Shown here piece after piece: positions 1-64,000 of a stretch of 64,000 nucleotides of DNA (positions are counted from its first letter, which is position 1; every line of letters begins with the position of its first letter). The position numbers and the translations under genes were made by a program. Location of the stretch: sequence record NC_106597.1; one strand, written 5' to 3'. The notes beneath the pieces were generated by a model. The model was not told the origin of the DNA. It made no database searches and saw only the letters and a program-made list of their open reading frames with translations. Source of the DNA: Escherichia phage BB1.

Positions 1-99
1 CCCCACGGCTGACAAAGAAGTTTGCGAGACTTCTCTTAACTGCCAGAATAGACCCGCCGATCTATCGGAACCTACTCAATAAGTAAACTTTATAGTATC

Positions 100-220
100 A
101 TTCTAGACAGGACTCGAACCTGCTATCACTTGTGCGGACTTACGAGAACCATTCTTTCACTCGAATCGAACGAGCTTCTGCCCTAGCCAAGCTGGTTTCC
201 CCATCAACCACGCTAGAATG
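100..220 (-). other. tRNA-like element(s), not foldable into a canonical cloverleaf by hand
   Basis: Two T-arm-like motifs in minus sense (GCAGG-TTCGAGT-CCTGT at 107-123; GCTCG-TTCGATT-CGAGT at 159-175); terminal 7-mers complementary about 120 nt apart; no clean anticodon arm. Confidence 0.25.
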
Positions 221-404
221 TTTGATTGTTTTCAGTGCAAGAGTCCGAGTCTTGGACACGACCGCTTTGCAAGTACATAGGCAGCTTATCATGAGTCAGC
301 ACTTCCGAATTGCTAGCTCCGTGTTCTGCACTGAAATTTTGTTTAAAGAGTCCGGTGTAGCAGTCCGTAAGGGTGCACCTACTGTAGCCTTTACTCTTTA
401 AATT

Positions 405-480
405 TGGTACACCCACTAGGACTTGAACCTAGAACCCTCCGCTTAAGAGGCGGTAGCTCTAACCATTGAGCTATGGATGT
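405..480 (-). tRNA. tRNA-Lys (anticodon CUU)
   Basis: Manual cloverleaf in minus sense: acceptor ACATCCA/TGGGTGT, D-stem GCTC/GAGC, anticodon loop CTCTTAA, T-arm CTAGG-TTCAAGT-CCTAG, encoded CCA. Confidence 0.7.
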
Positions 481-556
481 ATTATTATGCTTTGCAGTGC
501 TCTAAATATAGATACTTCCCACGCGGTGGTTATCTATACCAGCGTCCTGCAAAAAT

Positions 557-633
557 TGGCGCGACCGATGGGATTTGAACCCACATTCCCTCCCGTGACA
601 GGGGAGTACCATTACCAAGCCAGCCCCGGTCGC
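557..633 (-). tRNA. tRNA-Asp (anticodon GUC)
   Basis: Manual fold: perfectly complementary acceptor (rc of gcgaccg/cggtcgc), 5-bp anticodon stem with loop rc of gtgacag, T-loop TTCAAAT, encoded CCA. Confidence 0.75.
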
Positions 634-642
634 ATAATTCAT

Positions 643-828
643 TTACTCAGCTTTGAGTTTTTCAATAGCTGCATTAAGTTCTTTAAGAAACTCTTTTCGT
701 ACATTAAGACGGTTGAGACTTACTAGTATATCATGTTTAAGTTCTTCGATGTATTTCTTCTCAACTTCAATATTGTTGAGAGTGCTATCACGATGAACTT
801 CTAGCTGTGCAATTACATTCTTGGACAT
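643..828 (-). CDS. hypothetical small protein (61 aa, coiled-coil-like)
   Basis: ORF with GAGGAAAC RBS-like motif upstream of ATG; no recognisable domain. Confidence 0.4.
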   Translation of the reverse strand: MSKNVIAQLEVHRDSTLNNIEVEKKYIEELKHDILVSLNRLNVRKEFLKELNAAIEKLKAE

Positions 829-855
829 GCTTGTTTCCTCAGTTATTAATGAAAA

Positions 856-927
856 TGGTATCTGTGGCTGAATTCGATGTCAGCAATGATAGCTGGTTGG
901 CTACCGGTTTACTTAACTCTACACAGA
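856..927 (-). tRNA. tRNA-like element (possible degenerate tRNA)
   Basis: TGG (rc CCA) followed by 6-bp complementary termini (tctgtg/cacaga); T-arm-like gctga-attcgatg-tcagc; anticodon arm not canonical. Confidence 0.3.
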
Positions 928-930
928 ATT

Positions 931-1013
931 TGGCGGGCCGTGTAGGATTCGAACCTACGTTGTCTTTCGACATGGATTAACAGTCCACCGCCAAACCGCT
1001 TGGCTAACGACCC
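931..1013 (-). tRNA. tRNA-Asn (anticodon GUU) with unusually long 13-nt variable arm
   Basis: Manual fold: acceptor GGGTCGT/ACGGCCC, D-arm GCCA-AGCGGTT-TGGC, anticodon arm GTGGA-CTGTTAA-TCCAT, variable GTCGAAAGACAAC (GAAA tetraloop hairpin), T-arm GTAGG-TTCGAAT-CCTAC, CCA encoded. Confidence 0.65.
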
Positions 1014-1165
1014 TGAATTTGTATTGCTGACTAGGATTTTCACCTAGACGGAGTTAGCACCGTAGCGTGTAGCGGCATACCTCTCCAAACCGTGCCTCAT
1101 CTTTCAATTACGGAGACAGTGTTCCTACGCGTGCCTGAATTGATTTAACAATTCTTTCAGCAAAT

Positions 1166-1241
1166 TGGACGACCGCATGAGATTTGAACTCACATAAAAA
1201 GGATTTGCAATCCTTCGCCTAAGCCATTCAGCCAACGGTCG
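1166..1241 (-). tRNA. tRNA-Cys (anticodon GCA)
   Basis: Manual fold: anticodon stem aagga/tcctt with loop rc of tttgcaa, T-loop TTCAAAT, acceptor pairs with one G-U, encoded CCA. Confidence 0.75.
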
Positions 1242-1289
1242 ATTTATCTTGTTCTGTCATGTTGCTTCTCCAGTTCAATTTATGTAATT

Positions 1290-1318
1290 ATTATACAGAA
1301 CTTTTGGAAACTAAGCAA
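1290..1318 (-). promoter_or_regulatory. early promoter, sigma70-like (minus sense TTGCTT-17 bp-TATAAT)
   Basis: Plus-strand attata at 1290-1295 and aagcaa at 1313-1318 with 17-bp spacer; member of the repeated promoter family. Confidence 0.6.
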
Positions 1319-1583
1319 CTACATTTTTTAAGAATTTGATGCCTTTCTTTTTCTTCTTATATTTCCACGTTAATGGATTCTGTCGATTATGAACGCTTGA
1401 GATCTTTGTCTCGTCAAAGTTCTTCAATATCATGTAATCACAAGATAATTGTTCTAATGGAATGTGATCACCGTCAAAAGCATATACATAAGGCTGTTGA
1501 CTAGCACGATAATGATAGACTTTGTTAATTCTACGTTTCAGCGACTTATCCGCGCAGTAAATAAAGAAATTTTCAGGATGCAT
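1311..1583 (-). CDS. hypothetical protein (90 aa)
   Basis: ORF with AAAGGAG RBS before ATG. Confidence 0.5.
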   Translation of the reverse strand: MHPENFFIYCADKSLKRRINKVYHYRASQQPYVYAFDGDHIPLEQLSCDYMILKNFDETKISSVHNRQNPLTWKYKKKKKGIKFLKNVVA

Positions 1584-1600
1584 CAGCAGCTCCTTTAAAT

Positions 1601-1675
1601 TGGTGCACCCCGTTGGTAACGATCCAACCTCTCAAGCTCTTCAGGCAAGCGCTAATCCATCTCAGCTAAAGGTGC
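1601..1675 (-). tRNA. tRNA, tentative anticodon GAA (Phe); non-canonical (U-U mismatches in anticodon stem, T-loop ATCGTTA)
   Basis: Manual fold: acceptor GCACCTT/GGGGTGC, T-stem GGTTG/CCAAC, anticodon loop CTGAAGA; anticodon stem has only 3 of 5 pairs. Confidence 0.45.
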
Positions 1676-1681
1676 AAATTT

Positions 1682-1758
1682 TGGCAAACCTACTAGGACT
1701 CGAACCTAGACCGTACGGTTTTGGAGACCGACATGCTGTCCAGTAACACTCTAGGAAT
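1682..1758 (-). tRNA. tRNA-Trp (anticodon CCA), tentative
   Basis: T-arm CTAGG-TTCGAGT-CCTAG, anticodon loop CTCCAAA, encoded CCA; acceptor and D-arm pair poorly. Confidence 0.5.
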
Positions 1759-1766
1759 GCAGAAAT

Positions 1767-1843
1767 TGGCGTCCTGTGCGGGGATCGAACCCACAAATCC
1801 TACCTTGAAAGGGTAGTGACTTTACCAGTTTGTCTAACAGGAC
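1767..1843 (-). tRNA. tRNA-Glu (anticodon UUC)
   Basis: Manual fold: perfect acceptor (gtcctgt/acaggac), anticodon stem ctacc/ggtag with loop rc of ttgaaag, T-loop TTCGATC, encoded CCA. Confidence 0.75.
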
Positions 1844-2325
1844 TTAAATTGCTTATTGGATAGATTGTTAAACTCGGAAAGTATTTCGTTTACACCTCTG
1901 TCTAACACTACCCATTCATTAAGCCGTTCAGGAAAGCTATTATGAAGCATTTTCTCCGCTTCTCTAGCATTAAACCAAAATGACCAATGTATTAACTTAT
2001 AATCACGTAAAGGAGAATAGGTTTGGTAATTTCCTAATCTTGTTTTAGGATCAGAAGACATACCAATTTTTACATAGTTATCCCAAGCTGGGTTAGTTAT
2101 TGCGTAAATAAAACCACAGCTGGATTTTTCTCCAATACTTTTGTTATACTTGATAAAAGATAGTGCAGATAACTTCAAGCTATATCGACGATTACTATCG
2201 CGACCAAAGTTAGCTGTACCGAATGTGAGGCTTTCTAACATTAGATCTTTGTTTATATCAGCTGGTGAACCCAACTGTATAATACCCCTATTTGCAGCTT
2301 CTTGAATTATCCGATCAATATACAT
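1834..2325 (-). CDS. T5orf172-type GIY-YIG-like domain protein (putative homing-type endonuclease)
   Basis: 163 aa; motif CGFIYAITNPAWDNYVKIGMSSDPKTRL resembles the GIY-YIG/T5orf172 core; AAAGGTAAAGG RBS; stop codon overlaps the 5' end of tRNA-Glu. Confidence 0.55.
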   Translation of the reverse strand: MYIDRIIQEAANRGIIQLGSPADINKDLMLESLTFGTANFGRDSNRRYSLKLSALSFIKYNKSIGEKSSCGFIYAITNPAWDNYVKIGMSSDPKTRLGNYQTYSPLRDYKLIHWSFWFNAREAEKMLHNSFPERLNEWVVLDRGVNEILSEFNNLSNKQFKSC

Positions 2326-2342
2326 ATCCTTTACCTTTAATT

Positions 2343-2430
2343 TGGTGGGCGTTAATGGAGTCGAACCACTCGAGTCGCAATGACCAGGGATTTACAATCC
2401 CCTCCGCTACCACTTACGGAATAAACGCCC
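2343..2430 (-). tRNA. tRNA-Tyr (anticodon GUA), long variable arm
   Basis: Manual fold: acceptor GGGCGTT/AACGCCC, anticodon loop TTGTAAA, long variable region, T-arm AGTGG-TTCGACT-CCATT, CCA encoded. Confidence 0.75.
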
Positions 2431-2558
2431 ATATTTAAAAGTATTCAAATACTAGTTTAAACACTTTTAAATATGTTTCCAAATTAGATAACTATTATAC
2501 CAAGTTTTAAGGCACTGAGCAAGTCAAATTTTAAAGAACTTGCTCAGTGCTGTATTAG

Positions 2559-2834
2559 TTAGTCGAACTTAGGAGTGACAGTTAAGGAGAATGGAAGTTC
2601 GAAGACTTCTTCGCCCTCATCACTAACAGTAATTACACGACCTTTAAGTTCAGACATTGAAATATCAATATCAGCTTTTGCATCTGGAGCCATGCCAGCT
2701 TCAACACATTTAGCTTTAATTTCCGGCAGAAGTTCTACATCGTAGAAATAAAGCCATTCAATCTCACCTTCCCAGCCTTCCCAGGATTTACAGATTGCAC
2801 TTTCAATACCAGTTGCTATAACACGATTTTGCAT
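2559..2834 (-). CDS. hypothetical protein (91 aa)
   Basis: ORF with GAAGGAG RBS. Confidence 0.5.
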   Translation of the reverse strand: MQNRVIATGIESAICKSWEGWEGEIEWLYFYDVELLPEIKAKCVEAGMAPDAKADIDISMSELKGRVITVSDEGEEVFELPFSLTVTPKFD

Positions 2835-2924
2835 TCGTTAACTCCTTCATCAATTTATATAACTATTATACCAGAAATTTAAAGCAAAAGGCAAGTACAT
2901 TTTTAAAAATTCTGTTTGGAGGAG

Positions 2925-3131
2925 CTAAACTCCAGATTCTTCAGCTAAGTCTAGGCTAATAAGAGATATAGCCATAATTGCTGCTCCGTGTTCTCTTTCT
3001 CCTGTCTCTTTAGCTAGGGTTATAATATCAAGAAATTGCTTATGAAAGTCTGCAACCTCTTGAGTCATACCTGCCTCAGCAATCATGCCTTTAAGCATGA
3101 AACGTTGTGCGGTAATTTCGGGATTAGCCAT
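2925..3131 (-). CDS. hypothetical protein (68 aa)
   Basis: ORF with GGAG RBS. Confidence 0.45.
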   Translation of the reverse strand: MANPEITAQRFMLKGMIAEAGMTQEVADFHKQFLDIITLAKETGEREHGAAIMAISLISLDLAEESGV

Positions 3132-3291
3132 GTTGTTTCTCCAGTTTCATGTTTAATAGTCTACAAATAAAATCAATGTCTTCATCTGTGCCTAGATCTC
3201 TATCTTCAAGAGTTGCCTTGAAGTTTTTCGTCAATTCCATGAGGATAACTTCTCTAGAACGACGTGTTGGCGGAGGTGGATGTCTATACAT
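3124..3291 (-). CDS. hypothetical small protein (about 55 aa, proline-rich N-terminus), below ORF-track size cutoff
   Basis: Hand-translated MYRHPPPPTRRSREVIL...; AAGGAAATAAG RBS; stop overlaps start of downstream gene. Confidence 0.4.
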   Translation of the reverse strand: MYRHPPPPTRRSREVILMELTKNFKATLEDRDLGTDEDIDFICRLLNMKLEKQHG

Positions 3292-3305
3292 CTTATTTCC
3301 TTAAG

Positions 3306-3382
3306 TTGGTAGGGGTGGTGGGATTCGAACCCACAAAACCTGAATTTTAAGTCCAGTACCTATGCCAATTCGATTACACCCC
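3306..3382 (-). tRNA. tRNA with anticodon UAA (Leu-type) but short class-I variable loop
   Basis: Manual fold: acceptor GGGGGTG/CACCCCT, anticodon arm CTGGA-CTTAAAA-TTCAG, variable GTTTT, T-arm GTGGG-TTCGAAT-CCCAC, A73, CCA encoded; D-arm does not pair canonically. Confidence 0.55.
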
Positions 3383-3484
3383 CATGTAATCAGTTTATTA
3401 GTTGGTACATATTATAGCCTAGTGAAAATCCTACTACTAGTCCCACAAACCAACCAATATAATAATCTTTTAGTTTCACAGGTA

Positions 3485-3670
3485 TTATCCTCGTTCAATA
3501 TCTAGGGAAATACCGCAGTTAGGATTAATACCTGTACCGTTGCAATTTGAACAAATCCAGATATTGCAAAAAGTATCTCCTGCTTCTGCATCAGAACTTT
3601 CACCAATTCCCCTACATTCAGGGCAGGCACATTCTTCTAGCTCTTGCTTGAGTTCTTGAAACTTAGACAT
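3485..3670 (-). CDS. small Cys-rich zinc-ribbon-like protein (61 aa)
   Basis: CxxC...C...CxxC pattern (CACPECRG...CNIWICSNCNG); AAGGAG RBS. Confidence 0.5.
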   Translation of the reverse strand: MSKFQELKQELEECACPECRGIGESSDAEAGDTFCNIWICSNCNGTGINPNCGISLDIERG

Positions 3671-3679
3671 ATAGTCTCC

Positions 3680-3868
3680 TTAGTCAATTACTTTTGAGGC
3701 TTCAAGGGAGTCGATATAGTATACGTTTTCTACCATAATCATATAATCTGCCACTTTATCCATAGCTTGGGCCTCAGAGGTAGCTCTGGCTAACCTATAT
3801 CCTTTTTTATATTCATCCGGGTATTCTCTATCTTGAATAAACACAACATAAACTATGTATAATTCCAC
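3680..3868 (-). CDS. hypothetical small protein; start uncertain (GTG at 3868 or ATG at 3763)
   Basis: Track ORF 3680-4015 overlaps tRNA 3888-3965, so truncated to the first plausible start after the tRNA with a GGGGA RBS. Confidence 0.3.
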   Translation of the reverse strand: MELYIVYVVFIQDREYPDEYKKGYRLARATSEAQAMDKVADYMIMVENVYYIDSLEASKVID

Positions 3869-3887
3869 TTGTAATCCCCTAATTAAG

Positions 3888-3965
3888 TTGGTGGCTCCCC
3901 GAGGATTCGAACCTACGTACCTTCCGGTTATGAGCCGGGTGCTCATACCATATGAGCTTGAGAAC
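3888..3965 (-). tRNA. tRNA-Met or tRNA-Ile (anticodon CAU)
   Basis: Manual fold: acceptor GGTTCTC/GGGAGCC (with G-U), D-arm GCTC/GAGC, anticodon arm CCGG-CTCATAA-CCGG; T-stem only 3 bp; CCA encoded. Confidence 0.55.
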
Positions 3966-3971
3966 CAAAAT

Positions 3972-4065
3972 CTGGAGGAAGATGCCAGACTCGAACTGGC
4001 ACACCATGTTTCCACAGTTACTGGCTGTTTAGCAAACAGCTCCCTTACCTTTAGGGTTAATCTTC
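3972..4065 (-). tRNA. tRNA-Ser (anticodon GCU)
   Basis: Manual fold: perfect acceptor GGAAGAT/ATCTTCC, 3-bp D-stem, anticodon arm GCTGT-TTGCTAA-ACAGC, long variable arm, T-arm GCCAG-TTCGAGT-CTGGC, CCA encoded. Confidence 0.65.
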
Positions 4066-4087
4066 CGAATTTATAAGATATATTATA

Positions 4088-4609
4088 TTAGAAATTTAGC
4101 TTCATAGCAAGAAAATTTTTCAAGTTTTCGGTAGACATCTCATCTACATCTACAGGAGAAACAAAGCCGTTTAATTTTCTAGCAAATTTTTCACCATCGG
4201 GATCATTGTCTCCAACAGCTACCAATTTAAAAGGTAGTAATTTCAGTTGCTTTAATAACGCTTTTCCTGGAGAAGAACCCAACATTGCTAGGGCTGGATA
4301 ACCAGCGTTATGTAACGCAACTGCCTTAAATACAGATTCAGCAATCAATACTACTTTTTCATCTCCATTGAGAGTTTCTAGTCCCCATACACACTGGGTA
4401 GTAGAATAAGTAAAGTATTTAGCTTCAAAGGGGCACTTACCATGACCTTTTGGAGCAGAAGGATTATAAGTTTGATAGCCCCTCAACATCCCAGAGAAGT
4501 CATACAACGGGACTGTTAGCCATCCTTCTGGACTTAACCAGCAATGATATTTATCTGTATCAAATCCCCTAGATAAGAGGTGCTGTGTTAGCTCATCAAC
4601 ATTCATATT
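4088..4609 (-). CDS. Toprim-domain-like protein (about 173 aa)
   Basis: Conserved-looking E (IAESVF) and DxD (VGDNDPDGEKF) resembling the Toprim fold; start moved to MNVDELTQ with GAGAGGAACC RBS downstream of promoter 4637-4665. Confidence 0.45.
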   Translation of the reverse strand, partial: NMNVDELTQHLLSRGFDTDKYHCWLSPEGWLTVPLYDFSGMLRGYQTYNPSAPKGHGKCPFEAKYFTYSTTQCVWGLETLNGDEKVVLIAESVFKAVALHNAGYPALAMLGSSPGKALLKQLKLLPFKLVAVGDNDPDGEKFARKLNGFVSPVDVDEMSTENLKNFLAMKLNF

Positions 4610-4636
4610 TGGTTCCTCTCTCAAATTTATAGATAT

Positions 4637-4665
4637 ATTATACAGAGAATTTAGCATTCAAGCAA
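4637..4665 (-). promoter_or_regulatory. early promoter (minus sense TTGCTT-17-TATAAT)
   Basis: attata 4637-4642, 17-bp spacer, aagcaa 4660-4665. Confidence 0.6.
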
Positions 4666-4781
4666 TCAAATTTTTTAACTTTTTAGAGGAAAATCATAGG
4701 GCACTTAAGGGTAGCAGATAAGTGGTGAGGACCAAAATTTGTGACCCCACTAAAAATCCGGGGGCAATTTTTAAAGACCCC

Positions 4782-4810
4782 TTGACATTTTCGCTGGGGT
4801 AGTGTAAAGT
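4782..4810 (+). promoter_or_regulatory. sigma70-type promoter (TTGACA-17-TAAAGT) sharing the 13-mer TTGACATTTTCGC with the element at 34512
   Basis: Consensus -35 at 4782-4787; 17-bp spacer; -10-like TAAAGT at 4805-4810. Confidence 0.5.
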
Positions 4811-4872
4811 ATATGTTATGGATGAGTGATCAAAGAGACACACATTTTCTATATACTAGGAGGTGTCAAAAA

Positions 4873-5859
4873 ATGACAGAAGAAGTAGCTAAGAGTCCTG
4901 AGACCGTCGCTAGCGTTGCAGCAGAACTGCACCGTCACGAGGAATCAGATAAGAAAAAGTGGGAGAAGGTCAGAGCCTACGAAGAAAAACATCGTGAACA
5001 CGATGATGAAGAAGATGACGATGATGAACATTGTCATAAATATGGAAAACATAAAATGCAAGAACCAGTAAACGTATTCACTAGTGGCTTCCCTGGCCTA
5101 CTGGGTGGTTACCCAGCAAACGCAGGTGCTTTCGGTGGTGAAGGTATGGGACTATTCGGAGCTATCCTAATCGGTGCTCTATTAACAGGCGGATTCGGTG
5201 GTTTCGGTGGATTCGGTGGACGTGGTGTAGTTGGTGAAGGTACCGCAGTTGATGCGGTACTTCAGAACCAAGATACCGCTAGTATTCTAGCAGCTATTAA
5301 CACTACTCGTACAGAAGCTAATCAGGGTACTGGGGCTGTGTTAAGCGCAGTTAACAATGGTTTTAGCCAGACATCCCAAAACCAGAGCCGTGATACTCAG
5401 TCTGTACTAACTACGATTTATGGTACAGGTGCTAATCTGTCTAATCAGATCTGCCAGGAAACTCGCAACGTTATTCAGGGTCAGTTCGATCTTTCTCGCC
5501 AGATTGATCAATCTTTCGCAGCTAACCAGATAGCTCGTGCACAAGATAAATTTGATTCTGCACAGATCGCTTTCCAGCAGACTTTACAAACTAATAACCA
5601 GTTTGCCGCTGTTCAGGCTCAGATGTGTGCTAACCAGAACTCTCTGGAACGTCAGATCGCTGAATGTTGCTGTGAACTTCAGACTGCGATCGCTGGTGTA
5701 ACTACTGCGCGTATCCAGGATGAGTTAGATGCATGTCGCCTACGTGAGGCAATCGCTGCGGGTAATGGTGCTAACGGTCAGGTAATTAATCAAATCGCTG
5801 TAAGTCTTGGTGCAATCACTCAGACTCTGGCTGGTCTGCAGGCTAAACTGCCGGCTTAA
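4873..5859 (+). CDS. low-complexity protein: acidic/His-rich N-terminus, Gly-zipper hydrophobic segment (GGFGGFGGFGG), Q/N/S/T-rich C-terminal region
   Basis: AGGAGGTG RBS 7 nt before ATG at 4873 (track ORF starts earlier at 4813); by eye GC and codon choice look higher than neighbours. Confidence 0.6.
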   Translation: MTEEVAKSPETVASVAAELHRHEESDKKKWEKVRAYEEKHREHDDEEDDDDEHCHKYGKHKMQEPVNVFTSGFPGLLGGYPANAGAFGGEGMGLFGAILIGALLTGGFGGFGGFGGRGVVGEGTAVDAVLQNQDTASILAAINTTRTEANQGTGAVLSAVNNGFSQTSQNQSRDTQSVLTTIYGTGANLSNQICQETRNVIQGQFDLSRQIDQSFAANQIARAQDKFDSAQIAFQQTLQTNNQFAAVQAQMCANQNSLERQIAECCCELQTAIAGVTTARIQDELDACRLREAIAAGNGANGQVINQIAVSLGAITQTLAGLQAKLPA

Positions 5860-5880
5860 TATTAAGGGGAGGAGCCCATT

Positions 5881-6297
5881 ATGAGTAAATATGGTTTTGT
5901 AAATAACGGACTTAATCAAAGTATGGGCTCCCAGCAGCCCATTCCGGGTCTGGATAACCCCTACTTACAACAGTTGCAACAGCGTTTAGCAGAAGCGCAA
6001 CAGATGCAGCAACAACTCCAGCAAAACCCTGGAAGTGTGAGTCCTATGCAAATGATGCAGCAAATGAGCGGGCAGTCGCAAATGCCTCAACAAATGCAGC
6101 AACAGGTGCCTCAGCAGCAAGTTCAGCAACAAACCCAACAACCGCAGGTTTCTGCGGAAGGACAGGCAGTACTAGCCCTTTTCGAAGACTTCGCAAAGAC
6201 AGAGGATGGGAAACAGCTTGTATCACTTATGGGTAAGTTTAATAGCTTCTGCCAAAGCCAAGTTGCAAAAGCTCAAAATGGGGGTAGTAACTCCTAA
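5881..6297 (+). CDS. glutamine-rich low-complexity protein (138 aa)
   Basis: GGGGAGGAG RBS; long poly-Q/QM stretches. Confidence 0.55.
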   Translation: MSKYGFVNNGLNQSMGSQQPIPGLDNPYLQQLQQRLAEAQQMQQQLQQNPGSVSPMQMMQQMSGQSQMPQQMQQQVPQQQVQQQTQQPQVSAEGQAVLALFEDFAKTEDGKQLVSLMGKFNSFCQSQVAKAQNGGSNS

Positions 6298-6306
6298 GGA
6301 GGAAAT

Positions 6307-6501
6307 ATGTGTTGCAGAAAATCTGTTTCGTGCTGCCCAATGCCTGTAGCACGTTGTTGCTCTCCAGCAATGTTTACACAAATACCGGCGTTCAATCCCT
6401 TTGCCTTTAAGCCTACTCTTATCCTGCCCCCTAGAGTAGATTTTCAGTCAAGATTGGCCTCCCGTATGGGTGGTTGCTGTACACCGAGAGTATGGTTCTA
6501 A
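6307..6501 (+). CDS. small Cys-rich protein (64 aa, four CC dipeptides)
   Basis: TAAGGAGG RBS 5 nt upstream of ATG; followed by intrinsic terminator. Confidence 0.45.
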   Translation: MCCRKSVSCCPMPVARCCSPAMFTQIPAFNPFAFKPTLILPPRVDFQSRLASRMGGCCTPRVWF

Positions 6502-6511
6502 ACCAAAAACA

Positions 6512-6548
6512 AAAGCCCCTGCCGAAAGGTAAGGGGCTTTTTCTTTTG
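6512..6548 (+). terminator. rho-independent terminator
   Basis: Hairpin aaagcccct...aaggggcttt followed by T-run. Confidence 0.65.
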
Positions 6549-6556
6549 CCTTAAAT

Positions 6557-6592
6557 ACAGAAAAGCCCGCGCTCTCGTAGGAAACGCGGGCT
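6557..6592 (-). terminator. rho-independent terminator (minus sense), downstream of SPFH gene
   Basis: GC-rich hairpin gcccgcg...cgcgggc with T-run in minus sense. Confidence 0.55.
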
Positions 6593-6616
6593 TGGTTCGA
6601 AGATTACGTGTAACTA

Positions 6617-7564
6617 TTACTTGTTACGCATATCCATGATCATTTGACCATCGTAGCCAGTACCTACCACAGTCTGAGGTACACCACCTTGATACTTCTG
6701 AGCACGGATCATTTCAACTTCCAATTGCTTCCAACGAATCATCTCAGGAGTAATGGTACGTTGCAATGCGGCGTTAGCTTCAGCTTCTTTCTTAGCTGCG
6801 TACAGTTTAGCATCTGCGTCACGTTCATTAGCAATAGCTTGGTTGTTACGAGCTTCACGATCTGCTTCTGCTTGTTTAACTTTTTGCTGTGCTTCCTGTT
6901 CAACGCGAGCAAGTTCAGCTTTCGCAGCATTAACTTGCTCTTCACGAACTTTGGTATTCTGTACCTGTTCCATGATTACTGGCGGCAAAGTAATATCCTG
7001 AAGGAACACCTGCTTAACTGTGTAACCATATGGGCGTGCATACTCTTCAACTTCCTGTTGAATTGCAGTTTGCAATTGAGCCTGAATTTTAGCATCAAAT
7101 AAATCTTGTGCTTTAGGTACAGACTTACCAAACTCACGAATAGTAGACAGTAATTTTTCAGTTACATACTTGTCTAGTGCCTGATCCTGAGTACCTGCGT
7201 TAATACGGTTAATCGGTGCTTTAGAACCATCAAACTGCAACATAACAGTCAGGTCAACAGTGGATTTAAACTTATCCTGGCTAGGAACCTGAAGTTTATC
7301 TAATTTTACAGCAATATCTTTTGTACTAAAAGTATCGAAAGATGCAAACGGGTTTACAAGATGGAAACCCGGCAATACTGGATTAGGGTCTACTTTACCC
7401 AGGAATGTTTGGGTTTTAACCGTACCATCAGAAACAATAGTATATGAATTAAAAGCTAGGATTAAACCTGCTAAACCAACTACAGCACCAATACCCCAAC
7501 GTTTAATAGTACGAATTACTTTCTGCTCAGAAGTCAGTTCTTTCATATTTTTAGTAGCAAACAT
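6617..7564 (-). CDS. SPFH/band-7 (prohibitin/HflK-HflC-like) membrane protein
   Basis: N-terminal TM helix (IGAVVGLAGLILAF), SPFH-like core, C-terminal Ala/Glu-rich coiled coil; AAAGGAAAT RBS. Confidence 0.75.
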   Translation of the reverse strand: MFATKNMKELTSEQKVIRTIKRWGIGAVVGLAGLILAFNSYTIVSDGTVKTQTFLGKVDPNPVLPGFHLVNPFASFDTFSTKDIAVKLDKLQVPSQDKFKSTVDLTVMLQFDGSKAPINRINAGTQDQALDKYVTEKLLSTIREFGKSVPKAQDLFDAKIQAQLQTAIQQEVEEYARPYGYTVKQVFLQDITLPPVIMEQVQNTKVREEQVNAAKAELARVEQEAQQKVKQAEADREARNNQAIANERDADAKLYAAKKEAEANAALQRTITPEMIRWKQLEVEMIRAQKYQGGVPQTVVGTGYDGQMIMDMRNK

Positions 7565-7598
7565 ATATTTCCTTTGTTTTAGTTACAGTTAATAAAAT

Positions 7599-7673
7599 TG
7601 GCCGAGGTGACAGGATTCGAACCTGCATAAAGGAATTTAGAAGACTCCTGCCTCTCCCTTAGACTACACCCCG
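7599..7673 (-). tRNA. tRNA-Arg (anticodon UCU)
   Basis: Manual fold: T-arm GCAGG-TTCGAAT-CCTGT, anticodon stem with loop rc of ttagaag, acceptor pairs with one G-U, CCA encoded. Confidence 0.7.
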
Positions 7674-8172
7674 TTTAAGTATTTTTAAGAACTCTCGTAA
7701 AAACTCTTAAAAATACAGACGATACCGGGAGAGTCATAAGTCTCACTCATTAAGTATTTCAAGACAAAATACGGTAACGTCTATTATTTTCCAGTTTAAG
7801 TCAGGGTGACTTAGTGGTTATGTCCTGCGGTATATTGAGGACTCGGTTAGGCTTGGGGTCATGACTTCCCGCCTTTTGCTGCTACTCAACAGGAGTTATC
7901 GCGAATTACCTGTGCTATTGTGCACCATTAGTGACATCTCTCATGTCAGCATTTCCCACTTTGTGGATAGCTTGAAAAACTACTCCGATATGGAGAAAGA
8001 ACTTCACTATCCTAGAATACCTTCTAAAGTTCTTCTTTAGCCTGGACATAGTTAAATCGTAATAAAACTATTCAGCAGACTGGTTGGTTAGTCTGGAACC
8101 AACTACCGCGTGGTTTAGGCAGTGCGCAACTAACCTAGGAAGCTTTTACGTTAAAAGCATCAGTTATCCAGT

Positions 8173-8250
8173 TCTTACCGACCGTAGGATTCGAACCTAC
8201 ATCTTCCACCAGTTACGGCTTGATAATACCAATTATACTAGGACGGCAGT
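8173..8250 (-). tRNA. tRNA-like element (possible pseudo-tRNA)
   Basis: Canonical T-arm GTAGG-TTCGAAT-CCTAC but no CCA, mismatched acceptor and no clean anticodon arm. Confidence 0.3.
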
Positions 8251-8470
8251 GTTACTACATAAGTGATTTCCACACCCCACTATTTATAAATCAGAGAAGA
8301 GTTTAGGGGAGAGGTTTCAGACGCCTCATTTTACACGTTCTAGCCACTAACCGGGATTGCCGCCCCCTGTGTACTAGTTTTACAACTAACCCACCGACTC
8401 TATTCAATGCGCTCCGGTTGGGATTCTGCACTCAGCGTAATCGGCTCGCTGTTCCCTAATTTATGAATAT

Positions 8471-8499
8471 ATTATACAGAATTTATAAGCATTTAGCAA
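8471..8499 (-). promoter_or_regulatory. early promoter (minus sense TTGCTA-17-TATAAT)
   Basis: attata 8471-8476, 17-bp spacer, tagcaa 8494-8499; conserved caatttatgaa downstream. Confidence 0.65.
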
Positions 8500-8507
8500 A
8501 TGAATTT

Positions 8508-8942
8508 TTAGAAAAATTCACTAGCAATCAAAGCAGTTGTTTTACCGTCATAACGTCCTGGAAACTCTGCCTTAATGGTTTTCATTAAGAGAGCTTTGGT
8601 AATGCCGGGGTTTAGCTTAACCAGTTCTGCAAAGTATTTACGAATTTCAGTTTCAGTCAGTTGACTTGGCTGATACTCTTGCAGCATGGAATAAAGCAGT
8701 TGCTCATAGTCTACATCAGTAGGGACTTTCGTACCAACTTTAATAGCGCGCTGTTTTGCATTTTCTAGAGCCTTAATCTGAGCTTTCAGATAGGCTACAA
8801 ACTCGGTTCGAGTAACAATGTCTTTATCAATACGTTGCAGGTCGCCAATCATGGTCTGAAGATTAAGTGCCCGCTCTTTATCACCGTGAGTACGTGCTAG
8901 ACTAAGCAGTCCACGAAGGGTCGTTAGGATATTTTCACCCAT
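8508..8942 (-). CDS. hypothetical protein (144 aa)
   Basis: ORF; start overlaps stop of upstream small ORF (TAATG). Confidence 0.5.
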   Translation of the reverse strand: MGENILTTLRGLLSLARTHGDKERALNLQTMIGDLQRIDKDIVTRTEFVAYLKAQIKALENAKQRAIKVGTKVPTDVDYEQLLYSMLQEYQPSQLTETEIRKYFAELVKLNPGITKALLMKTIKAEFPGRYDGKTTALIASEFF

Positions 8943-9112
8943 TATTTCATCCCCAATGCTTGGTTAAAAGATTGTTCTGTCATAACTGCTGAGACTTTGG
9001 CGAAATCAAACTTTTTAGGGTTCGTAGTGATTTCAGCAACGTTAGAAGTTTTAACAGTTTTCGTAGTACGAATACCGCGAGTGTTAACACCAATAATTAC
9101 AACTGATTTCAT
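8942..9112 (-). CDS. hypothetical small protein (about 56 aa), below ORF-track cutoff
   Basis: Hand-translated MKSVVIIGVNTRGIRTTK...; strong RBS AATGAGAGGAAGCGAAAT before ATG. Confidence 0.45.
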   Translation of the reverse strand: MKSVVIIGVNTRGIRTTKTVKTSNVAEITTNPKKFDFAKVSAVMTEQSFNQALGMK

Positions 9113-9143
9113 ATTTCGCTTCCTCTCATTAATTTATGAAAGT

Positions 9144-9172
9144 ATTATACAGAAATTTAAGTATTTAAGCAA
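9144..9172 (-). promoter_or_regulatory. early promoter (minus sense TTGCTT-17-TATAAT)
   Basis: attata 9144-9149, aagcaa 9167-9172. Confidence 0.6.
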
Positions 9173-9180
9173 ATAAATTT

Positions 9181-9648
9181 TTAAGTTTTAGTGACAACAG
9201 GTTTATAAAATGTATGTCCCTTAATCTTAGTTGTTTTCTTAAACTTCTTTGTCCAGTAAGGTTTATCTTTACCGCTATGAAAGTATAACGCTCCATATGT
9301 GGGATCTTGCGGTAAATCAACGTAGTATATCACTCTAGCTAAATTCTTAGCGGTTTGCCAAGCCTCATCAGTTTTATCAACTTTTGGTCTCTTAGATACC
9401 CAAGAGAACTGGTTAGACTGATATACTACTTTACAGTAGGAATCCGGGAATTTACCGGAGTTTACACGGTTTTTAGTAACATGTGCAATCGCCGTCATTC
9501 CCTTTATGCCCTCACCACGACTTTCGAAATAGATATTTTTAGCAATGCAATCTATTTCTTTTGCATCGTGCGATGCCTGACTACTAAAGCTGAAGGTAAG
9601 GGCAGCTACTAAAAGCAAAGCTGCCTTCATTCTTTTTACTCCTGCCAA
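9181..9648 (-). CDS. secreted cell-wall hydrolase, SleB-like
   Basis: N-terminal signal peptide (MKAALLLVAALTFSFSSQA); motif IAKNIYFESRGEG...VYQSNQFSW typical of the SleB/cell-wall hydrolase family. Confidence 0.65.
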   Translation of the reverse strand: MAGVKRMKAALLLVAALTFSFSSQASHDAKEIDCIAKNIYFESRGEGIKGMTAIAHVTKNRVNSGKFPDSYCKVVYQSNQFSWVSKRPKVDKTDEAWQTAKNLARVIYYVDLPQDPTYGALYFHSGKDKPYWTKKFKKTTKIKGHTFYKPVVTKT

Positions 9649-9953
9649 TCATATTCAACACGATTGGGATTTTCTTTATACCCTAAGTCAAGCAAATCAT
9701 TACGCATATTTTGCTTAGCTACTGGGTTCGAGGTTACTAGTACCACTTTCTTTGGTCTCTGCCCAAATTCTAAGAGTAAACGAAGAATTTGATAACCTTC
9801 CATACCATCTACCGCCAAGTCATTATCCATATAAACGAAGTGGCCTGTGGTATCAGTTTTATTCAGAAACTCTACAGCGGCTTCTGGGGTTCGAATGATA
9901 ATGTCCATTCCGTGAAGATTACGCACATCATCAATCAAAATATGAAAAGTCAT
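9636..9953 (-). CDS. stand-alone receiver (REC/CheY-like) domain protein, tentative
   Basis: 105 aa with alternating beta-alpha pattern, acidic pocket (ILIDD...MDNDL) and KKVVLVTS motif; ACGAGG RBS. Confidence 0.4.
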   Translation of the reverse strand: MTFHILIDDVRNLHGMDIIIRTPEAAVEFLNKTDTTGHFVYMDNDLAVDGMEGYQILRLLLEFGQRPKKVVLVTSNPVAKQNMRNDLLDLGYKENPNRVEYDWQE

Positions 9954-9982
9954 AATAGCCTCGTTTCATCAATTTAAAAATA

Positions 9983-10011
9983 TATTATACAGATAACTTA
10001 GTAAATTAGCA
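9983..10011 (-). promoter_or_regulatory. early promoter (minus sense TTGCTA-17-TATAAT)
   Basis: attata 9983-9988, tagcaa 10006-10011. Confidence 0.6.
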
Positions 10012-10395
10012 AATACATTTTTAAATTGTGAAACTAGTAAACCGATAAACAGCCTAGAGGCGCCACAGGCCATATCTTATGAGCCATGTACCTTTGATCT
10101 AGGGTTTGAATCATCAACGAATACTTTGCATCTTTTAGCTTTAGAAGTTTAGAAGTTTGAGTTCTTTAAACTTTTCAGCTTTCATACTTAAATGTTGATC
10201 TTTGAAGTTGTGTCGGTAATATCAACGACGCTTTGTTCTTACGTGTCAGCTTAAAAGGCTGGTGTAATAAACATAATCTCCAATAGATTATACTTTATAG
10301 TATGGTCAGCGGTCTTATTTAACCTCGTATTTCAACCGCTGCTGCGAGGTAAGATGCTTGGGCTTTCGTCTACCGATTTACTAGCTTTTAAATTA

Positions 10396-11034
10396 TTACT
10401 CTACTTCAATGAAGGTAGAGGCGTTAGACTCGGACAGAACAAAGTCAACATTTGTTGCAAAGTCCTGATATTCCTCGTCATGCTGCTTAATCAGCTTTTC
10501 CAGTTCCAGCGGATCAATCAAGAATGGGGTATTCTTGAGTTCTAGCAGGTTGAGCTGCATTTTAACTTCATCTTCGGAAGTTTTCTTATCGCGGGTAGCC
10601 ATGCTATCCTGCAAACGCTCATATTTAGCATCAAACTGTGCTTTCTGCGTATTAAACTTAACCGTAGCGGCATGGAACTGCTTACGCATGTTAGCCAGCA
10701 GTTGGGCTTTAAGTTCCATAGAACGCTTAGCTTCAATTGCTTCCGCAACAGTCATCTTACGAGAGCCAATCTCAACGATTGTTTCCGCATTGCTTTTAAT
10801 CAGAGCAGCTTTGATACGATCACGCTGGGACATCATATCCAGCAGAGACTGGAAATCAGTCTTAATACGAGTAGACAGATCAGCTACTTCGATTGCAGCG
10901 CCAACTACAACCTGGTTTTTATCCTTACCTTCACCAACAGCGATCAGAAGCTGCTGTTCAGTAGCTTTACGGATTTTAGCTTCCAGAGATTTGATAGTTG
11001 CCAGAGCGCGAGTTTTAGAAATACGAGTAGTCAT
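10396..11034 (-). CDS. hypothetical protein (212 aa, coiled-coil-rich)
   Basis: ORF with AAGGAAG RBS. Confidence 0.55.
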   Translation of the reverse strand: MTTRISKTRALATIKSLEAKIRKATEQQLLIAVGEGKDKNQVVVGAAIEVADLSTRIKTDFQSLLDMMSQRDRIKAALIKSNAETIVEIGSRKMTVAEAIEAKRSMELKAQLLANMRKQFHAATVKFNTQKAQFDAKYERLQDSMATRDKKTSEDEVKMQLNLLELKNTPFLIDPLELEKLIKQHDEEYQDFATNVDFVLSESNASTFIEVE

Positions 11035-11087
11035 TATTTGCTTCCTTATATGAAGTTTGAGATTTGAATTTGTTTAAAGTTGGTCTA

Positions 11088-11270
11088 TTACAGACCAATT
11101 GCCAGCAGAGTGCGTAGAACAGTATCGTTACTGTTATCAATTTTAGGATTAGCACGATTTAGCAGATCAAAGATTTTCTGGACACCTGATTGACGTTCAG
11201 CCATACGACGGATACCCAGATTACGAGTAGCTTTCTTACCATTTTTACGAACATTTTTAGATACTGGCAT
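11088..11270 (-). CDS. hypothetical small basic protein (60 aa)
   Basis: ORF with AAAGGAAAA RBS. Confidence 0.45.
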   Translation of the reverse strand: MPVSKNVRKNGKKATRNLGIRRMAERQSGVQKIFDLLNRANPKIDNSNDTVLRTLLAIGL

Positions 11271-11310
11271 ATTTGTTTTCCTTTTATTGTTTTCTCAAAT
11301 TTATGAATAT

Positions 11311-11339
11311 ATTATACAGAATTTTGGAGCCGGAAGCAA
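11311..11339 (-). promoter_or_regulatory. early promoter (minus sense TTGCTT-17-TATAAT)
   Basis: attata 11311-11316, aagcaa 11334-11339. Confidence 0.6.
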
Positions 11340-11340
11340 A

Positions 11341-12042
11341 TCAAATTTTCATTTTTTCGATCATAGCTGCAACACAATAGCTCTCAACTAAGGCATCAAA
11401 TGCTGGGTCGTGCTTAACCGGATAGATCCCATAACGAATGGTGTCCATCTTCTCCATTTTAGCTTTTGCCCAGCTAATACCCTCAGCCTCTAGATCTTTG
11501 TAACTATAACCAGCTTGCATCCAGAGATTACGAAGAGATCTAACATTGCCCAAATTCCAGAATTTCCACGGAACTACCTCTTCATTGGTTCCAGCATGGA
11601 ACGTGTTTGCAGAGTAGATAGTCATATCAAACTCTGGGCCATTGCCATAATACAGAGCATTTTCGCCTAGAGCCAACTCCATAATATTTTGAGCCATAGA
11701 GAAGGCAGCATAGTTTGAGCCAAATTTATTAGTGCAATGATGTTTACCATTTTGGAAGGCAATCAGTTTTGGATTACGCTCCTTCATAGCTTCCATAATG
11801 TGGATAGCAGACGGGCTATTTTTAGCTTGATCCATCCAGAATGCTAGAGTAGATGCTGTAACTTTGGCACCAGAATTAAGCTGATCCTGCACATCCAAAG
11901 TAACAAATACTAAGTCAGGGTCTTTATCAATCCCATGCATAGCCACAAAAGCGAAAGAAGGCATTGCGATATGAGTAGTACCACAATCTCCTGGAGTTCC
12001 CAGAGATTCAATATCTAGCATACCAAATGGTTTTACTTTCAT
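11341..12042 (-). CDS. DEDDh-type 3'-5' exonuclease (DnaQ-like fold)
   Basis: Exo motifs LDIES (D-x-E), FD, and H-x4-D (HDPAFDA); AAAGGATAAG RBS. Confidence 0.65.
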   Translation of the reverse strand: MKVKPFGMLDIESLGTPGDCGTTHIAMPSFAFVAMHGIDKDPDLVFVTLDVQDQLNSGAKVTASTLAFWMDQAKNSPSAIHIMEAMKERNPKLIAFQNGKHHCTNKFGSNYAAFSMAQNIMELALGENALYYGNGPEFDMTIYSANTFHAGTNEEVVPWKFWNLGNVRSLRNLWMQAGYSYKDLEAEGISWAKAKMEKMDTIRYGIYPVKHDPAFDALVESYCVAAMIEKMKI

Positions 12043-12070
12043 AACTTATCCTTTATTGTGTAGAAAACTA

Positions 12071-12307
12071 TTAAAGAGCTGTCTCTTTAATAGACTCCCA
12101 CTTCTTGGGGTCTTTAAAACCAGGAAGCATATCCTCACTGACATCCCAGTTTTCTTCCATAGAGAAGTCGGGCCATTCATTCCAGCTACCTTCCAGCTCT
12201 TCATAACAGGTGTCCATTACCTCATGACTAGAAAGTCGTGTATAATCTCTAGCGGACTTATGTGTGCTAGCACGGTTAAAATTGTTCTTTGCTACAAAAT
12301 TACGCAT
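12071..12307 (-). CDS. hypothetical protein (78 aa)
   Basis: ORF with GGAGAAAC RBS. Confidence 0.5.
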   Translation of the reverse strand: MRNFVAKNNFNRASTHKSARDYTRLSSHEVMDTCYEELEGSWNEWPDFSMEENWDVSEDMLPGFKDPKKWESIKETAL

Positions 12308-12319
12308 AGTTTCTCCAAA

Positions 12320-12341
12320 TAAGAGGGGCTTTCGCCCCCTG
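12320..12341 (-). terminator. intrinsic terminator-like hairpin (minus sense)
   Basis: gaggggc-tttc-gccccct hairpin with T-rich tract in minus sense. Confidence 0.5.
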
Positions 12342-12348
12342 ATTTAAA

Positions 12349-12564
12349 TCACTTGCCCAGCAGTTTAAGGATATTTTCCATAATAGTTTGGGCAGATTTT
12401 TCGCTCTTGTTGGTTTCAGCCAACTTTAAAGCGAGTTCTTCCTGCTGTTTCTGAATATCCGCAGCAATTTTTTGATCAGCCTCAATACGAGCTTGAAGCT
12501 CATCAGTGATAGTGGTAAAGGAAGCAACGATTTCAGTAACGGAACGTGGTTTCTTAGAGAACAT
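12349..12564 (-). CDS. hypothetical protein (71 aa)
   Basis: ORF with AAGGATA RBS. Confidence 0.5.
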   Translation of the reverse strand: MFSKKPRSVTEIVASFTTITDELQARIEADQKIAADIQKQQEELALKLAETNKSEKSAQTIMENILKLLGK

Positions 12565-12627
12565 AAAAGTATCCTTGATTAGTTAGAGAATTAGTAGATT
12601 GTAGGGGCTTCTGCCCCTATTTATCTA

Positions 12628-13143
12628 TTACTTCGCTTTACGCTTGCGAGCTGGTTTAGTAGATTTACGAGCAGAATCACCCGTGAACTTAATGCCTACA
12701 CCGTAACACAGAGCACGAACATTATCTTTACTATACTCTACGCCAAAGATATTTGGCTTAACAGAACCAAACTGTCCACGAGTATCACGCAATACATCTG
12801 CTGTTGGTTTACGCTTCTGGTTAACTGCCTTCTCATAGTCTTTCATAGACATACCATTACGAGAGAACAATTCAGCCCCAGCGTTGAAGCTCAGGGAAAC
12901 TGGGACAGATTTGTGGCCGTAATTTTCTACATACATAACCATTTTGTAGGATTTACGGGTGGCATTTTTAGCTTTAGGCTTCTGACGAATCGGAGCCGGA
13001 TTATTCAGTGCTTGCGCAGCCTGAGCATCGGTAGGATGCTTACGCAAGTGACGTTCCAGACGAGCTTTGCGATTAGCCTCAGTCTTCGGGAAAGTTTTAA
13101 CTGCCGGAGCTGCTTGAGTTTTTGCGTTTTTCTGCTTAGCCAT
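12628..13143 (-). CDS. hypothetical basic protein (171 aa; Lys/Arg-rich termini, possibly nucleic-acid binding)
   Basis: ORF with AAAGGAAAA RBS; composition only. Confidence 0.5.
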   Translation of the reverse strand: MAKQKNAKTQAAPAVKTFPKTEANRKARLERHLRKHPTDAQAAQALNNPAPIRQKPKAKNATRKSYKMVMYVENYGHKSVPVSLSFNAGAELFSRNGMSMKDYEKAVNQKRKPTADVLRDTRGQFGSVKPNIFGVEYSKDNVRALCYGVGIKFTGDSARKSTKPARKRKAK

Positions 13144-13181
13144 TATTTATTTTCCTTTTTGTTTATCAATTTATGAAGTAT

Positions 13182-13210
13182 ATTATACGAGAATTTGAAG
13201 CGTTTAGCAA
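13182..13210 (-). promoter_or_regulatory. early promoter (minus sense TTGCTA-17-TATAAT)
   Basis: attata 13182-13187, tagcaa 13205-13210. Confidence 0.6.
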
Positions 13211-13218
13211 ATGAATTT

Positions 13219-13668
13219 TTAATTTATTAACTGTAAGCTTCTTTTAATTTCAGACCTTACCTGCATCAAAAGAACTCCTAAAGTATTGTCCCCGATGCCT
13301 CGGCAAACACCCCAATATGTATCTCCCCAGGTATTTCCTTCGATCAAAGTTACATTTTTTGTTGCTAACAGTTTGTCTCTCAAATCAGGGATTGCAAACT
13401 TTAACCGTAAAAGCTCTAGCATTACATCATCTTTTACCTTATCCCAGTCAGAGCGTAGAGTTAATTTACGTCCTCTACGTTTGGCAACTCCTGCATTTAG
13501 GGAGCGTAGTACATGAGCTACATCATCTTTTTGGTCGGATTTCATAGCCTGAAAAGCATGTTCTACAGTATCAGCATGCCATATTTCATTTAGATATTCG
13601 AAAGTAATTGGTGATAAGTAAAAGTTAGATAAAAAACTATAAGTACCTTTAAATTCAGTAATCTTCAT
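13219..13668 (-). CDS. NADAR (YbiA-like) family protein
   Basis: Motifs YSFLSNFY and EHAFQAMK characteristic of the NADAR/DUF1768 family. Confidence 0.7.
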   Translation of the reverse strand: MKITEFKGTYSFLSNFYLSPITFEYLNEIWHADTVEHAFQAMKSDQKDDVAHVLRSLNAGVAKRRGRKLTLRSDWDKVKDDVMLELLRLKFAIPDLRDKLLATKNVTLIEGNTWGDTYWGVCRGIGDNTLGVLLMQVRSEIKRSLQLIN

Positions 13669-13949
13669 TTTTTACGCCCCGCATCTTTAGCCTCCTCGGC
13701 TGTATAGATATACTGATAAGCCCCTTTGGAGTAGGCTGGAGCAGTACACATTTTCTTACGCTCAATCTCTTCTTGAGCTTTTCTTTCGCGTTCCGCTAAT
13801 TCTTCGTCCAAATAAACTAAACGTTGTTCTGGAGGGGGTGGAAGACGTGTTTCTGGCTCGCCAATATTAGCCTTTCTTATTTGACGAGGTGATTGTGCAC
13901 GTTTTCTCAATGGTTTAAATCCTAATGAATTTGAGTTATAAATCCGCAT
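13665..13949 (-). CDS. hypothetical protein (94 aa)
   Basis: ORF with GAGGAGGG RBS. Confidence 0.5.
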   Translation of the reverse strand: MRIYNSNSLGFKPLRKRAQSPRQIRKANIGEPETRLPPPPEQRLVYLDEELAERERKAQEEIERKKMCTAPAYSKGAYQYIYTAEEAKDAGRKK

Positions 13950-13976
13950 AAAGCCCTCCTCACTTTCAATACGAAT

Positions 13977-14005
13977 ATTATACTAAATTAGAGGGCTTTA
14001 AGCAA
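13977..14005 (-). promoter_or_regulatory. early promoter (minus sense TTGCTT-17-TATAAT)
   Basis: attata 13977-13982, aagcaa 14000-14005. Confidence 0.6.
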
Positions 14006-14025
14006 GAAAATTTTTAATTTATTTA

Positions 14026-14502
14026 TCACATCTCAGCCATTTCAGCTTCAGTAATAACTGTATTACATAAGGCATCTACAGCTTCATTACCACTAATACC
14101 AGAGTGTCCTTTAACCTTAATAAAGGTAGGGTTAGTATTATGAAAGTTGATATACTGCTGTGTTAATTTAAATGCTTCCTGCCAAAGTTCTAGATTAAGA
14201 GGAACTTCACCATCTGCTTTCTTCCAGCCTTTCCTTTGCCAAGAAAACATCCAACTTTCCATACCATTTTTGCAGTAAGCAGAATCAGTATAGATAGCAA
14301 TTGGTCTATTATCTTTTTTAACAGACCAACGTAGAGCTTCTACAATAGCTGTGAGTTCCATCTCATTATTTGTAGTTTTAGGATTATAGCCAGATTTAGA
14401 ACCTAAACGATCGTCGTTATCATCATAGACAATAAAACCCCAAGCACCTGGACCTGGGTTAGACTTACAAGCACCATCTGTGTAAATGTGGAAAACCGAC
14501 AT
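14026..14502 (-). CDS. rnhA: ribonuclease H
   Basis: RNase H catalytic motifs (YTDGA, EMELTA, YTDSAY, HSG...NE..D); start set at MSVFHIY with GGGAGG RBS. Confidence 0.85.
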   Translation of the reverse strand: MSVFHIYTDGACKSNPGPGAWGFIVYDDNDDRLGSKSGYNPKTTNNEMELTAIVEALRWSVKKDNRPIAIYTDSAYCKNGMESWMFSWQRKGWKKADGEVPLNLELWQEAFKLTQQYINFHNTNPTFIKVKGHSGISGNEAVDALCNTVITEAEMAEM

Positions 14503-14783
14503 TATACCTCCCAACTAATTTTAAGACCCATATCTACAAAGGCGGCTTCTCTGTAGTATTGTGAGAGATGATACCCCTTATCCGATAAGGTTTTTAGTAC
14601 CGATTTAGCGGCTCCTGGCATTTCTCTAGGATTATATAGCCACCTAGCGTAAGGATTATCTCGAATAATTACTTCTGTATTTCCAGACTTAGCAGCTTCT
14701 ACAATCTTTTCTTCTATAAACTTTAGAAATGCGGGTACTTCTGTTAACCCTGCAAGTTCTTGGGCTTCTTTGGCTGAAATCAT
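14502..14783 (-). CDS. hypothetical protein (93 aa)
   Basis: ORF with GGAGGT RBS; stop overlaps rnh start (TAATG). Confidence 0.5.
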   Translation of the reverse strand: MISAKEAQELAGLTEVPAFLKFIEEKIVEAAKSGNTEVIIRDNPYARWLYNPREMPGAAKSVLKTLSDKGYHLSQYYREAAFVDMGLKISWEV

Positions 14784-14808
14784 TATATACCTCCAATTTA
14801 TAAAATAT

Positions 14809-14837
14809 ATTATATTTAAATTTCACTAAATAAGCAA
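14809..14837 (-). promoter_or_regulatory. early promoter (minus sense TTGCTT-17-TATAAT)
   Basis: attata 14809-14814, aagcaa 14832-14837. Confidence 0.55.
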
Positions 14838-14852
14838 ATGAAATTTAAATAT

Positions 14853-14874
14853 AATAGCCCCGAAGGGCTATTTA
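14853..14874 (-). terminator. intrinsic terminator-like hairpin after thyA (minus sense)
   Basis: tagcccc-gaa-ggggcta hairpin followed by T-rich tract in minus sense. Confidence 0.5.
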
Positions 14875-14876
14875 AA

Positions 14877-15731
14877 TTACACAGTGAATGGATATGCAAT
14901 AGCAGGATGGTGTTCGTAACCACGAACAGTAAAATCATCCTTGCTTACCCAGGTCAATACATCCTCCAGAGTTCTGATATTTGGATTGATTTCTAGGGTA
15001 GGAGGTGCAAAAGGTTCACGATCGAATTGCTTATGCTCCATCAAAACATTATACTGATCCTCATAGATATGAAGATTGATAATCTTCTGGCGTGCAATCC
15101 CTGGTTTAAGGCCTGTAATCTGTGCCATTAATGCTAGAAGCGTGTAGCACTGAACCATGTTAAATACTTGGCCTAATAGGAAGTCATTAGATCTCTGGAA
15201 AGAGTTCAGGTATAATGTATCCCCCAAAATAGAGAACTGATGAGTATGCATACATGGACGTAAGCAACCCTTTGAGAACTCTCCCGGATTCCAGAAGGTT
15301 AGAATTTCCCCACGATCATCAATGCCCTTTTTCAGATTATGATAAATCTTGGCTAGTTGGTCAAACATAAGACCATCGGAATTAGTCCACTGACGTCCTT
15401 GAACACCATAGACTCGTCCCATATCATCCTCACCTTTACGGTATGGATTGTCTAACCAAGCTAAGTTTTCATTTGCATTAGCATTCCATGTGTTAACACC
15501 AATAGCGCGGAATTGTGCTGCTGAATCATACCCACGTAGATACCCAATCATTTCCATTATTGCTTGTTTTGCAAACGCCTTACGAGTAGTAATAAGGGGA
15601 AATTCACCTGCACCTACGTTAAAAGTAAAATCTGCGTCAATAATGGTGAGGCAACGAACCCCTGTTCTAGGATTCGTTACCCACTGACCTTCTGATAGAA
15701 TACGTTTTCCAACTTCGATATACTGATCCAT
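14877..15731 (-). CDS. thyA: thymidylate synthase
   Basis: ThyA signatures incl. active-site region ([10 protein letters not shown]) and [12 protein letters not shown]-terminus. Confidence 0.95.
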
Positions 15732-16264
15732 TAATAAGTAACCAATTCCTGTACAAATCGCAGGCTGTTATCACTGTTTGCGCCAGTTGCGTAAACTAAA
15801 CGAGTAGATTCATAGTTGTAATCTAGAATCGTATTATCCAGATGTACATCTGCCTCTAGTTTTTGATTACTAAAGATTGTGGATACGAAAGCACTTTCAA
15901 TATGCCCATGTTGGTACATTTCTAGAAGAAGACTAGCACCACCTAGAACTACTGTTTGCTGATCTTTTAGAAAAGTAGGTAATGTATCACCTATCATTGA
16001 TATGGGAGTGTAAATATCGTGTGTAATATCGTCTGGCAGTGGACGATCAGCACGAATAAATAGGTCAGAAGCTCCAATCATACGTTCTCTAACGGCATAT
16101 GGAAGAGCTAAATAAGTACCTGCTCCAATAATAATATTATCAGGATTTAGTACATCTAATTGTGAATAAAAAGCATCTAGCTCTTCTTTAAAAGAGCCCC
16201 AGGGAAGCTTACCCCGGAGGCCGAACTCCCCATTCGGCCCAACTGCATACATTGCTGTAATCAT
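15731..16264 (-). CDS. folA: dihydrofolate reductase
   Basis: DHFR fold signature ([15 protein letters not shown]...LPW); translationally coupled to thyA and nrdB. Confidence 0.85.
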
Positions 16265-17406
16265 AGGAAATCTCCAAATTCATTGCCCAGATCTTTCAGA
16301 GTATCAGTAGAGGTCTCAGTTACCTGACCTACACGGTAAGCTGCACCAATCTGGATTTCTTGTGGAGCAGGCTGTAGAGAGGTAGTATCCAACCAGTTCA
16401 TAATCCACGGAATAGGGTTTTTGGTAATTACTGGTAAATGACTAGGCCATTCTACACCGATGTGCATAAATGCATTACGCCCCACAAAGTACAGATATTC
16501 TTCTAGAAGTTCTGCATTCAAGCCAATCAGACTACGACCTTTGAAAATGAAATGACCCCATTCAATTTCAGTTTTCAGAGTTTTCAGGAGCTGTGCTGGT
16601 GCTTTAGCCACTGCTTCATCCACCAGGTCTTTGTCAAACTGCTGGAACATAATCTGGATGATTGCTTTAGACATCTGGGTGTGCAGAGCTTCATCTTTAG
16701 CGATTAATTGCAGATTTTTAGCAATACCTTGCAGAATATCGTTCTCTGCTAATGCAAAGGTACATGCAAAGGATGCGTAAAACTGCATTGCTTCCAGACC
16801 ATAGATCGCAAAGTACGCGTCTAATAGTTTAGCCTGAGTTTCACGTTTAACTTCAGGGAACTCAGTTTCTGGATATGTATTGTCGCCACGATGATCGCGT
16901 ACTGCGATGAAATACTGACCTAACTGGTACAGTTCATCGAATAGTTCAACAGAATCAGCGATGCGTGCGAATGCTTCTTGGTTTTTGGTTACAGAATCAA
17001 TAAATTCTGCTGGATCAGTCAGCACATTACGAATAATATTGCTATAAGCACGACTATGTAGGTCTTCAAAATAGCTCCACTGTTTGAGCATACCTTCCAA
17101 TTCTGGACGACTTACAAGCGGCATAATAGCTGCTTCAGGGGCACGACTGATAAAAGAGTCTGTTTGGGTCTGCCATGCTAAGTTCAGGAGTGTGATTTCC
17201 TGAATTTCACGCGGGAGATTAGGCCATTGTTTCTTATCTGCTTCCAGACTGATTTCAGTTTCAGTCCAAAATTGAGAGCGTTGCAGAAGTGCCAGACGTT
17301 CTAGTTCTGGATGTGCTACACGTACATAATCTGCGATACCGAGAGAATCTCCCAGGAAAAGGTCAGCGTTAGTATGGTCCCAATTCAGGTTTAGTAAAGT
17401 AGTCAT
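16261..17406 (-). CDS. nrdB: ribonucleotide reductase class I small (beta) subunit
   Basis: Di-iron/tyrosyl radical protein pattern (E...H, FACTFALAEND); AAGAGGAAAA RBS. Confidence 0.9.
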   Translation of the reverse strand: MTTLLNLNWDHTNADLFLGDSLGIADYVRVAHPELERLALLQRSQFWTETEISLEADKKQWPNLPREIQEITLLNLAWQTQTDSFISRAPEAAIMPLVSRPELEGMLKQWSYFEDLHSRAYSNIIRNVLTDPAEFIDSVTKNQEAFARIADSVELFDELYQLGQYFIAVRDHRGDNTYPETEFPEVKRETQAKLLDAYFAIYGLEAMQFYASFACTFALAENDILQGIAKNLQLIAKDEALHTQMSKAIIQIMFQQFDKDLVDEAVAKAPAQLLKTLKTEIEWGHFIFKGRSLIGLNAELLEEYLYFVGRNAFMHIGVEWPSHLPVITKNPIPWIMNWLDTTSLQPAPQEIQIGAAYRVGQVTETSTDTLKDLGNEFGDFL

Positions 17407-17437
17407 TGATTTTCCTCTTTCTCACTATTTCAGGAAT

Positions 17438-17466
17438 ATTATAACAAATCTGGTAGCGATTAGCAA
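17438..17466 (-). promoter_or_regulatory. early promoter upstream of nrdB (minus sense TTGCTA-17-TATAAT)
   Basis: attata 17438-17443, tagcaa 17461-17466. Confidence 0.6.
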
Positions 17467-17482
17467 GTAAAATTTCAAAGAA

Positions 17483-17508
17483 AAAGGAGACCCGAAGATC
17501 TCCTTATT
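17483..17508 (-). terminator. rho-independent terminator after nrdA (minus sense)
   Basis: Hairpin ggagatcttcgggtctcc followed by TTTTTCTTT in minus sense. Confidence 0.6.
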
Positions 17509-17510
17509 TA

Positions 17511-19844
17511 TTATAATTGGCAACCACCTGATACGCATCCAGCAGCAGCTTCCTCTCCTGCACCTCCACCGTTTGCGGTGTTGAAGTTAGCATAATAGAA
17601 AGTTTTCCACCCGTATTTAACAGCAGTCATGAAATCACGAACTACTACTGGGCCAGGAATAATTTCATTCTCAAACTTGGTGTAGTCATAGTACATATTC
17701 GTACTGATAGACTGACTGAAGAATTTCTGCATAGTTGCTACCCATTTGATCCACTCGATACGATCCACATCATAAGCCAATTTATAGCTCATTAACGTTT
17801 CCCAATCGGTTGCACCTGGAGCAATTGCAATTACTTTATTCACTGCACTACCTTTGATAGATACAATCTTACGAGGCGGTTCAATAGAGTTAGTAACTCC
17901 TAGCAGAACAGAAGAACTTTCTCCCGGCATCTGAGCAGTCAGAACAGAGTTACGCATACCATATTTCAGAATATCTGCACGCAGAGACTCCCAATCCATT
18001 TCTAGACCTACGGATACCAGTTCATCAACAGTTTTCTTATACGTGTCGATTACCAGAGTTCCCTTAGATGGTTTAGTACGATCAAACCACTCACAGGCAC
18101 CCTGCTCTTTAGCCAGGCGTACAGAGGCTTTATGCAGGAAGTAAGACAGTTTTTCAGCCTCACGGTGAATCCAGTTACGGGCTTCAATACCTTCATAAGC
18201 CAGACCTTCTGCTGCCATTGCACCTGCTGCGTTCATTAGGCCAATACCAACATTACGACGTTTCTTAGCCGTATATTCCATAGTTGGGAACGGATAATCC
18301 TGAATTTCAATAATTGTATCAACGAATTTCAGAAGGATGTAGCAAGTTTTTTCCCACTCAGCTAGAGATTCCATGCGTCCAAGTACAACACCACCTAAGT
18401 TACATAGAGATACTTCACCAATATCCTCCGGCTTCATTTGATCAAGCTGCTCTTTTGTCTTATACAGCTCTGTAATATGATGGAACGGGCGTGTAGGCTG
18501 AGTAATTTCAACACAAAGGTTTGTCATACGGATCGGATCAAGGAAGTTACCGTGACGATTAGATTCCCCGATGTGATGAGCATACATACGTCCTGTTTCC
18601 ATTCGGATACGTAGCCAAGTATCTAGGATTTCTTTTGCAGAGACTTTAGGAGCTGCTGGAACTGTTTTTCCTTCATGGTCGATCTTTGTAAGAGATGCCA
18701 CACGTTTCTCCGCTGCCACGTAGATTTCTTCAAATTTAGCCTCGTCATCACTATAAAACGCTTCATGAACTTCTGGAGCATAGAAGTATGACATTAGCGT
18801 AATATCTTCGTTTTTAAGATAACGTTTTAACAAAAGATTGTTAAAGCTCAGAGAATAATCCATCTTATCGATTTTATTCTCATCTGTAGCACGTTGTTGC
18901 TTAACCTGCATCAATTGAATGATTTCAGGGTCGAAGTATGGATAAGACACTGTAGCAGAACCACCACGAGTTTGCTGAGTATTGGCCTTTACTGAGCGGT
19001 CAATGTGTCGATAATATGGCAGTTTTCCGGAATGCGGGAATGCCCCATTTCGCACCGGATCAGCAATTGATCGGCTTTCAAGATGATACCCGATTCCCGC
19101 TCTGGCTGCGACCATTTTGAAGACGATGTGCTCGGCGGTGTCGATTGAATCCAACGTGTCAGTGGAATCCACGAGACAGCAACTAGCAAATCCACGGTCA
19201 CTAGAGCGCAGACCAACCAGTGGCGGCGTAGGAACGTTGATTTTGTGGAGTGACATTGCGTTGTAGAGGTCGATTGCATCTAGAATTGTCCAGTTAGGTT
19301 GAGATAGCATCGCCATTGCCATACCCATGTAGGCAAACTGCGGGGTTTCATAAATTTCACCAGTGGCTATATTACGACGGGAATACTTATCAAAGAACTG
19401 CTTCAGCCCACCACTAGTAAAAAGACGGTCACGATCATGGTCGATAACCTGATTCAGAGCTTCAAATTGCTCATCGGTAATCCATGCACTCATGTCTTCC
19501 CATGCACCTACGCTAACCATGTGGTCATGGAAGAAGCGTAGAGAAGGTGGTTCGAAAGAGTCATAAAGGCGTTTACGCATTTGCGCAAGACGTAATTCCT
19601 TTGCTGGCACATCGTATGCTGGGTTATCTTTGATAAGACTTTCAGCAGCTTTAATTAATGCGTCCATCAGAGTGTCGGAATCTACAACCCCTTTAGGTAG
19701 AGTTTTTTGAGCAGCCATAGTAATGGCGGACCAACTTACATCAACTGTTTTGCAACCATACTCTGCCCAACCATTGAGTTTTTCAGGAGCAAAGTCTTCT
19801 ACAGTACCGTCACGTTTAATTACTTTTTCAATGCGATGGCTCAT
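17511..19844 (-). CDS. nrdA: ribonucleotide reductase class I large (alpha) subunit
   Basis: ATP-cone N-terminus (VIKRDGTVEDF), catalytic core (NLCVEI, CxxxxGxC tail); start moved to MSHRIEKV with AAAAAGGAAAG RBS because a promoter-like element lies inside the longer track ORF. Confidence 0.9.
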   Translation of the reverse strand: MSHRIEKVIKRDGTVEDFAPEKLNGWAEYGCKTVDVSWSAITMAAQKTLPKGVVDSDTLMDALIKAAESLIKDNPAYDVPAKELRLAQMRKRLYDSFEPPSLRFFHDHMVSVGAWEDMSAWITDEQFEALNQVIDHDRDRLFTSGGLKQFFDKYSRRNIATGEIYETPQFAYMGMAMAMLSQPNWTILDAIDLYNAMSLHKINVPTPPLVGLRSSDRGFASCCLVDSTDTLDSIDTAEHIVFKMVAARAGIGYHLESRSIADPVRNGAFPHSGKLPYYRHIDRSVKANTQQTRGGSATVSYPYFDPEIIQLMQVKQQRATDENKIDKMDYSLSFNNLLLKRYLKNEDITLMSYFYAPEVHEAFYSDDEAKFEEIYVAAEKRVASLTKIDHEGKTVPAAPKVSAKEILDTWLRIRMETGRMYAHHIGESNRHGNFLDPIRMTNLCVEITQPTRPFHHITELYKTKEQLDQMKPEDIGEVSLCNLGGVVLGRMESLAEWEKTCYILLKFVDTIIEIQDYPFPTMEYTAKKRRNVGIGLMNAAGAMAAEGLAYEGIEARNWIHREAEKLSYFLHKASVRLAKEQGACEWFDRTKPSKGTLVIDTYKKTVDELVSVGLEMDWESLRADILKYGMRNSVLTAQMPGESSSVLLGVTNSIEPPRKIVSIKGSAVNKVIAIAPGATDWETLMSYKLAYDVDRIEWIKWVATMQKFFSQSISTNMYYDYTKFENEIIPGPVVVRDFMTAVKYGWKTFYYANFNTANGGGAGEEAAAGCVSGGCQL

Positions 19845-19986
19845 TTGGCTTTCCTTTTTATAGTTATCAGGATTTAAGGAATATTCTACTTTATTATCGG
19901 TCATTAGGCAAATAAAATTTTCTGATAGAAAAGGCCCGAGTATTTTCATACCCAGGCCCTGTATATTACCAGTCTAGCTTTTTAGC

Positions 19987-20208
19987 TTATTCAATTACTT
20001 TAGCTCTAGCTACTTCTTTTAATAGAATATCTATGGAGGTGCTCAGCTCGTTATAATTGAATGGTTTATTTGGATTTGAGGTTACAATTTTCCACGCTAG
20101 GGTTGTCTTAGGACTTTCTTCCCCTTCCTTACGTGTAATTATATTAGCAGCACTCAGTGAAGTACGATGTATTTTAGTTTTACGGCTCAGATGAACGACG
20201 TTTCCCAT
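19987..20208 (-). CDS. hypothetical protein (73 aa)
   Basis: Start set at MGNVVHL with GGGGAAGGTG RBS immediately after phoH stop. Confidence 0.45.
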   Translation of the reverse strand: MGNVVHLSRKTKIHRTSLSAANIITRKEGEESPKTTLAWKIVTSNPNKPFNYNELSTSIDILLKEVARAKVIE

Positions 20209-20209
20209 A

Positions 20210-20962
20210 TTACACCTTCCCCATGTCTTTAAAAATGTCATAGAATGCTTTAGACTCAACAGAACGAACGTTATCAATCAATTCGATCATTGAGAATGGA
20301 GCATTTTCATATTTCTCATAAACTTCCATAAGAAGTGCTAGACCTGAGTCACCTTTAATGTCTTTCTGAGCTATATCTCCGCAGATAATTAAACGGCAGT
20401 CTTGTCCTACACGAGTTAGGAGACAAATCATTGCCTCAACGGAAATATTCTGAGCTTCATCGACAATTACATAGGAGTTGTTGAAAGTTCTGCCACGAGC
20501 ATGTTCGATAGCCAAAAATTTAATTTTCTGACGTTCGACATATCCTTTATATGCATGATCGCCGATGGCCCATTTCATACCATCGGCTATTGGCTCCAAC
20601 CAAGGCTCTAGCTTTTCCGCTAGATCACCAGGAAGCATACCAAGAGACTTACCTAGAGGTTCATTAGGACGTACGAGAATCACTTGCTCAATATCTGAGT
20701 GAATGTCTACTAGTTCCTGAGCTGCAAGAACGGACGGAATAAAGGTTTTACCAGTACCTGGCTCACCGATACCCACAGTCACTGTGTTGTTCTTGATCAT
20801 ATTGATATATGATTTTTGCTCGCGGTTTTTACCTACTAGGGATTTAGCAACTGGGTTAGCGTAATCATTAGAAAAATCAGCCTGAATTACGTTATTCTCA
20901 TATTTGTTGCCACGCTTTCTTGAACCATTGCGGTTCTCTCTTTTTTGACGTGCTTTTCCCAT
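20210..20962 (-). CDS. phoH: PhoH-like ATPase
   Basis: Walker A GEPGTGKT, Walker B IVDEAQN; start set at ATG 20962 after AGGAGTG RBS. Confidence 0.9.
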   Translation of the reverse strand: MGKARQKRENRNGSRKRGNKYENNVIQADFSNDYANPVAKSLVGKNREQKSYINMIKNNTVTVGIGEPGTGKTFIPSVLAAQELVDIHSDIEQVILVRPNEPLGKSLGMLPGDLAEKLEPWLEPIADGMKWAIGDHAYKGYVERQKIKFLAIEHARGRTFNNSYVIVDEAQNISVEAMICLLTRVGQDCRLIICGDIAQKDIKGDSGLALLMEVYEKYENAPFSMIELIDNVRSVESKAFYDIFKDMGKV

Positions 20963-21037
20963 AAATAACACTCCTATAGTGTACTTCGCTAACAGAGGAT
21001 CAACAAAAAGATCTTGTTTATCAACTTACAAATATAT

Positions 21038-21066
21038 TATACCAATATATACAGTAAAAAGCAACT
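21038..21066 (-). promoter_or_regulatory. early promoter upstream of phoH (minus sense TTGCTT-17-TATAAT)
   Basis: attata 21038-21043, aagcaa 21061-21066. Confidence 0.6.
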
Positions 21067-21177
21067 ACAATTTTAAATAAGCCTATGATATTGCATTTAA
21101 ATAAAAAATTTGCTTGCTTTTAATGGAAATGTATGGTATTAGATAATCATTTTATACCGCGTACATAGGCGCGTGAT

Positions 21178-21206
21178 TATACTATTTTAAGTACAAAATA
21201 GCAAAT
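21178..21206 (-). promoter_or_regulatory. second early promoter in divergent region (minus sense TTGCTA-17-TATAAT)
   Basis: attata 21178-21183, tagcaa 21201-21206. Confidence 0.55.
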
Positions 21207-21275
21207 AAATTTTTTAACAATTTGCTAACCTTTTAGCACAGATCAAAATACAATATCTAAGAGAAAAATTATATT

Positions 21276-21304
21276 GACATCCGCCCTCGAATGAGTTATA
21301 ATAG
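21276..21304 (+). promoter_or_regulatory. consensus sigma70 promoter (TTGACA-17-TATAAT) upstream of nrdD
   Basis: Perfect -35 and -10 hexamers with 17-bp spacer, about 28 nt upstream of the nrdD start. Confidence 0.7.
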
Positions 21305-21331
21305 TAGTCTTAGTTAGAGAAGGAGGGTGTA

Positions 21332-23206
21332 ATGAATCGTAATGAAGAACTAAAATATAAAGAAATGCAGGCGTTAATTAGAAACTGCAAAGAGATTATC
21401 GAAGGGTCAGCAGACGAAGAACTGCTATTTAATAATGCCAATAAACCCTCAGAACGTTTCCCTACACAAAGGGATATGCTTGCAGGTGAATTGAGTAAGT
21501 ATCTAATTCTAGAAGAAATGCCGATTCAGATTCGAAATGCCCATATGATTGGGGATATTCATTTCCATGATGCTGATTATGCTGCATTAGGTATGACTAA
21601 CTGTTGTCTGGTAGCTCTGGAAGATATGTTGAAGAATGGTATGAAAGTTGGTAATGCTGAAATTAGCACTCCAAACTCTATCACTACTGCGGCGGCTATT
21701 ACTGCTCAGATTATCACTCAAGTTAGCTCCCATCAGTATGGTGGTACTTCTGTAGATCGCCTTGATGAAGTATTAGCCCCTTATGTTCGTAAATCCTATG
21801 ACAAAAATCATGCGTTTGCAAAACGTTGGACTAAGGATGAAGCCAAAGCATCCGTAATGGCTACGGAGATGACTGAGAAAGAAGTCTATGACGCTTGTCA
21901 GGGTTTAGAATATGAAATCAATACCATGTTCAACTCTAATGGTCAGAGTCCATTTATTACCTTTGGTTTTGGTCTAGGAACTTCCTGGGAAGCACGTCTA
22001 GTACAGAAAGCAATACTGAAAGTACGCATGGATGGCTTAGGTATCAATAAACGTACAGCTATCTTCCCGAAACTGGTATTTGTTCTGCGTGATGGCGTAA
22101 ATATGAAACCAGGAGATGTTAATTATGACATCAAGAAGTTAGCTATGAAATGTACTGCTGAACGTATGTATCCAGATTATATCAGCTATGACAAGGTTGT
22201 AGAAGTTACTGGAGACTATAAAGTTTCTATGGGCTGCCGTTCATTCCTAGCTGCTACAGAAGATGGTGAAACTGCTGGTCGTAATAACTTAGGTGTTGTT
22301 TCTGTAAACTTGCCTAGAATTGCTATCGAAGCTGAAGGAAATATTGATCTATTCTTTGATTTGCTTGAGCTACGTGTGGATACAGCGTTAAAAGCATTGG
22401 AGTGGAGAGTTGATCGCTTAAAATACATCCAAGCTAAAGCTGCACCCATCCTCTATATGTCAGGAGCCTTTGGGTTACGCTTGGAGCCTGATGAATATGT
22501 ATTCGATCATTTCTATAACCGTGCTTCTGTATCTCTAGGGTATATTGGTTGCCATGAAATGCTACAGTTCATGTTTGGCAAAGATGTAGACACAATGTCC
22601 GAGACCTGCATCAAGTTTGTTCAGCGTGTATTGCAGTACATGCGAGATAGGGTCGATCAGAAGAAGGAGGAGACTAAGTTAGGTTATAGCCTGTATGCTA
22701 CACCGTCGGAATCCCTATGCGATCGTTTTTGTCGTCTAGACCGTGAATATTTCCCGGAGCATGAAGATATTCTGTCCAAAGGATACTACACTAACTCTCA
22801 CCACCTTGATGTGGAACGTAAAGTTGCTCCCAATGTGAAATTTGATTATGAATCTAACTTTACTCCGATTGCTTCTGGTGGATGTATTTCCTATGTAGAA
22901 CTACCGGATATGAAACGATTCCCAGATGCACTAGAATGGGTTATTAATTATGCTGCTAGTAAAGTTCATTACTTCGGTATTAATACTCCAGTGGATTCTT
23001 GTGGTAAATGTGGATTCTTAGGTGAAACAATAGCATCCGAAGATGGATTTAAGTGCCCTATCTGTGGTAATCATGACCCCGAAACTCTTGAAGTAACTCG
23101 TCGAGTTTGTGGGTATCTTGGAAATCCAGGTGCTCGTCCATTTAACCCAGGCAAACAGCATGAGGTTATGGGCAGGGTGAAACATCAGGATATTCGAGCT
23201 AAATAA
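21332..23206 (+). CDS. nrdD: anaerobic ribonucleoside-triphosphate reductase (class III)
   Basis: C-terminal glycyl-radical motif (RVCGYLG) preceded by Cys cluster (CGKCG...CPICG); AGAAGGAGGGTG RBS. Confidence 0.9.
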   Translation: MNRNEELKYKEMQALIRNCKEIIEGSADEELLFNNANKPSERFPTQRDMLAGELSKYLILEEMPIQIRNAHMIGDIHFHDADYAALGMTNCCLVALEDMLKNGMKVGNAEISTPNSITTAAAITAQIITQVSSHQYGGTSVDRLDEVLAPYVRKSYDKNHAFAKRWTKDEAKASVMATEMTEKEVYDACQGLEYEINTMFNSNGQSPFITFGFGLGTSWEARLVQKAILKVRMDGLGINKRTAIFPKLVFVLRDGVNMKPGDVNYDIKKLAMKCTAERMYPDYISYDKVVEVTGDYKVSMGCRSFLAATEDGETAGRNNLGVVSVNLPRIAIEAEGNIDLFFDLLELRVDTALKALEWRVDRLKYIQAKAAPILYMSGAFGLRLEPDEYVFDHFYNRASVSLGYIGCHEMLQFMFGKDVDTMSETCIKFVQRVLQYMRDRVDQKKEETKLGYSLYATPSESLCDRFCRLDREYFPEHEDILSKGYYTNSHHLDVERKVAPNVKFDYESNFTPIASGGCISYVELPDMKRFPDALEWVINYAASKVHYFGINTPVDSCGKCGFLGETIASEDGFKCPICGNHDPETLEVTRRVCGYLGNPGARPFNPGKQHEVMGRVKHQDIRAK

Positions 23207-23213
23207 GCTAATC

Positions 23214-23246
23214 AGCCAGGTTGCTAGTCGACCTGGCTTTTATTTT
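23214..23246 (+). terminator. rho-independent terminator after nrdD
   Basis: Hairpin agccaggt...acctggct followed by TTTTATTTTATTT. Confidence 0.65.
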
Positions 23247-23248
23247 AT

Positions 23249-23277
23249 TTGCTTTCAGCCAAAAATTTATGTATAAT
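23249..23277 (+). promoter_or_regulatory. early promoter (TTGCTT-17-TATAAT)
   Basis: -35 23249-23254, -10 23272-23277, followed by conserved tttataaatttgagagg leader and RBS. Confidence 0.7.
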
Positions 23278-23305
23278 AGATTTATAAATTTGAGAGGAGA
23301 AAGAT

Positions 23306-23686
23306 ATGGAATTAAAGCCCTATATAGTTGAGTCTACGTGTGGTGGTTTCCATCTTGGTGTAGACGATCTTAGAGAAGCTATTTTTGCATCTACTGGAGA
23401 TTATTCCCATTTAGAGGGTATTGGATATTCATCAATTATTGGTGATTGGGTAGAAACAAATCTAGATGTATCACCGTATAGCTCAGATTGCTTGTTTGAC
23501 GAGGATGAGGATGAAGTAGAACATACTATTGAATTTGTCTATAATAGAGTACTAAAAGTATACCAACGTAGTCCCAAGGGATACGAAGATATTACTAAAG
23601 ATATTAAACAATATCTTAAAGATATATACTCTAGTTTTTCTGACGAAGACCTAGAAACAGTTGCAGTGGAGTTTAATAATGACTAA
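23306..23686 (+). CDS. hypothetical acidic protein (126 aa)
   Basis: ORF with GAGAGGAGAAAG RBS. Confidence 0.55.
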   Translation: MELKPYIVESTCGGFHLGVDDLREAIFASTGDYSHLEGIGYSSIIGDWVETNLDVSPYSSDCLFDEDEDEVEHTIEFVYNRVLKVYQRSPKGYEDITKDIKQYLKDIYSSFSDEDLETVAVEFNND

Positions 23687-23885
23687 GAATGTAAAACACC
23701 TTAAATATCGCTTAATTTACAACGGACGTATGGAAACAGAAGATCTGGCCCAATTAGCTATTAATTCTAATGAGGTTACAGTGCGTGCGCTGGCAATTGA
23801 AAAGTTGCGTGCCTCTTATGAAAATCGTGTTATGGAACTAGAGGAGAAACTTTATGGCATTCTCGAAGCCGATGCTACCAGATAA
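23679..23885 (+). CDS. hypothetical small protein (68 aa)
   Basis: Start set at MTKNVKH with GGAG RBS. Confidence 0.4.
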   Translation: MTKNVKHLKYRLIYNGRMETEDLAQLAINSNEVTVRALAIEKLRASYENRVMELEEKLYGILEADATR

Positions 23886-24075
23886 GGGTTTAAACGCCGC
23901 TTTGGAAAACGCATTAATGCAGCGCTGGGAAACTGGCTATAAGGATGGTGTTGAATCCTGCGCTACTATGCTAGAAGTTATTGCTAATACCTTAAGGGAG
24001 AAAGGCAATAAAGAATTAGCTGAGCTATTAGACAGTATTGGGCAAAACTTCAGAGAACAGGTGAAAAATGCGTAG
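23854..24075 (+). CDS. hypothetical small protein (73 aa)
   Basis: ORF with GAGGAGAAAC RBS. Confidence 0.5.
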   Translation: MAFSKPMLPDKGLNAALENALMQRWETGYKDGVESCATMLEVIANTLREKGNKELAELLDSIGQNFREQVKNA

Positions 24076-24883
24076 ATTAATTATTATTAGCGGTGCAGGT
24101 TTGAGTGTTGAAAGTGGTGTACGAGCTTTTCGTACTGATACTGCTAGTGGTAAAGCATTGTGGGATGATTATGATCTAGAAGAAGTATGTAATATTCATG
24201 CCTTTCGTGGTAATTTTTATCATAAAACCCATATGTTTTACAACAAGCGTCGTGAAGAGCTAAAAACTGTTGAACCCAATCTTGCGCATTTGCGTATTGG
24301 TGAATGGTATAAACAATATCCAGGTCAAGTAGTAAACTTGACTACCAACGTTGATGACCTTATTGAGCGTGCTGGAGTATCAAAAGAAGACATACTCCAT
24401 ATTCATGGGTACCTGAAAGAAATTATAGTAGAGCACGCATTCGACCAGACACGTGATATTATTGATATTGGGTATAGCTCTATTGACCCCGATGACTTTG
24501 ACTGGGTTAAACCTAATGTAATCTTCTTTGGAGAGCATGCTCCAGCGTACAAAACAATGTATGAGATTTTTGATGGCATTACCGGTCAAGATATGATCAT
24601 TGTGGTTGGTTGCTCTAACCAAGTAATTAACTTCTACTGGGAATTATTTCCTGTTCTTAATTTGACTGCTGCGAAACTTATGGTTGTTAACTACTATGAT
24701 AGTGCCCTCGCGGCGGAACCGGGCTATCAAGGTATGACTCGTAGTGAGATGTACCAGCTGGAAGAACGCGGTATACCTTACTGGAGTAAAGGTGCGGTAG
24801 ATGCTTTCAGTGATCCTGATTTTATTGCTCGTGTAGAAGCTCATTTAGAGGGTAGACCCTATGTGTCGGGAAGCAAGAAATAA
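24068..24883 (+). CDS. Sir2 (sirtuin)-family NAD-binding protein, no zinc ribbon
   Basis: Sirtuin motifs GAGLSVESGVRAFR, TTNVDDL, HIHG, PNVIFFGE; no CxxC...CxxC zinc module. Confidence 0.7.
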   Translation: MRRLIIISGAGLSVESGVRAFRTDTASGKALWDDYDLEEVCNIHAFRGNFYHKTHMFYNKRREELKTVEPNLAHLRIGEWYKQYPGQVVNLTTNVDDLIERAGVSKEDILHIHGYLKEIIVEHAFDQTRDIIDIGYSSIDPDDFDWVKPNVIFFGEHAPAYKTMYEIFDGITGQDMIIVVGCSNQVINFYWELFPVLNLTAAKLMVVNYYDSALAAEPGYQGMTRSEMYQLEERGIPYWSKGAVDAFSDPDFIARVEAHLEGRPYVSGSKK

Positions 24884-25036
24884 TGAATGGGATATTTTTA
24901 TAACTGAGTCTGGCACTTGGTGTTATAGGTTTGCCTACAGATTTCCCAGTGTAAGAAAACGGTTGGGATACACGTATAAAATTATCTATACTACTGATAA
25001 TATATGGTTATCATCTGGGGAAGAGGAGAAACAGAT

Positions 25037-25219
25037 ATGTCCATAGTTAAATCTGTGTATACACATCCCGAGGATATATTTGTATGGGCAGATGGTAGTT
25101 GGTGCTATAGATGTGAGTTATGGGAAATGGACTATAAATCTGATGACTATGGTGTCATATATGTTGATACGGTTGAGTATGATACGTTCTTAGAAAGGAA
25201 CAAAAATGGAAATAAGTAA
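25037..25219 (+). CDS. hypothetical small protein (60 aa)
   Basis: Start set at MSIVKSVY with GAAGAGGAGAAAC RBS. Confidence 0.45.
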   Translation: MSIVKSVYTHPEDIFVWADGSWCYRCELWEMDYKSDDYGVIYVDTVEYDTFLERNKNGNK

Positions 25220-25712
25220 TACTCCAATTATTTTTCTAGATATTGATGGGGTGCTCAATTCGAGCATCTCCCACCATCATGCACCTGATGACGAAAAGAT
25301 TTTCTTTGGAAGTGACTGGGTTTTCAAACCGCTTCTCAAGGCTTTTCAGGACTTTATTCGTCCTTCTCCGATAATGATTGTTGGAGTATCCTCATGGTTC
25401 TCTGTCAGGAATGAGATGGAGAACGTTCAGATTATGACCGGATTAGGCCTTATTGATCGTTTTCTTGGTACAACGGATTTTACTGGTGGTGGGCTATCTA
25501 GGGGTAATTCTGTTCTTCGCTTCGTTGAAAAGCACAAGCTCAAACACTGGTGTGTGCTGGATGATGCTGGTGCTATGATGTATCAGTATCCAACAGTTAT
25601 AGTTAATGGTAGAACTGGGATAAATCTTCAAGATTTAAGAGCTGTTAGCTATATGTTAGAATTTAGTCCAGATCTTGAAATGTGTAAAGCCCTACAACAA
25701 TTTAAGGTGTAA
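25206..25712 (+). CDS. HAD-superfamily phosphatase-like protein
   Basis: HAD motif I FLDIDGVLN and downstream VLDD; AAAGGAAC RBS. Confidence 0.65.
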   Translation: MEISNTPIIFLDIDGVLNSSISHHHAPDDEKIFFGSDWVFKPLLKAFQDFIRPSPIMIVGVSSWFSVRNEMENVQIMTGLGLIDRFLGTTDFTGGGLSRGNSVLRFVEKHKLKHWCVLDDAGAMMYQYPTVIVNGRTGINLQDLRAVSYMLEFSPDLEMCKALQQFKV

Positions 25713-25714
25713 AT

Positions 25715-26143
25715 ATGTTCAATAATGTATTTTCTAAAGAAGCTAACCCAATATTGGTTAATTTTTGGCGTACTCTTCCAGCCAACCTGTACAACGAGGC
25801 TATTAATGCTCTGAAAATATGGTGTGAGAATAATGAAATCTCCTTTGCTTTTAAAGGTGAGATTGAAGAGGCTCCCTGTATTGGTTTAATTGTGCAGGTA
25901 GAGGATGGTCTTGAAGAGATTGTCGGCTGGAAAGAGCTAGATGAAATGGGCTTGGTTTTTGCGTTAAACTATAAGCTGTTTATGCCTAATAAACACCGTA
26001 TTGTTGTTAACTATAAAACCAATGAATCTCCTGGTTTTCAAGTTAATGAACATTACGGTTGGTCTTACTCACCGGAAGAGGTAAATGATGGTATCCAGAA
26101 ACTTCGTCGTTTTGGTTATCAGATTCCTGGTTTAACTGCCTAA
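25715..26143 (+). CDS. hypothetical protein, paralog A of a tandem pair
   Basis: Shares pattern PCIG...W.EL.EMGL.FALN..LF.P...Y.PE...L.R.GY.IPGL with 26153-26545. Confidence 0.55.
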   Translation: MFNNVFSKEANPILVNFWRTLPANLYNEAINALKIWCENNEISFAFKGEIEEAPCIGLIVQVEDGLEEIVGWKELDEMGLVFALNYKLFMPNKHRIVVNYKTNESPGFQVNEHYGWSYSPEEVNDGIQKLRRFGYQIPGLTA

Positions 26144-26152
26144 GGGGGCACA

Positions 26153-26545
26153 ATGGAACAAGTATATTGGCGTCAGATTGATCCTAGTTTGGTGAAGCGT
26201 GCGGAGAAGCTGCTACAACGTTGGTTGGGGGTAAGACAAGCCTCCTTCACTTTTCCGGAGCAGCAAATAGACGATCCCTGTATTGGTGTTTTCCTATCAG
26301 GCTACGCTAGGGAATGGGAATTGGATTGGAATGAGTTGTCTGCTATGGGTTTAATTGTTGCACTAAATTTCTCTTTGTTCCATCCACGTGGTTTGGCCAT
26401 ATGTCGTGTGCCTGATGACGGTTGTTCGCCCCATCTTTTACAGGTGGAGGATGATATTTGGGAGTACACTCCAGATATTCTCAAAGAAGCTAAAGAACAG
26501 TTAAACCGTGTTGGGATCTATGTTCCAGGCCTGAATGATGAATGA
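26153..26545 (+). CDS. hypothetical protein, paralog B of a tandem pair
   Basis: Alignable by eye to 25715-26143 over most of its length. Confidence 0.55.
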   Translation: MEQVYWRQIDPSLVKRAEKLLQRWLGVRQASFTFPEQQIDDPCIGVFLSGYAREWELDWNELSAMGLIVALNFSLFHPRGLAICRVPDDGCSPHLLQVEDDIWEYTPDILKEAKEQLNRVGIYVPGLNDE

Positions 26546-26636
26546 TTTTTATTAGCTGAAATTTGTAATCCGGGCTATTAGTGCTCGGATTATTACATAA
26601 TCTTTCCAGTCGATTAACAGTCAAAATAAATTGTCG

Positions 26637-26665
26637 TTGACAATTTGGATGGATTATGTAATAAT
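26637..26665 (+). promoter_or_regulatory. sigma70-type promoter (TTGACA -35) upstream of HNH endonuclease
   Basis: TTGACA 26637-26642, 17-bp spacer, AATAAT -10. Confidence 0.5.
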
Positions 26666-26684
26666 ATATGTATTGGAGGTGAGG

Positions 26685-27137
26685 ATGTCATTCACACAGC
26701 AAGAACTTTTAGATAACTTCCGATATGAAGATGGTAAGTTATTTAGAACTACAGGAAGAAATGCAGGGAAAGAATGTTGTGTTTCTACGGGTAACGGATA
26801 TTATCGTATATCTCTAGGGAATAGGACTATGCTTCGGCATAGAGCAATATTTTTAATGCATCATGGATACTTACCTGATTTAGTAGATCATGTGAACACT
26901 ATAAAAGGTGATGATCGTATTGAAAACCTTAGAGAGCAGACAGTATCTGGTAATCTAAGAAATATCAAATATAAGAAAGGAATGCATGTTTACCCTTCTG
27001 GTAGTAAGAACTGGCAAGTAGTATTTACTATTAACCGTAAACGTATAGTTAAAGGAACATATGACAACTATGAGGTTGCATGTTCTATGGCCAAGATGTT
27101 TAGAGGTCAATTATACGGTAGGGAATCAATCCAGTAA
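26685..27137 (+). CDS. HNH homing endonuclease (HNH_3 + AP2-like DNA-binding domain)
   Basis: HRAIFLMHHGYLP...VDHVNTIKGDDRIENLREQT motif; start set at MSFTQQ after GGAGGTGAGG RBS. Confidence 0.8.
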   Translation: MSFTQQELLDNFRYEDGKLFRTTGRNAGKECCVSTGNGYYRISLGNRTMLRHRAIFLMHHGYLPDLVDHVNTIKGDDRIENLREQTVSGNLRNIKYKKGMHVYPSGSKNWQVVFTINRKRIVKGTYDNYEVACSMAKMFRGQLYGRESIQ

Positions 27138-27145
27138 AATTTCAT

Positions 27146-27175
27146 TTGCAAGGGAGTATTATTTTATAGTATAAT
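27146..27175 (+). promoter_or_regulatory. early-type promoter (TTGCAA-18-TATAAT) without an adjacent ORF
   Basis: -35 27146-27151, -10 27170-27175; followed by degenerate leader and no start codon for about 500 nt. Confidence 0.5.
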
Positions 27176-27672
27176 ATTCCCATAAATGAGAGACATTAGT
27201 AAAAATTGATTTTGCTAATTTTTCTTGTTTACAATCCGCGATACGGAACAGTTAGGCTGCCCCATTAAGGGTTGTTTTAACTGTTACGTGTTAGTTTTTA
27301 AACAAATAGTTAATAGAATACTTAGCGATCTGCGTCCCGTAGGAACCCTGGTAAGGCCTCGAAGCAACCTAGATAGAGGTGGTTGTGAAGTGAGACGGGA
27401 GGAGTGAAAAACTCCGAGACGTGATTCTGTAAGTTATATTGCATCTAGTATGAGCTAGTATATGAAGCATTAGGTGAGCAAATCTGGCTTAGCGGCCATC
27501 CTCAAGGATTTGTGCGGTATAGCAAAGCAGCAGCGCAGCGTGAAAGTGGAAGTTGCCACCCCACTTCAGTATTTGCAATTAATTTGTTGAGAAATTGACA
27601 GTAACAGTTGTTCTATTCTTTCTGAATAGTCCTAAAGAAAACTTATTTCATTTCCAACACAGGAGTATTGTT
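27176..27672 (+). other. long untranslated segment; candidate structured RNA or regulatory leader
   Basis: About 500 nt without a credible RBS+ORF, several GC-rich hairpins (e.g. ggagt-gaaaa-actcc at 27401-27415), GC-richer than typical intergenic DNA here. Confidence 0.3.
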
Positions 27673-30459
27673 GTGTTTTCAATCCTACAAGGTCATGCAG
27701 GATTTCATCGCGATTTAGCCACAGGCAATTGGCGAGAAGTTAAGGCAGAAGATTATCTTTTTGCTAAAAGATTTTCCTCAAAGCATCCTGAAGGTAAACC
27801 AGCTTCAATGCCCTTCAAGTTTGATGTAATTGATGAAGTTGATCCTCAAACCCTAGTAGAAATGCTTCCTCTTATGAGACGTTTAACGTCTGACCCTCAT
27901 ATCGTTGCGGTACGAGGTCGATGTCTTGCACCTAAAAATAATGTGCGACGTAAGAAGGGCAACTTTAATGTATCTAACCCAAGTCATATAATTGCAATGG
28001 ACGTGGATGGTATTGTAGATACAGGTGGTTGTAACAAGTTTGATCTTGTTGGCATGGCTCGACATATTATTAGGATGTTAAATAGTATTAGTGAGGATAT
28101 GTTTCCTCTTGATGCAGGGTTTATTGCTCATGCATCGTCTTCGGCCGGACTAAAACCAGGTATCCGAATGCACTTAATACTAGAATCTAATGTTAAAGTA
28201 ACTCAGGGTCAAATCAAATTCTTATTTACATCTATCAACGAAAGTAGTAGACAAAAGTATGGCTTTGATATTGCCGACTTAGCTTATTACTCTTCTGTAC
28301 AGCTCCATTACTTTGCAGATCCTTTATTTATTGATGGTATAGTTGATCCGTTTAAAGCGGAGGGTGCTTCACGTCTGGTATTTGTTAAAGGCTCAAAAGT
28401 AAATTTACCTAATAATCTAGTTGACTATGAAACAACTAGAGGAGAGTTTAAAGAGGAATTCTACTCCCTACTCGATCAAATTAAAGGTAAAAAAGCTGCC
28501 TCTGATAAAGTAGAAGAAACCATCAGCGAATTAGAAGAAGCTGAGGATGGTGTATATCTACGTATTATTCCTAAACTCTATCACCGAGCACTAGAGGATG
28601 GTGTAGATTTTGGCTGGCTAGAGAAGGAGATCCGCCCAGCTTTATCTGAGTATATTGCAACTAAAGATAATAGTCGTAATATTCAAGATTACTTTAATAA
28701 CGGTCGAAAACAGGCTCTGAAAGCATTTGTTAATAATTCTAAACGTGATATACCTGATGTTTTAAAAGGTATTCCGCTTAAAAAGCTAGAAACTAACTCT
28801 CTAGAAACAGATAATTTCCTGAAATTAAACACTGTACCACCAGAAGGTTACATGACTTTTGTAAAAGCAAGTCTAGGCACAGGTAAAACCACGGCGGTTG
28901 TGCGTTGGTTAGATTCAGGGGTTATTAAAGGTAATTTCTTAGCAATTACCAATACTAGAGCACTGGTATCTTCAAATGCCAAGAAATTTAGTGCAGGACA
29001 ATATGATAAGTCTGTAGATATGCTTAATTTTAAGCGTGGTGCTATTGACCGTATGTCCACAACTATCCACTCTTTACATAAGTTTAAGAGTTTTATTGGC
29101 CAAATTGATGCAATCTTTATCGATGAATGTGATGCAGTAATGAATGACCTATTATTCGCCCCGGTTGTTAAGCAACGTCGCGAGTGTATTCAGGTTCTTC
29201 GGGATATTCTTGCAACTGCGAAAATAATTATATTATCTGATGGGGATATTAGTGCAGAAACAATTGAAGCATATGGTTCTTTGATTGAATTTGATAAACC
29301 GGTCGCATTTTATAATCATCATCGTAAGATGCTGTCAAAAGCTCATGCTTATGAGTTCCCTGATGAATCCAGTATTTGGGTTGCACTCCAGACTTCTCTA
29401 GAGATGGGTGAGAAATCTATTCTAGTATCTGATTGTGGTCCTGATGAGCTGAATGAGAAGGGTATGGCACTGCGTCGTAATACGGGTGCGTTAGTTAAGG
29501 AAATCCATTCAAACTCCACCTCAGATGTGGATATTCGACGTATTCTGGATTATACAACTAATGAGCTAATTGATCAACAAATTGATTGCTTATTATGTAG
29601 TCCATCCGTAACGAGTGGCGTTGACTTTAACTATTTCGATAATGTATTTGTTATTACTAGAACCAGTAATCAAGCGCCAAACATGCGTTTTCAAGCAATC
29701 AGGCGCGACCGTGGTGCTCAGAATATCTATTATTTTATTGATAAATCTACGAGTGGATTCTCCGCAGGTTCTGAACAATATAACATTGATGAAGGTTGGC
29801 TGGAGTTAGCACAGCAATTATACGCACGTCGCAGGGAGCTGGAATCTAGGAACTATACTAGTACTTTACGTTATTACTTGCTTGATCAGGGTGCAACTAT
29901 TGATATTTTCAGCGAAAGCTGGGGAACTATTGAAGGTGCTGGTAAAGAATATACAGAAGAGCGAATCAAAGCTATTCTGCATTCAACTCCAGATTATTGT
30001 GCTCCACGTCATGCGGATGCATATGAAGCTAAACTACTTCTTGTTCGCTATTACCATCTTGAGTCTATTAAAGATGTAACAGTTGAGCATGTTGAACAAT
30101 ATATCAAAGATAAACCAAATGATCGAGCTGCATTCTTCCATAAGATGCACGAGATGTTCTGGGAAGACATTAAGAAGTGTTCAAATGTAACCATTAAACC
30201 ATTCATAGAAGCTCTGAAAGGTAAGAAGAAAGACTTCTTCCTTAAAACAGGTCAGAGTGCTAACCCAAAATATGCTAGAATGTATCTTGGTATGATGGGT
30301 ATTGGTAAGGATATGAACACTGAAAATATCGTAGACTGGTACAGAACCTATTGTAAAATCGAATGTATGCCAATTCCTTTCAAATTCATGACAGAGGAAG
30401 AGAAAGCTATGGCAGAAGAAGTAATGTCCGAACTTGGAGCAACTAATGAAGATGCATAA
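27673..30459 (+). CDS. putative primase-polymerase (AEP-like N-domain) fused to P-loop NTPase/helicase
   Basis: N-terminal IIAMDVDG and SSSAGLKPGIRMHL resemble AEP motifs; Walker A LGTGKTT, Walker B IFIDECD; start set at GTG 27673 7 nt after AGGAG. Confidence 0.6.
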   Translation: MFSILQGHAGFHRDLATGNWREVKAEDYLFAKRFSSKHPEGKPASMPFKFDVIDEVDPQTLVEMLPLMRRLTSDPHIVAVRGRCLAPKNNVRRKKGNFNVSNPSHIIAMDVDGIVDTGGCNKFDLVGMARHIIRMLNSISEDMFPLDAGFIAHASSSAGLKPGIRMHLILESNVKVTQGQIKFLFTSINESSRQKYGFDIADLAYYSSVQLHYFADPLFIDGIVDPFKAEGASRLVFVKGSKVNLPNNLVDYETTRGEFKEEFYSLLDQIKGKKAASDKVEETISELEEAEDGVYLRIIPKLYHRALEDGVDFGWLEKEIRPALSEYIATKDNSRNIQDYFNNGRKQALKAFVNNSKRDIPDVLKGIPLKKLETNSLETDNFLKLNTVPPEGYMTFVKASLGTGKTTAVVRWLDSGVIKGNFLAITNTRALVSSNAKKFSAGQYDKSVDMLNFKRGAIDRMSTTIHSLHKFKSFIGQIDAIFIDECDAVMNDLLFAPVVKQRRECIQVLRDILATAKIIILSDGDISAETIEAYGSLIEFDKPVAFYNHHRKMLSKAHAYEFPDESSIWVALQTSLEMGEKSILVSDCGPDELNEKGMALRRNTGALVKEIHSNSTSDVDIRRILDYTTNELIDQQIDCLLCSPSVTSGVDFNYFDNVFVITRTSNQAPNMRFQAIRRDRGAQNIYYFIDKSTSGFSAGSEQYNIDEGWLELAQQLYARRRELESRNYTSTLRYYLLDQGATIDIFSESWGTIEGAGKEYTEERIKAILHSTPDYCAPRHADAYEAKLLLVRYYHLESIKDVTVEHVEQYIKDKPNDRAAFFHKMHEMFWEDIKKCSNVTIKPFIEALKGKKKDFFLKTGQSANPKYARMYLGMMGIGKDMNTENIVDWYRTYCKIECMPIPFKFMTEEEKAMAEEVMSELGATNEDA

Positions 30460-30964
30460 ACCAATGCCTCCTATGGAATTTATCCTAGAAAAGCTTAGGT
30501 ATGACGAAAGTACTGGGGACTTAATTTGGTTATCTGGCCCAAGGAAGGGAAAGGTAGCGGGCTCCAAAATGAAAACTGGGAGACAGCTAGAGTTTACGAT
30601 AAATGGGGAGCGGACAGCTTACTTAGCCCATAGAATAATCTGGTTTATAAAGACAGGCGAAGATCCTGGAGATAAAACTATCGACCATAAAGACGGTGAT
30701 AGTTTAAACAACTTGTGGGATAATTTACGTAAGGCTACCTATTCCGAAAATGGAAAGAATAAGAAGTGTTCTACTAATTCTACCGGATTCACTGGAGTTG
30801 TAAAACGAGGTAATAGGTATATGGCCTACGCTTACTGCGATGGAAAGCAGCATATTTTTGGTAGACGAGATACCCCGGAAGAAGCCCATCAGCTATACCT
30901 TAGGGGAGTTAAAGAGCTGTTTGGTGAATTTAATCCCTCGGAGAGATATGACAGTGAAGAATAA
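30446..30964 (+). CDS. HNH homing endonuclease (second copy, HNH_3 + AP2-like)
   Basis: AHRIIWFIKTGEDPGDKTIDHKDGDSLNNLWDNLR motif and GFTGV...AY AP2-like region; GGAG RBS; overlaps 3' end of upstream gene. Confidence 0.75.
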   Translation: MKMHKPMPPMEFILEKLRYDESTGDLIWLSGPRKGKVAGSKMKTGRQLEFTINGERTAYLAHRIIWFIKTGEDPGDKTIDHKDGDSLNNLWDNLRKATYSENGKNKKCSTNSTGFTGVVKRGNRYMAYAYCDGKQHIFGRRDTPEEAHQLYLRGVKELFGEFNPSERYDSEE

Positions 30965-31181
30965 AAAATGGGAAACAAGGAAGTTCCCAGTAAAAGAGCG
31001 TAAAGTTCCTGTTTACGACACTTCGGAAAAGCTATGTAGGGTGGTACCACATAGATTAGCTGGCATCCCTAACATATCCGAGTGGTTACTTAAACAACGG
31101 AAAACAAACGTGTCTCTTCGCATCGGCTTTGAATTAGATAAAGTCTATGCTGAACTTGCTTCTTTGCTCAAGGAATCGTAA
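30948..31181 (+). CDS. hypothetical small protein (77 aa)
   Basis: Start set at MTVKNKKW with GGAGAGAT RBS; overlaps HNH 3' end in another frame. Confidence 0.45.
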   Translation: MTVKNKKWETRKFPVKERKVPVYDTSEKLCRVVPHRLAGIPNISEWLLKQRKTNVSLRIGFELDKVYAELASLLKES

Positions 31182-31189
31182 AAATTTAT

Positions 31190-31218
31190 TTGCTTTCAGG
31201 AAAATTTTTCTGTATAAT
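31190..31218 (+). promoter_or_regulatory. early promoter (TTGCTT-17-TATAAT)
   Basis: -35 31190-31195, -10 31213-31218; conserved leader attcataaatttgagagagg. Confidence 0.7.
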
Positions 31219-31249
31219 AGATTCATAAATTTGAGAGAGGAGTTTAAAT

Positions 31250-31951
31250 ATGGCTGGTTCTCGCAGAAAGAAACATATCCATGAAATCCCGGATGAAGTC
31301 TTCAAAAAGGTTATAGAGCATCTAGAGAACGGTGGTACTAAGAAAGCAGCATGTGAAATGCTCGGCGTATCATCCAATCCAACTATGGAAAGGATGATTG
31401 AAGAATGGCAAGACCGCCAGATCCAAGTTGCCGAAATGAAGAAAAAGAAACGTGGCACACTCATTGAAGGCATCGAGTTAGCCAACGTTATTGAACAGTA
31501 TTTATCTGGTGATTCTTTTGAAGAGATTGCCGATCGTAATTATCGCTCTGTAGCAATGGTTAAATCTGTTCTGGAACGCTACGGTGCTCTACTTCGTTTG
31601 AATGATATTGTGGATCCATTGAATCCTCCGATTATTCCTGATGATGCTGTAGCAGAAGAATTTGCAGTTGGTGAGCTTGTTTGGGTTCCTGGATACCAGT
31701 GTATTGGTGAAATCAAAAAAGCAATGGATAACCCTGTTGGTTGTTACCGTGTATGGCTTTTATCAGAAGGCAAACAACAGAACGTTCATTATATGAATTA
31801 CGAGCTGGCTTCTGTTAAACATCTGGAAAAGCTAGGGGTTGATGTAAAATCTCTGGGATACAAGTGGACTCGTGAAGAAGTAATTTCGTTGATTAACGAA
31901 GCTGTTAAGGCTGCCCTGAAACTTGATAAAGAAAAAAGGAAAACGCCGTGA
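31250..31951 (+). CDS. putative DNA-binding protein with N-terminal helix-turn-helix
   Basis: HTH-like segment GGTKKAACEMLGVSSNPTMERMI; no other recognisable domain. Confidence 0.5.
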   Translation: MAGSRRKKHIHEIPDEVFKKVIEHLENGGTKKAACEMLGVSSNPTMERMIEEWQDRQIQVAEMKKKKRGTLIEGIELANVIEQYLSGDSFEEIADRNYRSVAMVKSVLERYGALLRLNDIVDPLNPPIIPDDAVAEEFAVGELVWVPGYQCIGEIKKAMDNPVGCYRVWLLSEGKQQNVHYMNYELASVKHLEKLGVDVKSLGYKWTREEVISLINEAVKAALKLDKEKRKTP

Positions 31952-32193
31952 GTAAACTAACAGATTTACTGAAAGCTGGGGACGTAAAATATCTCCAGCG
32001 AGATTGCTGGAAAAACGATAAAAACTTTATGCTTCTTTTTGAGTTTAATGTTGACAATGATACCATCAAAAGTTTTGCACCATTGCCCACAGGTATTTTT
32101 GAAAATTTTAAACGATCACATAAGCAAGATGTGGAGTTAACTTTAGAAGAAATTCTAGCGGATGATTGGGAGATTGTTGAGCTAGATGTGTAG
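31948..32193 (+). CDS. hypothetical protein (81 aa)
   Basis: ORF overlapping upstream stop (ATGA). Confidence 0.5.
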   Translation: MSKLTDLLKAGDVKYLQRDCWKNDKNFMLLFEFNVDNDTIKSFAPLPTGIFENFKRSHKQDVELTLEEILADDWEIVELDV

Positions 32194-32213
32194 CAATTAC
32201 CGAAAAATTTCAG

Positions 32214-32242
32214 TTGCTTAATCCTATAATTCTTGATATAAT
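32214..32242 (+). promoter_or_regulatory. early promoter (TTGCTT-17-TATAAT)
   Basis: -35 32214-32219, -10 32237-32242. Confidence 0.6.
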
Positions 32243-32299
32243 ATTCTCATAGTTTGAAAGAACTATTCTGTTTAATTCTTAATTAAGGAAATATAAAAT

Positions 32300-32710
32300 A
32301 TGACTACTCCAACTCAGTGGACTGATGAACTGTTCGAAAAAATGTCTTCCGAATACGTTGCTCGTATGGAGCAATTCCCAGAGGATGAACGTCCGGGTGT
32401 TAGCATGGAAATTGTTAGCGAAATTGCTCAGGAAAATGGTGTAACTCCGAACGGTTTTCGTATGAAGTTGACCAAAGCAGGTGTATATATCAAGAAAGCT
32501 GCTGGCTCTGCTTCTAAATCTAGCGCATCTACTGGAGAAAAGGCTTCTGGTGGTTCTCGTACTTCCAAAGCCCAAGCTCATGCCGACCTTCGTTCAGCAT
32601 TCTCTGATGCTGGCTTAGCCCCAGATTTTCTGGATGATGCAATTATCGACAAACTGACCGGTAAAGCGGCTGCTCATCTGGCAGAAGCAATCCGAGCTAT
32701 CACTAAGTAA
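32300..32710 (+). CDS. hypothetical protein (136 aa)
   Basis: ORF with AAGGAAAT RBS. Confidence 0.55.
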   Translation: MTTPTQWTDELFEKMSSEYVARMEQFPEDERPGVSMEIVSEIAQENGVTPNGFRMKLTKAGVYIKKAAGSASKSSASTGEKASGGSRTSKAQAHADLRSAFSDAGLAPDFLDDAIIDKLTGKAAAHLAEAIRAITK

Positions 32711-32746
32711 TTTTAGATAAATCCACCAACAAAAGGAACTACAGTT

Positions 32747-33043
32747 ATGACCAAAGCTGAAATTATCGCACAATGTGAAAAATTTGGTGAGTTTTATCTT
32801 CATTACGAGAAACTTCGTCAGAAAGGAACCACGTACCTTCAGGGTACGATGGAATTTGATCCAGCCCAAGATAAATATCTGGCTGAGCGTATTAAACGTG
32901 AACGTATTCGTAAAGCGAAAGATGATGAGATCCTTGTCTTCTCTCGTACTAATGATAGCTTCCGTTTTATTCCTGTCGAAAAAGTCCGTCGTGTGACTAG
33001 CCTCCAATCAGAGTTAGATCGTGCTTCTCCAGTAGGCCGATAA
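32747..33043 (+). CDS. hypothetical protein (98 aa)
   Basis: ORF with AAAAGGAAC RBS. Confidence 0.5.
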   Translation: MTKAEIIAQCEKFGEFYLHYEKLRQKGTTYLQGTMEFDPAQDKYLAERIKRERIRKAKDDEILVFSRTNDSFRFIPVEKVRRVTSLQSELDRASPVGR

Positions 33044-33053
33044 GAAACCAATT

Positions 33054-33077
33054 AGCCCCTATATGGGGCTTTTTGTG
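33054..33077 (+). terminator. rho-independent terminator
   Basis: agcccct-atat-ggggct hairpin followed by TTTTTGTG. Confidence 0.65.
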
Positions 33078-33093
33078 TATTTGGGATATGTAA

Positions 33094-33402
33094 ATGAGCG
33101 AACAGGTAAATCAAAACTATGAAGGACACGTTGATGACCAGTCCATCATACTTTGGGAGAAGGAGGGAGAACAAGTAAGACTAACAGTATCTGAATTTCG
33201 TGGGAATCTATACATGGGTATTCGTTACTGGCTTCTTGATATTAATGATGAATGGTTTCCAACGAAATCTGGCTTCTCTTTTCCTTACACCCTAGAAACA
33301 ACATCACAGCTTTTCTATGCGTTTACACAGATTCTTAGCGAATCTGAGGTTTTACATGAAGTACAGAAACGAGCTGAAGAACTCAAAGCCAAGAATGCCT
33401 AG
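33094..33402 (+). CDS. PC4-like (transcriptional coactivator p15 fold) ssDNA-binding protein
   Basis: Segment VRLTVSEFRGNLYMGIRYW...FPTKSGFSF matches the PC4/YdbC pattern (...FKGK.LIDIREYW...KGIS). Confidence 0.55.
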   Translation: MSEQVNQNYEGHVDDQSIILWEKEGEQVRLTVSEFRGNLYMGIRYWLLDINDEWFPTKSGFSFPYTLETTSQLFYAFTQILSESEVLHEVQKRAEELKAKNA

Positions 33403-33419
33403 TTCTTGGCTTTTTCTTT
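33388..33419 (+). terminator. rho-independent terminator
   Basis: gccaagaa...ttcttggc hairpin followed by TTTTTCTTT. Confidence 0.65.
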
Positions 33420-33429
33420 ATAAATGTAT

Positions 33430-33458
33430 TTGCTTTCAACTCAGTTTTATTATATAAT
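33430..33458 (+). promoter_or_regulatory. early promoter (TTGCTT-17-TATAAT)
   Basis: -35 33430-33435, -10 33453-33458. Confidence 0.65.
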
Positions 33459-33489
33459 ATTTATATAAATTGATGAGAGATATAAATAA

Positions 33490-34461
33490 ATGACTAATGT
33501 AAAAGACTTTATTAAACGCTGTCAAGAAGCATATTATCAAGGTATGTCTTTAATCTCTGATGAGGAGTATGATTGCCTGGTAAAACGCTTCCCATTAGAA
33601 GAAGAGATCGGACCTAAGGGTGATATTCCACATCTATATCGTATGTATTCTTTACAGAAAGTTTATTATAATCGTGGAGATAAACCCCCATTCAACCCAT
33701 TAGGTCAGGTAGAAACTGATAAGTTAGATGGTTGTGCGATTTCTCTGTTATATATTAATGGAGAATTTGTTCAAGCACTAACTCGTGGCAATGGTATTCT
33801 GGGAAATGATGTCACAAGCAACGTAAGATTGCTGAATATCCCTAAAAAGATTTCCCAAAAAATACCTACTCAAATCACTGGTGAAGTTCTAATTACAAAA
33901 GAAGTAGAAAATAAACGTAACTTTGCCTCTGGTGCTATTAACCTCAAAGATAGCGATGATTTCGTACAGCGTATCGGGGAAGGTGGTTTAATCTTCGTCG
34001 CATATGGCATTCAGTGTTCTGCTGAATCTGTAGGTATTACAGAAGCATATTTAAAAGATATGCTTTGGCTGGAGAATGAGAACTTCTTAACAGTTGTTAA
34101 TGTACGTTCCTTCTTTAAATGGATTCCGACGGACGGTAAAGTTGTTCGTATTAATGACAACAACAAATTCTTCCGTGAAGGCTGGACTAATAAATTCCCT
34201 CGCGGGGCGTTCGCTATTAAAGAGGATGAAGAAGGCGAGATTACAACTCTTACTAAAGTTGAATGGCAGGTAGGGGCTTCTGGTAAAGTAACTCCAGTTG
34301 GTTATTTCGAACCGGTAATTATTGATGATGCTACAATTGTTAAAGCGACTCTTAATAACGTTGATTATATTAACTCTCTCGATCTAGAGATCGGTTGCCA
34401 GATTCGAGTGATTCGTGCTGGTGGTGTAATCCCGTGCATAGTAGAGCGAGTATACGATTAA
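33490..34461 (+). CDS. ligA: NAD-dependent DNA ligase, N-terminal (adenylation/OB) subunit
   Basis: KxDG adenylation motif (ETDKLDGCAISLLY), TRGNGILGNDVT; ends before the zinc-finger/HhH/BRCT part. Confidence 0.8.
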   Translation: MTNVKDFIKRCQEAYYQGMSLISDEEYDCLVKRFPLEEEIGPKGDIPHLYRMYSLQKVYYNRGDKPPFNPLGQVETDKLDGCAISLLYINGEFVQALTRGNGILGNDVTSNVRLLNIPKKISQKIPTQITGEVLITKEVENKRNFASGAINLKDSDDFVQRIGEGGLIFVAYGIQCSAESVGITEAYLKDMLWLENENFLTVVNVRSFFKWIPTDGKVVRINDNNKFFREGWTNKFPRGAFAIKEDEEGEITTLTKVEWQVGASGKVTPVGYFEPVIIDDATIVKATLNNVDYINSLDLEIGCQIRVIRAGGVIPCIVERVYD

Positions 34462-34511
34462 TACATAACCCTTTGCTACCCATCTACCATATCGGAATTA
34501 TAAAGTGGTTA

Positions 34512-34540
34512 TTGACATTTTCGCCGCTTAGGTATATACT
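34512..34540 (+). promoter_or_regulatory. sigma70-type promoter (TTGACA-17-TATACT) within the ligase split
   Basis: -35 34512-34517, -10 34535-34540; shares TTGACATTTTCGC with 4782-4794. Confidence 0.5.
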
Positions 34541-34604
34541 ATTATCATTCAGTTGAGGGATAGAAAGTTATGGCGAGGGTAAGCAAAGTTAGTTAAAATT
34601 GTAG

Positions 34605-34633
34605 TTGCTAAATGCTTAAATACTTGCTATAAT
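34605..34633 (+). promoter_or_regulatory. early promoter (TTGCTA-17-TATAAT) upstream of ligase C-terminal subunit
   Basis: -35 34605-34610, -10 34628-34633. Confidence 0.65.
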
Positions 34634-34660
34634 ATTTATATAAATTGATAAGGAAGAAAT

Positions 34661-35443
34661 TTGATGAAAATCGAAATTCCAACACAATGTCCCTCTTGTG
34701 GTTCTAAGCTAGATCTTGTCAACGGACAATTATTCTGTCGGAATAAGTCCAACTGTCCAGCGCAATCAAGCAAGTTAATTGAGAACTTCTGTTCAAAAAT
34801 GAAGTTAAAGGGCTTTGGCCCAAAAACTATTGAGAAGCTGGAGCTGACGAAGATTTCAGAACTATTTTACCTAACCGAAGAAGATTTGGTTAGAGCCGTG
34901 GGTAGCAAGGTTGCCGCTAAGTTAATTAGCGAATTAAATACTAAAGTTCGCGGAGACATTGACTTTGGTTCAGTTCTCGGTTCTTTAGGAATCCCTCTAA
35001 TTGGAGAGGTTGCAGCAAAGAAATTATCCCAAAATTGCACTAGCTTCCATGATGTGAAGGCTGACGGCAAGGCTGGAGAAAATTATAAAGCCTGGCTAAA
35101 TTCCCCACAAGGCAAGGATGTTATCGAATTACCGTGGAAATTTTCAACTGGTATTAAGGGCACTAAAGCTGACGTCATCATTACAGATGAATTAGTTGCC
35201 CAGCCAAATGGAATCGCGGTATGTATTACCGGATCTTTGCAAGATTTTGCAAATCGAACGGATGCAACAAACTATTTAGAAAGTCTAGGGTATACGGTTA
35301 AGAAATCCGTTACCAAAGACGTCAAATACCTAATCTGTGAGGATGAATCGAAGCGTTCTTCCTCATCTTATAAGAAAGCCGAAACGAATGGGATAGAAAT
35401 CCTGTCGATTAAAGAACTATTGGAGAAAAATAATAATGTCTAA
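34661..35443 (+). CDS. ligB: NAD-dependent DNA ligase, C-terminal (Zn-finger/HhH/BRCT) subunit
   Basis: Cys4 zinc finger (CPSCGSKL...CRNKSNCPAQ), HhH-like GIPLIGEVAAKKL, BRCT-like C-terminus. Confidence 0.8.
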   Translation: MMKIEIPTQCPSCGSKLDLVNGQLFCRNKSNCPAQSSKLIENFCSKMKLKGFGPKTIEKLELTKISELFYLTEEDLVRAVGSKVAAKLISELNTKVRGDIDFGSVLGSLGIPLIGEVAAKKLSQNCTSFHDVKADGKAGENYKAWLNSPQGKDVIELPWKFSTGIKGTKADVIITDELVAQPNGIAVCITGSLQDFANRTDATNYLESLGYTVKKSVTKDVKYLICEDESKRSSSSYKKAETNGIEILSIKELLEKNNNV

Positions 35444-36203
35444 ACTGAACTGGAACGTAGAAGGTGTAACCGAGTCTCTGAAAGCAAAAGCCACTGCTCT
35501 GGGTGTTTCTGTAATCTCTCAAGAACAAGTAGCTGCTATCGCTACTGAACTGGCTGCTGAAACTGGCAAAGATGTTACTGCTCGCTCTGTTGGCTCTAAA
35601 CTGCGTAAAGAAGGTTTTGAAGTACAGAAAGCTAACGAAGTACAGAAATCCCCGTGGACTCCTGAGCAGGAAGCTGAACTGGTTGATTTCCTGAACGCTC
35701 ATGCTGGTCAGTATACCTATGCTGAAATCGCTGCTGCTGTAGCTGGTGGTCAGTTCGGTGCTAAACAGGTACAGGGTAAGATCCTGAGTCTGGAAATGAC
35801 TGCTTCTGTTAAACCAACTGAAAAAGCTGCTGCTGTTCGTTCCTTTACTCCGGATGAAGAAACTGATTTTGTTAATCAGGTTGTTGCTGGTGCTACTATT
35901 GAAGCTATCGCTGCTCACTTCGGTCGTAATATCAAGCAGATCCGTGGTAAAGCTCTGAGCCTGCTTCGTGAAGGTCGTATCGCTGCTATGCCGGTACAGG
36001 AAACCTCAAGTGCTAAAACTCGTGAAGATCTGTTAGAAGGTCTGGATCTGGCTAACATGACTGTTGCTGAGATCGCTGAGAAAACTGGTAAATCTGAGCG
36101 CGGTGTTAAATCTATGCTGTCTCGTCGTGGTCTGGTTGCTAAGGACTATGATGGTGCCGCTAAGCGTGCTAAACTGGATGCAAAAGCTGCGGCTGCTGAA
36201 TAA
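35436..36203 (+). CDS. Ala-rich protein with four internal HTH-like repeats; putative abundant DNA-binding protein
   Basis: Four repeats of about 30 aa (e.g. YTYAEIAAAVAGGQFGAKQVQGKILSLE / ATIEAIAAHFGRNIKQIRGKALSLL); by eye codon choice resembles highly expressed genes. Confidence 0.55.
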   Translation: MSKLNWNVEGVTESLKAKATALGVSVISQEQVAAIATELAAETGKDVTARSVGSKLRKEGFEVQKANEVQKSPWTPEQEAELVDFLNAHAGQYTYAEIAAAVAGGQFGAKQVQGKILSLEMTASVKPTEKAAAVRSFTPDEETDFVNQVVAGATIEAIAAHFGRNIKQIRGKALSLLREGRIAAMPVQETSSAKTREDLLEGLDLANMTVAEIAEKTGKSERGVKSMLSRRGLVAKDYDGAAKRAKLDAKAAAAE

Positions 36204-36220
36204 TCTGGTAAATTAAACCT

Positions 36221-36253
36221 AAGGGGAGGGGGCTATGCTCCTTCCCCTTTTTG
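36221..36253 (+). terminator. rho-independent terminator
   Basis: aaggggaggggg...ccttcccctt hairpin followed by TTTTG; overlaps the first track-ORF start at 36235. Confidence 0.6.
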
Positions 36254-36285
36254 CATTTAGAAGGCACGAAAGCGTGCAAAGGAGA

Positions 36286-37758
36286 ATGACCTTGTTTAAC
36301 GTGCAAGCTGTAGTGTTGAAGATGCTTCTAGCTTCTGAACAGAAGCAAATAGCATTGGAAACATTCTCAAAACTGCATAAAGATCATTTTAATGACGCTT
36401 TCTCCTCAATTTACCAAGCCGTCCAGAATTATTATAAAAAATATAACACAATGCCGTCCATTGATGCACTGATGCTTGAGGCTAATAGGAACGCCCGCCT
36501 TTCTCAAGCTCTAGTCGTCTTAGCTAACACTCAAATTCCAGAAGTGAGCATGGAACAGGCACTTGAAGTCCTAGAGGCCGAATATACACAGGATTTATTC
36601 CTGAAGCTTCTAGAAACAGACGTGCTTCAAGATTTAACAATGCTGGATCAGGGAGAAATTCTCAACCGAGTTGCCTCCCTTCACTTAAAATTAGAAGAGA
36701 AAGTAACGAATACTGGAAAAGTATTCAACGCAGATAACATGCGTATTTTCCAGAGAGAAGAAGATACCAAACTGAACCTAATCGCTCTTGGTATTTGTAA
36801 TGAGTTCGACGCTCAAATTGGTTTAGCTCGCACAGAAACGTTACTGCTTGGTGGTTGGCGTGGTACTGGTAAATCCATTATCTGTTCAAACATACAGGTT
36901 CAGCAATATTTGAATGGAGATATTGCTCCATACTTCTCAATTGAGATGAAAGAACATGAAGTATTTAGACGTAATCTAGCCATGTTAGCTGGTGTATCAG
37001 CATTAGCAATGCGTAATAATACTCTAGAAGGTGCAGCTCTGTTGAGATTGGCCAGAACTAGAGCTAGAATGTTTAATGGGGGTGAAGAGCTTTTTGATAA
37101 CTTCGTTAAACAGTACACAATGGCTAAGATGAGTGATTTCTACGATATGGAGAGTAAGCTAATAGAGGGATATGAACTACATACTCCCATGATTATTGTT
37201 TATGATCCTGAACTGTCCATTACAACAGTTGACGTAGAATTAAATAAATTAGTTGCTAGATACGGAGATAAAGTTACAGTAGCTTTACTGGACTATATTA
37301 ACCAAACCCGACTTCCAGACTCTAAAACCATTGATATGTATGACTGGAAAGAACAGATGGTTGTTAGCTCGTCTTTCAAATCTATCTGCCAGAAACATAA
37401 CGTGGCTGGCGTAGCTCCTTACCAGATCGATCAAGATGGTAGAACACGTATGTCAAAGGGGATTCTTGATTCTGCAGACATGGCTGCTAATCTTAATGCT
37501 GCAAAAGCTGATAATGGTCAAGGTGCTATTATGTTTGACTTCGTTAAGACTCGTTCTTCTGATAGCGTGAAGTTTATGCCTAAAATGAACTGGGAAACCC
37601 TGCGGATGGATAACACTACCAACCTAGCAATGGAAGATATATCTCAAATGGAAGCTGAGTTCGTTATCCCTATTGAGAAGGATAAGCCGGCTCAACCTAA
37701 ACGTGCTAAGAAAGACAAAGCTGAAAATTCAACAGGTGAACAGGCCAGCGATATATGA
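36286..37758 (+). CDS. replicative helicase-like P-loop ATPase (DnaB/RecA-fold), tentative
   Basis: Walker A GGWRGTGKS, Walker B-like region; start moved to MTLFNV (AAAGGAG RBS) downstream of terminator. Confidence 0.6.
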   Translation: MTLFNVQAVVLKMLLASEQKQIALETFSKLHKDHFNDAFSSIYQAVQNYYKKYNTMPSIDALMLEANRNARLSQALVVLANTQIPEVSMEQALEVLEAEYTQDLFLKLLETDVLQDLTMLDQGEILNRVASLHLKLEEKVTNTGKVFNADNMRIFQREEDTKLNLIALGICNEFDAQIGLARTETLLLGGWRGTGKSIICSNIQVQQYLNGDIAPYFSIEMKEHEVFRRNLAMLAGVSALAMRNNTLEGAALLRLARTRARMFNGGEELFDNFVKQYTMAKMSDFYDMESKLIEGYELHTPMIIVYDPELSITTVDVELNKLVARYGDKVTVALLDYINQTRLPDSKTIDMYDWKEQMVVSSSFKSICQKHNVAGVAPYQIDQDGRTRMSKGILDSADMAANLNAAKADNGQGAIMFDFVKTRSSDSVKFMPKMNWETLRMDNTTNLAMEDISQMEAEFVIPIEKDKPAQPKRAKKDKAENSTGEQASDI

Positions 37759-38645
37759 GTAGAATAACAGAACTACTTGATCTGAAAGGCATTGAATATA
37801 AAGACACAGGTGGGGACATCCTCATCTGTTGTCTCAATCCAGATCATGACGATAAACACCCAAGTTTGCGTATTGATCCTGAAACAGGTATTATGCACTG
37901 CTTGAGTTGTGGCTTCGGTAAAGGTATACCGAGCATTTACCATTATTTTAATGAGACTCAGTACCGACAGTCCCCAAGACTATCACAGGTACGTAAAAAG
38001 ATTTCAGAGATTAGGAATGGATCTACGAATCTTGCAATTCCTGAATCTGCTTACCTTTTCGAAGGTGATTTCCGAGGTATAAGTTCTAAGACCTTGAAGA
38101 AATATTTTGCTTTCCAACACCAAGCAGACTGGGAAGGCAGAATTGTATTCCCAATCACAGATGCTGTTGGACGCAATATCCTATTTTTGGGTCGTTCTAT
38201 AAACAGTTCTGCCCCTCCTAAATACCTAGTAAAACCAAAACAAGTTTCACCGCCAATTTTTCCTGTACGATATAATACTCCAGTTCTTATTCTAGTTGAA
38301 GGTATCTTTGATATGCTGAATCTAGAGGATAATGGTATAGACTATGCTTCTTGTTGCTTTGGTACACATCAGTTTACTTCAGACAACATTGCAGATAAGT
38401 TCAGTCCGTATATTATTGCTGGTGTTAAAGTTGTTGTTATCTTACTAGATAATGATGCTTCTGGTAATAAAGCTGCACAAGCACTGGCTAAGCTAATTCG
38501 TACAAAAACGCGTTTAACACCTGTAGTTGCTAACTTTCTTCTGCCTGAAGGTAAAGACCCAGGTGACTTAAATAAAGAAGAAATTGATATGTTAGCAAAA
38601 CGTATTGAAATTTTAGTTGCTGAATCGCTTAAAGATTTGGTATAA
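37755..38645 (+). CDS. DNA primase (DnaG-type: zinc-binding + Toprim)
   Basis: Zinc ribbon CCLNPDHDDKHPSLRIDPETGIMHCLSCG; Toprim motifs LVEGIFDMLNL and ILLDNDASG. Confidence 0.8.
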   Translation: MSRITELLDLKGIEYKDTGGDILICCLNPDHDDKHPSLRIDPETGIMHCLSCGFGKGIPSIYHYFNETQYRQSPRLSQVRKKISEIRNGSTNLAIPESAYLFEGDFRGISSKTLKKYFAFQHQADWEGRIVFPITDAVGRNILFLGRSINSSAPPKYLVKPKQVSPPIFPVRYNTPVLILVEGIFDMLNLEDNGIDYASCCFGTHQFTSDNIADKFSPYIIAGVKVVVILLDNDASGNKAAQALAKLIRTKTRLTPVVANFLLPEGKDPGDLNKEEIDMLAKRIEILVAESLKDLV

Positions 38646-38671
38646 TAGTCCTAAATAACTGAGGAGCTACT

Positions 38672-39001
38672 ATGGAATATGTATATATTTATGCGGATGT
38701 TCCAGTGTATGATAGTATAACACACAAAGAGGTTAAACTAGAGCGGTTTACAACACTGGAGTCCCTTAATAAACGAAAGAATTTCCATTTATTTGGTGAT
38801 CCTAAATTACCTGCATCTTATATTTACTTTAAAGTAAAAGATACAGGTCAAGAGGTATACCTAACATATGATTGGGCTGTTGTAGAAAATACTGAGCAAT
38901 CTATGAAAGCGCTAGATGCTTTTCTGCGTATAGATGAAGAATTTCGGGTACTAGAAAAGCAGCGCAATGAAATGCGTAAATTACTTCACACCTATAAATA
39001 G
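38672..39001 (+). CDS. hypothetical protein (109 aa)
   Basis: ORF with GAGGAG RBS. Confidence 0.5.
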   Translation: MEYVYIYADVPVYDSITHKEVKLERFTTLESLNKRKNFHLFGDPKLPASYIYFKVKDTGQEVYLTYDWAVVENTEQSMKALDAFLRIDEEFRVLEKQRNEMRKLLHTYK

Positions 39002-39004
39002 TAT

Positions 39005-39033
39005 TTGCTATTATCCCAATATTTTGATATAAT
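39005..39033 (+). promoter_or_regulatory. early promoter (TTGCTA-17-TATAAT) upstream of DNA polymerase
   Basis: -35 39005-39010, -10 39028-39033; leader contains inverted repeat ggtaagt...acttacc. Confidence 0.65.
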
Positions 39034-39094
39034 ATATTGGTAAGTTAGAGAAGAAACACTGAAGTTATACTTACTTACCAAGAGGAGATTAAAT

Positions 39095-41662
39095 TTGAAA
39101 ATCGCAGTAGTTGATAAAGCTCTAAACAACACTCGTTATGATAAACATTTCCAGCTATACGGCGAGGAAGTTGATGTATTCCATATGTGTAACGAGAAGT
39201 TATCTGGTCGTTTGCTTAAAAAGCACATTACTATTGGAACACCAGAAAACCCATTTGATCCTAATGATTATGATTTTGTTATACTAGTAGGTGCCGAACC
39301 TTTCCTGTACTTTGCAGGTAAGAAAGGTATTGGTGATTATACCGGTAAACGTGTAGAGTATAATGGATATGCTAACTGGATTGCGAGTATCAGCCCAGCC
39401 CAGTTACATTTTAAACCTGAAATGAAACCAGTTTTTGATGCAACAGTAGAGAATATCCACGATATTATCAATGGTCGTGAGAAGATTGCAAAAGCTGGTG
39501 ATTACCGTCCTATTACTGACCCTGATGAGGCGGAAGAATATATCAAGATGGTGTATAATATGGTTATCGGACCTGTCGCATTCGACTCCGAAACCTCAGC
39601 ACTATACTGTCGAGATGGTTATCTGCTTGGTGTTTCTATGTCTCACCAAGAATATCAGGGTGTATATATCGATTCTGATTGTCTCACAGAGGTTGCAGTA
39701 TATTATCTCCAGAAAATTCTGGATAGTGAAAACCACACTATTGTTTTTCACAACTTGAAGTTTGATATGCACTTTTATAAGTACCATCTGGGACTTGCTT
39801 TTGATAAAGCGCATAAAGAACGCAGGCTCCATGATACCATGTTGCAGCACTATGTTCTAGATGAACGTCGTGGTACTCATGGCTTGAAATCTCTAGCGAT
39901 GAAGTACACCGATATGGGTGACTATGACTTCGAACTAGATAAGTTCAAAGATGATTACTGCAAAGCACATAAAATCAAGAAAGAAGATTTCACCTATGAT
40001 TTAATTCCGTTTGATATTATGTGGCCTTACGCTGCGAAAGATACAGATGCTACCATACGTTTGCACAACTTCTTCTTACCAAAAATTGAGAAGAATGAAA
40101 AACTTTGCAGTCTGTATTACGATGTTCTAATGCCTGGTTGTGTATTCCTACAGCGTGTTGAAGATCGTGGTGTACCTATTTCTGTTGATCGTTTAAAAGA
40201 AGCTCAGTATCAGTTAACCCATAATCTGAATAAAGCCCGTGAGAAACTGTATACTTATCCAGAAGTCGTTCAGCTAGAAAAAGACCAGAACGAAGCATTT
40301 AACCCAAACTCTGTTAAGCAGCTACGTGTTCTTCTGTTTGATTATGTTGGTTTAACTCCAACAGGTAAACTGACGGATACTGGAGCAGATTCTACGGATG
40401 CAGAAGCTCTGAATGAACTGGCTACGCAGCATCCAATTGCTAAAACTCTGCTAGAGATTCGTAAGCTGACTAAGCTAATTTCTACTTATGTTGAGAAAAT
40501 TCTTCTGAGTATTGATGCAGATGGTTGCATTCGTACTGGTTTCCACGAACATATGACTACTTCTGGTCGTCTGAGTTCTTCTGGTAAACTGAACCTGCAA
40601 CAGTTACCTCGTGATGAATCTATTATCAAGGGTTGTGTAGTAGCTCCTCCTGGGTACCGTGTAATCGCGTGGGACTTAACAACTGCGGAAGTTTACTATG
40701 CTGCTGTTCTATCTGGTGATAGAAATATGCAACAGGTATTTATCAACATGAGAAATGAACCTGATAAATACCCTGACTTCCACTCTAACATCGCACACAT
40801 GGTATTTAAGCTCCAATGCGAGCCTCGTGATGTTAAAAAGTTATTCCCAGCTCTGCGTCAGGCTGCTAAGGCAATTACCTTCGGTATTTTGTATGGTTCT
40901 GGTCCGGCTAAAGTAGCTCATTCTGTTAACGAAGCTCTTCTGGAACAGGCTGCTAAGACAGGAGAACCGTTTGTTGAGTGTACTGTTGCTGATGCGAAGG
41001 ACTATATCGAAACTTACTTCGGTCAGTTCCCGCAGCTTAAGCGTTGGATTGATAAGTGCCACGATCAGATCAAGAATCATGGATTTATCTATAGTCACTT
41101 TGGTCGTAAACGTCGTCTGCATAATATCCATTCAGAAGACCGTGGCGTTCAGGGTGAAGAAATTCGTTCTGGGTTTAACGCAATCATTCAGTCTGCTTCT
41201 TCTGATAGCCTACTTTTAGGTGCTGTAGATGCAGATAATGAGATCATTTCTCTTGGCCTAGAACAAGAGATGAAGATTGTTATGCTGGTTCACGACTCCG
41301 TAGTTGCTATTGTTCGTGAGGATTTGATCGACCAATACAATGAAATCCTGATTCGTAATATTCAGAAAGACCGTGGTATTAGTATTCCTGGCTGTCCGAT
41401 TGGTATTGATTCAGATTCTGAAGCTGGAGGTTCTCGTGACTACTCTTGTGGTAAGATGAAGAAACAGCACCCATCAATCGCTTGTATTGATGATGATGAA
41501 TATACTCGTTATGTCAAGGGTGTATTACTTGATGCAGAGTTCGAGTATAAGAAACTAGCTGCAATGGATAAAGAGCATCCAGATCATAGCAAATACAAGG
41601 ATGATAAGTTTATTGCTGTATGTAAAGATTTGGATAACGTGAGAAGGATTCTCGGTGCTTAA
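39095..41662 (+). CDS. DNA polymerase, family A (Pol I-like, with 3'-5' exonuclease domain)
   Basis: Motif B RQAAKAITFGILYG, motif C VHDS, exonuclease FDSET; apparent TTG start 8 nt after AGAGGAG. Confidence 0.95.
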   Translation: MKIAVVDKALNNTRYDKHFQLYGEEVDVFHMCNEKLSGRLLKKHITIGTPENPFDPNDYDFVILVGAEPFLYFAGKKGIGDYTGKRVEYNGYANWIASISPAQLHFKPEMKPVFDATVENIHDIINGREKIAKAGDYRPITDPDEAEEYIKMVYNMVIGPVAFDSETSALYCRDGYLLGVSMSHQEYQGVYIDSDCLTEVAVYYLQKILDSENHTIVFHNLKFDMHFYKYHLGLAFDKAHKERRLHDTMLQHYVLDERRGTHGLKSLAMKYTDMGDYDFELDKFKDDYCKAHKIKKEDFTYDLIPFDIMWPYAAKDTDATIRLHNFFLPKIEKNEKLCSLYYDVLMPGCVFLQRVEDRGVPISVDRLKEAQYQLTHNLNKAREKLYTYPEVVQLEKDQNEAFNPNSVKQLRVLLFDYVGLTPTGKLTDTGADSTDAEALNELATQHPIAKTLLEIRKLTKLISTYVEKILLSIDADGCIRTGFHEHMTTSGRLSSSGKLNLQQLPRDESIIKGCVVAPPGYRVIAWDLTTAEVYYAAVLSGDRNMQQVFINMRNEPDKYPDFHSNIAHMVFKLQCEPRDVKKLFPALRQAAKAITFGILYGSGPAKVAHSVNEALLEQAAKTGEPFVECTVADAKDYIETYFGQFPQLKRWIDKCHDQIKNHGFIYSHFGRKRRLHNIHSEDRGVQGEEIRSGFNAIIQSASSDSLLLGAVDADNEIISLGLEQEMKIVMLVHDSVVAIVREDLIDQYNEILIRNIQKDRGISIPGCPIGIDSDSEAGGSRDYSCGKMKKQHPSIACIDDDEYTRYVKGVLLDAEFEYKKLAAMDKEHPDHSKYKDDKFIAVCKDLDNVRRILGA

Positions 41663-42152
41663 TTTCAAATTGCCCGTATATGCTTTACGGGCGTTTGTAT
41701 CAATTGAGCAAGAAGGTGATTATTCCGTAATTACAACAAGATATAATAAATATGTGCTAGATAATAGGAAGTTGCCTGGCACATTTTCTCAACGTAGGCT
41801 TATTCTATTTGAGAAACGGAAAGAATTACCATACAAGCTCTATCCTATTAGAGGTAGAATATCAATGTTGTCCCAATTAGTTGGGTCAAAGCGTAGCCAA
41901 TTTATAGATTCTGATGGAAATCTTATTAACTGGAAGAAAACTACGTTCTATGATGTTGTCACCTCTAAAGTTTTGCATTCAGCTAGAATCTATAACGGAA
42001 AATACCAATGCTATGTAGCTAAAGTTCCATATCCATTTGTATTATCCTATGTTCCAGCTTATATAAGCTATATTCTGGTAAATAATAGCCCTGTTATTTA
42101 TCAAGTCCATCAAGAGGAGCCTGAAATTCCTAGACTTAGAATAAAATTATGA
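41655..42152 (+). CDS. hypothetical protein (165 aa)
   Basis: ORF overlapping polymerase stop. Confidence 0.5.
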   Translation: MLNFKLPVYALRAFVSIEQEGDYSVITTRYNKYVLDNRKLPGTFSQRRLILFEKRKELPYKLYPIRGRISMLSQLVGSKRSQFIDSDGNLINWKKTTFYDVVTSKVLHSARIYNGKYQCYVAKVPYPFVLSYVPAYISYILVNNSPVIYQVHQEEPEIPRLRIKL

Positions 42153-43501
42153 AGGTTGTTATATCTAATAAAGCCTATTTCAAGCCCGATGATGAACTTT
42201 GGGATTACTGTAGTAAGCAAACCACTTATCACATAGAGACAATGACTAGTAAATACCCTATTATGTATAAGAATAGTGGTGTTGTTGCCAAAGAGATTAA
42301 GTGGATTCCTATTACGCGTCTGGACTTACTAGATGCTAAAGGAGTAAAATACGAATTAGTCGATAAACGCACATTAGCTCCAGTAGATATACCAAAACCT
42401 AAGTTCAAGCTGCGTGAAGAAGACCAGCTCCCAATATATGAAGAGTGCGATGATACCTGTATTATTAATGGTAAGCCTGGATTTGGCAAAACTATCCTAG
42501 CTCTTGCACTTGCATATAAATTTGGCCAGAAAACTTTGGTAATTTGTACCAACACATCTATTCGTGAAATGTGGGCGGCAGAAGTTCGTAAATGGTTTGG
42601 GTTTGAACCAGGTATCATAGGTTCTGGGAAATACAATATTGATCCACCAATTGTGGTCAGTAATATTCAAACAGTGAATAAACATGCGAATAATCTTTCT
42701 AAAGTATTCGGTACTGTTATAGTTGATGAAGTTCACCATTGTGTGGCTACAACTTTCACTAACTTCCTAGAAATATCATGTGCCCGCTATAAGATTGGAC
42801 TATCCGGTACATTAAAACGAAAAGATGGTCTACAAGTTATGTTCAAAGATTTCTTTGGATATAAGATCTTTAGTCCGCCGGTTAATAATACTGTTGCACC
42901 TACAATCCATAGGTACTCCGTGCCTGTTGAGTTATCGGGTAACCAAAACGTACCATGGGCATTACGTGCTAATGATGTGTATAATCATCCTGAATATCGA
43001 GAGACTATTATAAACCTGGCGCATTTATATGTGAATATGGGGCATAAAGTGCTCATTGTAAGTGACAGAACAGAGTTGATCCAAACAGTACTAGAAGCTC
43101 TTGCACAGCGTGGTGTTACAACATACGAAATTATAGGGGCAACCCACTTGGATGACCGATTAAAAATTCAGGAAGATATAGCAAAAGGTGGACCTTGTGT
43201 ACTTGCAGCAGCTCAAAGTATCTTCTCTGAAGGTATTTCCCTTAATGAGCTGTCTTGTTTAATAATGGGAAGTCTCATTAATAATGAATCTCTAATCGAA
43301 CAGCTTGCAGGACGTGTTCAACGTATTGTCGATGGTAAACTCGACCCTATTGTTGTAGATCTAATTATGAAAGGTGGCACTGGACTAAGACAGGCTTCCG
43401 GACGTATGGCAGTATATCGTAACAACGGGTGGAAAACTATTACCATGACTCCGGAAAAAGCAGTTCAATTAGCTAAAATTGCATTTGGCAACAGCTCATA
43501 A
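42149..43501 (+). CDS. SF2 (DEAH-type) helicase
   Basis: Walker A GKPGFGKT, Walker B VIVDEVHH, C-terminal helicase motifs. Confidence 0.85.
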   Translation: MKVVISNKAYFKPDDELWDYCSKQTTYHIETMTSKYPIMYKNSGVVAKEIKWIPITRLDLLDAKGVKYELVDKRTLAPVDIPKPKFKLREEDQLPIYEECDDTCIINGKPGFGKTILALALAYKFGQKTLVICTNTSIREMWAAEVRKWFGFEPGIIGSGKYNIDPPIVVSNIQTVNKHANNLSKVFGTVIVDEVHHCVATTFTNFLEISCARYKIGLSGTLKRKDGLQVMFKDFFGYKIFSPPVNNTVAPTIHRYSVPVELSGNQNVPWALRANDVYNHPEYRETIINLAHLYVNMGHKVLIVSDRTELIQTVLEALAQRGVTTYEIIGATHLDDRLKIQEDIAKGGPCVLAAAQSIFSEGISLNELSCLIMGSLINNESLIEQLAGRVQRIVDGKLDPIVVDLIMKGGTGLRQASGRMAVYRNNGWKTITMTPEKAVQLAKIAFGNSS

Positions 43502-43513
43502 ATGATGTATAAT
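43485..43513 (+). promoter_or_regulatory. early promoter (TTGGCA-17-TATAAT) at 3' end of helicase gene
   Basis: -35 43485-43490, -10 43508-43513, followed by conserved ataaatttgagagag leader. Confidence 0.55.
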
Positions 43514-43584
43514 ATATACATAAATTTGAGAGAGAAAGTTTCGGATTGATAAGAAAGTCCGAAGCAGAAAAATAAAAATTTTAG

Positions 43585-43614
43585 TTGCTAAATTCTCTCG
43601 AAATCTAGTATAAT
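43585..43614 (+). promoter_or_regulatory. early promoter (TTGCTA-18-TATAAT)
   Basis: -35 43585-43590, -10 43609-43614. Confidence 0.6.
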
Positions 43615-43998
43615 ATATACATAAATTCGAGGAGAAAACAAAAATTAAATTCTTCGATTATGAAAAGCTATACTTACTAGCTAGAGGAAATTCCGACCTA
43701 ATTATTAAGCTATTCAAAAGAATGCTTACAGAGCCTGATGCTCACCAATTATTGGTCGGTTCTTCATTCATTTTGAATGAATCAACAATAGTTGATAATC
43801 CAAATAAATTGTCTAATAGACAACTGGCAGAATATCTAGGAATTTTAAGTCTACGAAATTATGCCGAATACAAGTTTACAAACGATCCTAGTTTGGACAT
43901 ACAATATGTTCCAGTATGGATACCACGTTTAGTAATCGACACTAACCCACTAATCGCAATTAACAAATCGAAATTAATCTTTAAAGAGGAAATAAAAT

Positions 43999-44772
43999 AT
44001 GGCTAAGTCTTGGGGCGAAACTACTGGCGGTTCTAATGATAAAATCGAATTCCTGAAGTTCAACAACGGTATCACTCGTGTTCGTATCGTTTCTGGTGTT
44101 CTTCCACGTTATGTCTATTGGCTGACTAATAAAGAGGGTAGCGTAGCTCCTTTCGAATGTCTCCGTTTTAACCGTGACAAAGAGAGCTTTGTTCGTGGTA
44201 AAGCCGATCCGGTTCATGAGATGGGCTTCTTCGAGAAAGAGCTGGATAAAGATGGTAATCGTGTTCCGCTGAAACCGAAGAAAAACTATATCGCTTTTGT
44301 TATCGACCGTTCTGATAACAAACTGAAAGTAATGGAAGTCAAGGCTACTATTCTGAAAGGCATCCAGTCTATCATGAAGCAGTTGAATCTGGCAACCCCA
44401 TTTGATATTGATATTTCTATCGAGAAAAAAGGTAAAGGTTTCGATACTGAGTATGACGTACAGCAGATTGCTGCTATGCAGTTCCAGATTAAGCTGCAAG
44501 ATCCTAACAGTGCAGAATCTAAGCAATATGCTGCAGACGTAGATCTAATCGGTGAAGCTATGTGTGACGAAGATGGCGACATCATTAAGTTCGAAAAAGT
44601 TCCTTCTCTGGAACAAACCTATCCGGTTCCTACCTATGAAGAGCAGAAAGAAGCGATTCAAGCCTTCATGGAAGGTCGTGAGAATAAAGATGATGATGCC
44701 AAATCTGGTAATAGCAATGCGGGCTCCCAGAAAGGTATTGACTCAGAAGCTGCAAGCGATCTGGACGACTAA
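43999..44772 (+). CDS. hypothetical protein with acidic C-terminal tail (SSB-like feature); function uncertain
   Basis: 257 aa, AAAGAGGAAAT RBS, C-terminus DSEAASDLDD; by eye codon choice resembles highly expressed genes. Confidence 0.45.
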   Translation: MAKSWGETTGGSNDKIEFLKFNNGITRVRIVSGVLPRYVYWLTNKEGSVAPFECLRFNRDKESFVRGKADPVHEMGFFEKELDKDGNRVPLKPKKNYIAFVIDRSDNKLKVMEVKATILKGIQSIMKQLNLATPFDIDISIEKKGKGFDTEYDVQQIAAMQFQIKLQDPNSAESKQYAADVDLIGEAMCDEDGDIIKFEKVPSLEQTYPVPTYEEQKEAIQAFMEGRENKDDDAKSGNSNAGSQKGIDSEAASDLDD

Positions 44773-44778
44773 TAAATA

Positions 44779-44805
44779 GAGGGGCTTCGGCCCCTTTCTT
44801 TTTAA
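44779..44805 (+). terminator. rho-independent terminator
   Basis: gaggggc-ttcg-gcccct hairpin followed by TTCTTTTT. Confidence 0.65.
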
Positions 44806-44808
44806 CCA

Positions 44809-45786
44809 ATGAGAATATTATTTAGTGCTGATCATCATATCAAACTAGGACAAGATAAAGTTCCAAAGGAATGGCAGAAGCGTCGCTTCCTGATGCTAGG
44901 AGAACGGTTAAATGATATATTCCATAATCATAACTGTGATCTTCATATTGCTGGTGGTGATATACTTGATGTTGCCGACCCGTCGTCAGAAGAAATAGAG
45001 CTGCTTGAACAGTTCATGTCAAGACTCGACCATCCAGGCAAAATCTTTACTGGAAATCATGAAATGTTAACTAAAACCATTTCATGTCTATATCACTATG
45101 CAGGAGTTATTAATAAAGTAACTAGTGGAAAGTGGGAAGTAATTACCAAACCATATCGTTCTCCTGAATTTGATATTGTTCCGTATGATGAGATCCATAA
45201 ATCTAAGTGGAAACCATCTGAATCAAAACTATGTTTCACGCATGTTCGCGGTGAAATCCCTCCGCATGTAAAACCAGAAATTGATCTAACTAAGTACAAC
45301 TGTTATGATACTGTAATTGCTGGCGATTTACATTCTTATACTAATAGCCAGACTATCGGATCTACTAGACTCCTCTACCCAGGGTCTCCATTAACTACAT
45401 CGTTCCATAGAGAACGCACAAAAGGTACAAATGGTTGCTTTATCATTGATACCGACACATTAAAAGTAGAATGGATTGAACTCGGTGATTTACCACAACT
45501 GATTCGTAAAACAATCGGAGCTGGTGAAGAGATGGAACCTAGTGATTATGATCGTGTAGTCTATGAAGTTACTGGTGACGTTGTTCAATTAAAGTCTATC
45601 AAAGACTCTGATTTATTAGATAAGAAGATTAACCATCGAGTTACTAAAGACGCTAAGTTAAATCTTGTTGATCTTGATATGTTAGGCGAACTTGAACTTT
45701 ACTTCCGTGAAGTCGAGAAGCTATCTCAAGGCGACATTGATAGAATCTTGGCTAGAGCTGCGAAATATGTCAAAGATTACAATTAA
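44809..45786 (+). CDS. SbcD/Mre11-like nuclease (calcineurin-like phosphoesterase)
   Basis: Metallophosphatase motifs SADHH, GGDILD, GNHE. Confidence 0.8.
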   Translation: MRILFSADHHIKLGQDKVPKEWQKRRFLMLGERLNDIFHNHNCDLHIAGGDILDVADPSSEEIELLEQFMSRLDHPGKIFTGNHEMLTKTISCLYHYAGVINKVTSGKWEVITKPYRSPEFDIVPYDEIHKSKWKPSESKLCFTHVRGEIPPHVKPEIDLTKYNCYDTVIAGDLHSYTNSQTIGSTRLLYPGSPLTTSFHRERTKGTNGCFIIDTDTLKVEWIELGDLPQLIRKTIGAGEEMEPSDYDRVVYEVTGDVVQLKSIKDSDLLDKKINHRVTKDAKLNLVDLDMLGELELYFREVEKLSQGDIDRILARAAKYVKDYN

Positions 45787-47605
45787 GACACTAAAATTTA
45801 GTAACGTTATGTCTTACGGTAAGGACATCGTAATTCATTTCGATAAGAATCCAGTTACTCAACTAATTGGTGGCAATGGGCTAGGGAAATCCACCATTGC
45901 TACTGTTATTGAAGAACTATTTTATAATAAGAACTCACGCGGTATTAAGAAAGATGCTCTGTTCTCTTGGTCTTCTCCGAAAAAAGAGTATGATATGCAC
46001 GCTTATTTCTCGAAAGATGAAGATGAGTATGAACTGCATAAAGTAGTTAAGTCAACTGCTAAAGTAACTCTTATTAAGAATGGGGAAGATATTAGTGGAC
46101 ACACGGCAACCCAAACATACAAGATGATTGAAGAGATTATGGGTGGTGACTTCCAAACATTCACCAAACTAATTTATCAATCAGTGGGTTCCAATCTAGA
46201 CTTTCTAAAAGCAACAGATGCAACACGTAAGGCTTTTCTTGTTAACTTGTTCAATCAAGAACAGTACAAAGAAATGTCAGAAACTATTAAGGCTGACCGT
46301 AAAGAAATAGCAAATACCTTAAATAATTTGCAGGGCCAAATGGCTGTAATTACGAAAATCCTTAATGGAAAGAATAACTTGGGAACCTTACAAGAACCAG
46401 TCGAAGTGCCGGAGTTTGATGAAGAGCCATTAGCACAAGAACTTACTGAATCGAAAATTAAGGCGGCATTAGCCAAGTCTCAAGAGGCTAATATTACTAA
46501 ATTGCGTAATTTGGACAAAGCTGTACAAGTTGCCGAACAATCTTTCGAGCCTTTTAAAAATTTGCCTGCGCCCACTGACCAAAACGAAGAGATCTCAAGT
46601 GTTACGCGTGACCTAACGATTGTGACCTCACGTGCGGGCGAAGTTAAGAAACGTTATCAGAAGTTCAAGCAAGAGGCTTCAAATACTGAATGCCCTACCT
46701 GTGGTACTCATCTAGATACAACTGCTGCTCAAAAAGCAATGGATATGGCTAGAACAGAATATGATCCTCTGTTCAAAGAGAAGCAATCTCTTGAAGCTAA
46801 GCTAGAACAGTTGAAGAAAGAACAACTTGAGTATGTTGCGTATACTAGAGCAAAGGATGCTTTGGATAAAGCAGTGGTAGCTAGAGACGAGTTCAAAAAT
46901 TCAATGAGTGATGCTTCTTTTGAAGAACTCAATGTGCAAATCCTACAGGTGCAAATCCGACAATTAGAACAGGAAATCGCTGATGGGCGTTCTAAGGTTG
47001 CAATTGCTAAAGAACATAATGCAAATGTTGAGTTAGCCAATGCAAAATATAAAGCGAAACTAGAGCAGATTGAGAAAGCTGAAGCAGAAATGTCCGAGAT
47101 TACTTCTAAACTGGATGGAGTATCCGAAGCTGTTGCTGATCTCGATATTCTGATTGCTGCATTAAAGAATCTAGTAGGGTATAAACTAGAGCATAGTGTG
47201 AAAGTATTTGAAGAGCTAATTAATAAATACCTTTCAATTATGACTGGTGGTAAATTCGCACTTGGATTTGAACTTGATGAAACAAAATTACAAGTAGTAA
47301 TCTTCAATGATGGAAACCGTACCAGTATGGAGAACTGCTCTACTGGTCAGCAAAGTCGAATTAATCTAGCAACCCTGTTAGCTATTCGGATGCTGTTAAC
47401 ATCTATTAGTAAAGTTAATATTAATCTTCTATTCCTTGATGAAGTAATTAGCTTTATTGATACAAAAGGACTTGATACTCTCGTTGAACTATTAAATGAG
47501 GAAGAGAGTCTAAATTCTATCATTGTTTCTCATGGGCATACGCATCCACTAGCTCATAAGATTACTGTCAAAAAAGATGCAGAAGGATTTTCCTACTTAG
47601 AATAA
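45767..47605 (+). CDS. SbcC/Rad50-like ATPase
   Basis: Walker A GGNGLGKST, long coiled coil with CPTCG zinc hook, C-terminal LLFLDEV Walker B; start set at MSKITIK. Confidence 0.8.
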   Translation: MSKITIKTLKFSNVMSYGKDIVIHFDKNPVTQLIGGNGLGKSTIATVIEELFYNKNSRGIKKDALFSWSSPKKEYDMHAYFSKDEDEYELHKVVKSTAKVTLIKNGEDISGHTATQTYKMIEEIMGGDFQTFTKLIYQSVGSNLDFLKATDATRKAFLVNLFNQEQYKEMSETIKADRKEIANTLNNLQGQMAVITKILNGKNNLGTLQEPVEVPEFDEEPLAQELTESKIKAALAKSQEANITKLRNLDKAVQVAEQSFEPFKNLPAPTDQNEEISSVTRDLTIVTSRAGEVKKRYQKFKQEASNTECPTCGTHLDTTAAQKAMDMARTEYDPLFKEKQSLEAKLEQLKKEQLEYVAYTRAKDALDKAVVARDEFKNSMSDASFEELNVQILQVQIRQLEQEIADGRSKVAIAKEHNANVELANAKYKAKLEQIEKAEAEMSEITSKLDGVSEAVADLDILIAALKNLVGYKLEHSVKVFEELINKYLSIMTGGKFALGFELDETKLQVVIFNDGNRTSMENCSTGQQSRINLATLLAIRMLLTSISKVNINLLFLDEVISFIDTKGLDTLVELLNEEESLNSIIVSHGHTHPLAHKITVKKDAEGFSYLE

Positions 47606-47608
47606 AAC

Positions 47609-48091
47609 ATGGCTGTAGATAGTAGAGAGAAAGGTAAACGTGGCGAATATCAGGTAAGAGATATTTTACGTGAACGTACAGGTCTTGAGTGGGAACGTGT
47701 TCCTGGTTCTGGTGCTTTTGGCCAGAGCCACGGACTGAAAGGTGACATCTACCTTCCACCACAAAGCGGGCACATTAGTAAATACTGCTTCGAAGTTAAG
47801 TGGTATAAAGATGATAATATATCAAGTAATTTATTTAATGTTGGTGAATCCACTCTAGAGAAATGGTGGCAGCAGTGCTCACGTGAAGGTGAGCAGATGA
47901 ACTCCAAGCCTGCATTAATATTCAAAAAAGACAGAGGACAGTGGTTAATAGCTTTGGATAGCTCAGACCCGATGGTTGACAACTTAATGAGTCGTACCCA
48001 TATGGTGTTAAATAAGAAAGACATGGAAATCGTAATTGGCTTATTTGAACCGTGGCTACATCATGCATCTGTTGAGGACTTAATTAAATAA
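47609..48091 (+). CDS. putative PD-(D/E)xK nuclease, Holliday-junction-resolvase-like (tentative)
   Basis: Pattern KGKRGEYQVRDIL...SG...GDI...EVK resembles Hjc-type resolvases. Confidence 0.4.
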   Translation: MAVDSREKGKRGEYQVRDILRERTGLEWERVPGSGAFGQSHGLKGDIYLPPQSGHISKYCFEVKWYKDDNISSNLFNVGESTLEKWWQQCSREGEQMNSKPALIFKKDRGQWLIALDSSDPMVDNLMSRTHMVLNKKDMEIVIGLFEPWLHHASVEDLIK

Positions 48092-48966
48092 TGAGTAAAT
48101 CCTGGGGAAAATTTATTGAAGAAGAGGAAGCTGAAATGGCTTCCCGTCGTAACCTAATGATTGTCGATGGAACTAACTTAGGCTTTCGCTTCAAGCATAA
48201 CAATAGTAAAAAACCATTTGCCTCAAGTTATGTTTCCACTATTCAGTCTCTTGCAAAATCTTATTCTGCTAGAACTACAATAGTTTTAGGAGATAAAGGG
48301 AAGTCTGCATTCCGCTTAGAGCATCTTCCCGAGTATAAAGGGAATCGAGATGAGAAATACTCACAGCGTACGGAAGAGGAGAAAGCATTAGATGAGCAGT
48401 TCTTCGAGTATTTGAAAGATGCTTTCGAATTATGTGAAACTACATTCCCAACTTTCACTATTCGTGGTGTAGAAGCAGATGATATGGCAGCTTATATTGT
48501 TAAGTTGATCGGACATCTATATGATCACGTTTGGCTGATTTCTACTGACGGTGACTGGGATACTTTATTAACTGATAAAGTATCTCGCTTCTCTTTCACA
48601 ACACGTCGTGAATATCATCTTCGTGATATGTATGAGCATCATAATGTTGACGATGTAGAGCAGTTTATCTCTCTAAAAGCAATTATGGGTGATTTAGGGG
48701 ATAATATCCGTGGTGTTGAAGGTATTGGGGCAAAACGCGGGTATAACATTATTCGTGAATTTGGTAACGTTCTGGATATTATTGATCAGCTTCCACTGCC
48801 TGGAAAACAGAAATATATACAGAATTTAAATGCTTCGGAAGAATTGCTTTATCGAAACCTAATTCTGGTTGATTTACCTACCTACTGTGTGGATGCTATT
48901 GCTGCAGTGGGTCAAGACGTATTAGATAAGTTTACAAAAGATATTTTGGAGATTGCAGGACAATGA
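48091..48966 (+). CDS. 5'-3' exonuclease / flap endonuclease (FEN family)
   Basis: FEN motifs LMIVDGTNLGFRF, STDGDWDTL, helix-3-turn-helix GIGAKRG. Confidence 0.9.
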   Translation: MSKSWGKFIEEEEAEMASRRNLMIVDGTNLGFRFKHNNSKKPFASSYVSTIQSLAKSYSARTTIVLGDKGKSAFRLEHLPEYKGNRDEKYSQRTEEEKALDEQFFEYLKDAFELCETTFPTFTIRGVEADDMAAYIVKLIGHLYDHVWLISTDGDWDTLLTDKVSRFSFTTRREYHLRDMYEHHNVDDVEQFISLKAIMGDLGDNIRGVEGIGAKRGYNIIREFGNVLDIIDQLPLPGKQKYIQNLNASEELLYRNLILVDLPTYCVDAIAAVGQDVLDKFTKDILEIAGQ

Positions 48967-49409
48967 TTAAAATTAAATTAACCCATCCAGATTGTATGCC
49001 TAAGATTGGCTCCGAAGATGCCGCAGGTATGGATCTGCGAGCGTTCTTTGGTACTAACCCTGCTGCAGATTTACGTGCTATTGCACCAGGCAAATCTCTT
49101 ATGATTGACACCGGTGTCGCGGTAGAAATTCCGCGAGGTTGGTTCGGTTTGGTGGTCCCTCGTAGCTCCTTAGGTAAACGTCATCTGATGATTGCAAACA
49201 CCGCAGGAGTGATTGACTCAGACTATCGTGGAACTATTAAGATGAACCTTTATAACTATGGTTCTGAAATTCAAACTCTGGAAAATTTTGAAAGACTTTG
49301 TCAGCTAGTAGTAGTACCGCACTACTCAACTCATAATTTTGAAATCGTTGACGAACTAGGGGAGACTGGTCGTGGGGAAGGCGGATTTGGAAGTTCAGGA
49401 AGCAAATAA
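48963..49409 (+). CDS. dut: dUTP pyrophosphatase
   Basis: dUTPase motifs AAGMDLRA, GVIDSDYRG, GRGEGGFGSSG. Confidence 0.9.
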   Translation: MIKIKLTHPDCMPKIGSEDAAGMDLRAFFGTNPAADLRAIAPGKSLMIDTGVAVEIPRGWFGLVVPRSSLGKRHLMIANTAGVIDSDYRGTIKMNLYNYGSEIQTLENFERLCQLVVVPHYSTHNFEIVDELGETGRGEGGFGSSGSK

Positions 49410-49638
49410 TTTTACCGATCCTAATATGGTAGGTATTAATACTAATACGTCAACTTATCAGATTAAAACTACTGAACCAGAAACGGTTGTACTAAAAACA
49501 GATAAAGAAGGTAATGTTATTTTCTGGGATCCTGAAGGTTTTGTAGAGCTTTGTACTAATACGGATAATGAGCAGTTAAAAATATTATTAACTATTTATA
49601 ATCTTGGTATTATAGAAGGTTGTAGAAGTGAATAATAG

Positions 49639-49678
49639 AAAACCCCAGTGGATTTTGTCCACTGGGGTTTCTTTTTAG
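49639..49678. terminator. bidirectional rho-independent terminator between convergent early (+) and late (-) units
   Basis: Hairpin aaaaccccagtgga...tccactggggttt flanked by A-run upstream and T-run downstream. Confidence 0.7.
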
Positions 49679-49681
49679 CTA

Positions 49682-52600
49682 TTATCTATTCGCTAGTAGA
49701 GAGTTAACTACTATGGTTAGATCTGCAATTTGCTTTTTAAGATCAGATACTTCTGATTCTAGAGCTGTGATCCTGCTATCAGATTCTCTGCTTACCTGTA
49801 CTAACAACCCGGTAATGGCCCCATAATCTACCGAATAGAATCGTTCCTCTCCAACGAGAGGCTCACCGTTTAGGGTGGCACCTGCGAGATCTGTATATTT
49901 TGTAAATCCACTTACAGCCTCCGGTAGCGCTTCCATCACTTCCTGGGCTATAACTCCCGCGTACGGCATACCGTTTTCTTTAAGGGTATATGTATATCCT
50001 TTCATTTTACGGAGAGATTCTGTAGCATTGGGTATCTCTACTATGTTATCTTTTAGATCCCTATCAGAAGCTTGGTTAAATGCGATTGCTTGAGCAGCCC
50101 CATTTACTTGGAGAACACGAGATCCATCAGTATTTTGTTGCGCATAAAATAAGTATCCATCAGTTAATTTACACTCAATAACAGAAGGTCTTCCAGTAGT
50201 ATTACCCCATAATTGAAGTATAGCATCTTTAGCTGCATTTGATGTATTTTCAATTCTAAACTGTCGATTATTTGAACGACGTACAACTATAGCAGTACTA
50301 TCTGCAAAAACTCCACCACCATAATTAGGGGTCCTTATTGAAGTATTACCATCCTCCCCTAAACTTAATGAACTGCCCATCATCTCATTAGCTATAACAA
50401 CAGATTTTCCAGCTCCGGTTTTACCAAAATACCACATTCTAGTATTATTAGCTGTTCTACCTGCTAAATAACCACTTTCAGAAGTATCATCAACACTAGA
50501 TTTTAGGGTTAATGCCTCTCCATTTTTATTTATAAAAAGAGGGACTTTAAAATCAGCATATTGATCCGTAATTATACGATTCCATGCACCTATAGTGCCA
50601 GATTCAATACTTCTCAGATAATATTTATTACCCCTACCGGCTAGTTGAGTAGCATAGTTACCACTAAAACCTATATGTACCCCACCATATACAACATTGT
50701 TTTCAGGACTATTAACTTGACCAGCAATACCATAAAACTTATTGATAGTGTTATGTTGTGTATTCCAGTCTACACCAGTAGAAGATAACATACCTGAAGG
50801 AGCTGAGAAGGTCCCATCCTTATTAAAATTAAAGAATTTATGACTAGCAGAACTAGTCATATCCCTAACAATAATCTGTCCAGCTTCTTCTGTTGCCCTA
50901 AACTCACTTTGTCCTAATATGGTATCAGCACTATTTACTAACTGAGATGTGTATGTATTTTTTGTTACAGCATCGCCTCTAGCAGAAAAACTATTAGCAC
51001 CAACAACACTACCATTAAAAGTAAAAGAAGGTGCAGTAGCAGAAAAGGCGTTACCAGAGTTAAGATTATTAGTTAAAGCAAAATTAGGAGATAATCCCTG
51101 ACGGAAAGGATGATTAGAGTAAAAGCCAGAACCGCCACCAGTAAAGTTCAAGAGGTTGCTAACATTACCCTCAGCATTTCCATCACCCGCATCTGTTACT
51201 CCAAATTTAAATTTAACCCCGTTAGTTCCTAATACATAGTCTTCCGTTGGAACATTTATAACAACCTTTGGGTCTGTCATAATGTTCACAGGAAATGCTT
51301 TATAGTGCACATAAACTGCTATGTGTTGAGCATAGTCCTTGTTACTTCCTTTTATGCATAGAATACCCAACTCATTGGGGTCATACGTTGTGAATACTCC
51401 ATATGCTATACTAGGGCTATCGCTCCAGCCACCACAAGTTACGTAGCCAGAAAAAACATTATTATTCATCTCATGGCCGGCCGATCTACCAGGAGTACGA
51501 ATAGATATAGGTACTGGCATAACCCCATTACCATTAACACCTCCAGTATAAAATATAACTGGATAGTATTTCCCATCAACAGCACCTGAAGGCGCATTAA
51601 TAGTTTGGTAAGTACCTATAAATCCTGTAGTAGGTATACCTAAATTTTGTTGAGTTACAGTAAGATTCCTAACAGCTATAGTATCCGTATTAATCTCATT
51701 TGGTACGAATAGTTGACCATTATGTTTAAAATGGAATGTTTTATAAGATGGGCCAGTATCTTCTCCCATAATCTGCAGAGTTGCAGCAGCAGTACCATCA
51801 GAAAGTTTTTCAGGGTATAAGCGCATACGCGCTCTTTGAGTACCATTCACAGCTCTTAAGTAACTATTAATAATACCTCCAGCAGCTGCCGTACTATCAC
51901 TATATCCAGTTAATGATAGACCAGCAAATAATGGTGCATGCTGGGAACCTAGCTCAATAAGCTGTCTACAGTAGCTAGGATCGTAACTATTAAGGATAGA
52001 TCCCCAGGCAGACCATGTTGAGGTACCTGGGTTATAACTACGTTCGTATATCCTATTAGTACTAAAGGTAATGTATATCTGACAACATCCAGCAACCCCA
52101 TTAGCACTATTTTGTAGTACCATTAAGTTTCCCGCTTCTTGAATAGGATAATTACGGGCTATAGTTGCATTAGCAGATAGATTCTGGTAATAGAAACCTG
52201 CAGACTCACCCGTAAGATCATTCAAGTTCTGATCTGTTAAGGTAGAAAATCTACGATACATTACTTCCAGATTTCTACGTGCGTCAGAAGTATTAAGAGC
52301 ACCAGTGCCGCCCTGAGCTATTGCGAGAGGTTGCCACCTACTAGTTGTAGGATTAAATGCTCCCCACTGACCACCAGCATCAACCTGTAAGTAACAGCCA
52401 TCCGACTGAATATCTGTTGAACAAACGATGGTTCTTGTATCACTGGAACGTTGGAAGCGGTTTAGCTGTAGATTAGTTCTCGCTTCAGCAGCTGATCTAC
52501 CTCCGGTACCACCCTGTCCTACTGCAAGAGGTATGTATGTCCTATTCTCTATATCATAAGCTCCCCAGAGTTTATTGGAAGTAATAATTATTTTTGCACC

Positions 52601-53584
52601 TTCATTAGGGTTTAATAGTTGAGTTTCAGAATTTAGTTGGACGAGCTTATCAACCTCATTCTTACGTGCATGACGTGTCCACTGCGGGCCAGTAGATGTA
52701 CTCCAACGATAGGTGTATAATGAGCGAGACGCCCATCCTTGGAAAACACCAGTGTACGCTGGACTACCATCCACTTGACTAATAAACCCTGTAAGACTAC
52801 TCTCACCAGAGGCTATTGATGGGAAGCCTACTGCATTACTCATGATACGCATAAAGCCAATATACGCAGAAGGATTACCAGAAATATCAGGACAATCACG
52901 AGGGGCATTACCTAAACCTATAGAGGCTTTCATGCCGGAAGCTACATTTTCAGCTTTAGTAGCTGAAGCAGCCGCATTAGTTTCCGAAGTTTTAGCATTA
53001 GTTTCTGATACTTTAGCAGCATTAGCACTGTTAGCAGCAGCAGTTTTACTACTATTAGCGTTAGTTTCAGAAGTTTTAGCGGCAGAAGCAGATGCAGCAG
53101 CATTAGTTTCTGAGGTTTTTGCTGCGGAAGCAGATGCAGCAGCAGCAGTTTTGCTACTATTAGCATTGGTCTCAGAAGTTTTAGCCGCTGTTTCACTAGC
53201 TTTTGCATTGGTTTCTGAAGTTTTTGCAGCCGTCTCACTAGCTTTTGCGTTAGTCTCAGAAGTCTTAGCAGCTTTAGCGCTATTAGCAGAAGTAGTAGCA
53301 GAAGAGGCAGACTGAGTTGCAGATTGCTGGGAAGATGCTGCGGAAATTTCTGCTTCATTCTCAGAGTCTTTAGCGTTTAGCTCTGACTGTTTAGCATTAA
53401 TCTCTGATTGTTTAGCTGCTGCAGCAGAAGCTTTAGAGGATTCTATAGCAGTAGTTAGTTCTCCTGCCGTAATAGAGCTAATGGAATTAGAAAGCACAAC
53501 TGTATACTTAGGATACTTACTTGCAGTTATGCTATTCTGGTCCATAATGACCATTTGCTGTAAAATTATTTTAGTTATAGCCAT
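49682..53584 (-). CDS. ltf: L-shaped tail fibre protein with C-terminal intramolecular chaperone domain
   Basis: 1300 aa; N-terminal AKTSETNA repeats; C-terminal SDRDLKDNIVEI...GYTYTLKENG chaperone-type domain. Confidence 0.85.
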   Translation of the reverse strand: MAITKIILQQMVIMDQNSITASKYPKYTVVLSNSISSITAGELTTAIESSKASAAAAKQSEINAKQSELNAKDSENEAEISAASSQQSATQSASSATTSANSAKAAKTSETNAKASETAAKTSETNAKASETAAKTSETNANSSKTAAAASASAAKTSETNAAASASAAKTSETNANSSKTAAANSANAAKVSETNAKTSETNAAASATKAENVASGMKASIGLGNAPRDCPDISGNPSAYIGFMRIMSNAVGFPSIASGESSLTGFISQVDGSPAYTGVFQGWASRSLYTYRWSTSTGPQWTRHARKNEVDKLVQLNSETQLLNPNEGAKIIITSNKLWGAYDIENRTYIPLAVGQGGTGGRSAAEARTNLQLNRFQRSSDTRTIVCSTDIQSDGCYLQVDAGGQWGAFNPTTSRWQPLAIAQGGTGALNTSDARRNLEVMYRRFSTLTDQNLNDLTGESAGFYYQNLSANATIARNYPIQEAGNLMVLQNSANGVAGCCQIYITFSTNRIYERSYNPGTSTWSAWGSILNSYDPSYCRQLIELGSQHAPLFAGLSLTGYSDSTAAAGGIINSYLRAVNGTQRARMRLYPEKLSDGTAAATLQIMGEDTGPSYKTFHFKHNGQLFVPNEINTDTIAVRNLTVTQQNLGIPTTGFIGTYQTINAPSGAVDGKYYPVIFYTGGVNGNGVMPVPISIRTPGRSAGHEMNNNVFSGYVTCGGWSDSPSIAYGVFTTYDPNELGILCIKGSNKDYAQHIAVYVHYKAFPVNIMTDPKVVINVPTEDYVLGTNGVKFKFGVTDAGDGNAEGNVSNLLNFTGGGSGFYSNHPFRQGLSPNFALTNNLNSGNAFSATAPSFTFNGSVVGANSFSARGDAVTKNTYTSQLVNSADTILGQSEFRATEEAGQIIVRDMTSSASHKFFNFNKDGTFSAPSGMLSSTGVDWNTQHNTINKFYGIAGQVNSPENNVVYGGVHIGFSGNYATQLAGRGNKYYLRSIESGTIGAWNRIITDQYADFKVPLFINKNGEALTLKSSVDDTSESGYLAGRTANNTRMWYFGKTGAGKSVVIANEMMGSSLSLGEDGNTSIRTPNYGGGVFADSTAIVVRRSNNRQFRIENTSNAAKDAILQLWGNTTGRPSVIECKLTDGYLFYAQQNTDGSRVLQVNGAAQAIAFNQASDRDLKDNIVEIPNATESLRKMKGYTYTLKENGMPYAGVIAQEVMEALPEAVSGFTKYTDLAGATLNGEPLVGEERFYSVDYGAITGLLVQVSRESDSRITALESEVSDLKKQIADLTIVVNSLLANR
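52940..53305 (-). repeat. in-frame tandem repeats inside the tail-fibre gene (AKTSETNA/AKASETAA heptad-like units)
   Basis: Repeated tttctgaagtttt/agcagcattag DNA units; produces spurious antisense ORFs 52842-53315 and 52942-53358. Confidence 0.75.
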
Positions 53585-54006
53585 TATTGAGTTACCCCAT
53601 CGCTAATATAAACTTTGCCTTCCATAATACGGAAAGAGCTAGCAGCGCTACCAACAGCTGTTCTAGTAATTATAACATCGTAGTATCCAGCTAACCTTTG
53701 TCTAGGATTATACCTATCTCTTTCTTTAGATGCTTTAGATGCAATAGTAGTTACAGCATTAACAGGTAAACTTATAGATGCTACACCTTGTTTAGCATCT
53801 ATAATAGAAGTGGTAAAGGATGCTAAATTTTCAGCCCCATCCTCTAAACTACTCTTAATACTTCCTCTAAGAGAGAAGCCAGTAAGATCTACTGGCTTAG
53901 ATGTAGCAGGATAAACACTATCATCTACATCCATAAATTGCATAAGTAAACCATAAGGTACGTTTTCGTCTACTACTAAATCAATAACTCTATTTTCTGT
54001 ACTCAT
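53584..54006 (-). CDS. tail collar protein (p132-like), by size and synteny
   Basis: 140 aa, directly upstream of ltf in a T5-like tail cluster; no domain confirmed. Confidence 0.5.
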
Positions 54007-54011
54007 TATTT

Positions 54012-56150
54012 TTACCTTATATGGATATACCCGTTTTGCAGGTCTATCTTCATTTTGTAAGATCCCTCTGGATTAGAGGATAGTGCGGCTGCACGATCAT
54101 ATATAATATTTACACCAATTTGTGATAAGAAAGCGTTATTAGCAACAATTTTACTAGCAGTTACCGTACCATTAACTATCATATCACCATGTAAAACCAT
54201 TGCAGGGCTAGCCCATGCTGAACCATTCCACTGCCTAGTGAATGCTGTTCCTGGTGCCCCACTTTTATACTCGGTTAATACATCATATTTAACAGGACCA
54301 GTACCAAAATTAGATGTAAAAAACGAATTAGCCTGAGAATCATTCCATGCCGTTAAGTTAGCAATAGCAAGAGAATACATTCCAGGACCACGTTGTCCGT
54401 CTGCTCCTGGCCGCCCATCAGCACCTGGTTTTCCATCGGCACCTGGTTTTCCATCAGCACCTGGTAGTCCATCAGCTCCCGGCTTACCATCTACCCCTTC
54501 TGTACCGCTCCATTGAACTACATCTGACCAACTAGTTCCGGATACTAATTGATTAGTAACAGGGTCCAGAGTACCCGTAGAACAGTAAATATTCTGAGTA
54601 TTAGATATTCTATTCGGCGGAGTTTTAGACCAACCAGAAGGTGGGTATGCAGGGCTTGTTGGTTTAGCAGGTAATGAAGTACCTAGAATATAAATAAATA
54701 CTGTTTGCTTACCTTGTATACCTGTTTCTATATCAATATCGCCATTAGGTGTACCAATTACAACTCCACTAGAAATTCTTAATGTATCACCATCGAAACG
54801 AATATATTGCGTAGCATTACCAATATCTACTTTTGGCTTCGCAGTAGCATTATCCATGCCCATCCAAATACCAGATTTTGTATCTCCCCAAGTTTTACCT
54901 TGAGTATAAATTGCTGGGTTGTCTTGACCAGTTAAGTTAGTCATTACAAAGTTCGCAGCATTAATGGTTTTAGTTATTACACTTCCATCAACGTTAATTA
55001 TCTTTTTAATAGGGTCAAAAGATATTGGTGCTTTTCCTTCTGCATCTAGAAGACCTATATTAATAGCACCTGTAGCAGCATCTATTAGGAAGGTTTGTTT
55101 CCAGGTAGATCCATCTTTGATCTTACCCTTAATGTACGCGTAATTTACTTCGATACCAGTTTCATTAACAAAACTATTATCTAATGGAGTACTCTCATTT
55201 AATATAAATGTCTGTACTGCGGAATCAGTAACATCTTGAGCATCTGGTCCCCAGGCAATAGATGACACTTTAAATTTATGCTCTACTTTCCATGGAAATG
55301 ATATAATTGTTGCTGACTGAGCAGCACCCACGTTGATTTTTTGTGCCTTAGTCCATCCAGTTCTAGCAAATTCTGCTGAATCTATATATGATAGAACGAA
55401 TTCACGAACGTTGGCGCCTGTCCCTCTATTCCAATCCCATTGCACACGTAAATCATAGCGTTCTTTACCATCCGCTATACGCGCAGCTTTAAACACAATA
55501 TTAACAGGAGCTGTAGGAGGTACAAAGTTATATCTAACTTCAAAGACAGTAGGATACTCATAGTATCCAGATGAATCAATAGTTACTCCGTCTGGCAGGG
55601 ATACTTGTCCAGAAATTCTTACCTTATAGGATCCGATTGGCACACCACCAAACATAATAGTTGGCATCAACGCACCAACATAATATTTAACCCACGGATT
55701 ATTAGCATTAGAATTATTTTTTAATTCTATAGTACAATAATCAGCTTCTCCTGTAGTATCTATATAAACTATTGGCGCTCCAACACCTACGTCTACAGGC
55801 TCTGATTCACATCTAACACCTGTAATTCTAGGTGCTGACTTCATTTTAAAAGTTTGTTTATCAGATAGATTAATACCTATCTGAGCATTAAGTAGTTCAG
55901 AGTCTATTATAGAATCATAAAATGCACCCTGAACTTCATAAGTTGTTGTAGGTTTTAAGTTATTAATAGTTACAGAAAAGGTATCAACTCCAGTAAAATC
56001 TCTACGAGTAACGTTGCTACCTTCTTTAAGCCAAAAAGATCTACCTATAACGTCATAATCAGAATAGATAGAATGCTGGATATACGCCAACGTATATCCA
56101 GTTAAGACGCTATTTAGAACCATTTTAGCTGGTGCATTATTTGAAATCAT
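54012..56150 (-). CDS. baseplate/central-fibre protein (pb4-like) with collagen-like repeat
   Basis: 712 aa; GKPGADG x5 Gly-X-Y tract; position between hub and collar genes. Confidence 0.6.
54380..54490 (-). repeat. collagen-like Gly-X-Y repeat ([31 protein letters not shown]) coding tract
   Basis: Repeated 15-18-nt DNA unit ccatc(a/g)gcacctggtt. Confidence 0.7.
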
Positions 56151-59000
56151 TTAAATAGTAGCCCAACCAACAGATTGCTCACCATTTTCCCCTTCTGCTC
56201 TAATCCTGAATCGTAGTTTACGATTAATTCCTAAAGCACCAGAGTTTAATAGTGCAAAATCCGCCTTATTATATGTTAATAGATAGTCATAGGTATAGGC
56301 ATCCTCTATCCTAATACTACGAAGCATTCTATCCTGAGAATCATGTATTTCTAGAGTATAATAAATTTCTGGAATTATTTCTTCCTCGGGTATCTTATCC
56401 CAAGCAAGTTTCACGTCTGGTCCAACAAATTCAGTCACGTCTCCAGAAGCTGTATTAGTTACTCTAAAGTTACTAACTACACTTAAGTTTCTAGCAGAGT
56501 TAAGATCCACGGAAAGGGTAACAGGAGAACTACGTCTACCATTAATATCAACAGCACGTAACTCAAAAATAGCTAAACCAGCAGGCTCACCTATAATCTC
56601 CTGAACCATCCTTTCATTAGGATTATTCTCTAATTGCTGAATTATGTAAGGATCTACATGACCTGAATGAGCTATAGAATAATATACTACGTTATTAGTA
56701 AGACTAGGTAGCCAAGATAGTTCCCCATTTTTACCTATAGCACCTATCATACCACCAGGAGTTGGTGTATACTTAAAGTCCCTAGGAGGAAGTACATTAT
56801 TACTAATATCTGGAATATCATTACCACTGTTATCCACTTGATCAGAGTTGATAAATACATCTTCACCATACTCTTGTAGTGTTAAGTTAATCTTACCATC
56901 ACGAGTATTTTCTACTTCATCTACTAGGAAGAACTTATCCTTCCACCCATAACGCTCATAAGTAAAAGCAATCGGATCATTTGGCTCTATACCAATAAAC
57001 TTATAAGGTACTGAGAAGCTAAGTGTACGTGAGTATCTAGATTTTTTAAGTTCCCTATCTGCATAACTACGAGCAGTGTAGTAGTTAGTAATATTTGCAA
57101 AAGATAGCTGAAGTTTTTTATCCAAACCCTTATCTTGTTCTTTAAACTTAGAGTTATAGAATGTAATAGAGTTTGTTTTCCAACTTAGCGCAGGATCTAC
57201 TAGGGATGCTTGTACTGAGTTAAACTTATTTCTACCAGTAGTATCAGATAAGTCTAAGTCCCCGTAAGTATCTAGAAAACCTATCTTCAAAGGAGTTGTA
57301 GAATGCTTCTCTACAGTTATTCTATACTCACCAGATAAGTTATTTATAGCTCCGCCAAAAGAATCCAGTACTCCTTGAACATTTTTAAATACTGATTCGG
57401 AGGTATCTAATATAGTGTTTAACTGAACTACTTGGCGATGTTCAGAAATAGAATCACTCCAACCAACATATCTCCAATAGGGTTGCCAGCTAATCTGATA
57501 AGATTCATCAATTATATCTAGAATTTTTGCTTCTGATATAATCTTTTGTAGCGGGAACTGATCCAGAGTTATATTAGCCCCATAACGTTCAGAGGTTAGA
57601 TAGTCCATGAGCTGCCAGATACCGTTAAGGCTAGTTTTATCAGCTTTAACAGACCCATCAGAGCTATATACTTTGACTTTCTTACCTTGTACTTCAGCAC
57701 TAATTTCTGGAATTTCAGTTCTATTCTCATTAATAGTAAATCTAACTACAGCGTAGGCTGTGTCTAAGAGCTTATAACGAGAATCCCAGTATTCTGGGCC
57801 ATTGCCATTTTGATTTTGTAAATAGAAACCCTTTCTTTTAGCGATATCCACTAATACTTGAGCTGCTGTCTGATCTGGTTTGCCATGAAAAGTCCATATT
57901 CTTATGTCACCATTACCATCATTATACTTATACTCCTGACCATGAACAGAAGGTTGAGAAGTGCTTGTACCAGCAGCTAGTCTATGCATTGTATCACCTA
58001 CTAGTTTCTTACGACCGAAGCAGGTTCTAGTATTGGAATCTGCTTCATCGAAACAGATCATTGGGCTGTCCCCAATATAGAAATCTAGGAATCCATCAAT
58101 TTCTCCTTCCGAAAAAGCATAGACTACATACACTATATTAGGGTTATTTAGCTCAGTATCTGCAAAAATAGGGATACCAGGGATTTTCTGAACCCCATAT
58201 ACAACAGGTATAAATTTAGCAGCTAAGTTAAAGTCTAAATCAACTTCTTTAGTTACAGTCTCATAATACTTTTTAAGACTGTAACTTCTTGATAGCCCAA
58301 AAAGTTTCTTCTTGGACTGAAGTTTATAACGCTCTTCTTTTACTTGATATTTAGCTAATATAGTGGTACTTTTATTAGAGTGGAAGAAGCCATAGTCTTC
58401 TTGGTACTCAGGACGTTTAGCACCATTAGAAGGTTGTAATTGTCCATTAACAACTTCAAGCCCTCGGTGGGAAGCATCATCGGTATAACGACCGTTCACT
58501 CTATCAAAATCATAGAACTGATTAGAACAGTTCCATGTTATAACAGAGGTTCCTATACCGGAAGTACTAACGTTGTCCTTTATTCCGCCGCCAGTAATTT
58601 TACCACGAAAGAATAGTAAAGGTCCATTAGTATCAGGATCTACAGGAAGAATATTACCTTCTTCATCAATTATAGCTTGATGTATAGTGATAGTTCTATC
58701 TAAGAAAGATACTCCATTTTGAACTAGTTTTAATACTTCATCTTCTGCTGTACCAGTTATGGTAAAAGATAGACTACCAATAGATAGTTCACGGTTTTGC
58801 TTATGGGAGCCGATACTTTTTACTTTACCAGATCTATATAAGATTCCATTATAGGTAACATCTCTAAAGTAGTCAGTTAAATAAACATAAGTAGCAGCAG
58901 AGCCTGATGAACTAGGAAGCTCTAAAGCTATAAGACAAGCTGTTTTTAGCTTGTCATGAGTATTAAGATATGTTTTAGCACTATCGAGTATCTGCTTCAT
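56151..59000 (-). CDS. baseplate hub / tail tip protein (pb3-like)
   Basis: 949 aa protein between Dit and pb4-like genes; assignment by size and synteny. Confidence 0.6.
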   Translation of the reverse strand: MKQILDSAKTYLNTHDKLKTACLIALELPSSSGSAATYVYLTDYFRDVTYNGILYRSGKVKSIGSHKQNRELSIGSLSFTITGTAEDEVLKLVQNGVSFLDRTITIHQAIIDEEGNILPVDPDTNGPLLFFRGKITGGGIKDNVSTSGIGTSVITWNCSNQFYDFDRVNGRYTDDASHRGLEVVNGQLQPSNGAKRPEYQEDYGFFHSNKSTTILAKYQVKEERYKLQSKKKLFGLSRSYSLKKYYETVTKEVDLDFNLAAKFIPVVYGVQKIPGIPIFADTELNNPNIVYVVYAFSEGEIDGFLDFYIGDSPMICFDEADSNTRTCFGRKKLVGDTMHRLAAGTSTSQPSVHGQEYKYNDGNGDIRIWTFHGKPDQTAAQVLVDIAKRKGFYLQNQNGNGPEYWDSRYKLLDTAYAVVRFTINENRTEIPEISAEVQGKKVKVYSSDGSVKADKTSLNGIWQLMDYLTSERYGANITLDQFPLQKIISEAKILDIIDESYQISWQPYWRYVGWSDSISEHRQVVQLNTILDTSESVFKNVQGVLDSFGGAINNLSGEYRITVEKHSTTPLKIGFLDTYGDLDLSDTTGRNKFNSVQASLVDPALSWKTNSITFYNSKFKEQDKGLDKKLQLSFANITNYYTARSYADRELKKSRYSRTLSFSVPYKFIGIEPNDPIAFTYERYGWKDKFFLVDEVENTRDGKINLTLQEYGEDVFINSDQVDNSGNDIPDISNNVLPPRDFKYTPTPGGMIGAIGKNGELSWLPSLTNNVVYYSIAHSGHVDPYIIQQLENNPNERMVQEIIGEPAGLAIFELRAVDINGRRSSPVTLSVDLNSARNLSVVSNFRVTNTASGDVTEFVGPDVKLAWDKIPEEEIIPEIYYTLEIHDSQDRMLRSIRIEDAYTYDYLLTYNKADFALLNSGALGINRKLRFRIRAEGENGEQSVGWATI

Positions 59001-59611
59001 AGACTTTCCCTCAAGGAAAGTGAAATACCAGAGTAAGTACCATTGTTATTTAATGTAGAACCAAAAGAATCAGCATTCATTAGCTTAGTTCTAAATAAGA
59101 TACCATTAAAAACTGGTTTTTCACTACCCGTAGTAGTAATAAATAGGTCAGGGTATAAGGATAAGTTCCATACATTTCCTGAGCTAGTAAAATTTGTTAT
59201 TTTATAGACTTTTGGGTGATTGGATAATTTAAATAGATCTCCAGCTTTTGGTAGTCCTGTCAAAGTTCCATTAGTATTTAGTATAATCTGAGAACCTTTC
59301 TGGCCTGCTGGTATAGTAACACTTTTAGTATCACCACGTACTCTAAATGCTTCATACTGAGGTAGAAGTACTTCTAGATAATCTCCAGTTCTTTTATATT
59401 CTAAAATTTTAGAATCTAGGAATGCATATTCATCTGGGAAAAGTTCCGGGTATGAGATATTAATTCCCCAGTATTGAGCAGATATTTTAACCTCTTTGAC
59501 TTTACCATTAGGTAATTCATCACGAATCATAGGGTCATTATCTACTACGTTGACGCTTTCAAAACCTAACCCTGGGTACTCTGGGTTCGTGTATGGATCT
59601 GGTAGTCTCAT
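58997..59611 (-). CDS. distal tail protein (Dit, pb9-like)
   Basis: 204 aa, immediately downstream of tape measure gene; synteny-based. Confidence 0.6.
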   Translation of the reverse strand: MRLPDPYTNPEYPGLGFESVNVVDNDPMIRDELPNGKVKEVKISAQYWGINISYPELFPDEYAFLDSKILEYKRTGDYLEVLLPQYEAFRVRGDTKSVTIPAGQKGSQIILNTNGTLTGLPKAGDLFKLSNHPKVYKITNFTSSGNVWNLSLYPDLFITTTGSEKPVFNGILFRTKLMNADSFGSTLNNNGTYSGISLSLRESL

Positions 59612-59689
59612 AGTTAATTTCTCCTCTTTAATAACAATATTATAATAGTATTGGAAAATTTTATCAAGAAATTTTTATTTTTCCATAAA

Positions 59690-59716
59690 GAAAAGGAGGA
59701 CATAAAGTCCTCCTCC
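59690..59716 (-). terminator. intrinsic terminator-like hairpin between tape-measure and Dit genes (minus sense)
   Basis: ggaggac-tttat-gtcctcc hairpin followed by TTTTCTTTATGG in minus sense. Confidence 0.45.
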
Positions 59717-59720
59717 AATA

Positions 59721-62700
59721 TTACATATTACCAAGAGATTTAAGGGTGGATCCATTCTCATTAAGAGCCAGTTCCACGGCATCTCTTAAAGCAGTGCTGT
59801 TATTCGATGCAAAATCTCTAAAGCTAGCAGCATCCATTGTGCTAATATTCAGAATGATTGGTCTTCCAGAGGTAGTCTTTGATCCATCAGAAAGCTGATC
59901 ATTAGGTGTGGCTTTCATAGGAACCATAGGAGTTACTACTTCGGTACCATGCTCACCCATTTGATAACTAACCCCAGGGTACATCATACCACCTTCAGCA
60001 CGAGGAACAAATGAGTTGGCATTACCAATACCTTTATCACCACGTAGGTAGGATAATTCTCCTGAGCTAGCTTGCATAGATACATCAACGTTCTTCTGTC
60101 GCTCACCTAGGGTTAGGTACTGAGTAGTATCTGCTCCAGAATCTGCAATAGAAGACATACCAGATGCAGAAGATGCTTGAGCAAGAGCTAAGGCACCTGC
60201 TAAACCTGCCGCCACCATCAAAGGAATAGAGAACGGGTATGGTACAGCTGTTGCTGCCTGCATTACTGCCACTGCTGTCTGGATAATAATTTGTTTCTTT
60301 GCTGCGTCTTGCTGGATTTTTAACTTTTCAGCTTCTAACTTTTTCAGTTTAGCTTTAGATGCTTCAGATTTACCATCTCGTTTCTGTTCTGCTGCAATAG
60401 CCTGATCAATTGCACTAACCTGTTGACTAGTACTATATTGAATCATAGAGGCCACAGTCTGCATACCAGAAGCAATCATAGACGTAGTATCTAGAGATCC
60501 CTGTGAGAATTGAATCATAGAGTTAGTTAAATTACCCATGCTTTGAGCTACAGCAGTTGCTTCGGAATTTAACTCAGATAGTTTAGAGATTGCCTGATCA
60601 TATGAAGACATCCTATTCTGCATATCAGCAAAATCTTTATCTGCTCCAGATAGACCAGTTGTAGGAGTATAAGTAGCTCCAACAGAAGAACCTACCTGTT
60701 GCTGCATCTGAGCATTACGTTGTGCTGTTAAAGCTGACATCTGGGCCCTTGTCTTGGCTATTTCGGCATTCCAGCGCATTTGCTCGTTAGCATTACCTTT
60801 GGTAAGTTCTTTCATCTGAGTATAAAAATCTAACTGCATTTCCATTTTTTGCATTTCCCCTGCCAGAGGGAACATGGAAGTTAGAGTATTTTCAAAGGCT
60901 TCTTGCCTTTTACTGGTCATTTCAGCTTGCTGATCCTGACGGAATTTCCATATTTCACGTTCAATTTGGGCTTGAGAACGTCTAGACTGTTCAGCCTCTT
61001 TCTGTTTATCAGCTTGTTTTGTATACCATTCGTACTTCTCTTTTTCAATGGTCAATTCAAGATTTAACTGTGCTAGACGATACTGAGTATCTGTCATAGT
61101 ACGGTTATTTAAGAGAGCTATCTCACGATCTACACCAAGAATTTTATCTGTGTAATCCTTGACCTTCTTCTGAGCTTCCATACCATGATTGGTAAGTTTA
61201 AGTTTCTCCAGCTGAATTTTTTCAATTTCTTTCTCAACAGCTTTATTTCCCTGGTTTGTTTGAAGAACACGGCGTAAAGCAGTTTCTTGCTCTTCTAACT
61301 GTTGCAACTCTAAACGTCTACCAGCTTCCTGAGCTTTTTCCTTATCCTTAGTTTGATTATACACATCAGCTATTTTCTGTTGAACTGCTAACTGATTTTT
61401 AGTTTCATTACCCGTTAGTTTAACGTACTCGGATAAGGCTTGGGAAGCAGTTTTCATCTCAGATAGGGTGTTAAACCCTAAGTTGAGACTTTTAACATAC
61501 TCATCCGCACTCTTACCAGTTCCTGCGGAGAGAGATTCTACATTTCTAATTACCTCTTCAAAAGTTGCACTAGTTTTAGCAGCGGTATCTGTACTACTAG
61601 CTATATTTTGAAAGTCATTAGCTAAATCACTAGCCGTTTTCTTAGTCTGATTATATGCTTTTTGTTGTTCTGTCAGGCTCTTTAGAGCAGCAGAATTAAA
61701 GTCGTATACAGCATCTGGGTCATACACATCTTTCTGTAGATTAATCTGTTTCTGGAACTCTGGATTAGCTTTTGCAGCAGCAGCTCCAGCAGCTTGATAA
61801 GCCGATTTCCAAGCATTGAGGTTCTCTGTAGAATCCTCTACTTCCTTACCAAGTCTAGTTACTTGTAGACCCATAGCCGCTGTTTCTTCTACAAACTTTT
61901 TATTAGCTTCGGAAGCGCCCGCGGCTGCAATACCAACAGGAATACCTTCACCAACTTGACGTATAGCTAGTTTTGTATAGAAATCTGCTTGTTCCATTCG
62001 TTTATCGAACTCAGATTTTAGCTTATTACGCTTATCAAGAGATTCCTTATACATATCTAGAGCTTTATTATAGCCTTCTTCAGAAGCGGCCAAACTTAAA
62101 GCAACAGCACCAACGTTGGTAGGATCTATCTGTCTATTAGTTTTTTCTTGAGCTCTAGCTGCTTCAGCAGATACAGAAGCCTGAGAAGTATAAAATACTG
62201 TGTTGATAGCATCAATTACTGGCCCTAAGTACTTAGCAGCAGCTTGTTGTATTGTTCTTAGTGCAGCATCTGCGTTAGCAGCAAATTGCTCCCACGGAGT
62301 AGCACGTAAAACTTCATCTAAGTAACCAAAACGTTTAGTAGATTCTGCTATAACAGCATTAGCATACGCTTGCTGTTTCTGGAAGGTAGTAAGGCTATTA
62401 ATATTATATGTTATACCCGTGTTTGCAGCATTTAACTGTTTAACGTAATCAGCATAAGCATCGTTAAGACGAATAGTAACACCAAGTTCATCCAGAAGTT
62501 CGATTTCTTGTTTAGATACACCCTTAATTACACGGTTAAGTGCGTCAGTCATATCAACGCCAAGAACAGCAGCAGCACGACGAGCTACTAGACCAAACTT
62601 ATTAAGTTGTTCAGCATCAAATCCATAAGCGGACGCTGAGGATGCTTGTCTCATAGCTTCTTCAAAAGAGATTGCATAGCCAGCTGCCTCTTGCAGTGAT

Positions 62701-63404
62701 CTAGCAAGGGACTGAACAGGAGTACCTGTCTGAGTACCTACTATAACACCAAATTTTTCTAGACGATTTAGCTGATCACCTAGTTTAAGTTGTTCGAATG
62801 CAGATTGCAAAACGAAGATGTTGGAAGCAAGAGCTGCGTACATAATAGGTAAACTACCACCTATCTTAGCCATTGCTGCAAAATCACGAGTTGCACCGCG
62901 TGCTGAACCAGAAGTATTACCAATAGCTCTAGAAGCTCTACCAGCAGCACCAGCAGTATCATTAAAACCTCTAGCTGTACCGCCTAAAACTCTATTGGTA
63001 TCATACAATCTATCTTGAACTTTCTCTGTTGCAGCTGCAACATCATTACCCATTGCTTTAACAGATCTAGAAACTCCATCGAATCCAATTTCTAGTTTAT
63101 CTGTTACTTCAATAAGTTGGATAGCCAGGTAATCTAGCTTATCACCAATACCATCAATGGATTTAGTGATACCAGCCATACCCCTACTAGCTTGCATTTT
63201 AGTAAGACTTTTTGCTGCTCTATCTGCTGCCCTCTCAATGGAGTATAGAGTTCTGGGCATTTTACCTAACTGTTCATTTGTTAGTTCAGAAGCAGCAGCA
63301 GCGTTCTCTAATGCATCAGCTACGTTTTCAATAGACTTTGCAGTACGAGTTGCCCCCTTCTGTTTAACGTCTATTAGTAATTCTCGTATTAGCTTATCAG
63401 TCAT
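59721..63404 (-). CDS. tail tape measure protein (pb2-like)
   Basis: 1227 aa, long coiled coil, hydrophobic TM-like segment near the C-terminus (IIIQTAVAVMQAATAV...LAGALALAQA). Confidence 0.85.
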   Translation of the reverse strand: MTDKLIRELLIDVKQKGATRTAKSIENVADALENAAAASELTNEQLGKMPRTLYSIERAADRAAKSLTKMQASRGMAGITKSIDGIGDKLDYLAIQLIEVTDKLEIGFDGVSRSVKAMGNDVAAATEKVQDRLYDTNRVLGGTARGFNDTAGAAGRASRAIGNTSGSARGATRDFAAMAKIGGSLPIMYAALASNIFVLQSAFEQLKLGDQLNRLEKFGVIVGTQTGTPVQSLARSLQEAAGYAISFEEAMRQASSASAYGFDAEQLNKFGLVARRAAAVLGVDMTDALNRVIKGVSKQEIELLDELGVTIRLNDAYADYVKQLNAANTGITYNINSLTTFQKQQAYANAVIAESTKRFGYLDEVLRATPWEQFAANADAALRTIQQAAAKYLGPVIDAINTVFYTSQASVSAEAARAQEKTNRQIDPTNVGAVALSLAASEEGYNKALDMYKESLDKRNKLKSEFDKRMEQADFYTKLAIRQVGEGIPVGIAAAGASEANKKFVEETAAMGLQVTRLGKEVEDSTENLNAWKSAYQAAGAAAAKANPEFQKQINLQKDVYDPDAVYDFNSAALKSLTEQQKAYNQTKKTASDLANDFQNIASSTDTAAKTSATFEEVIRNVESLSAGTGKSADEYVKSLNLGFNTLSEMKTASQALSEYVKLTGNETKNQLAVQQKIADVYNQTKDKEKAQEAGRRLELQQLEEQETALRRVLQTNQGNKAVEKEIEKIQLEKLKLTNHGMEAQKKVKDYTDKILGVDREIALLNNRTMTDTQYRLAQLNLELTIEKEKYEWYTKQADKQKEAEQSRRSQAQIEREIWKFRQDQQAEMTSKRQEAFENTLTSMFPLAGEMQKMEMQLDFYTQMKELTKGNANEQMRWNAEIAKTRAQMSALTAQRNAQMQQQVGSSVGATYTPTTGLSGADKDFADMQNRMSSYDQAISKLSELNSEATAVAQSMGNLTNSMIQFSQGSLDTTSMIASGMQTVASMIQYSTSQQVSAIDQAIAAEQKRDGKSEASKAKLKKLEAEKLKIQQDAAKKQIIIQTAVAVMQAATAVPYPFSIPLMVAAGLAGALALAQASSASGMSSIADSGADTTQYLTLGERQKNVDVSMQASSGELSYLRGDKGIGNANSFVPRAEGGMMYPGVSYQMGEHGTEVVTPMVPMKATPNDQLSDGSKTTSGRPIILNISTMDAASFRDFASNNSTALRDAVELALNENGSTLKSLGNM

Positions 63405-63423
63405 ATTTTATTTTTCCCAATAA

Positions 63424-63455
63424 AAAAGGCTCTGGGCAAATCACCCAGAGCCAAG
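63424..63455 (-). terminator. intrinsic terminator-like hairpin (minus sense)
   Basis: ggctctggg-tgatttg-cccagagcc followed by TTTTTT in minus sense. Confidence 0.5.
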
Positions 63456-63487
63456 CCTCATCGTGGAACGCCCATTGGAGGAAACTT

Positions 63488-63856
63488 TTACCGTGCACGA
63501 GATCTAGCATGTGGCTTAACGTTAGGAATCCTTCCGTTTTGCGGTTTATGCTTCTCGGCACGTTTACGTGCAGCATCTACAGCTTTAGCATCAAATATAT
63601 TGATAATGTGTAGAACAAATTCTTTTTCTATAGGATCAGTAATCCCATAAATATCAAATAAAACACCTAAAGCAGCTTTGTCTTTACCTATAAAAATAGG
63701 AAAGTCACCAGGTATGAAACAGTCAATTAGACTATTATAAATATTCATACTAATAGCTACAATAGGTGGAAAGTCTTCAAGTTCAACAGGCATAGCCTTA
63801 GGATCAGGCTCTATACCCATTGATTCACAAAGTATTAAATATTGTTGTTTAGTCAT
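63488..63856 (-). CDS. putative tail assembly chaperone (synteny with tape measure)
   Basis: 122 aa ORF immediately upstream of tape measure gene. Confidence 0.45.
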   Translation of the reverse strand: MTKQQYLILCESMGIEPDPKAMPVELEDFPPIVAISMNIYNSLIDCFIPGDFPIFIGKDKAALGVLFDIYGITDPIEKEFVLHIINIFDAKAVDAARKRAEKHKPQNGRIPNVKPHARSRAR

Positions 63857-63917
63857 TTTAGATGCTGAGCTTTTAATACACTTATCTGCAAAATCAGCAA
63901 CAGCATCTAGTAATTCT

Positions 63918-64000
63918 TTACGCTTTTGAGCTACGAAAAGTGTCTAAGTGGAACACTGTCTGGTTGATCCAAGAATCAAACGCGGCGGAGTTCTGCATAA
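63918..64000 (-). CDS. 3' end of a minus-strand gene continuing beyond the window (likely tail component)
   Basis: Open frame from window edge to TAA (minus sense ...FDSWINQTVFHLDTFRSSKA*); partial. Confidence 0.4.
   Translation of the reverse strand, partial: MQNSAAFDSWINQTVFHLDTFRSSKA

Follow-up and report, generated by a model that had tools for sequence, protein, structure and literature searches.

A mobile three-gene accessory operon of T5-like phages and the uncharacterised protein family of its first product

We analysed a window of 64,000 nucleotides from Escherichia phage BB1 (NC_106597.1), that is, the whole stretch under study. It contains a real, conserved and self-contained three-gene transcription unit, below called the cassette, between positions 4782 and 6548. 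The cassette is an accessory unit that can be lost without harm to the phage. On sequence evidence, its first product belongs to a large uncharacterised family present in many unrelated phages. The best explanation of the locus, to which we assign a probability of about 0.4, is a mobile early operon whose products may form a membrane-anchored, Cys/His-linked complex with a conditional role in host interaction, such as exclusion or counter-defence. The GC content and the poly-Q tract, which had attracted attention in an earlier note on the same DNA, are secondary aspects of the cassette.

Structure and composition of the transcription unit

The cassette and its signals consist of the following features:

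4763..4810, plus strand: promoter P12, with the TTTTAAAG element upstream, TTGACA at 4782-4787, a 17-nt spacer and TAAAGT at 4805-4810
4858..4865, plus strand: Shine-Dalgarno site of ORF1 (AGGAGGTG), an 8-nt anti-Shine-Dalgarno match, the longest in the window
4873..5859, plus strand: ORF1, 328 aa, T5.077 family, PHROG 8119 (match with E = 5.8e-204)
5868..5872, plus strand: Shine-Dalgarno core GGAGG of ORF2, a 5-nt match
5881..6297, plus strand: ORF2, 138 aa, T5.078 family, PHROG 7894 (match with E = 1.1e-79)
6296..6302, plus strand: Shine-Dalgarno site AAGGAGG of ORF3, a 7-nt match overlapping the ORF2 stop codon
6307..6501, plus strand: ORF3, T5.079, 64 aa, basic, rich in Pro and Phe, starting with MCC and containing four CC pairs
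6511..6547, plus strand: cassette terminator of the intrinsic type, hairpin 6511-6541 plus a downstream T-run
6563..6593, minus strand: second hairpin, terminating the convergent minus-strand SPFH gene (6617-7564)

The earlier note had proposed a self-contained unit running against its surroundings. Indeed, a sigma-70 promoter, three ORFs led by Shine-Dalgarno sites and paired terminator hairpins make up the region 4782-6548, and the other long ORFs from 1 to about 21 kb are all on the minus strand, as are all ten tRNAs in positions 1-9000. The locus corresponds to T5.077/T5.078/T5.079 of T5-like phages (Tequintavirus). Its DNA is 98.8% identical to that of T5-like genomes, and the layout matches T5 38064-39671, P12 and the terminator included. 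The products of all three genes are hypothetical in every annotation. No paper discussing T5.077-079 was found by locus tags, PHROG identifiers or accessions; their sole appearance is in the supplementary tables of the CRISPRi-ART study.

The TTGACA-type promoter was recovered by a consensus scan, which scores the P12 hexamers 10/12 with a perfect -35 box. P12 is an annotated promoter in the records of T5 and phage 5. The core TTGACA-17-TA(A/G)AGT occupies the same position in contigs L012 and L013, despite an ORF1 identity of only about 45%, and phage Shivani has retained the promoter after losing the ORFs. The early timing of the cassette is deduced from the promoter type alone. The Shine-Dalgarno sites had been called strong, and the anti-Shine-Dalgarno matches are 8, 5 and 7 nt for ORF1, ORF2 and ORF3, respectively; matches of at least 7 nt precede just one of the 56 other genes in the window.

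The hairpins 6511-6541 and 6563-6593, correctly recognised from the letters as back-to-back terminators, fold at -41.5 kcal/mol (z = -3.9). The homologous element of T5 is annotated as an 'efficient bidirectional rho-independent transcription terminator' and that of phage 5 is labelled 'ter1'. Back-to-back terminators are also found in contigs with about 45% ORF1 identity. Thus the cassette genes of L012 and L013, like those of the window, are flanked by their own promoter and terminator, a moron-type feature. The hairpin 6563-6593 is retained by phages without the cassette, and the GCGC inside it is at the position annotated in T5 as a nick site.

With a GC content of 0.468 (gene mean 0.392, z = 2.4), 4873-6501 is the most GC-rich 1.6-kb stretch in the window, in line with the impression by eye. 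In ORF1, the excess sits in codon positions 1 and 2 due to the Gly, Ala and Gln content, and GC3 is ordinary (z = 0.6); among the three ORFs, GC3 is raised in ORF2 alone (z = 2.65). Since the excess is mostly amino-acid driven, composition gives no clear evidence for foreign origin. Host-like codon usage, also suspected earlier, is seen to a moderate degree in ORF1, whose E. coli codon adaptation index (CAI, with Sharp-Li weights) is 0.44 and is exceeded in six of the 56 other genes, but not in ORF2 (0.24) or ORF3 (0.22), which are about average. The CAI of ORF1, the perfect -35 hexamer and the 8- and 7-nt Shine-Dalgarno matches are all signals of high expression.

The three products and the ORF1 superfamily

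ORF1 has an acidic, His-rich tail (residues 1-80, net charge -9, seven His), an EPVNVF motif, a Gly-rich hydrophobic segment at approximately 91-117, and an N/Q-rich helical domain carrying the cysteine motif C252-x12-C265C266C267. The tail, the segment and the cysteine cluster ECCCE had all been pointed out before. The segment, LFGAILIGALLTGGFGGFG, is the only hydrophobic one in ORF1 (19-residue Kyte-Doolittle hydropathy 1.72), and the same 19-residue measure reveals none in ORF2 or ORF3. The gene is under purifying selection (dN/dS 0.13-0.29). In the 33 family members compared, the segment is preceded by an acidic residue and followed by Arg, and the mean count of flanking K+R rises from 0.27 on its N side to 1.0 on its C side. 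This bias of only about one charge suggests that ORF1 may be oriented N-out, C-in. An AF2 model based on an 18-sequence alignment contains helices 134-167 and 175-325, predicted with low confidence (pLDDT 50). No significant heptad periodicity was observed in ORF1, and a Foldseek search of the model against PDB returned only meaningless rod-like matches (vimentin, Vipp1), all with E > 2.

A HMMER scan produced 23 superfamily representatives at E <= 1e-3. The superfamily unites PHROG 8119, PHROG 16490 and PHROG 9288. PHROG 16490, which comes from crAss-like, Vibrio, Clostridium and Butyrivibrio phages and is as uncharacterised as PHROG 8119, is linked to the latter by three bridging proteins (P0030, P0040, P0042), each matching both families with E from 1e-6 to 1e-12. 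The common traits, all present in ORF1, are the Gly-rich hydrophobic segment, N/Q-rich helices and CCC after (L/I)x(R/Q)Q; CCC is the sole invariant column of the domain. Members of PHROG 16490 and 9288 share with ORF1 the segment, the helices and an LSRQ..CCC[ED] core. However, they lack the acidic His-rich N-tail and often have Cys/Gly/Tyr tails, e.g. GCGCGCGC or GYGYGYGYG. A word-indexed profile search with the CCC domain retrieved only 17 short unnamed proteins.

ORF2 is composed of an N-terminal helix (27-48), a variable disordered linker rich in Q, M and P, and a conserved C-terminal helical hairpin (92-133) with the motif TEDGKQLV..GKFNSFCQS. The hairpin is predicted with pLDDT 82-95 (AF2, ORF2 alone); Foldseek found no match to the ORF2 model in PDB or BFVD. 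Purifying selection acts on this gene as well (dN/dS 0.08-0.27). The notion of a prion-like poly-Q protein is right as regards the Gln content (27.5%), but the Q tract is the predicted disordered linker, short or absent in the L012 and L013 homologues, and the conserved portions are the helices flanking it. Nor is the Met-richness (7%) conserved. A scan of viral contigs with ORF2 yielded T5-like isolates only. Small Q-rich proteins encoded upstream of ORF1 homologues in Clostridium phage CPD1 and Butyrivibrio phage Ceridwen were considered as ORF2 kin and rejected (hhalign probability <1%).

The 64-residue ORF3 contains eight Cys (12.5%), all in four CC pairs, exactly as had been counted. It starts with MCCRKSVSCC, and the highest 19-residue hydropathy of 0.85 indicates that there is no hydrophobic leader or signal sequence. 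It is seldom annotated in the records, and homologues starting with MCC are found downstream of ORF2 in L012, L013 and Pseudomonas phage RSP. Where divergence suffices, dN/dS is 0.14-0.19. The possibility that ORF3 is a split-off version of the Cys-rich C-terminal tail of the crAss-like and Firmicute phage members found no support.

The view of the cassette as encoding three low-complexity proteins is incomplete: ORF1 has a domain conserved across phage orders, and ORF2 has a confidently predicted C-terminal hairpin. That no enzyme domain could be recognised agrees with searches of Pfam, NCBIfam, PADLOC and PDB, which gave no significant match. In particular, PADLOC models had no match at E <= 0.01 among ORF1-3, the SPFH neighbour and three distant homologues, and nothing significant emerged from PDB when it was queried with single sequences or with CCC-domain and ORF2 profiles.

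Distribution, dispensability and genomic neighbourhood

ORF1 and ORF2 each occur in 221 phage records and ORF3 in 220, and the surrounding region is matched in 464 records. Thus about half of T5-like phages, whose conservation of the locus the earlier note had proposed to check, carry the cassette and about half do not, and the three genes always occur together. Clean deletions of the cassette are seen in Shivani, SA001 and other phages, and the junctions of Shivani and SA001 were aligned. Distant Demerecviridae-like contigs carry the trio as well, as does Pseudomonas phage RSP, an unrelated phage of 63 kb. The patchy distribution in T5-like phages and the occurrence of the trio in an unrelated Pseudomonas phage support mobility of the cassette. 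The suggestion of horizontal acquisition is thus supported by distribution; composition, with ordinary GC3 in ORF1 and raised GC3 in ORF2, gives no clear sign of it. No relatives of ORF2 or ORF3 were detectable beside the ORF1 homologues of crAss-like, Vibrio and Firmicute phages; unlike the T5-like cassette, the PHROG 16490 and 9288 genes have no ORF2- or ORF3-like genes downstream. Therefore the trio is lineage-specific and ORF1 is not.

The cassette is dispensable in the laboratory. T5.077, T5.078 and T5.079 are each scored 'Not Fit' in CRISPRi-ART (PMC11879866 supplements). A laboratory stock of BF23 has lost about 4 kb, listed as ORF071-075 of the T5 assembly AY587007, from the Toprim/Rad gene (PMC10644984). 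By its position, this loss should include the cassette; a comparison of the BF23 genome with window positions 3700-7900 matched 37 nt only. The published BF23 proteome comes from a stock apparently lacking the cassette.

Rad and tRNA-Tyr lie next to the cassette, along with other genes of the tRNA-rich T5 'anti-defence island' that act in counter-defence. In published fragment screens of the neighbouring T5 region, anti-retron activity was assigned to other genes and not to the cassette. ORF1 homologues adjoin lysis or capsid genes in several phages; such locations are a better fit to late functions and count against an early role in host interaction.

Possible functions

In the reading that we prefer, an early-type sigma-70 promoter would drive an accessory mobile operon whose three products cooperate. 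ORF1 would be abundant and anchored in the inner membrane by its single glycine-zipper segment, and its long N/Q-rich helices may mediate self-association. The C-x12-CCC cluster, in T5-like phages together with the His-rich tail, could form a thiol- or metal-linked node. ORF2, with its helix, flexible linker and helical hairpin, may act as an adaptor; neither ORF2 nor ORF3 has an export signal, and both probably attach to the cytoplasmic face of ORF1. The complex might then target the envelope or the defence state of the infected cell, in a conditional role such as exclusion of competing phages or neutralisation of a membrane-associated host defence. It would have no part in replication, the virion or canonical lysis, and would be neither an enzyme nor a spanin. 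We infer the formation of the complex, its cysteine chemistry and its biological role from the features described above.

The superinfection-exclusion membrane proteins T4 Imm and Sp and P22 SieA exemplify accessory host-interaction cassettes, or morons. Like these, the cassette has its own promoter and terminator, runs against the gene flow of its neighbours, is sporadic among close relatives, is not needed for laboratory growth and has a small membrane protein among its products. On the other hand, it has no sequence kinship to any named exclusion protein or moron, resides in a virulent phage, consists of three strictly co-inherited genes, and shows no clear foreign signature in its GC3.

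We consider it quite unlikely that ORF1 is a virion or ejection protein, i.e. a fibre, a decoration protein or a DNA-pilot-like helical bundle or tube, with the Gly-rich segment entering membranes during infection and ORF2 and ORF3 as assembly partners. Several observations favour a virion role. The crAss-like homologues are encoded between portal and major capsid genes and labelled 'spike protein/glycoprotein' or 'outer capsid protein/viral fiber', the trio adjoins terminase genes in phage RSP, and the expression signals are strong. The architecture of ORF1 also recalls that of the phiX174 pilot protein H, in which a glycine-rich hydrophobic segment is likewise followed by long Q/N/T/A-rich helices; both proteins are 328 aa long. 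However, no homology to H is detectable (hhalign probability 0.5%; best BLASTP E = 0.022 over 32 residues), and H, which has no CCC, is a virion protein of a ssDNA phage, whereas the cassette gene is early, by promoter type, and dispensable. The crAss-like labels are names from similarity searches, not experiments. The 'spike protein/glycoprotein' label is based on class I viral fusion glycoproteins, which resemble ORF1 in that long helices and a cysteine cluster come after a hydrophobic peptide rich in Gly and Phe (GLFGAI...), but ORF1 lacks a signal peptide, a second transmembrane anchor and any sequence or fold match, and the phages are unenveloped. In T5-like phages, the early-type promoter with its perfect -35 box, the location in the early tRNA region and the lack of the cassette in about half of the genomes all argue against a virion component, as do the lack of a fitness cost on knockdown (CRISPRi-ART, PMC11879866) and the absence of the cassette proteins from the reported virion proteins of the T5-like phage AKFV33 (MALDI, four bands only).

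A role in lysis, with ORF1 as a membrane-active holin, antiholin or fusogen-like factor that adjusts when lysis occurs or how the envelope is disrupted, much as spanins or disruptins do, has an equally small chance. Endolysin and holin genes neighbour the ORF1 homologues of Vibrio phage 1.259.O, a contig of a gut Firmicute phage, Butyrivibrio phage Ceridwen and the crAss-like phage cr116_1, the Gly-rich segment with GLFGAI is reminiscent of viral fusion peptides, and the predicted long helices are about as long as the periplasm is wide. The cassette also resembles Rz/Rz1 spanins, in which a membrane-anchored helical protein is followed by a small peptide containing Pro and Cys, and family members are often near lysis genes. 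However, ORF3 has neither a lipobox nor a signal sequence, some homologues belong to phages that infect Gram-positive bacteria, for which spanins would be pointless, and the cassette is in the early tRNA region rather than in the lysis cassette. At other loci, T5-like phages encode a holin of their own, endolysins and Rz-like spanins, the last reported in a phage that carries the cassette (PMC11664485). A two-component spanin was rejected. The early-type promoter, the 'Not Fit' knockdown score and the charge bias, which suggests a cytoplasmic helical domain, also speak against lysis.

Unlikely too, as a separate explanation, is metal handling, in which Zn, Cu, Ni or an Fe-S cluster would be bound by the His tail and CCC cluster of ORF1, the paired cysteines of ORF3 and the Met-rich ORF2 linker, and metal would be sequestered or delivered at the membrane of the infected cell. 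It could instead be the mechanism behind the host-interaction role. The invariance of CCC, the 12.5% Cys of ORF3 and the 7% Met of ORF2 are consistent with it, and so are His-rich tracts situated at differing ends of family members: at the N-terminus in T5-like phages, P0035-37 and P0051, and at the C-terminus in P0059. A cytoplasmic location of the C-terminal domain, if correct, would make disulfides improbable and metal ligation easier to envisage. However, the case is one of composition only: sequence and profile searches gave no similarity to known metal-binding families or structures, the crAss-like, Vibrio and Firmicute phage members have no His-rich tail, and the Met-richness of ORF2 is not conserved. 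Finally, it is extremely improbable that the ORFs are non-functional, being chance or decaying frames in a non-coding spacer. They are compositionally odd and have no assigned function, ORF3 is seldom annotated and the cassette is dispensable. However, chance ORFs are rejected by dN/dS of 0.08-0.29, with selection visible in ORF3 where divergence permits testing; the promoter, Shine-Dalgarno sites and terminators are conserved, the trio persists in different phage groups even where identity is about 45% or lower, and ORF1 has kin in families of other phage orders.

A broader proposal, which we regard as doubtful, is that ORF1 represents a previously unrecognised class of phage membrane proteins spanning T5-like, Pseudomonas, crAss-like, Vibrio, Clostridium and Butyrivibrio phages. 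In this class, a glycine-zipper anchor and helices stapled via CCC by metal or disulfide would form an assembly in the host membrane, completed in T5-like phages by ORF2 and ORF3, and might act in a novel form of envelope manipulation, superinfection exclusion or counter-defence.

In T5, a model phage, this operon with its strong signals adjoins a region that carries several known counter-defence genes (Rad and tRNA-Tyr). The analysis shows a strictly co-inherited trio moving between unrelated phages and an ORF1 superfamily that reaches the abundant gut crAss-like phages. If nothing conditional turns up, the locus would be an ordinary dispensable accessory operon. If the role in exclusion or counter-defence is true, a single T5 experiment would supply an annotation for hundreds of genes in several phage orders.

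The locus and its expression signals

The cassette consists of three genes, read from the sequence as follows:

4873-5859, plus strand, ORF1
5881-6297, plus strand, ORF2
6307-6501, plus strand, ORF3

Up to ~21 kb, every other long ORF lies on the minus strand, as do the ten tRNA genes of positions 1-9000. The cassette is preceded by a promoter (TTGACA, 17-nt spacer, TAAAGT). The site of ORF1 matches the anti-Shine-Dalgarno sequence over 8 nt, that of ORF2 over 5 nt and that of ORF3 over 7 nt; of the 56 other genes in the window, a single one reaches 7 nt. The two hairpins at the cassette end fold well (-41.5 kcal/mol, z = -3.9). Thus the earlier note correctly described three ORFs opposite to their neighbours, with strong Shine-Dalgarno sites, between a TTGACA-type promoter and back-to-back hairpin terminators, and every protein feature it listed is present in ORF1-3.

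Positions 4700-6620 are 98-99% identical to many T5-like genomes (Tequintavirus; 379 records match). In the T5 record NC_005859 the same stretch contains promoter P12, the genes T5.077, T5.078 and T5.079 (each a 'hypothetical protein'), an 'efficient bidirectional rho-independent transcription terminator' at the cassette end and, immediately downstream, a 'major DNA single-chain interruption'. An older record of Salmonella phage 5 lists ORF 327aa, ORF 138aa, ORF 64aa, promoter P12, terminator ter1 and three ribosome-binding sites. Hence the existence of the cassette is not new: the locus was outlined earlier by curators and was found again from the sequence alone. We class it among the known autonomous accessory cassettes of phages.

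Several annotations at this locus deserve comment. The second hairpin (6563-6593, minus strand) has GCGC at the site of the interruption annotated in T5 (nick consensus Pu-pGCGC), and this convergent terminator may coincide with one fixed nick of T5-type genomes. The record of phage MM-1 has a CDS of 49 aa across P12 (4694-4843, minus strand), which was probably called as a gene in error. Homologues of ORF2 are labelled 'cAMP-dependent protein kinase catalytic subunit' in several GenBank records (e.g. PV016700.1, MW567727.1, NC_106514.1). As no kinase domain is detectable in ORF2 by Pfam/NCBIfam domain search, this is a misannotation propagated from record to record. The 90% cluster of T5.077 among NCBI proteins includes several entries 'Enterococcus faecalis hypothetical protein, partial' from contigs of 0.3-1.6 kb; these assemblies are probably contaminated by T5-like phage reads.

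The cassette had also been described as GC-richer and more host-like in codon usage than its surroundings. The former holds (GC is 0.468, whereas the genes average 0.392; no other 1.6 kb of the window is richer). However, the excess in ORF1 falls on codon positions 1 and 2, with ordinary GC3, and thus reflects the Gly/Ala/Gln content; GC3 is raised only in ORF2. The latter applies moderately to ORF1 (CAI relative to E. coli 0.44, top seventh of genes), but not to ORF2 (0.24) and ORF3 (0.22), which are average; these values are approximate. The analysis thus indicates that neither the GC enrichment nor the poly-Q stretch is more than a by-product.

Conservation, transfer and loss

The cassette is a genuine, conserved and co-inherited unit. 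By tblastn, ORF1, ORF2 and ORF3 occur in 221, 221 and 220 phage records, respectively. Two metagenomic contigs of ~110 kb each, with ORF1 identity of only 43-47%, retain the layout: genes of 310, 106-107 and 63-69 aa, the last starting with MCC, on the strand opposite to their neighbours. The promoter hexamers are at unchanged distance (TTGACA-17-TAAAGT or TAGAGT), upstream of them TTTTAAAG is invariant in the cassette and both contigs, and one contig also has back-to-back terminators. In Pseudomonas phage RSP (63 kb) the trio adjoins the terminase genes. Its GC content, 0.58 against 0.565 for the entire RSP locus, fits the RSP genome.

Chance ORFs are excluded by dN/dS of 0.13-0.29 for ORF1, 0.08-0.27 for ORF2 and 0.14-0.19 for ORF3, the last limited to comparisons with enough substitutions. 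Synonymous divergence between BB1 (4873-6501) and T5 (8065-9672 of the compared locus) is uneven: 0.47 for ORF1, 0.086 for ORF2 and 0.012 for ORF3. This suggests either that a recombination breakpoint lies within the cassette or that ORF1 has distinct alleles.

At the same time, the cassette is accessory. The surrounding region was matched in 464 phage records, only about half of which contain the cassette. In phage Shivani the three ORFs and the first hairpin are precisely deleted, with the promoter and the second hairpin kept; phage SA001 has a larger deletion. A sequenced BF23 stock lost ~4 kb corresponding to ORF071-075 of T5 assembly AY587007, from the Toprim/Rad gene on (PMC10644984). 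By position this deletion should cover the cassette; the sequenced BF23 genome matches only 37 nt of positions 3700-7900. In a transcriptome-wide CRISPRi-ART study of T5, T5.077, T5.078 and T5.079 were scored 'Not Fit' and listed as unknown (PMC11879866 supplements).

The convergent neighbour (6617-7564, minus strand), called 'lipoprotein' in many records, encodes an SPFH/Band-7 membrane protein (Pfam E = 2e-17). It adjoins the cassette in Tequintavirus and Epseptimavirus alike and is retained in phages lacking the cassette. The gene at 9181-9630 (minus strand), 2.6 kb from the cassette, encodes a signal-peptide-like hydrophobic N-terminal stretch. In T5 the corresponding gene, T5.083, is labelled 'endolysin', and in related contigs the genes at the syntenic position contain Pfam Hydrolase_2 (PF07486). 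For T5-like phages, the genes for the holin, the second endolysin and the Rz-like spanins are reported to lie in other parts of the genome.

The encoded proteins

ORF1 has no match in Pfam, NCBIfam, PADLOC or PDB, in agreement with the earlier note, which had recognised no enzyme domain. Scanning 1.8 billion representatives in full with HMMER yielded 23 relatives. Using two distant relatives as tblastn queries, we found homologues in crAss-like phages, >100 Vibrio phage records, Clostridium perfringens phages, a Butyrivibrio phage and many gut phage contigs, all with hypothetical or similarity-derived labels such as 'spike protein/glycoprotein'. Bridging proteins match both PHROG 8119 (T5, RSP) and PHROG 16490 (the remaining groups).

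The superfamily shares a single glycine-rich hydrophobic segment and an N/Q/A/T-rich helical region, as well as the core (L/I)x(R/Q)Q..CCC(E/D), where CCC is the sole invariant column; many members have an additional Cys 13 residues before it. Only members of the T5-like branch, and a few distant ones, have the acidic, His-rich N-tail; others have C-terminal tails rich in His or Cys/Gly/Tyr. One segment of ORF1, and none of ORF2 or ORF3, exceeds the usual transmembrane hydropathy threshold. In 33 family members it is preceded by an acidic residue and followed by arginine, a weak but consistent positive-inside signal for a predicted N-out, C-in orientation. The AF2 model of ORF1 consists of long helices of low confidence.

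In ORF2, an N-terminal helix is joined through a variable, disordered Q/M/P-rich linker to a C-terminal helical hairpin that is strongly conserved (AF2 pLDDT 82-95); Foldseek found no structural match to the model in PDB or BFVD. ORF3 is basic and rich in Pro/Phe. Outside T5-like phages it retains only its MCC start, one further CC pair and a few positions with aromatic residues or proline.

Vibrio phage 1.259.O, although unrelated, has a cassette paralleling the T5 layout (2041-2859 of the compared locus). Its two genes, one coding for an ORF1-family protein that contains NAECCCELK and the other a 65-aa ORF, are on the strand opposite to their neighbours, and the cassette closes with a perfect bidirectional hairpin. 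On one side it is flanked by the M15 endolysin and holin genes, on the other by a lipoprotein gene. The gene after the ORF1 homologue in Clostridium, Butyrivibrio and crAss-like phages encodes a protein of 125-153 aa, beta-rich-looking by sequence, which may be its conserved partner in these lineages:

5451-5828 of compared locus L018, downstream protein
5625-6086 of compared locus L017, downstream protein
6926-7345 of compared locus L004, downstream protein

In Clostridium phage CPD1 this protein opens with a cysteine cluster (MTCNRRCNCCNRR).

Possible role

The cassette adjoins the T5 tRNA-rich region, where several counter-defence genes are placed: Rad, tRNA-Tyr, small ORFs against retron Ec83 and an unmapped anti-AVAST2 determinant (PMC11879866; bioRxiv 10.1101/2023.03.15.532788; PMC11555353). 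In BB1, the Toprim-domain protein at 4088-4657 (minus strand), usually labelled 'DNA primase', is 99% identical to SP15 ORF75, published as the retron-defence inhibitor Rad. Of two small minus-strand ORFs, 2559-2834 shares 95% identity with SP15 ORF71 and 2925-3131 shares 72% with SP15 ORF72. According to the preprint, whose text is inconsistent, ORF71 and ORF72, or ORF72/73, jointly neutralise Ec83.

The findings point to ORF1 as an abundant membrane-anchored helical protein with ORF2 and ORF3 as cytoplasmic partners, expressed from an early-type promoter and needed only in some conditions, and to a cassette that moves between phages as a block. From this and the counter-defence genes alongside, we infer that the cassette interacts with the host at the membrane in a conditional role. 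The descriptive parts of this explanation are very probably correct. The specific role, either exclusion of competitors or neutralising a membrane-linked defence, is rather doubtful. To the statement as a whole, a membrane-anchored complex with a conditional exclusion or counter-defence role, we assign a probability of roughly 0.4. The cysteine and histidine clusters could supply metal or thiol cross-links. Metal handling is plausible from the composition of the proteins, although it lacks homology support, and may be a mechanism of this explanation rather than its competitor.

The gene context in crAss-like phages and an ORF1 architecture resembling that of phiX174 H suggest a role in the virion or ejection. 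However, ORF1 has no detectable homology to H, the promoter is of the early type, about half of T5-like phages do without the cassette, and the CRISPRi-ART score was 'Not Fit'. A role in lysis is suggested by lysis genes adjoining ORF1 homologues in four other phage groups, but T5-like phages encode Rz-like spanins, endolysins and a holin separately, ORF3 does not have the features of a lipoprotein, and the ORF1 family occurs also in phages of Gram-positive hosts.

To the earlier annotation the present analysis adds strict co-inheritance of the three genes, promoter and terminator architecture kept across deep divergence, transfer to a Pseudomonas phage and repeated clean losses. It also connects T5.077 with an uncharacterised superfamily of phage proteins, very broad and defined by its CCC motif, and there is a moderate chance that this protein family does something not yet described.

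Follow-up and report, generated by a model that had tools for sequence, protein, structure and literature searches.

The promoters of bacteriophage T5 have been known to be heterogeneous since the 1980s, and Gentz and Bujard reportedly observed in 1985 that a consensus -35 and a consensus -10 do not co-occur in strong T5 promoters. The early T5 promoters follow the consensus TTGCTw / TATAATA, with AAAAATT at -43 and TAAATT at +1 (PMC3326045), and they carry an ATATT discriminator (PMC7472727). P-H22 has been validated as a pre-early promoter and P-J5 as a late promoter (PMC7472727), and we find both of them to be of the TTGACA type.

In the window (the whole stretch of 64,000 nt of Escherichia phage BB1, NC_106597.1, that was analysed), we found two exact copies of a 13-mer, TTGACATTTTCGC, at 4782-4794 (site 1) and 34512-34524 (site 2). 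Both lie on the plus strand only, and we found no added site in the window when up to 2 mismatches were allowed. The first-pass annotation had taken the 13-mer for the core of two promoters that may form a separately regulated class or share a regulator-binding site. The promoter part of this reading holds: at both loci TTGACA is followed by a 17-nt spacer and a -10-like hexamer, TAAAGT at site 1 and TATACT at site 2, and a consensus scan picks up both, with 10/12 matches at site 1 and 11/12 at site 2. The -35 matches the consensus at 6/6 positions at each site, while the -10 matches at 4/6 positions (TAAAGT) or 5/6 (TATACT), and both -10 hexamers have A2 and T6. The window belongs to a T5-like phage (Tequintavirus), and identity to other such phages is about 98-99% at either locus. 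The promoters are annotated in three T5 GenBank records (AY543070, AY587007 and AY692264), and both are intergenic and co-oriented with the genes that follow. Their hexamers are conserved at the orthologous positions in relatives, with a variable spacer between them. The sites are thus very probably host sigma-70 promoters that are already catalogued in T5 as P12 and P-K28b, and the 13-mer, which consists of the -35 hexamer and the first 7 spacer bases, would be a piece of promoter sequence and not a binding site. Reading the two sites as promoters is correct, and was known before. From sequence comparison we infer promoter activity in this phage, with starts at A4818 and A34547, for which the promoter features named in the T5 GenBank records are indirect evidence; we placed both starts by reading each 75-nt feature of AY543070 as -55..+20, a convention that we checked against the known start of P-N25.

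The features at and around site 1 are:
4782-4810, plus strand: promoter P12 (-35 TTGACA at 4782-4787, 17-nt spacer at 4788-4804, -10 TAAAGT at 4805-4810)
4818-4872, plus strand: predicted P12 start (A4818) and 55-nt 5'UTR, with the Shine-Dalgarno sequence AGGAGG at 4860-4865
4873-5859, plus strand: homologue of T5.077, 328 aa, first gene of the P12 unit (phrog_8119)
5881-6297, plus strand: second ORF of the P12 unit, 138 aa, Gln-rich (phrog_7894)
6307-6501, plus strand: third ORF of the P12 unit, 64 aa, Cys-rich, with no PHROG or Pfam match
4637-4665, minus strand: divergent early-family promoter P15a (TTGCTT-17-TATAAT), annotated as 'promoter P15a' in AY543070

Site 1 lies in an intergenic region, 91 nt ahead of the ATG at 4873. 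Its counterpart in AY543070 is 'promoter P12' at 37954-38028 (+), upstream of T5.077, and AY587007 names it 'putative early promoter T5P21'. The T5 promoter and site 1 have in common the -35, the -10, the 5'UTR, the downstream gene and the divergence from P15a; they differ in the spacer, where T5 has TTGACATTTTCTCCTGGG and this phage has TTGACATTTTCGCTGGGG, so that the '13-mer' is only an 11-mer in T5. P12 would launch a small rightward three-gene unit, back-to-back with the leftward P15a, which drives a Toprim/primase-like gene at 4088-4657. In T5, the three-gene unit closes at an annotated bidirectional terminator. The 5'UTR of P12 is nearly invariant among relatives; its predicted fold is not significant (z = -1.0), and Rfam returned only sub-threshold snoRNA noise on this leader. 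For the P12 unit (4873-6501) we found no Pfam match and only PHROG families without known function, and a literature search on T5.077-079 gave no match. In the 328-aa T5.077 homologue the N-terminus is acidic/His-rich and the C-terminal part Gln/Ala-rich, and the protein has a hydrophobic segment rich in Gly.

Among T5-like phages, P12 and its three genes (homologues of T5.077-079; window 4700-6600) form an accessory module that a genome either has or lacks: the module is missing from 6 of the 26 sampled genomes, and these run directly into the terminator and the T5.080 end. We also observed that GACCCC and GGGG(G) blocks alternate at the P12 -35 and in the sequence before it (window 4743-4800), with GACCCC at 4743 and 4776, spaced 33 bp, and G-runs at 4760 and 4796. 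ACCCC (4777-4781) and GGGGT (4796-4800) make a 5-bp inverted repeat on either side of the -35; it is imperfectly kept, with GGAGT, AGGGT and TGGGT in relatives and no compensatory changes.

The features at and around site 2 are:
34512-34540, plus strand: promoter P-K28b (-35 TTGACA at 34512-34517, 17-nt spacer at 34518-34534, -10 TATACT at 34535-34540)
34605-34633, plus strand: tandem early-family promoter P-K28a (TTGCTA-17-TATAAT), 93 bp downstream of P-K28b
34664-35443, plus strand: ligB (NAD-dependent DNA ligase subunit B), first gene after P-K28b and P-K28a, followed by D5 and replication genes

The sequence of site 2 is the same as that of 'promoter P-K 28b' in AY543070 (66366-66440), which lies in the gap between ligA and ligB. 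AY692264 carries the P-K28b annotation too, and AY587007 calls the site 'putative early promoter T5P36'. The 1985 paper of Gentz and Bujard in J Bacteriol 164:70 is the primary paper for P-K28b; our literature search on PK28b and K28a gave no match that concerns a phage. We detected no difference between the T5 promoter and site 2: their sequences agree throughout, beginning upstream of the -35 and continuing through the leader, and both occupy the same place before P-K28a. Within Tequintavirus this region hardly varies. P-K28b is the upstream member of a tandem with P-K28a, a pair that would feed ligB, D5 and the replication genes, and it would add a longer-leader transcript to an operon that P-K28a also serves.

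The leader RNA of P-K28b (34547-34670) has a predicted folding energy of -26.1 kcal/mol and is stabler than shuffles (z = -3.8). Close relatives gave z values of -3.3 to -3.7, and in other genera z was -0.2 to -1.9; across genera RNAalifold returned no consensus structure. The predicted fold contains a long hairpin whose 3' arm covers the spacer and -10 region of P-K28a. After a GAGGG, the leader also has a mini-ORF that begins with the ATG at 34570 and ends at 34596, its TAA being the last of 9 codons. An Rfam search on the P-K28b leader returned nothing.

The two sites had been set apart from the abundant early family, and this contrast with TTGCTw-17-TATAAT is correct but long known. The window holds 24 TTGCnn-17/18-TATAAT promoters, which carry the ATAAATT box, versus 3 intergenic TTGACA-17 promoters, namely P12, P-K28b and the following:
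21274-21302, plus strand: promoter upstream of nrdD, TTGACA-17-TATAAT, an unnamed promoter in AY543070 (53884-53958)

The nrdD promoter is without TTTTCGC. It is a full-consensus promoter, rare in T5, and it lies in a divergent intergenic region, opposite two leftward TTGCT-type promoters at 21204 and 21064 (-). Members of the early family such as P-N25, P-N26, P-H207 and P-K28a share with the two sites the RNA polymerase holoenzyme, a 17-bp spacer and an A/T-rich upstream region. In contrast to the family pattern of TTGCTw-17/18-TATAATA with an A-rich -43 region and ATAAATT after +1, both sites have TTGACA in place of TTGCTw and a non-consensus -10 in place of TATAAT(A). Where the family has the ATATT discriminator and the TAAATT box, P12 reads ATATGTTATGG and P-K28b reads ATTATCATTCA, neither with ATAAATT. 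Around -43, the sites read TTTTTAAAG and AATTATAAAG, which are A/T-rich and do not match the AAAAATT of the family.

This difference bears on the idea that P12 and P-K28b belong to a separately timed TTGACA-type class, either an Ea/Eb sub-class or promoters that are active after early shut-off, which we regard as possible but doubtful. The idea is compatible with the sites being catalogued host sigma-70 promoters, and it makes no use of the 13-mer. It is consistent with the lack, at both sites, of TTGCTw, TATAATA and the +1 TAAATT box (PMC3326045) and of the ATATT discriminator (PMC7472727), and with the likeness of P-K28b to P-J5, which is late (PMC7472727): both have TTGACA-17-TATACT and the same five bases, GTTAT, upstream of the -35, although they differ in spacer and downstream sequence and P-J5 lies in the late region outside the window. 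A further point for it is the pairing before ligB, where a TTGCT-type promoter follows a TTGAC-type one at about 93 bp; this pairing is kept across Demerecviridae genera, in relatives whose LigB is 55-72% identical. However, AY587007 labels both sites as putative early promoters, the genes downstream (ligB, D5 and replication genes) have early functions, and our literature search yielded no timing data on P12 or P-K28b. TTGACA also occurs at the pre-early P-H22, at the late P-J5 and at the promoter of the early gene nrdD; thus, the type of -35 alone does not define timing.

To judge how far the shared 13-mer departs from chance, we compared it with shuffles and with other promoters. TTGACATTTTCGC had no exact match in 100 shuffles, so two copies of this 13-mer are beyond expectation. 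The window has 204 same-strand pairs of repeated 13-mers, compared to about 61 in Markov-1 random sequence; a repeated 13-mer is commonplace per se, and the non-trivial part is the register that it shares with the promoter hexamers. We built a position-specific null for the 7 spacer bases from 46 annotated T5 promoters. Under this null, 7 identical spacer bases have a probability of 7e-4 per promoter pair, which becomes about 0.007 for the 10 pairs that the five TTGACA-type T5 promoters form, a value low enough to make pure coincidence uncomfortable for the match of P12 and P-K28b; some shared origin, or a weak functional preference for a T-run and a GC-rich spacer, may be involved. On the other side, pairs of other promoters among the same 46 have identical in-register runs from the -35 of 18 and 14 nt, so such runs are not unusual in the T5 promoter set, and the P12/P-K28b run of 11 nt in T5 ranks third. 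In the majority haplotype, the shared run is therefore somewhat above trivial coincidence. Among the T5 promoters, those at AY543070 18550-18624 (-) and 55708-55782 (+) are identical over 18 in-register nt that begin at the -35, and they also have in common an upstream terminator tail, GGCTTTTATTTTA; the pair looks like a duplicated terminator-promoter cassette (23249 in the window).

Outside the 13-mer the two sites do not resemble each other. Their flanks match at 25/80 and 31/107 positions, which is chance level (26% expected), and local alignments of the two promoter regions are no better than those of shuffles. We found no dyad symmetry in the 13-mer when it was read directly from the sequence, and by inspection it is without the T5 nick consensus (Pu-GCGC). 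In the complete T5 genome (121.7 kb), a search allowing up to 2 mismatches found the two promoters and one site inside a coding region. A collection-wide scan with two 14-mer extensions gave at least 120 matches for each, those listed being mostly outside the recovered T5-like contigs; this is expected for a 14-mer given the size of the collection, and the scan is uninformative on the motif.

To follow the spacer through relatives, we drew orthologous regions from IMG/VR via the flanking proteins, and found P12 in the same form in 19 T5-like genomes, which represent 16 haplotypes. The 16 do not differ from one another in columns 4769-4791 (TTTTAAAGACCCC, TTGACA and TTTT) or in columns 4805-4834, which hold TAAAGT and the region of the start. 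The variable columns are in mid-spacer, at 4792, 4793, 4794, 4795, 4796, 4798, 4802 and 4804, so that 8/13 spacer positions beyond TTTT vary. All three bases past TTGACATTTT are among them: position 4792 changes from C to T or from C to A (four haplotypes, recurrent), position 4793 from G to T and position 4794 from C to T. T5 itself has TTGACATTTTCTC / TTGACATTTTCTCC at site 1, that is, CTC where this phage has CGC. When P12 was compared in register with P-K28b of its own genome, the identical run was 15 nt in 2 genomes, 13 nt in 11, 11 nt in 1 (T5), 10 nt in 2, 9 nt in 1 and 4 nt in 2. The 4-nt cases arose from a 30-bp deletion that made a different -35 (TTGATT), and they have other downstream content. 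The full 13-15-mer at site 1 is the majority state (13/19 genomes) and probably the ancestral one.

This distribution bears on the idea that the identity is a relic of descent, in which a short promoter patch was recombined between the two sites and its spacer has since been decaying neutrally. Such a history would agree with the finding that the seemingly ancestral haplotype has the longest identity (13-15 nt), of which several lineages have lost a part. It would also agree with the P12 unit being a present-or-absent accessory module. The duplicated terminator-promoter cassettes in T5, such as the promoters at 18550 and 55708, make a short patch of common descent possible. Nevertheless, there is no likeness past 13-15 nt on either side, and a patch so short is indistinguishable from coincidence; we consider this specific history unlikely.

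At site 2, diverged relatives provide a second view of the spacer. Relatives in which LigB is 55-72% identical keep TTGAC(A/G)-17-TATA(C/A)T ahead of a TTGCT-type promoter, with the distance between the two unchanged, and we found this tandem, spaced about 93 bp, in front of ligB in five representatives across Demerecviridae genera. The bases after the site-2 hexamer in these diverged Demerecviridae are TTTTCAT, ACACGTC, TCGCGAC or TACACAT. The hexamers and the tandem are thus kept while the start of the spacer is replaced, which indicates that selection maintains the former and not TTTTCGC. Conservation of the ligB tandem further suggests that its TTGAC-type and TTGCT-type promoters may not be redundant.

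These data speak against the 13-mer as a common core or regulator-binding site, the part of the earlier proposal that found no support. If the 13-mer or its TTTTCGC part were a common operator through which a phage or host regulator co-regulates both promoters, then its exact identity over 13 nt in register with the promoter elements, the 13-15 nt of identity in the majority of T5-like genomes with both promoters, and the nominal value of about 0.007 under the position-specific null would all find an explanation. In contrast, C4792, G4793 and C4794 are polymorphic in close relatives, T5 with its CTC included, while the adjoining functional elements are invariant, so the full motif is not conserved at orthologous sites. 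Diverged relatives retain the P-K28b-type promoter and have lost the 7-mer, the motif is without dyad symmetry, and neither the 121.7 kb of T5 nor the window has an extra copy in promoter context at up to 2 mismatches. Because TTTTCGC drifts among relatives, the 13-mer is not a conserved operator, and we regard such an operator as very improbable. A more speculative version would make TTTTCGCYG (about -29 to -21) a functional sub-element of a few TTGACA-type promoters, read by a phage factor (perhaps D5) or through spacer contacts of the polymerase; P12 and P-K28b would then behave alike and unlike TTGCTw promoters, and the ligB tandem would act as a temporal switch. We give this version, too, hardly any credence.

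Taken together, the sequence anatomy and the pattern of conservation indicate that P12 and P-K28b are host sigma-70 promoters whose perfect -35 and sub-optimal -10 are recognised by the holoenzyme at 17-bp spacing. The TTTT beside the -35 is conserved and CGC would be unconstrained spacer, with the CGC identity at both sites being due either to coincidence or to a short patch of common descent. The phage thus keeps two catalogued T5 promoters, and the result removes a tempting 'regulatory 13-mer' that has no support; it has little wider import. The mechanism of the switch between T5 transcription classes is still unexplained (PMC7472727), and the ligB/D5 tandem, conserved as it is across Demerecviridae genera, offers a convenient locus at which to ask whether the -35 type has a part in timing.

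What the first reader, a model, noticed from the sequence alone, without database searches (positions are those of the whole stretch)
6617..7564. Phage-encoded SPFH/HflK-HflC-like membrane protein
Single N-terminal TM helix, SPFH-like core and long Ala/Glu-rich coiled coil resemble HflK/HflC, which regulate the FtsH protease in the host. A phage copy could modulate host membrane proteolysis or membrane microdomains during infection. The gene has its own terminator and lies next to the unusual plus-strand cassette.
Basis: partly seen in the sequence, partly recalled or inferred. Interest (0 to 1): 0.4.

Follow-up and report, generated by a model that had tools for sequence, protein, structure and literature searches.

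The report
Phage T5 prohibitin-like SPFH membrane protein
The gene is real and encodes a membrane-anchored SPFH ("band 7"/prohibitin-like) protein, but it is the already catalogued phage T5 gene T5.080, is not specifically HflK/HflC-like, and still has no known function.

Summary

The "HflK/HflC-like" reading is only partly supported. No HflK/HflC NCBIfam model hits. E. coli QmcA outscores HflC and HflK. The gene is solo, with no second SPFH or NfeD partner. It best fits a prohibitin-like sub-clade.

The common "lipoprotein" annotation is wrong: the protein has no cysteine.

Charge bias predicts a periplasm-facing domain, like HflK/C and prohibitin.

The gene is near-core in T5-likes, shared at 76-78% identity with unrelated T4-like phages, and under strong purifying selection (dN/dS about 0.02). 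Yet it is dispensable in the laboratory (published CRISPRi-ART "Not Fit"; natural deletion in phage NG_S8).

Most likely it forms a periplasm-facing SPFH ring or cage on the host inner membrane as an early accessory factor. An FtsH link is untested. Ordinary and already annotated, with unknown function.

The parts
6617..7564 (-). CDS for a 315-aa SPFH/Band-7 membrane protein, the orthologue of phage T5 gene T5.080 (YP_006908.1)
   Evidence: ORF; 312/315 identical to T5.080; Pfam Band_7 64.2 bits; PHROG 200 E=1.9e-86; dN/dS 0.022 against T5
7436..7498 (-). Codons for residues ~23-43: a single N-terminal transmembrane signal-anchor helix, preceded by a Lys/Arg-rich cytoplasmic tail (residues 1-22)
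   Evidence: Hydropathy maximum 1.79 at residues 25-43, the only such segment. AlphaFold helix 12-39. Net charge C-flank minus N-flank is negative in 34/37 family members and positive in none. No Cys and no lipobox
6890..7411 (-). Codons for residues 52-225: the SPFH (Band 7) alpha/beta core
6695..6982 (-). Codons for residues 195-290: a 76-residue Ala/Glu/Lys/Gln-rich helix (CC1) plus a second helix (CC2), the elements that form the wall and roof in solved SPFH cages
   Evidence: Model helices 195-270 and 273-290, pLDDT 75-90. Composition. Length variation across the family falls mostly (about 97%) on whole helical turns: -11, -7, +4, +8, +11, +15, +22, +26
6620..6694 (-). Codons for residues 291-315: the conserved C-terminal tail (GGVPQTVVG..Y.G..I.D.R). 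It is low-confidence in the monomer model and is a candidate inter-subunit strand of the cage cap
   Evidence: Conserved columns G293, V295, P296, T298, G301, G306, D311, R313; pLDDT below 50 in the monomer. The role is inferred by analogy to solved cages
7570..7574 (-). Shine-Dalgarno sequence AAGGA, 5 nt (6 positions) upstream of the ATG
   Evidence: Read from the sequence; identical in T5
7599..7673 (-). tRNA-Arg(UCU) immediately upstream on the same strand, co-transcribed with the SPFH gene
   Evidence: ARAGORN; Rfam tRNA 49.3 bits; T5 tRNAR at the same position
7674..8470 (-). Homologue of T5 'RNAX' (a stable RNA of unknown function), with an embedded tRNA-like element at 8176-8247. It forms the 5' part of the transcription unit
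   Evidence: Alignment to the T5 RNAX region; T5 annotation; Rfam tRNA 35.5 bits at 8176-8247
8471..8499 (-). Sigma-70-type promoter (TTGCTA-17-TATAAT), equivalent to T5 early promoter P16-17. It is the nearest upstream promoter for the SPFH gene
   Evidence: Promoter scan, 10/12 matches; sequence identical to T5 across both hexamers; T5 annotation 'promoter P 16-17'
6563..6593 (-). Intrinsic terminator hairpin for the SPFH transcript (12-bp stem followed by TTTTCTGTATTT). It also carries the GA|GCGC motif that T5 annotates as a major single-strand nick site
   Evidence: Terminator scan; alignment to T5 and the T5 misc_feature; sequence
6511..6542 (.). Bidirectional intrinsic terminator (A-run, GCCCCT...AGGGGC, T-run) shared by the convergent plus-strand cassette and the SPFH unit
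   Evidence: T5 annotation 'efficient bidirectional rho-independent transcription terminator'; alignment; sequence

Best explanation
This is the T5.080 orthologue. It is an accessory gene in T5's early region, the last cistron of a promoter - RNAX - tRNA-Arg - SPFH - terminator unit. It encodes a solo, prohibitin-like member of the SPFH superfamily. Shown: the SPFH fold, a single N-terminal hydrophobic anchor, a 76-residue helix followed by a second helix and a conserved tail, strong purifying selection, and dispensability in laboratory culture. Inferred: the Lys/Arg-rich N-terminus stays in the cytoplasm and the SPFH domain and coiled coil face the periplasm, the topology of HflK/C and mitochondrial prohibitin. 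There the protein would self-assemble, as every structurally solved SPFH protein of this architecture does, into a homo-oligomeric ring or cage that fences off a patch of the host inner membrane. By enclosing or excluding an inner-membrane client, it would tune a host membrane process to the phage's benefit under natural conditions. The client is unknown. FtsH is the leading candidate only because the two solved SPFH cages with this topology both enclose FtsH-family proteases.
Against: Oligomerisation, topology and client were not tested, because only a monomer could be modelled (pTM 0.44). The charge rule is crude: the known periplasmic controls HflK and HflC score 0, not negative. The same rule gave mixed signs for the bacterial chromosomal relatives, although their start codons were assigned crudely. 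Nothing in the sequence points specifically to FtsH. Published knock-down shows no phenotype, so no functional read-out exists. Early expression is inferred from the position of the T5 promoter, not measured here.
Confidence: 0.55

Rival explanations
1. One reading: a phage HflK/HflC analogue that binds the periplasmic domain of host FtsH and changes which membrane or regulatory substrates FtsH degrades during infection.
Against: No HflK/HflC family model hits. The sequence is closer to QmcA and prohibitin than to the host's HflK/C: 32.2 against 18.8 and 0.8 bits. hhalign matches only the TM helix and first strand. It is a single gene, whereas HflK/C is an obligate hetero-oligomer. T5 is strictly lytic, so the classical Hfl phenotype (lambda CII stability) has no counterpart. 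Knock-down has no fitness effect.
Confidence: 0.2
2. Lysis-timing factor: the periplasm-facing SPFH assembly corrals or stabilises holin or antiholin complexes and so delays or sharpens lysis.
For: In the T4-like phages RB16 and PMBT1 the gene directly follows rI (the lysis-inhibition antiholin) and rI.-1 on the same strand. In Aeromonas phage 31 it lies in the same tk-rI region. Both act in the periplasm or inner membrane.
Against: RB16 and PMBT1 share this gene order and are members of the same family (Straboviridae), so the observations may not be independent. In phage 31, rI is 3.2 kb away, and in PX29 no rI is nearby. In T5-likes the neighbours are tRNAs and RNAX, not the lysis genes. From my own knowledge of T4-like genomes, not from a tool, the tk-rI interval is a variable region. 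The gene sits in an early unit, not a late one.
Confidence: 0.1
3. Competition or defence factor. The cage either protects the inner membrane against abortive-infection effectors or envelope stress, or blocks DNA entry by superinfecting phages.
For: The profile is typical of accessory genes: dispensable in the laboratory yet strongly conserved, and exchanged horizontally among unrelated phages that share hosts. A different SPFH gene in Vi01-like phage PhiSH19 sits next to a superinfection-exclusion gene (PMC3220722). Other SPFH proteins take part in membrane-stress responses (PMC8581546, listed).
Against: No hit to any PADLOC defence model. No experiment links it to exclusion or counter-defence. 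The membrane-stress SPFH proteins studied so far face the cytoplasm.
Confidence: 0.13
4. A lipoprotein, as annotated in RefSeq T5, in PHROG 200 and in many GenBank records.
For: Annotation only: 'lipoprotein' in NC_005859 T5.080, PHROG 200 and many other records.
Against: The protein contains no cysteine at all. 0 of 37 family members have a lipobox, and 32 of 37 have no Cys anywhere. Lipid modification by Lgt requires an invariant Cys.
Confidence: 0.01

Closest known systems
Phage T5 gene T5.080 (YP_006908.1) / PHROG 200
   Same: It is the same gene: 312/315 identical residues, the same flanking tRNA-Arg, RNAX, promoter and terminators, and a PHROG 200 match at E=1.9e-86.
   Different: Three conservative substitutions. 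The upstream RNAX region has a ~147-nt insertion and an ~87-nt deletion relative to T5.
Prohibitins: eukaryotic PHB1/PHB2, and the 'prokaryotic prohibitin' subfamily SPFH4 of Hinderhofer et al. 2009 (PMC2636767)
   Different: Only 15-19% identity. Eukaryotic prohibitins are PHB1/PHB2 hetero-oligomers, whereas this is one gene. Assignment to SPFH4 was not tested against that paper's HMMs.
E. coli HflK/HflC (SPFH3), the FtsH modulator
   Different: 17-18% identity. No HflK/HflC family HMM hit. HMM scores of 18.8 and 0.8 bits are lower than for QmcA. Single gene rather than an adjacent pair. HflK has a long N-terminal extension that is absent here. FtsH binding is untested.
E. coli QmcA-YbbJ (stomatin-like SPFH1 with NfeD)
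   Same: The closest E. coli paralogue by sequence: 32.2 bits and PDB 8z5g E=1.8e-6. Similar length (305 against 315 aa) and the same order of TM helix, SPFH domain, coiled coil and tail.
   Different: No NfeD gene next to the phage gene. QmcA faces the cytoplasm (PMC2636767) and its charge bias has the opposite sign.
Other viral SPFH/Band-7 proteins (Vibrio, Rhizobium and Streptomyces phages; RaK2-like and Vi01-like phages; giant viruses)
   Same: Same fold and roughly the same length (Foldseek against BFVD, E down to 8e-18). All lack a known function (PMC7760394 and PMC13239085).
   Different: 14-22% identity, so these are separate lineages and probably independent acquisitions.

Membership tests
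SPFH / Band 7 superfamily (Pfam PF01145) | Sequence matches the family HMM above the curated threshold | tested here: met
   64.2 bits against a cut-off of 23.6, E=2e-17, profile positions 13-176 of 176
SPFH / Band 7 superfamily (Pfam PF01145) | Alpha/beta SPFH fold | tested here: met
SPFH / Band 7 superfamily (Pfam PF01145) | N-terminal membrane anchor and C-terminal coiled-coil helices | tested here: met
   Hydropathy and model helix 12-39; helices 195-270 and 273-290; helical-turn indel periodicity
SPFH / Band 7 superfamily (Pfam PF01145) | Assembly into a large ring or cage on a membrane | not testable with these tools
   Only monomer prediction was available. Needs multimer modelling, BN-PAGE or cryo-EM
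HflK/HflC (FtsH modulators; SPFH3) | Matches the HflK or HflC family model | tested here: not met
   No NCBIfam family at E<=1. PDB phmmer and hmmsearch find no HflK/C chain at E<=10. hhalign probability is 13% for HflK and 66% for HflC, over only 41-47 columns
HflK/HflC (FtsH modulators; SPFH3) | Two adjacent paralogous genes forming a hetero-oligomer | tested here: not met
   Single SPFH gene in the window, in T5 and in T4-like phages
HflK/HflC (FtsH modulators; SPFH3) | Type II topology with a periplasmic SPFH domain | tested here: inconclusive
   Charge bias favours N-in in 34/37 members, but the rule scores the HflK and HflC controls at 0. This is a prediction only
HflK/HflC (FtsH modulators; SPFH3) | Physical and functional interaction with FtsH | not testable with these tools
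   Requires pull-down, substrate-turnover assays or multimer modelling
Stomatin-like SPFH1 (QmcA) with NfeD operon partner | Adjacent NfeD-family gene | tested here: not met
   Neighbours are tRNA-Arg/RNAX and a convergent cassette with no Pfam NfeD hit. Conserved neighbours of the chromosomal relatives that were Pfam-scanned include no NfeD or second SPFH; recurrent clusters c1 (~174 aa) and c4 (~115 aa) next to the Methylococcaceae copies were not annotated
Prokaryotic prohibitin subfamily (SPFH4, Hinderhofer 2009) | Solo SPFH gene most similar to prohibitins, with no NfeD | tested here: inconclusive
Bacterial lipoprotein (current annotation of T5.080 and PHROG 200) | Lipobox with an invariant Cys after a signal peptide | tested here: not met
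   Zero Cys in the protein; no lipobox in 37/37 members
Known anti-phage defence system components (PADLOC) | Match to a defence-system protein model | tested here: not met
   No family at E<=0.1

The most novel reading that the evidence does not exclude
The phage SPFH protein builds its own periplasm-facing cage on the host inner membrane and uses it to capture a specific host or phage client. Candidates include FtsH, a holin/antiholin complex, or the entry channel of a superinfecting phage. That would make it the first virus-encoded SPFH scaffold with a defined target. The Morganella/Providencia chromosomal copies would then be a domesticated version of this phage tool.
Probability: 0.15. 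Interest if true: 0.6.

Novelty: already known. Interest (0 to 1): 0.3.

Why it matters
SPFH cages (HflK/C, prohibitin, stomatin, flotillin, erlin) have only recently been solved, and their cellular logic is still debated. Hundreds of lytic phages, and giant viruses too, carry their own SPFH gene, and recent papers state that nobody knows why (PMC7760394, PMC13239085). T5.080 would be a tractable entry point. It sits in a model phage, is a single gene, is dispensable in the laboratory yet strongly conserved, and has chromosomal descendants in Morganellaceae. Practically, this check removes a widely propagated mis-annotation ("lipoprotein") and cautions against labelling the gene as HflK/HflC or "FtsH modulator" on fold similarity alone. 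As a discovery, though, it adds little, because the gene and its SPFH domain are already in public records.

Tried and rejected
- **NCBIfam and PADLOC scans:** no hits.
- **hhalign of the family profile against E. coli HflK and HflC:** only the TM helix and first strand aligned.
- **Full-text search for 'T5.080':** 0 papers. Searches for a characterised phage SPFH found only statements that its function is unknown.
- **HIDEN-SEQ preprint:** as far as the passages retrieved show, it maps T4, Bas37 and Bas54; it has no mention of SPFH, prohibitin or Demerecviridae/Markadamsvirinae, so it gave nothing on this gene.
- **Conserved-neighbour analysis of 60 bacterial loci:** looked for an NfeD, FtsH or second-SPFH partner. 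None stood out; synteny is only clade-specific, for example trpBA-accD-folC upstream in Methylophagaceae. Clusters c1 and c4 were left unannotated.
- **Functional link to the plus-strand cassette:** rejected on distribution, 221 records against 724.
- **rI adjacency as evidence for a lysis role:** down-weighted, because it holds only in RB16 and PMBT1, which share the same local gene order, and not in PX29 or T5.
- **Context of distant relative P0133:** the contigs were too short to be informative.
- **Charge-rule topology for the bacterial relatives:** mixed signs (24 negative, 13 zero, 25 positive), probably because ORF starts were assigned crudely; treated as inconclusive.
- **Non-functional relic:** rejected on dN/dS of 0.02-0.07.

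Full report
**What is there.** The window is a T5-like phage (Demerecviridae, Tequintavirus). Region 5800-8600 is 99.4% identical at the nucleotide level to Escherichia phages SUT_E420, EC148 and T5_ev212, and it matches 452 phage records in total. The ORF named in the finding exists exactly as stated: 6617..7564 on the minus strand, ATG start, 315 aa. It has an AAGGA ribosome-binding site 5 nt (6 positions) upstream of the ATG. The protein is 312/315 identical to T5.080 (YP_006908.1) of reference phage T5.

**Checking the descriptive claims.** All of them hold.
- There is a single hydrophobic segment, residues ~23-43 (best 19-residue Kyte-Doolittle window 1.79), with nothing comparable elsewhere.
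- Pfam Band_7/SPFH matches residues 52-225 at 64.2 bits against a cut-off of 23.6.
- Residues 205-275 contain 18 Ala and 11 Glu out of 71.
- An AlphaFold2 model built on a 37-sequence alignment has mean pLDDT 76 and pTM 0.44. It shows helix 12-39, an alpha/beta core, one 76-residue helix (195-270), a second helix (273-290), and a low-confidence but conserved tail.
- A 12-bp, 7-GC hairpin followed by a T-run lies 24 nt after the stop codon.
- A second hairpin at 6515-6537 is T5's annotated 'efficient bidirectional rho-independent terminator', shared with the convergent plus-strand genes.

**Transcription unit.** T5's annotation and an alignment to T5 show no promoter directly in front of the gene. 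The nearest is early promoter P16-17, which corresponds to window 8499-8471 (TTGCTA-17-TATAAT) and is identical to T5 across both hexamers. It is followed by the ~0.8-kb 'RNAX' stable-RNA region, which contains a tRNA-like element at 8176-8247. Then come tRNA-Arg(UCU) at 7599-7673, the SPFH ORF, and the terminator. The SPFH message is therefore the 3' cistron of a stable-RNA/tRNA precursor. Early timing is inferred from this layout, not measured.

**Is it HflK/HflC-like?** Not specifically.
- No NCBIfam model matches, even at E<=1; that library holds the HflK and HflC models.
- Sequence searches of the PDB with the single protein or the family profile find QmcA (E about 1e-6) and prohibitins (1e-4 to 1e-2), but no HflK/C chain at E<=10.
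- A family HMM scores the host's four SPFH paralogues as QmcA 32.2 bits, HflC 18.8, HflK 0.8 and YqiK -29.7.
- hhalign aligns only the TM helix and first strand to HflK (probability 13%) and HflC (66%).
- The gene is solo. HflK/C is encoded by an adjacent pair, and QmcA-type genes come with an NfeD gene. Neither partner is present here, in T5, in T4-like phages, or next to the chromosomal relatives whose neighbours I annotated; two recurrent neighbour clusters (c1, c4) beside the Methylococcaceae copies were not annotated.
- It fits best with the 'prokaryotic prohibitin' group (SPFH4) of Hinderhofer et al. 2009. That paper describes SPFH4 as diverse, experimentally unstudied and probably periplasm-facing (PMC2636767). 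I could not test this assignment against the paper's models.

**Topology.** The 15 residues before the TM helix carry more positive charge than the 15 after it. K+R averages 3.8 against 1.7, with N greater than C in 31/37 members. The net-charge difference (C flank minus N flank) is negative in 34/37 members, zero in 3 and positive in none. The cytoplasm-facing controls QmcA and YqiK score +1 and +5, and the periplasmic controls HflK and HflC score 0. This favours an N-in orientation with a periplasmic SPFH domain, as in HflK/C and prohibitin, but it is a crude prediction.

**The 'lipoprotein' label.** RefSeq T5, PHROG 200 and many GenBank records call the protein a lipoprotein. This is wrong. 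The protein has no cysteine, and none of 37 family members has a lipobox.

**Evidence for a regular assembly.** I measured the span between two invariant anchors of the long helix in 253 family members that had both anchors aligned. It differs from the window protein by -11, -7, -3, +4, +8, +11, +15, +22 or +26 residues in almost all cases. These are whole numbers of helical turns (about 3.6 residues per turn, including heptad and hendecad steps). This is what is expected if the helix packs side by side in a wall, as in solved SPFH cages. Oligomerisation itself could not be tested.

**Distribution and evolution.**
- tblastn finds the protein in 724 phage records: T5-likes at 88-100% identity, T4-like myoviruses (RB16, RB43, and Klebsiella, Cronobacter and Enterobacter phages) at 76-78%, Aeromonas T4-likes at about 61%, and Vibrio phages at 31-41%.
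- About 439 records carry it at >=80% identity, compared with 458 records that carry the neighbouring T5.081. It is therefore close to a core gene in T5-like phages.
- An exhaustive search of 1.84 billion cluster representatives finds only 957 hits at E<=1e-3 and 36 at <=1e-30. This is a compact sub-clade, not a recent copy of a host gene.
- Bacterial genomes hold two kinds of relatives. Methylotrophic and marine Gammaproteobacteria have a chromosomal solo gene at 33-41% identity; in Methylophagaceae it follows trpBA-accD-folC. Morganella and Providencia have a chromosomal copy at 57-59% identity among ordinary metabolic and transport genes.
- In a bootstrapped NJ tree the Morganellaceae copies are monophyletic (100/100) and sister to P0113 (99/100, 82% identity). 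P0113 lies on a contig with T5-like synteny. The Morganellaceae copies sit inside the phage clade (100/100), and the methylotroph clade lies outside it (94/100). This argues for transfer from a lytic T5-like phage into the Morganellaceae chromosome.

**Selection and dispensability.** Window against T5 shows 53 synonymous and 5 non-synonymous changes (dN/dS 0.022). RB16 against PMBT1 gives 0.064. The published transcriptome-wide CRISPRi-ART screen of T5 classed T5.080 as 'Not Fit' (7 guides, fitness -4.28, p about 0.85) and listed its function as unknown (PMC11879866 supplementary files 8 and 16). The Epseptimavirus NG_S8 has naturally lost the block between tRNA-Arg and tRNA-Ser, keeping only the last 42 codons of the SPFH gene. 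Split copies exist in phages bastian and CPRSB. The profile is that of a conserved accessory gene whose benefit does not show in standard culture.

**Neighbourhood.** The plus-strand cassette (T5.077-079 orthologues, 4813-6501) does not travel with the SPFH gene. T5.077 homologues occur in 221 records and in none of the T4-like carriers, so adjacency in T5 carries no functional weight. In RB16 and PMBT1 the gene directly follows rI and rI.-1, and in Aeromonas phage 31 it lies in the same tk-rI interval. In PX29 no rI is nearby. This is a weak hint of a lysis-related role.

**Mechanism.** The best-supported reading is structural. T5.080 is an early accessory protein anchored in the inner membrane, probably facing the periplasm. 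It would self-assemble into an SPFH ring or cage and thereby enclose or exclude some membrane client. I put about 0.55 on this statement as a whole: SPFH identity is near-certain, while cage formation and topology are inferred. Which client is involved is open. I put about 0.2 on FtsH by analogy, about 0.1 on holin/antiholin control, and about 0.13 on exclusion or protection against membrane-acting defence.

**Novelty.** The gene is already in the reference T5 genome, and many records already annotate it as SPFH or band 7. Related viral SPFH proteins are widespread, and the literature says explicitly that their function is unknown. The finding is therefore correct but already known, and of modest interest.

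Noticed in passing
L010-L022 (Providencia and Morganella chromosomes), e.g. L021:5968-6939; compared with L075:5001-5960: Morganellaceae chromosomes carry a copy of this phage SPFH gene among ordinary metabolic and transport genes. It nests inside the phage clade, sister to a divergent T5-like phage copy (99/100 bootstrap, 82% identity). T5-like phages are strictly lytic, so this looks like transfer from a non-integrating phage into the chromosome. Providencia, M. morganii and M. psychrotolerans each have a different chromosomal context.
   Followed up: partly
window 4813-6501 (+): The plus-strand cassette (T5.077/078/079 orthologues; PHROG 8119, PHROG 7894 and a 64-aa Cys-rich ORF) has its own promoter-like site at 4782-4810. 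It is found in only 221 phage records, about half of T5-likes, and all three genes are 'Not Fit' in CRISPRi-ART. The first protein has a Gly-rich hydrophobic stretch followed by Gln/Asn-rich sequence, and the second is very Gln-rich. There are no Pfam or PADLOC hits.
   Followed up: partly
window 6563-6593, nick motif about 6572/6573 (-): The terminator hairpin right after the SPFH gene contains GA|GCGC on the minus strand. T5 annotates exactly this position as a 'major DNA single-chain interruption'. One of T5's site-specific nicks therefore lies inside a terminator stem.
   Followed up: partly
window 7674-8470 (-): This is the homologue of T5 'RNAX' (a stable RNA of unknown function). Relative to T5 it has a ~147-nt insertion just after the promoter and an ~87-nt deletion further on. 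It contains a tRNA-like element at 8176-8247 (Rfam tRNA 35.5 bits) that ARAGORN did not call and that one GenBank record labels 'tRNA-OTHER'.
   Followed up: partly
family-wide; window residues 204-267 of the protein (6764-6955): Length differences in the long helix across 253 homologues fall almost entirely (about 97%) on -11, -7, -3, +4, +8, +11, +15, +22 or +26 residues. These are whole helical turns, consistent with a helix packed in a regular wall.
   Followed up: yes
L006:3263-4927 (RB16) and L070:2218-3900 (PMBT1): In these T4-like phages the SPFH gene directly follows rI (the lysis-inhibition antiholin) and rI.-1 on the same strand. In Aeromonas phage 31 (L007) it lies in the same tk-rI interval, but 3.2 kb from rI.
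   Followed up: partly
window 9181-9648 (-) and 8508-8942 (-); L075 and L076: The T5.083 orthologue is a SleB-type cell-wall hydrolase (Pfam Hydrolase_2, 88.9 bits) with what looks like an N-terminal signal peptide, and it is annotated 'endolysin'. The order Hydrolase_2 - YqeY-like - RNA region - SPFH is kept even in a divergent T5-like contig (~60% identity).
   Followed up: no
window 9636-9953 (-): The T5.084 orthologue matches Pfam cREC_REC, the 'cyclic-phosphate processing receiver domain' (56.8 bits). This is an unusual domain for a phage early gene.
   Followed up: no
window 4088-4657 (-): The T5.076 orthologue, a small Toprim protein, is annotated 'DNA primase' in GenBank and PHROGs. 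The CRISPRi-ART re-annotation of T5 lists it as 'anti-defense, Known, Semi-Fit'. The two annotations disagree.
   Followed up: no
public records OR848805.1, L009 (NZ_JBHSCL010000010.1) and protein cluster P0028: Several records that hold this gene look mislabelled. A 3.6-kb 'Listeria phage LM 4-14-1' record is 99.7% identical to the T5-like protein. A 178-kb contig in a 'Flagellimonas marina' assembly looks like a T4-like phage genome. A Klebsiella 'plasmid' of 174 kb carries the T4-like version.
   Followed up: no
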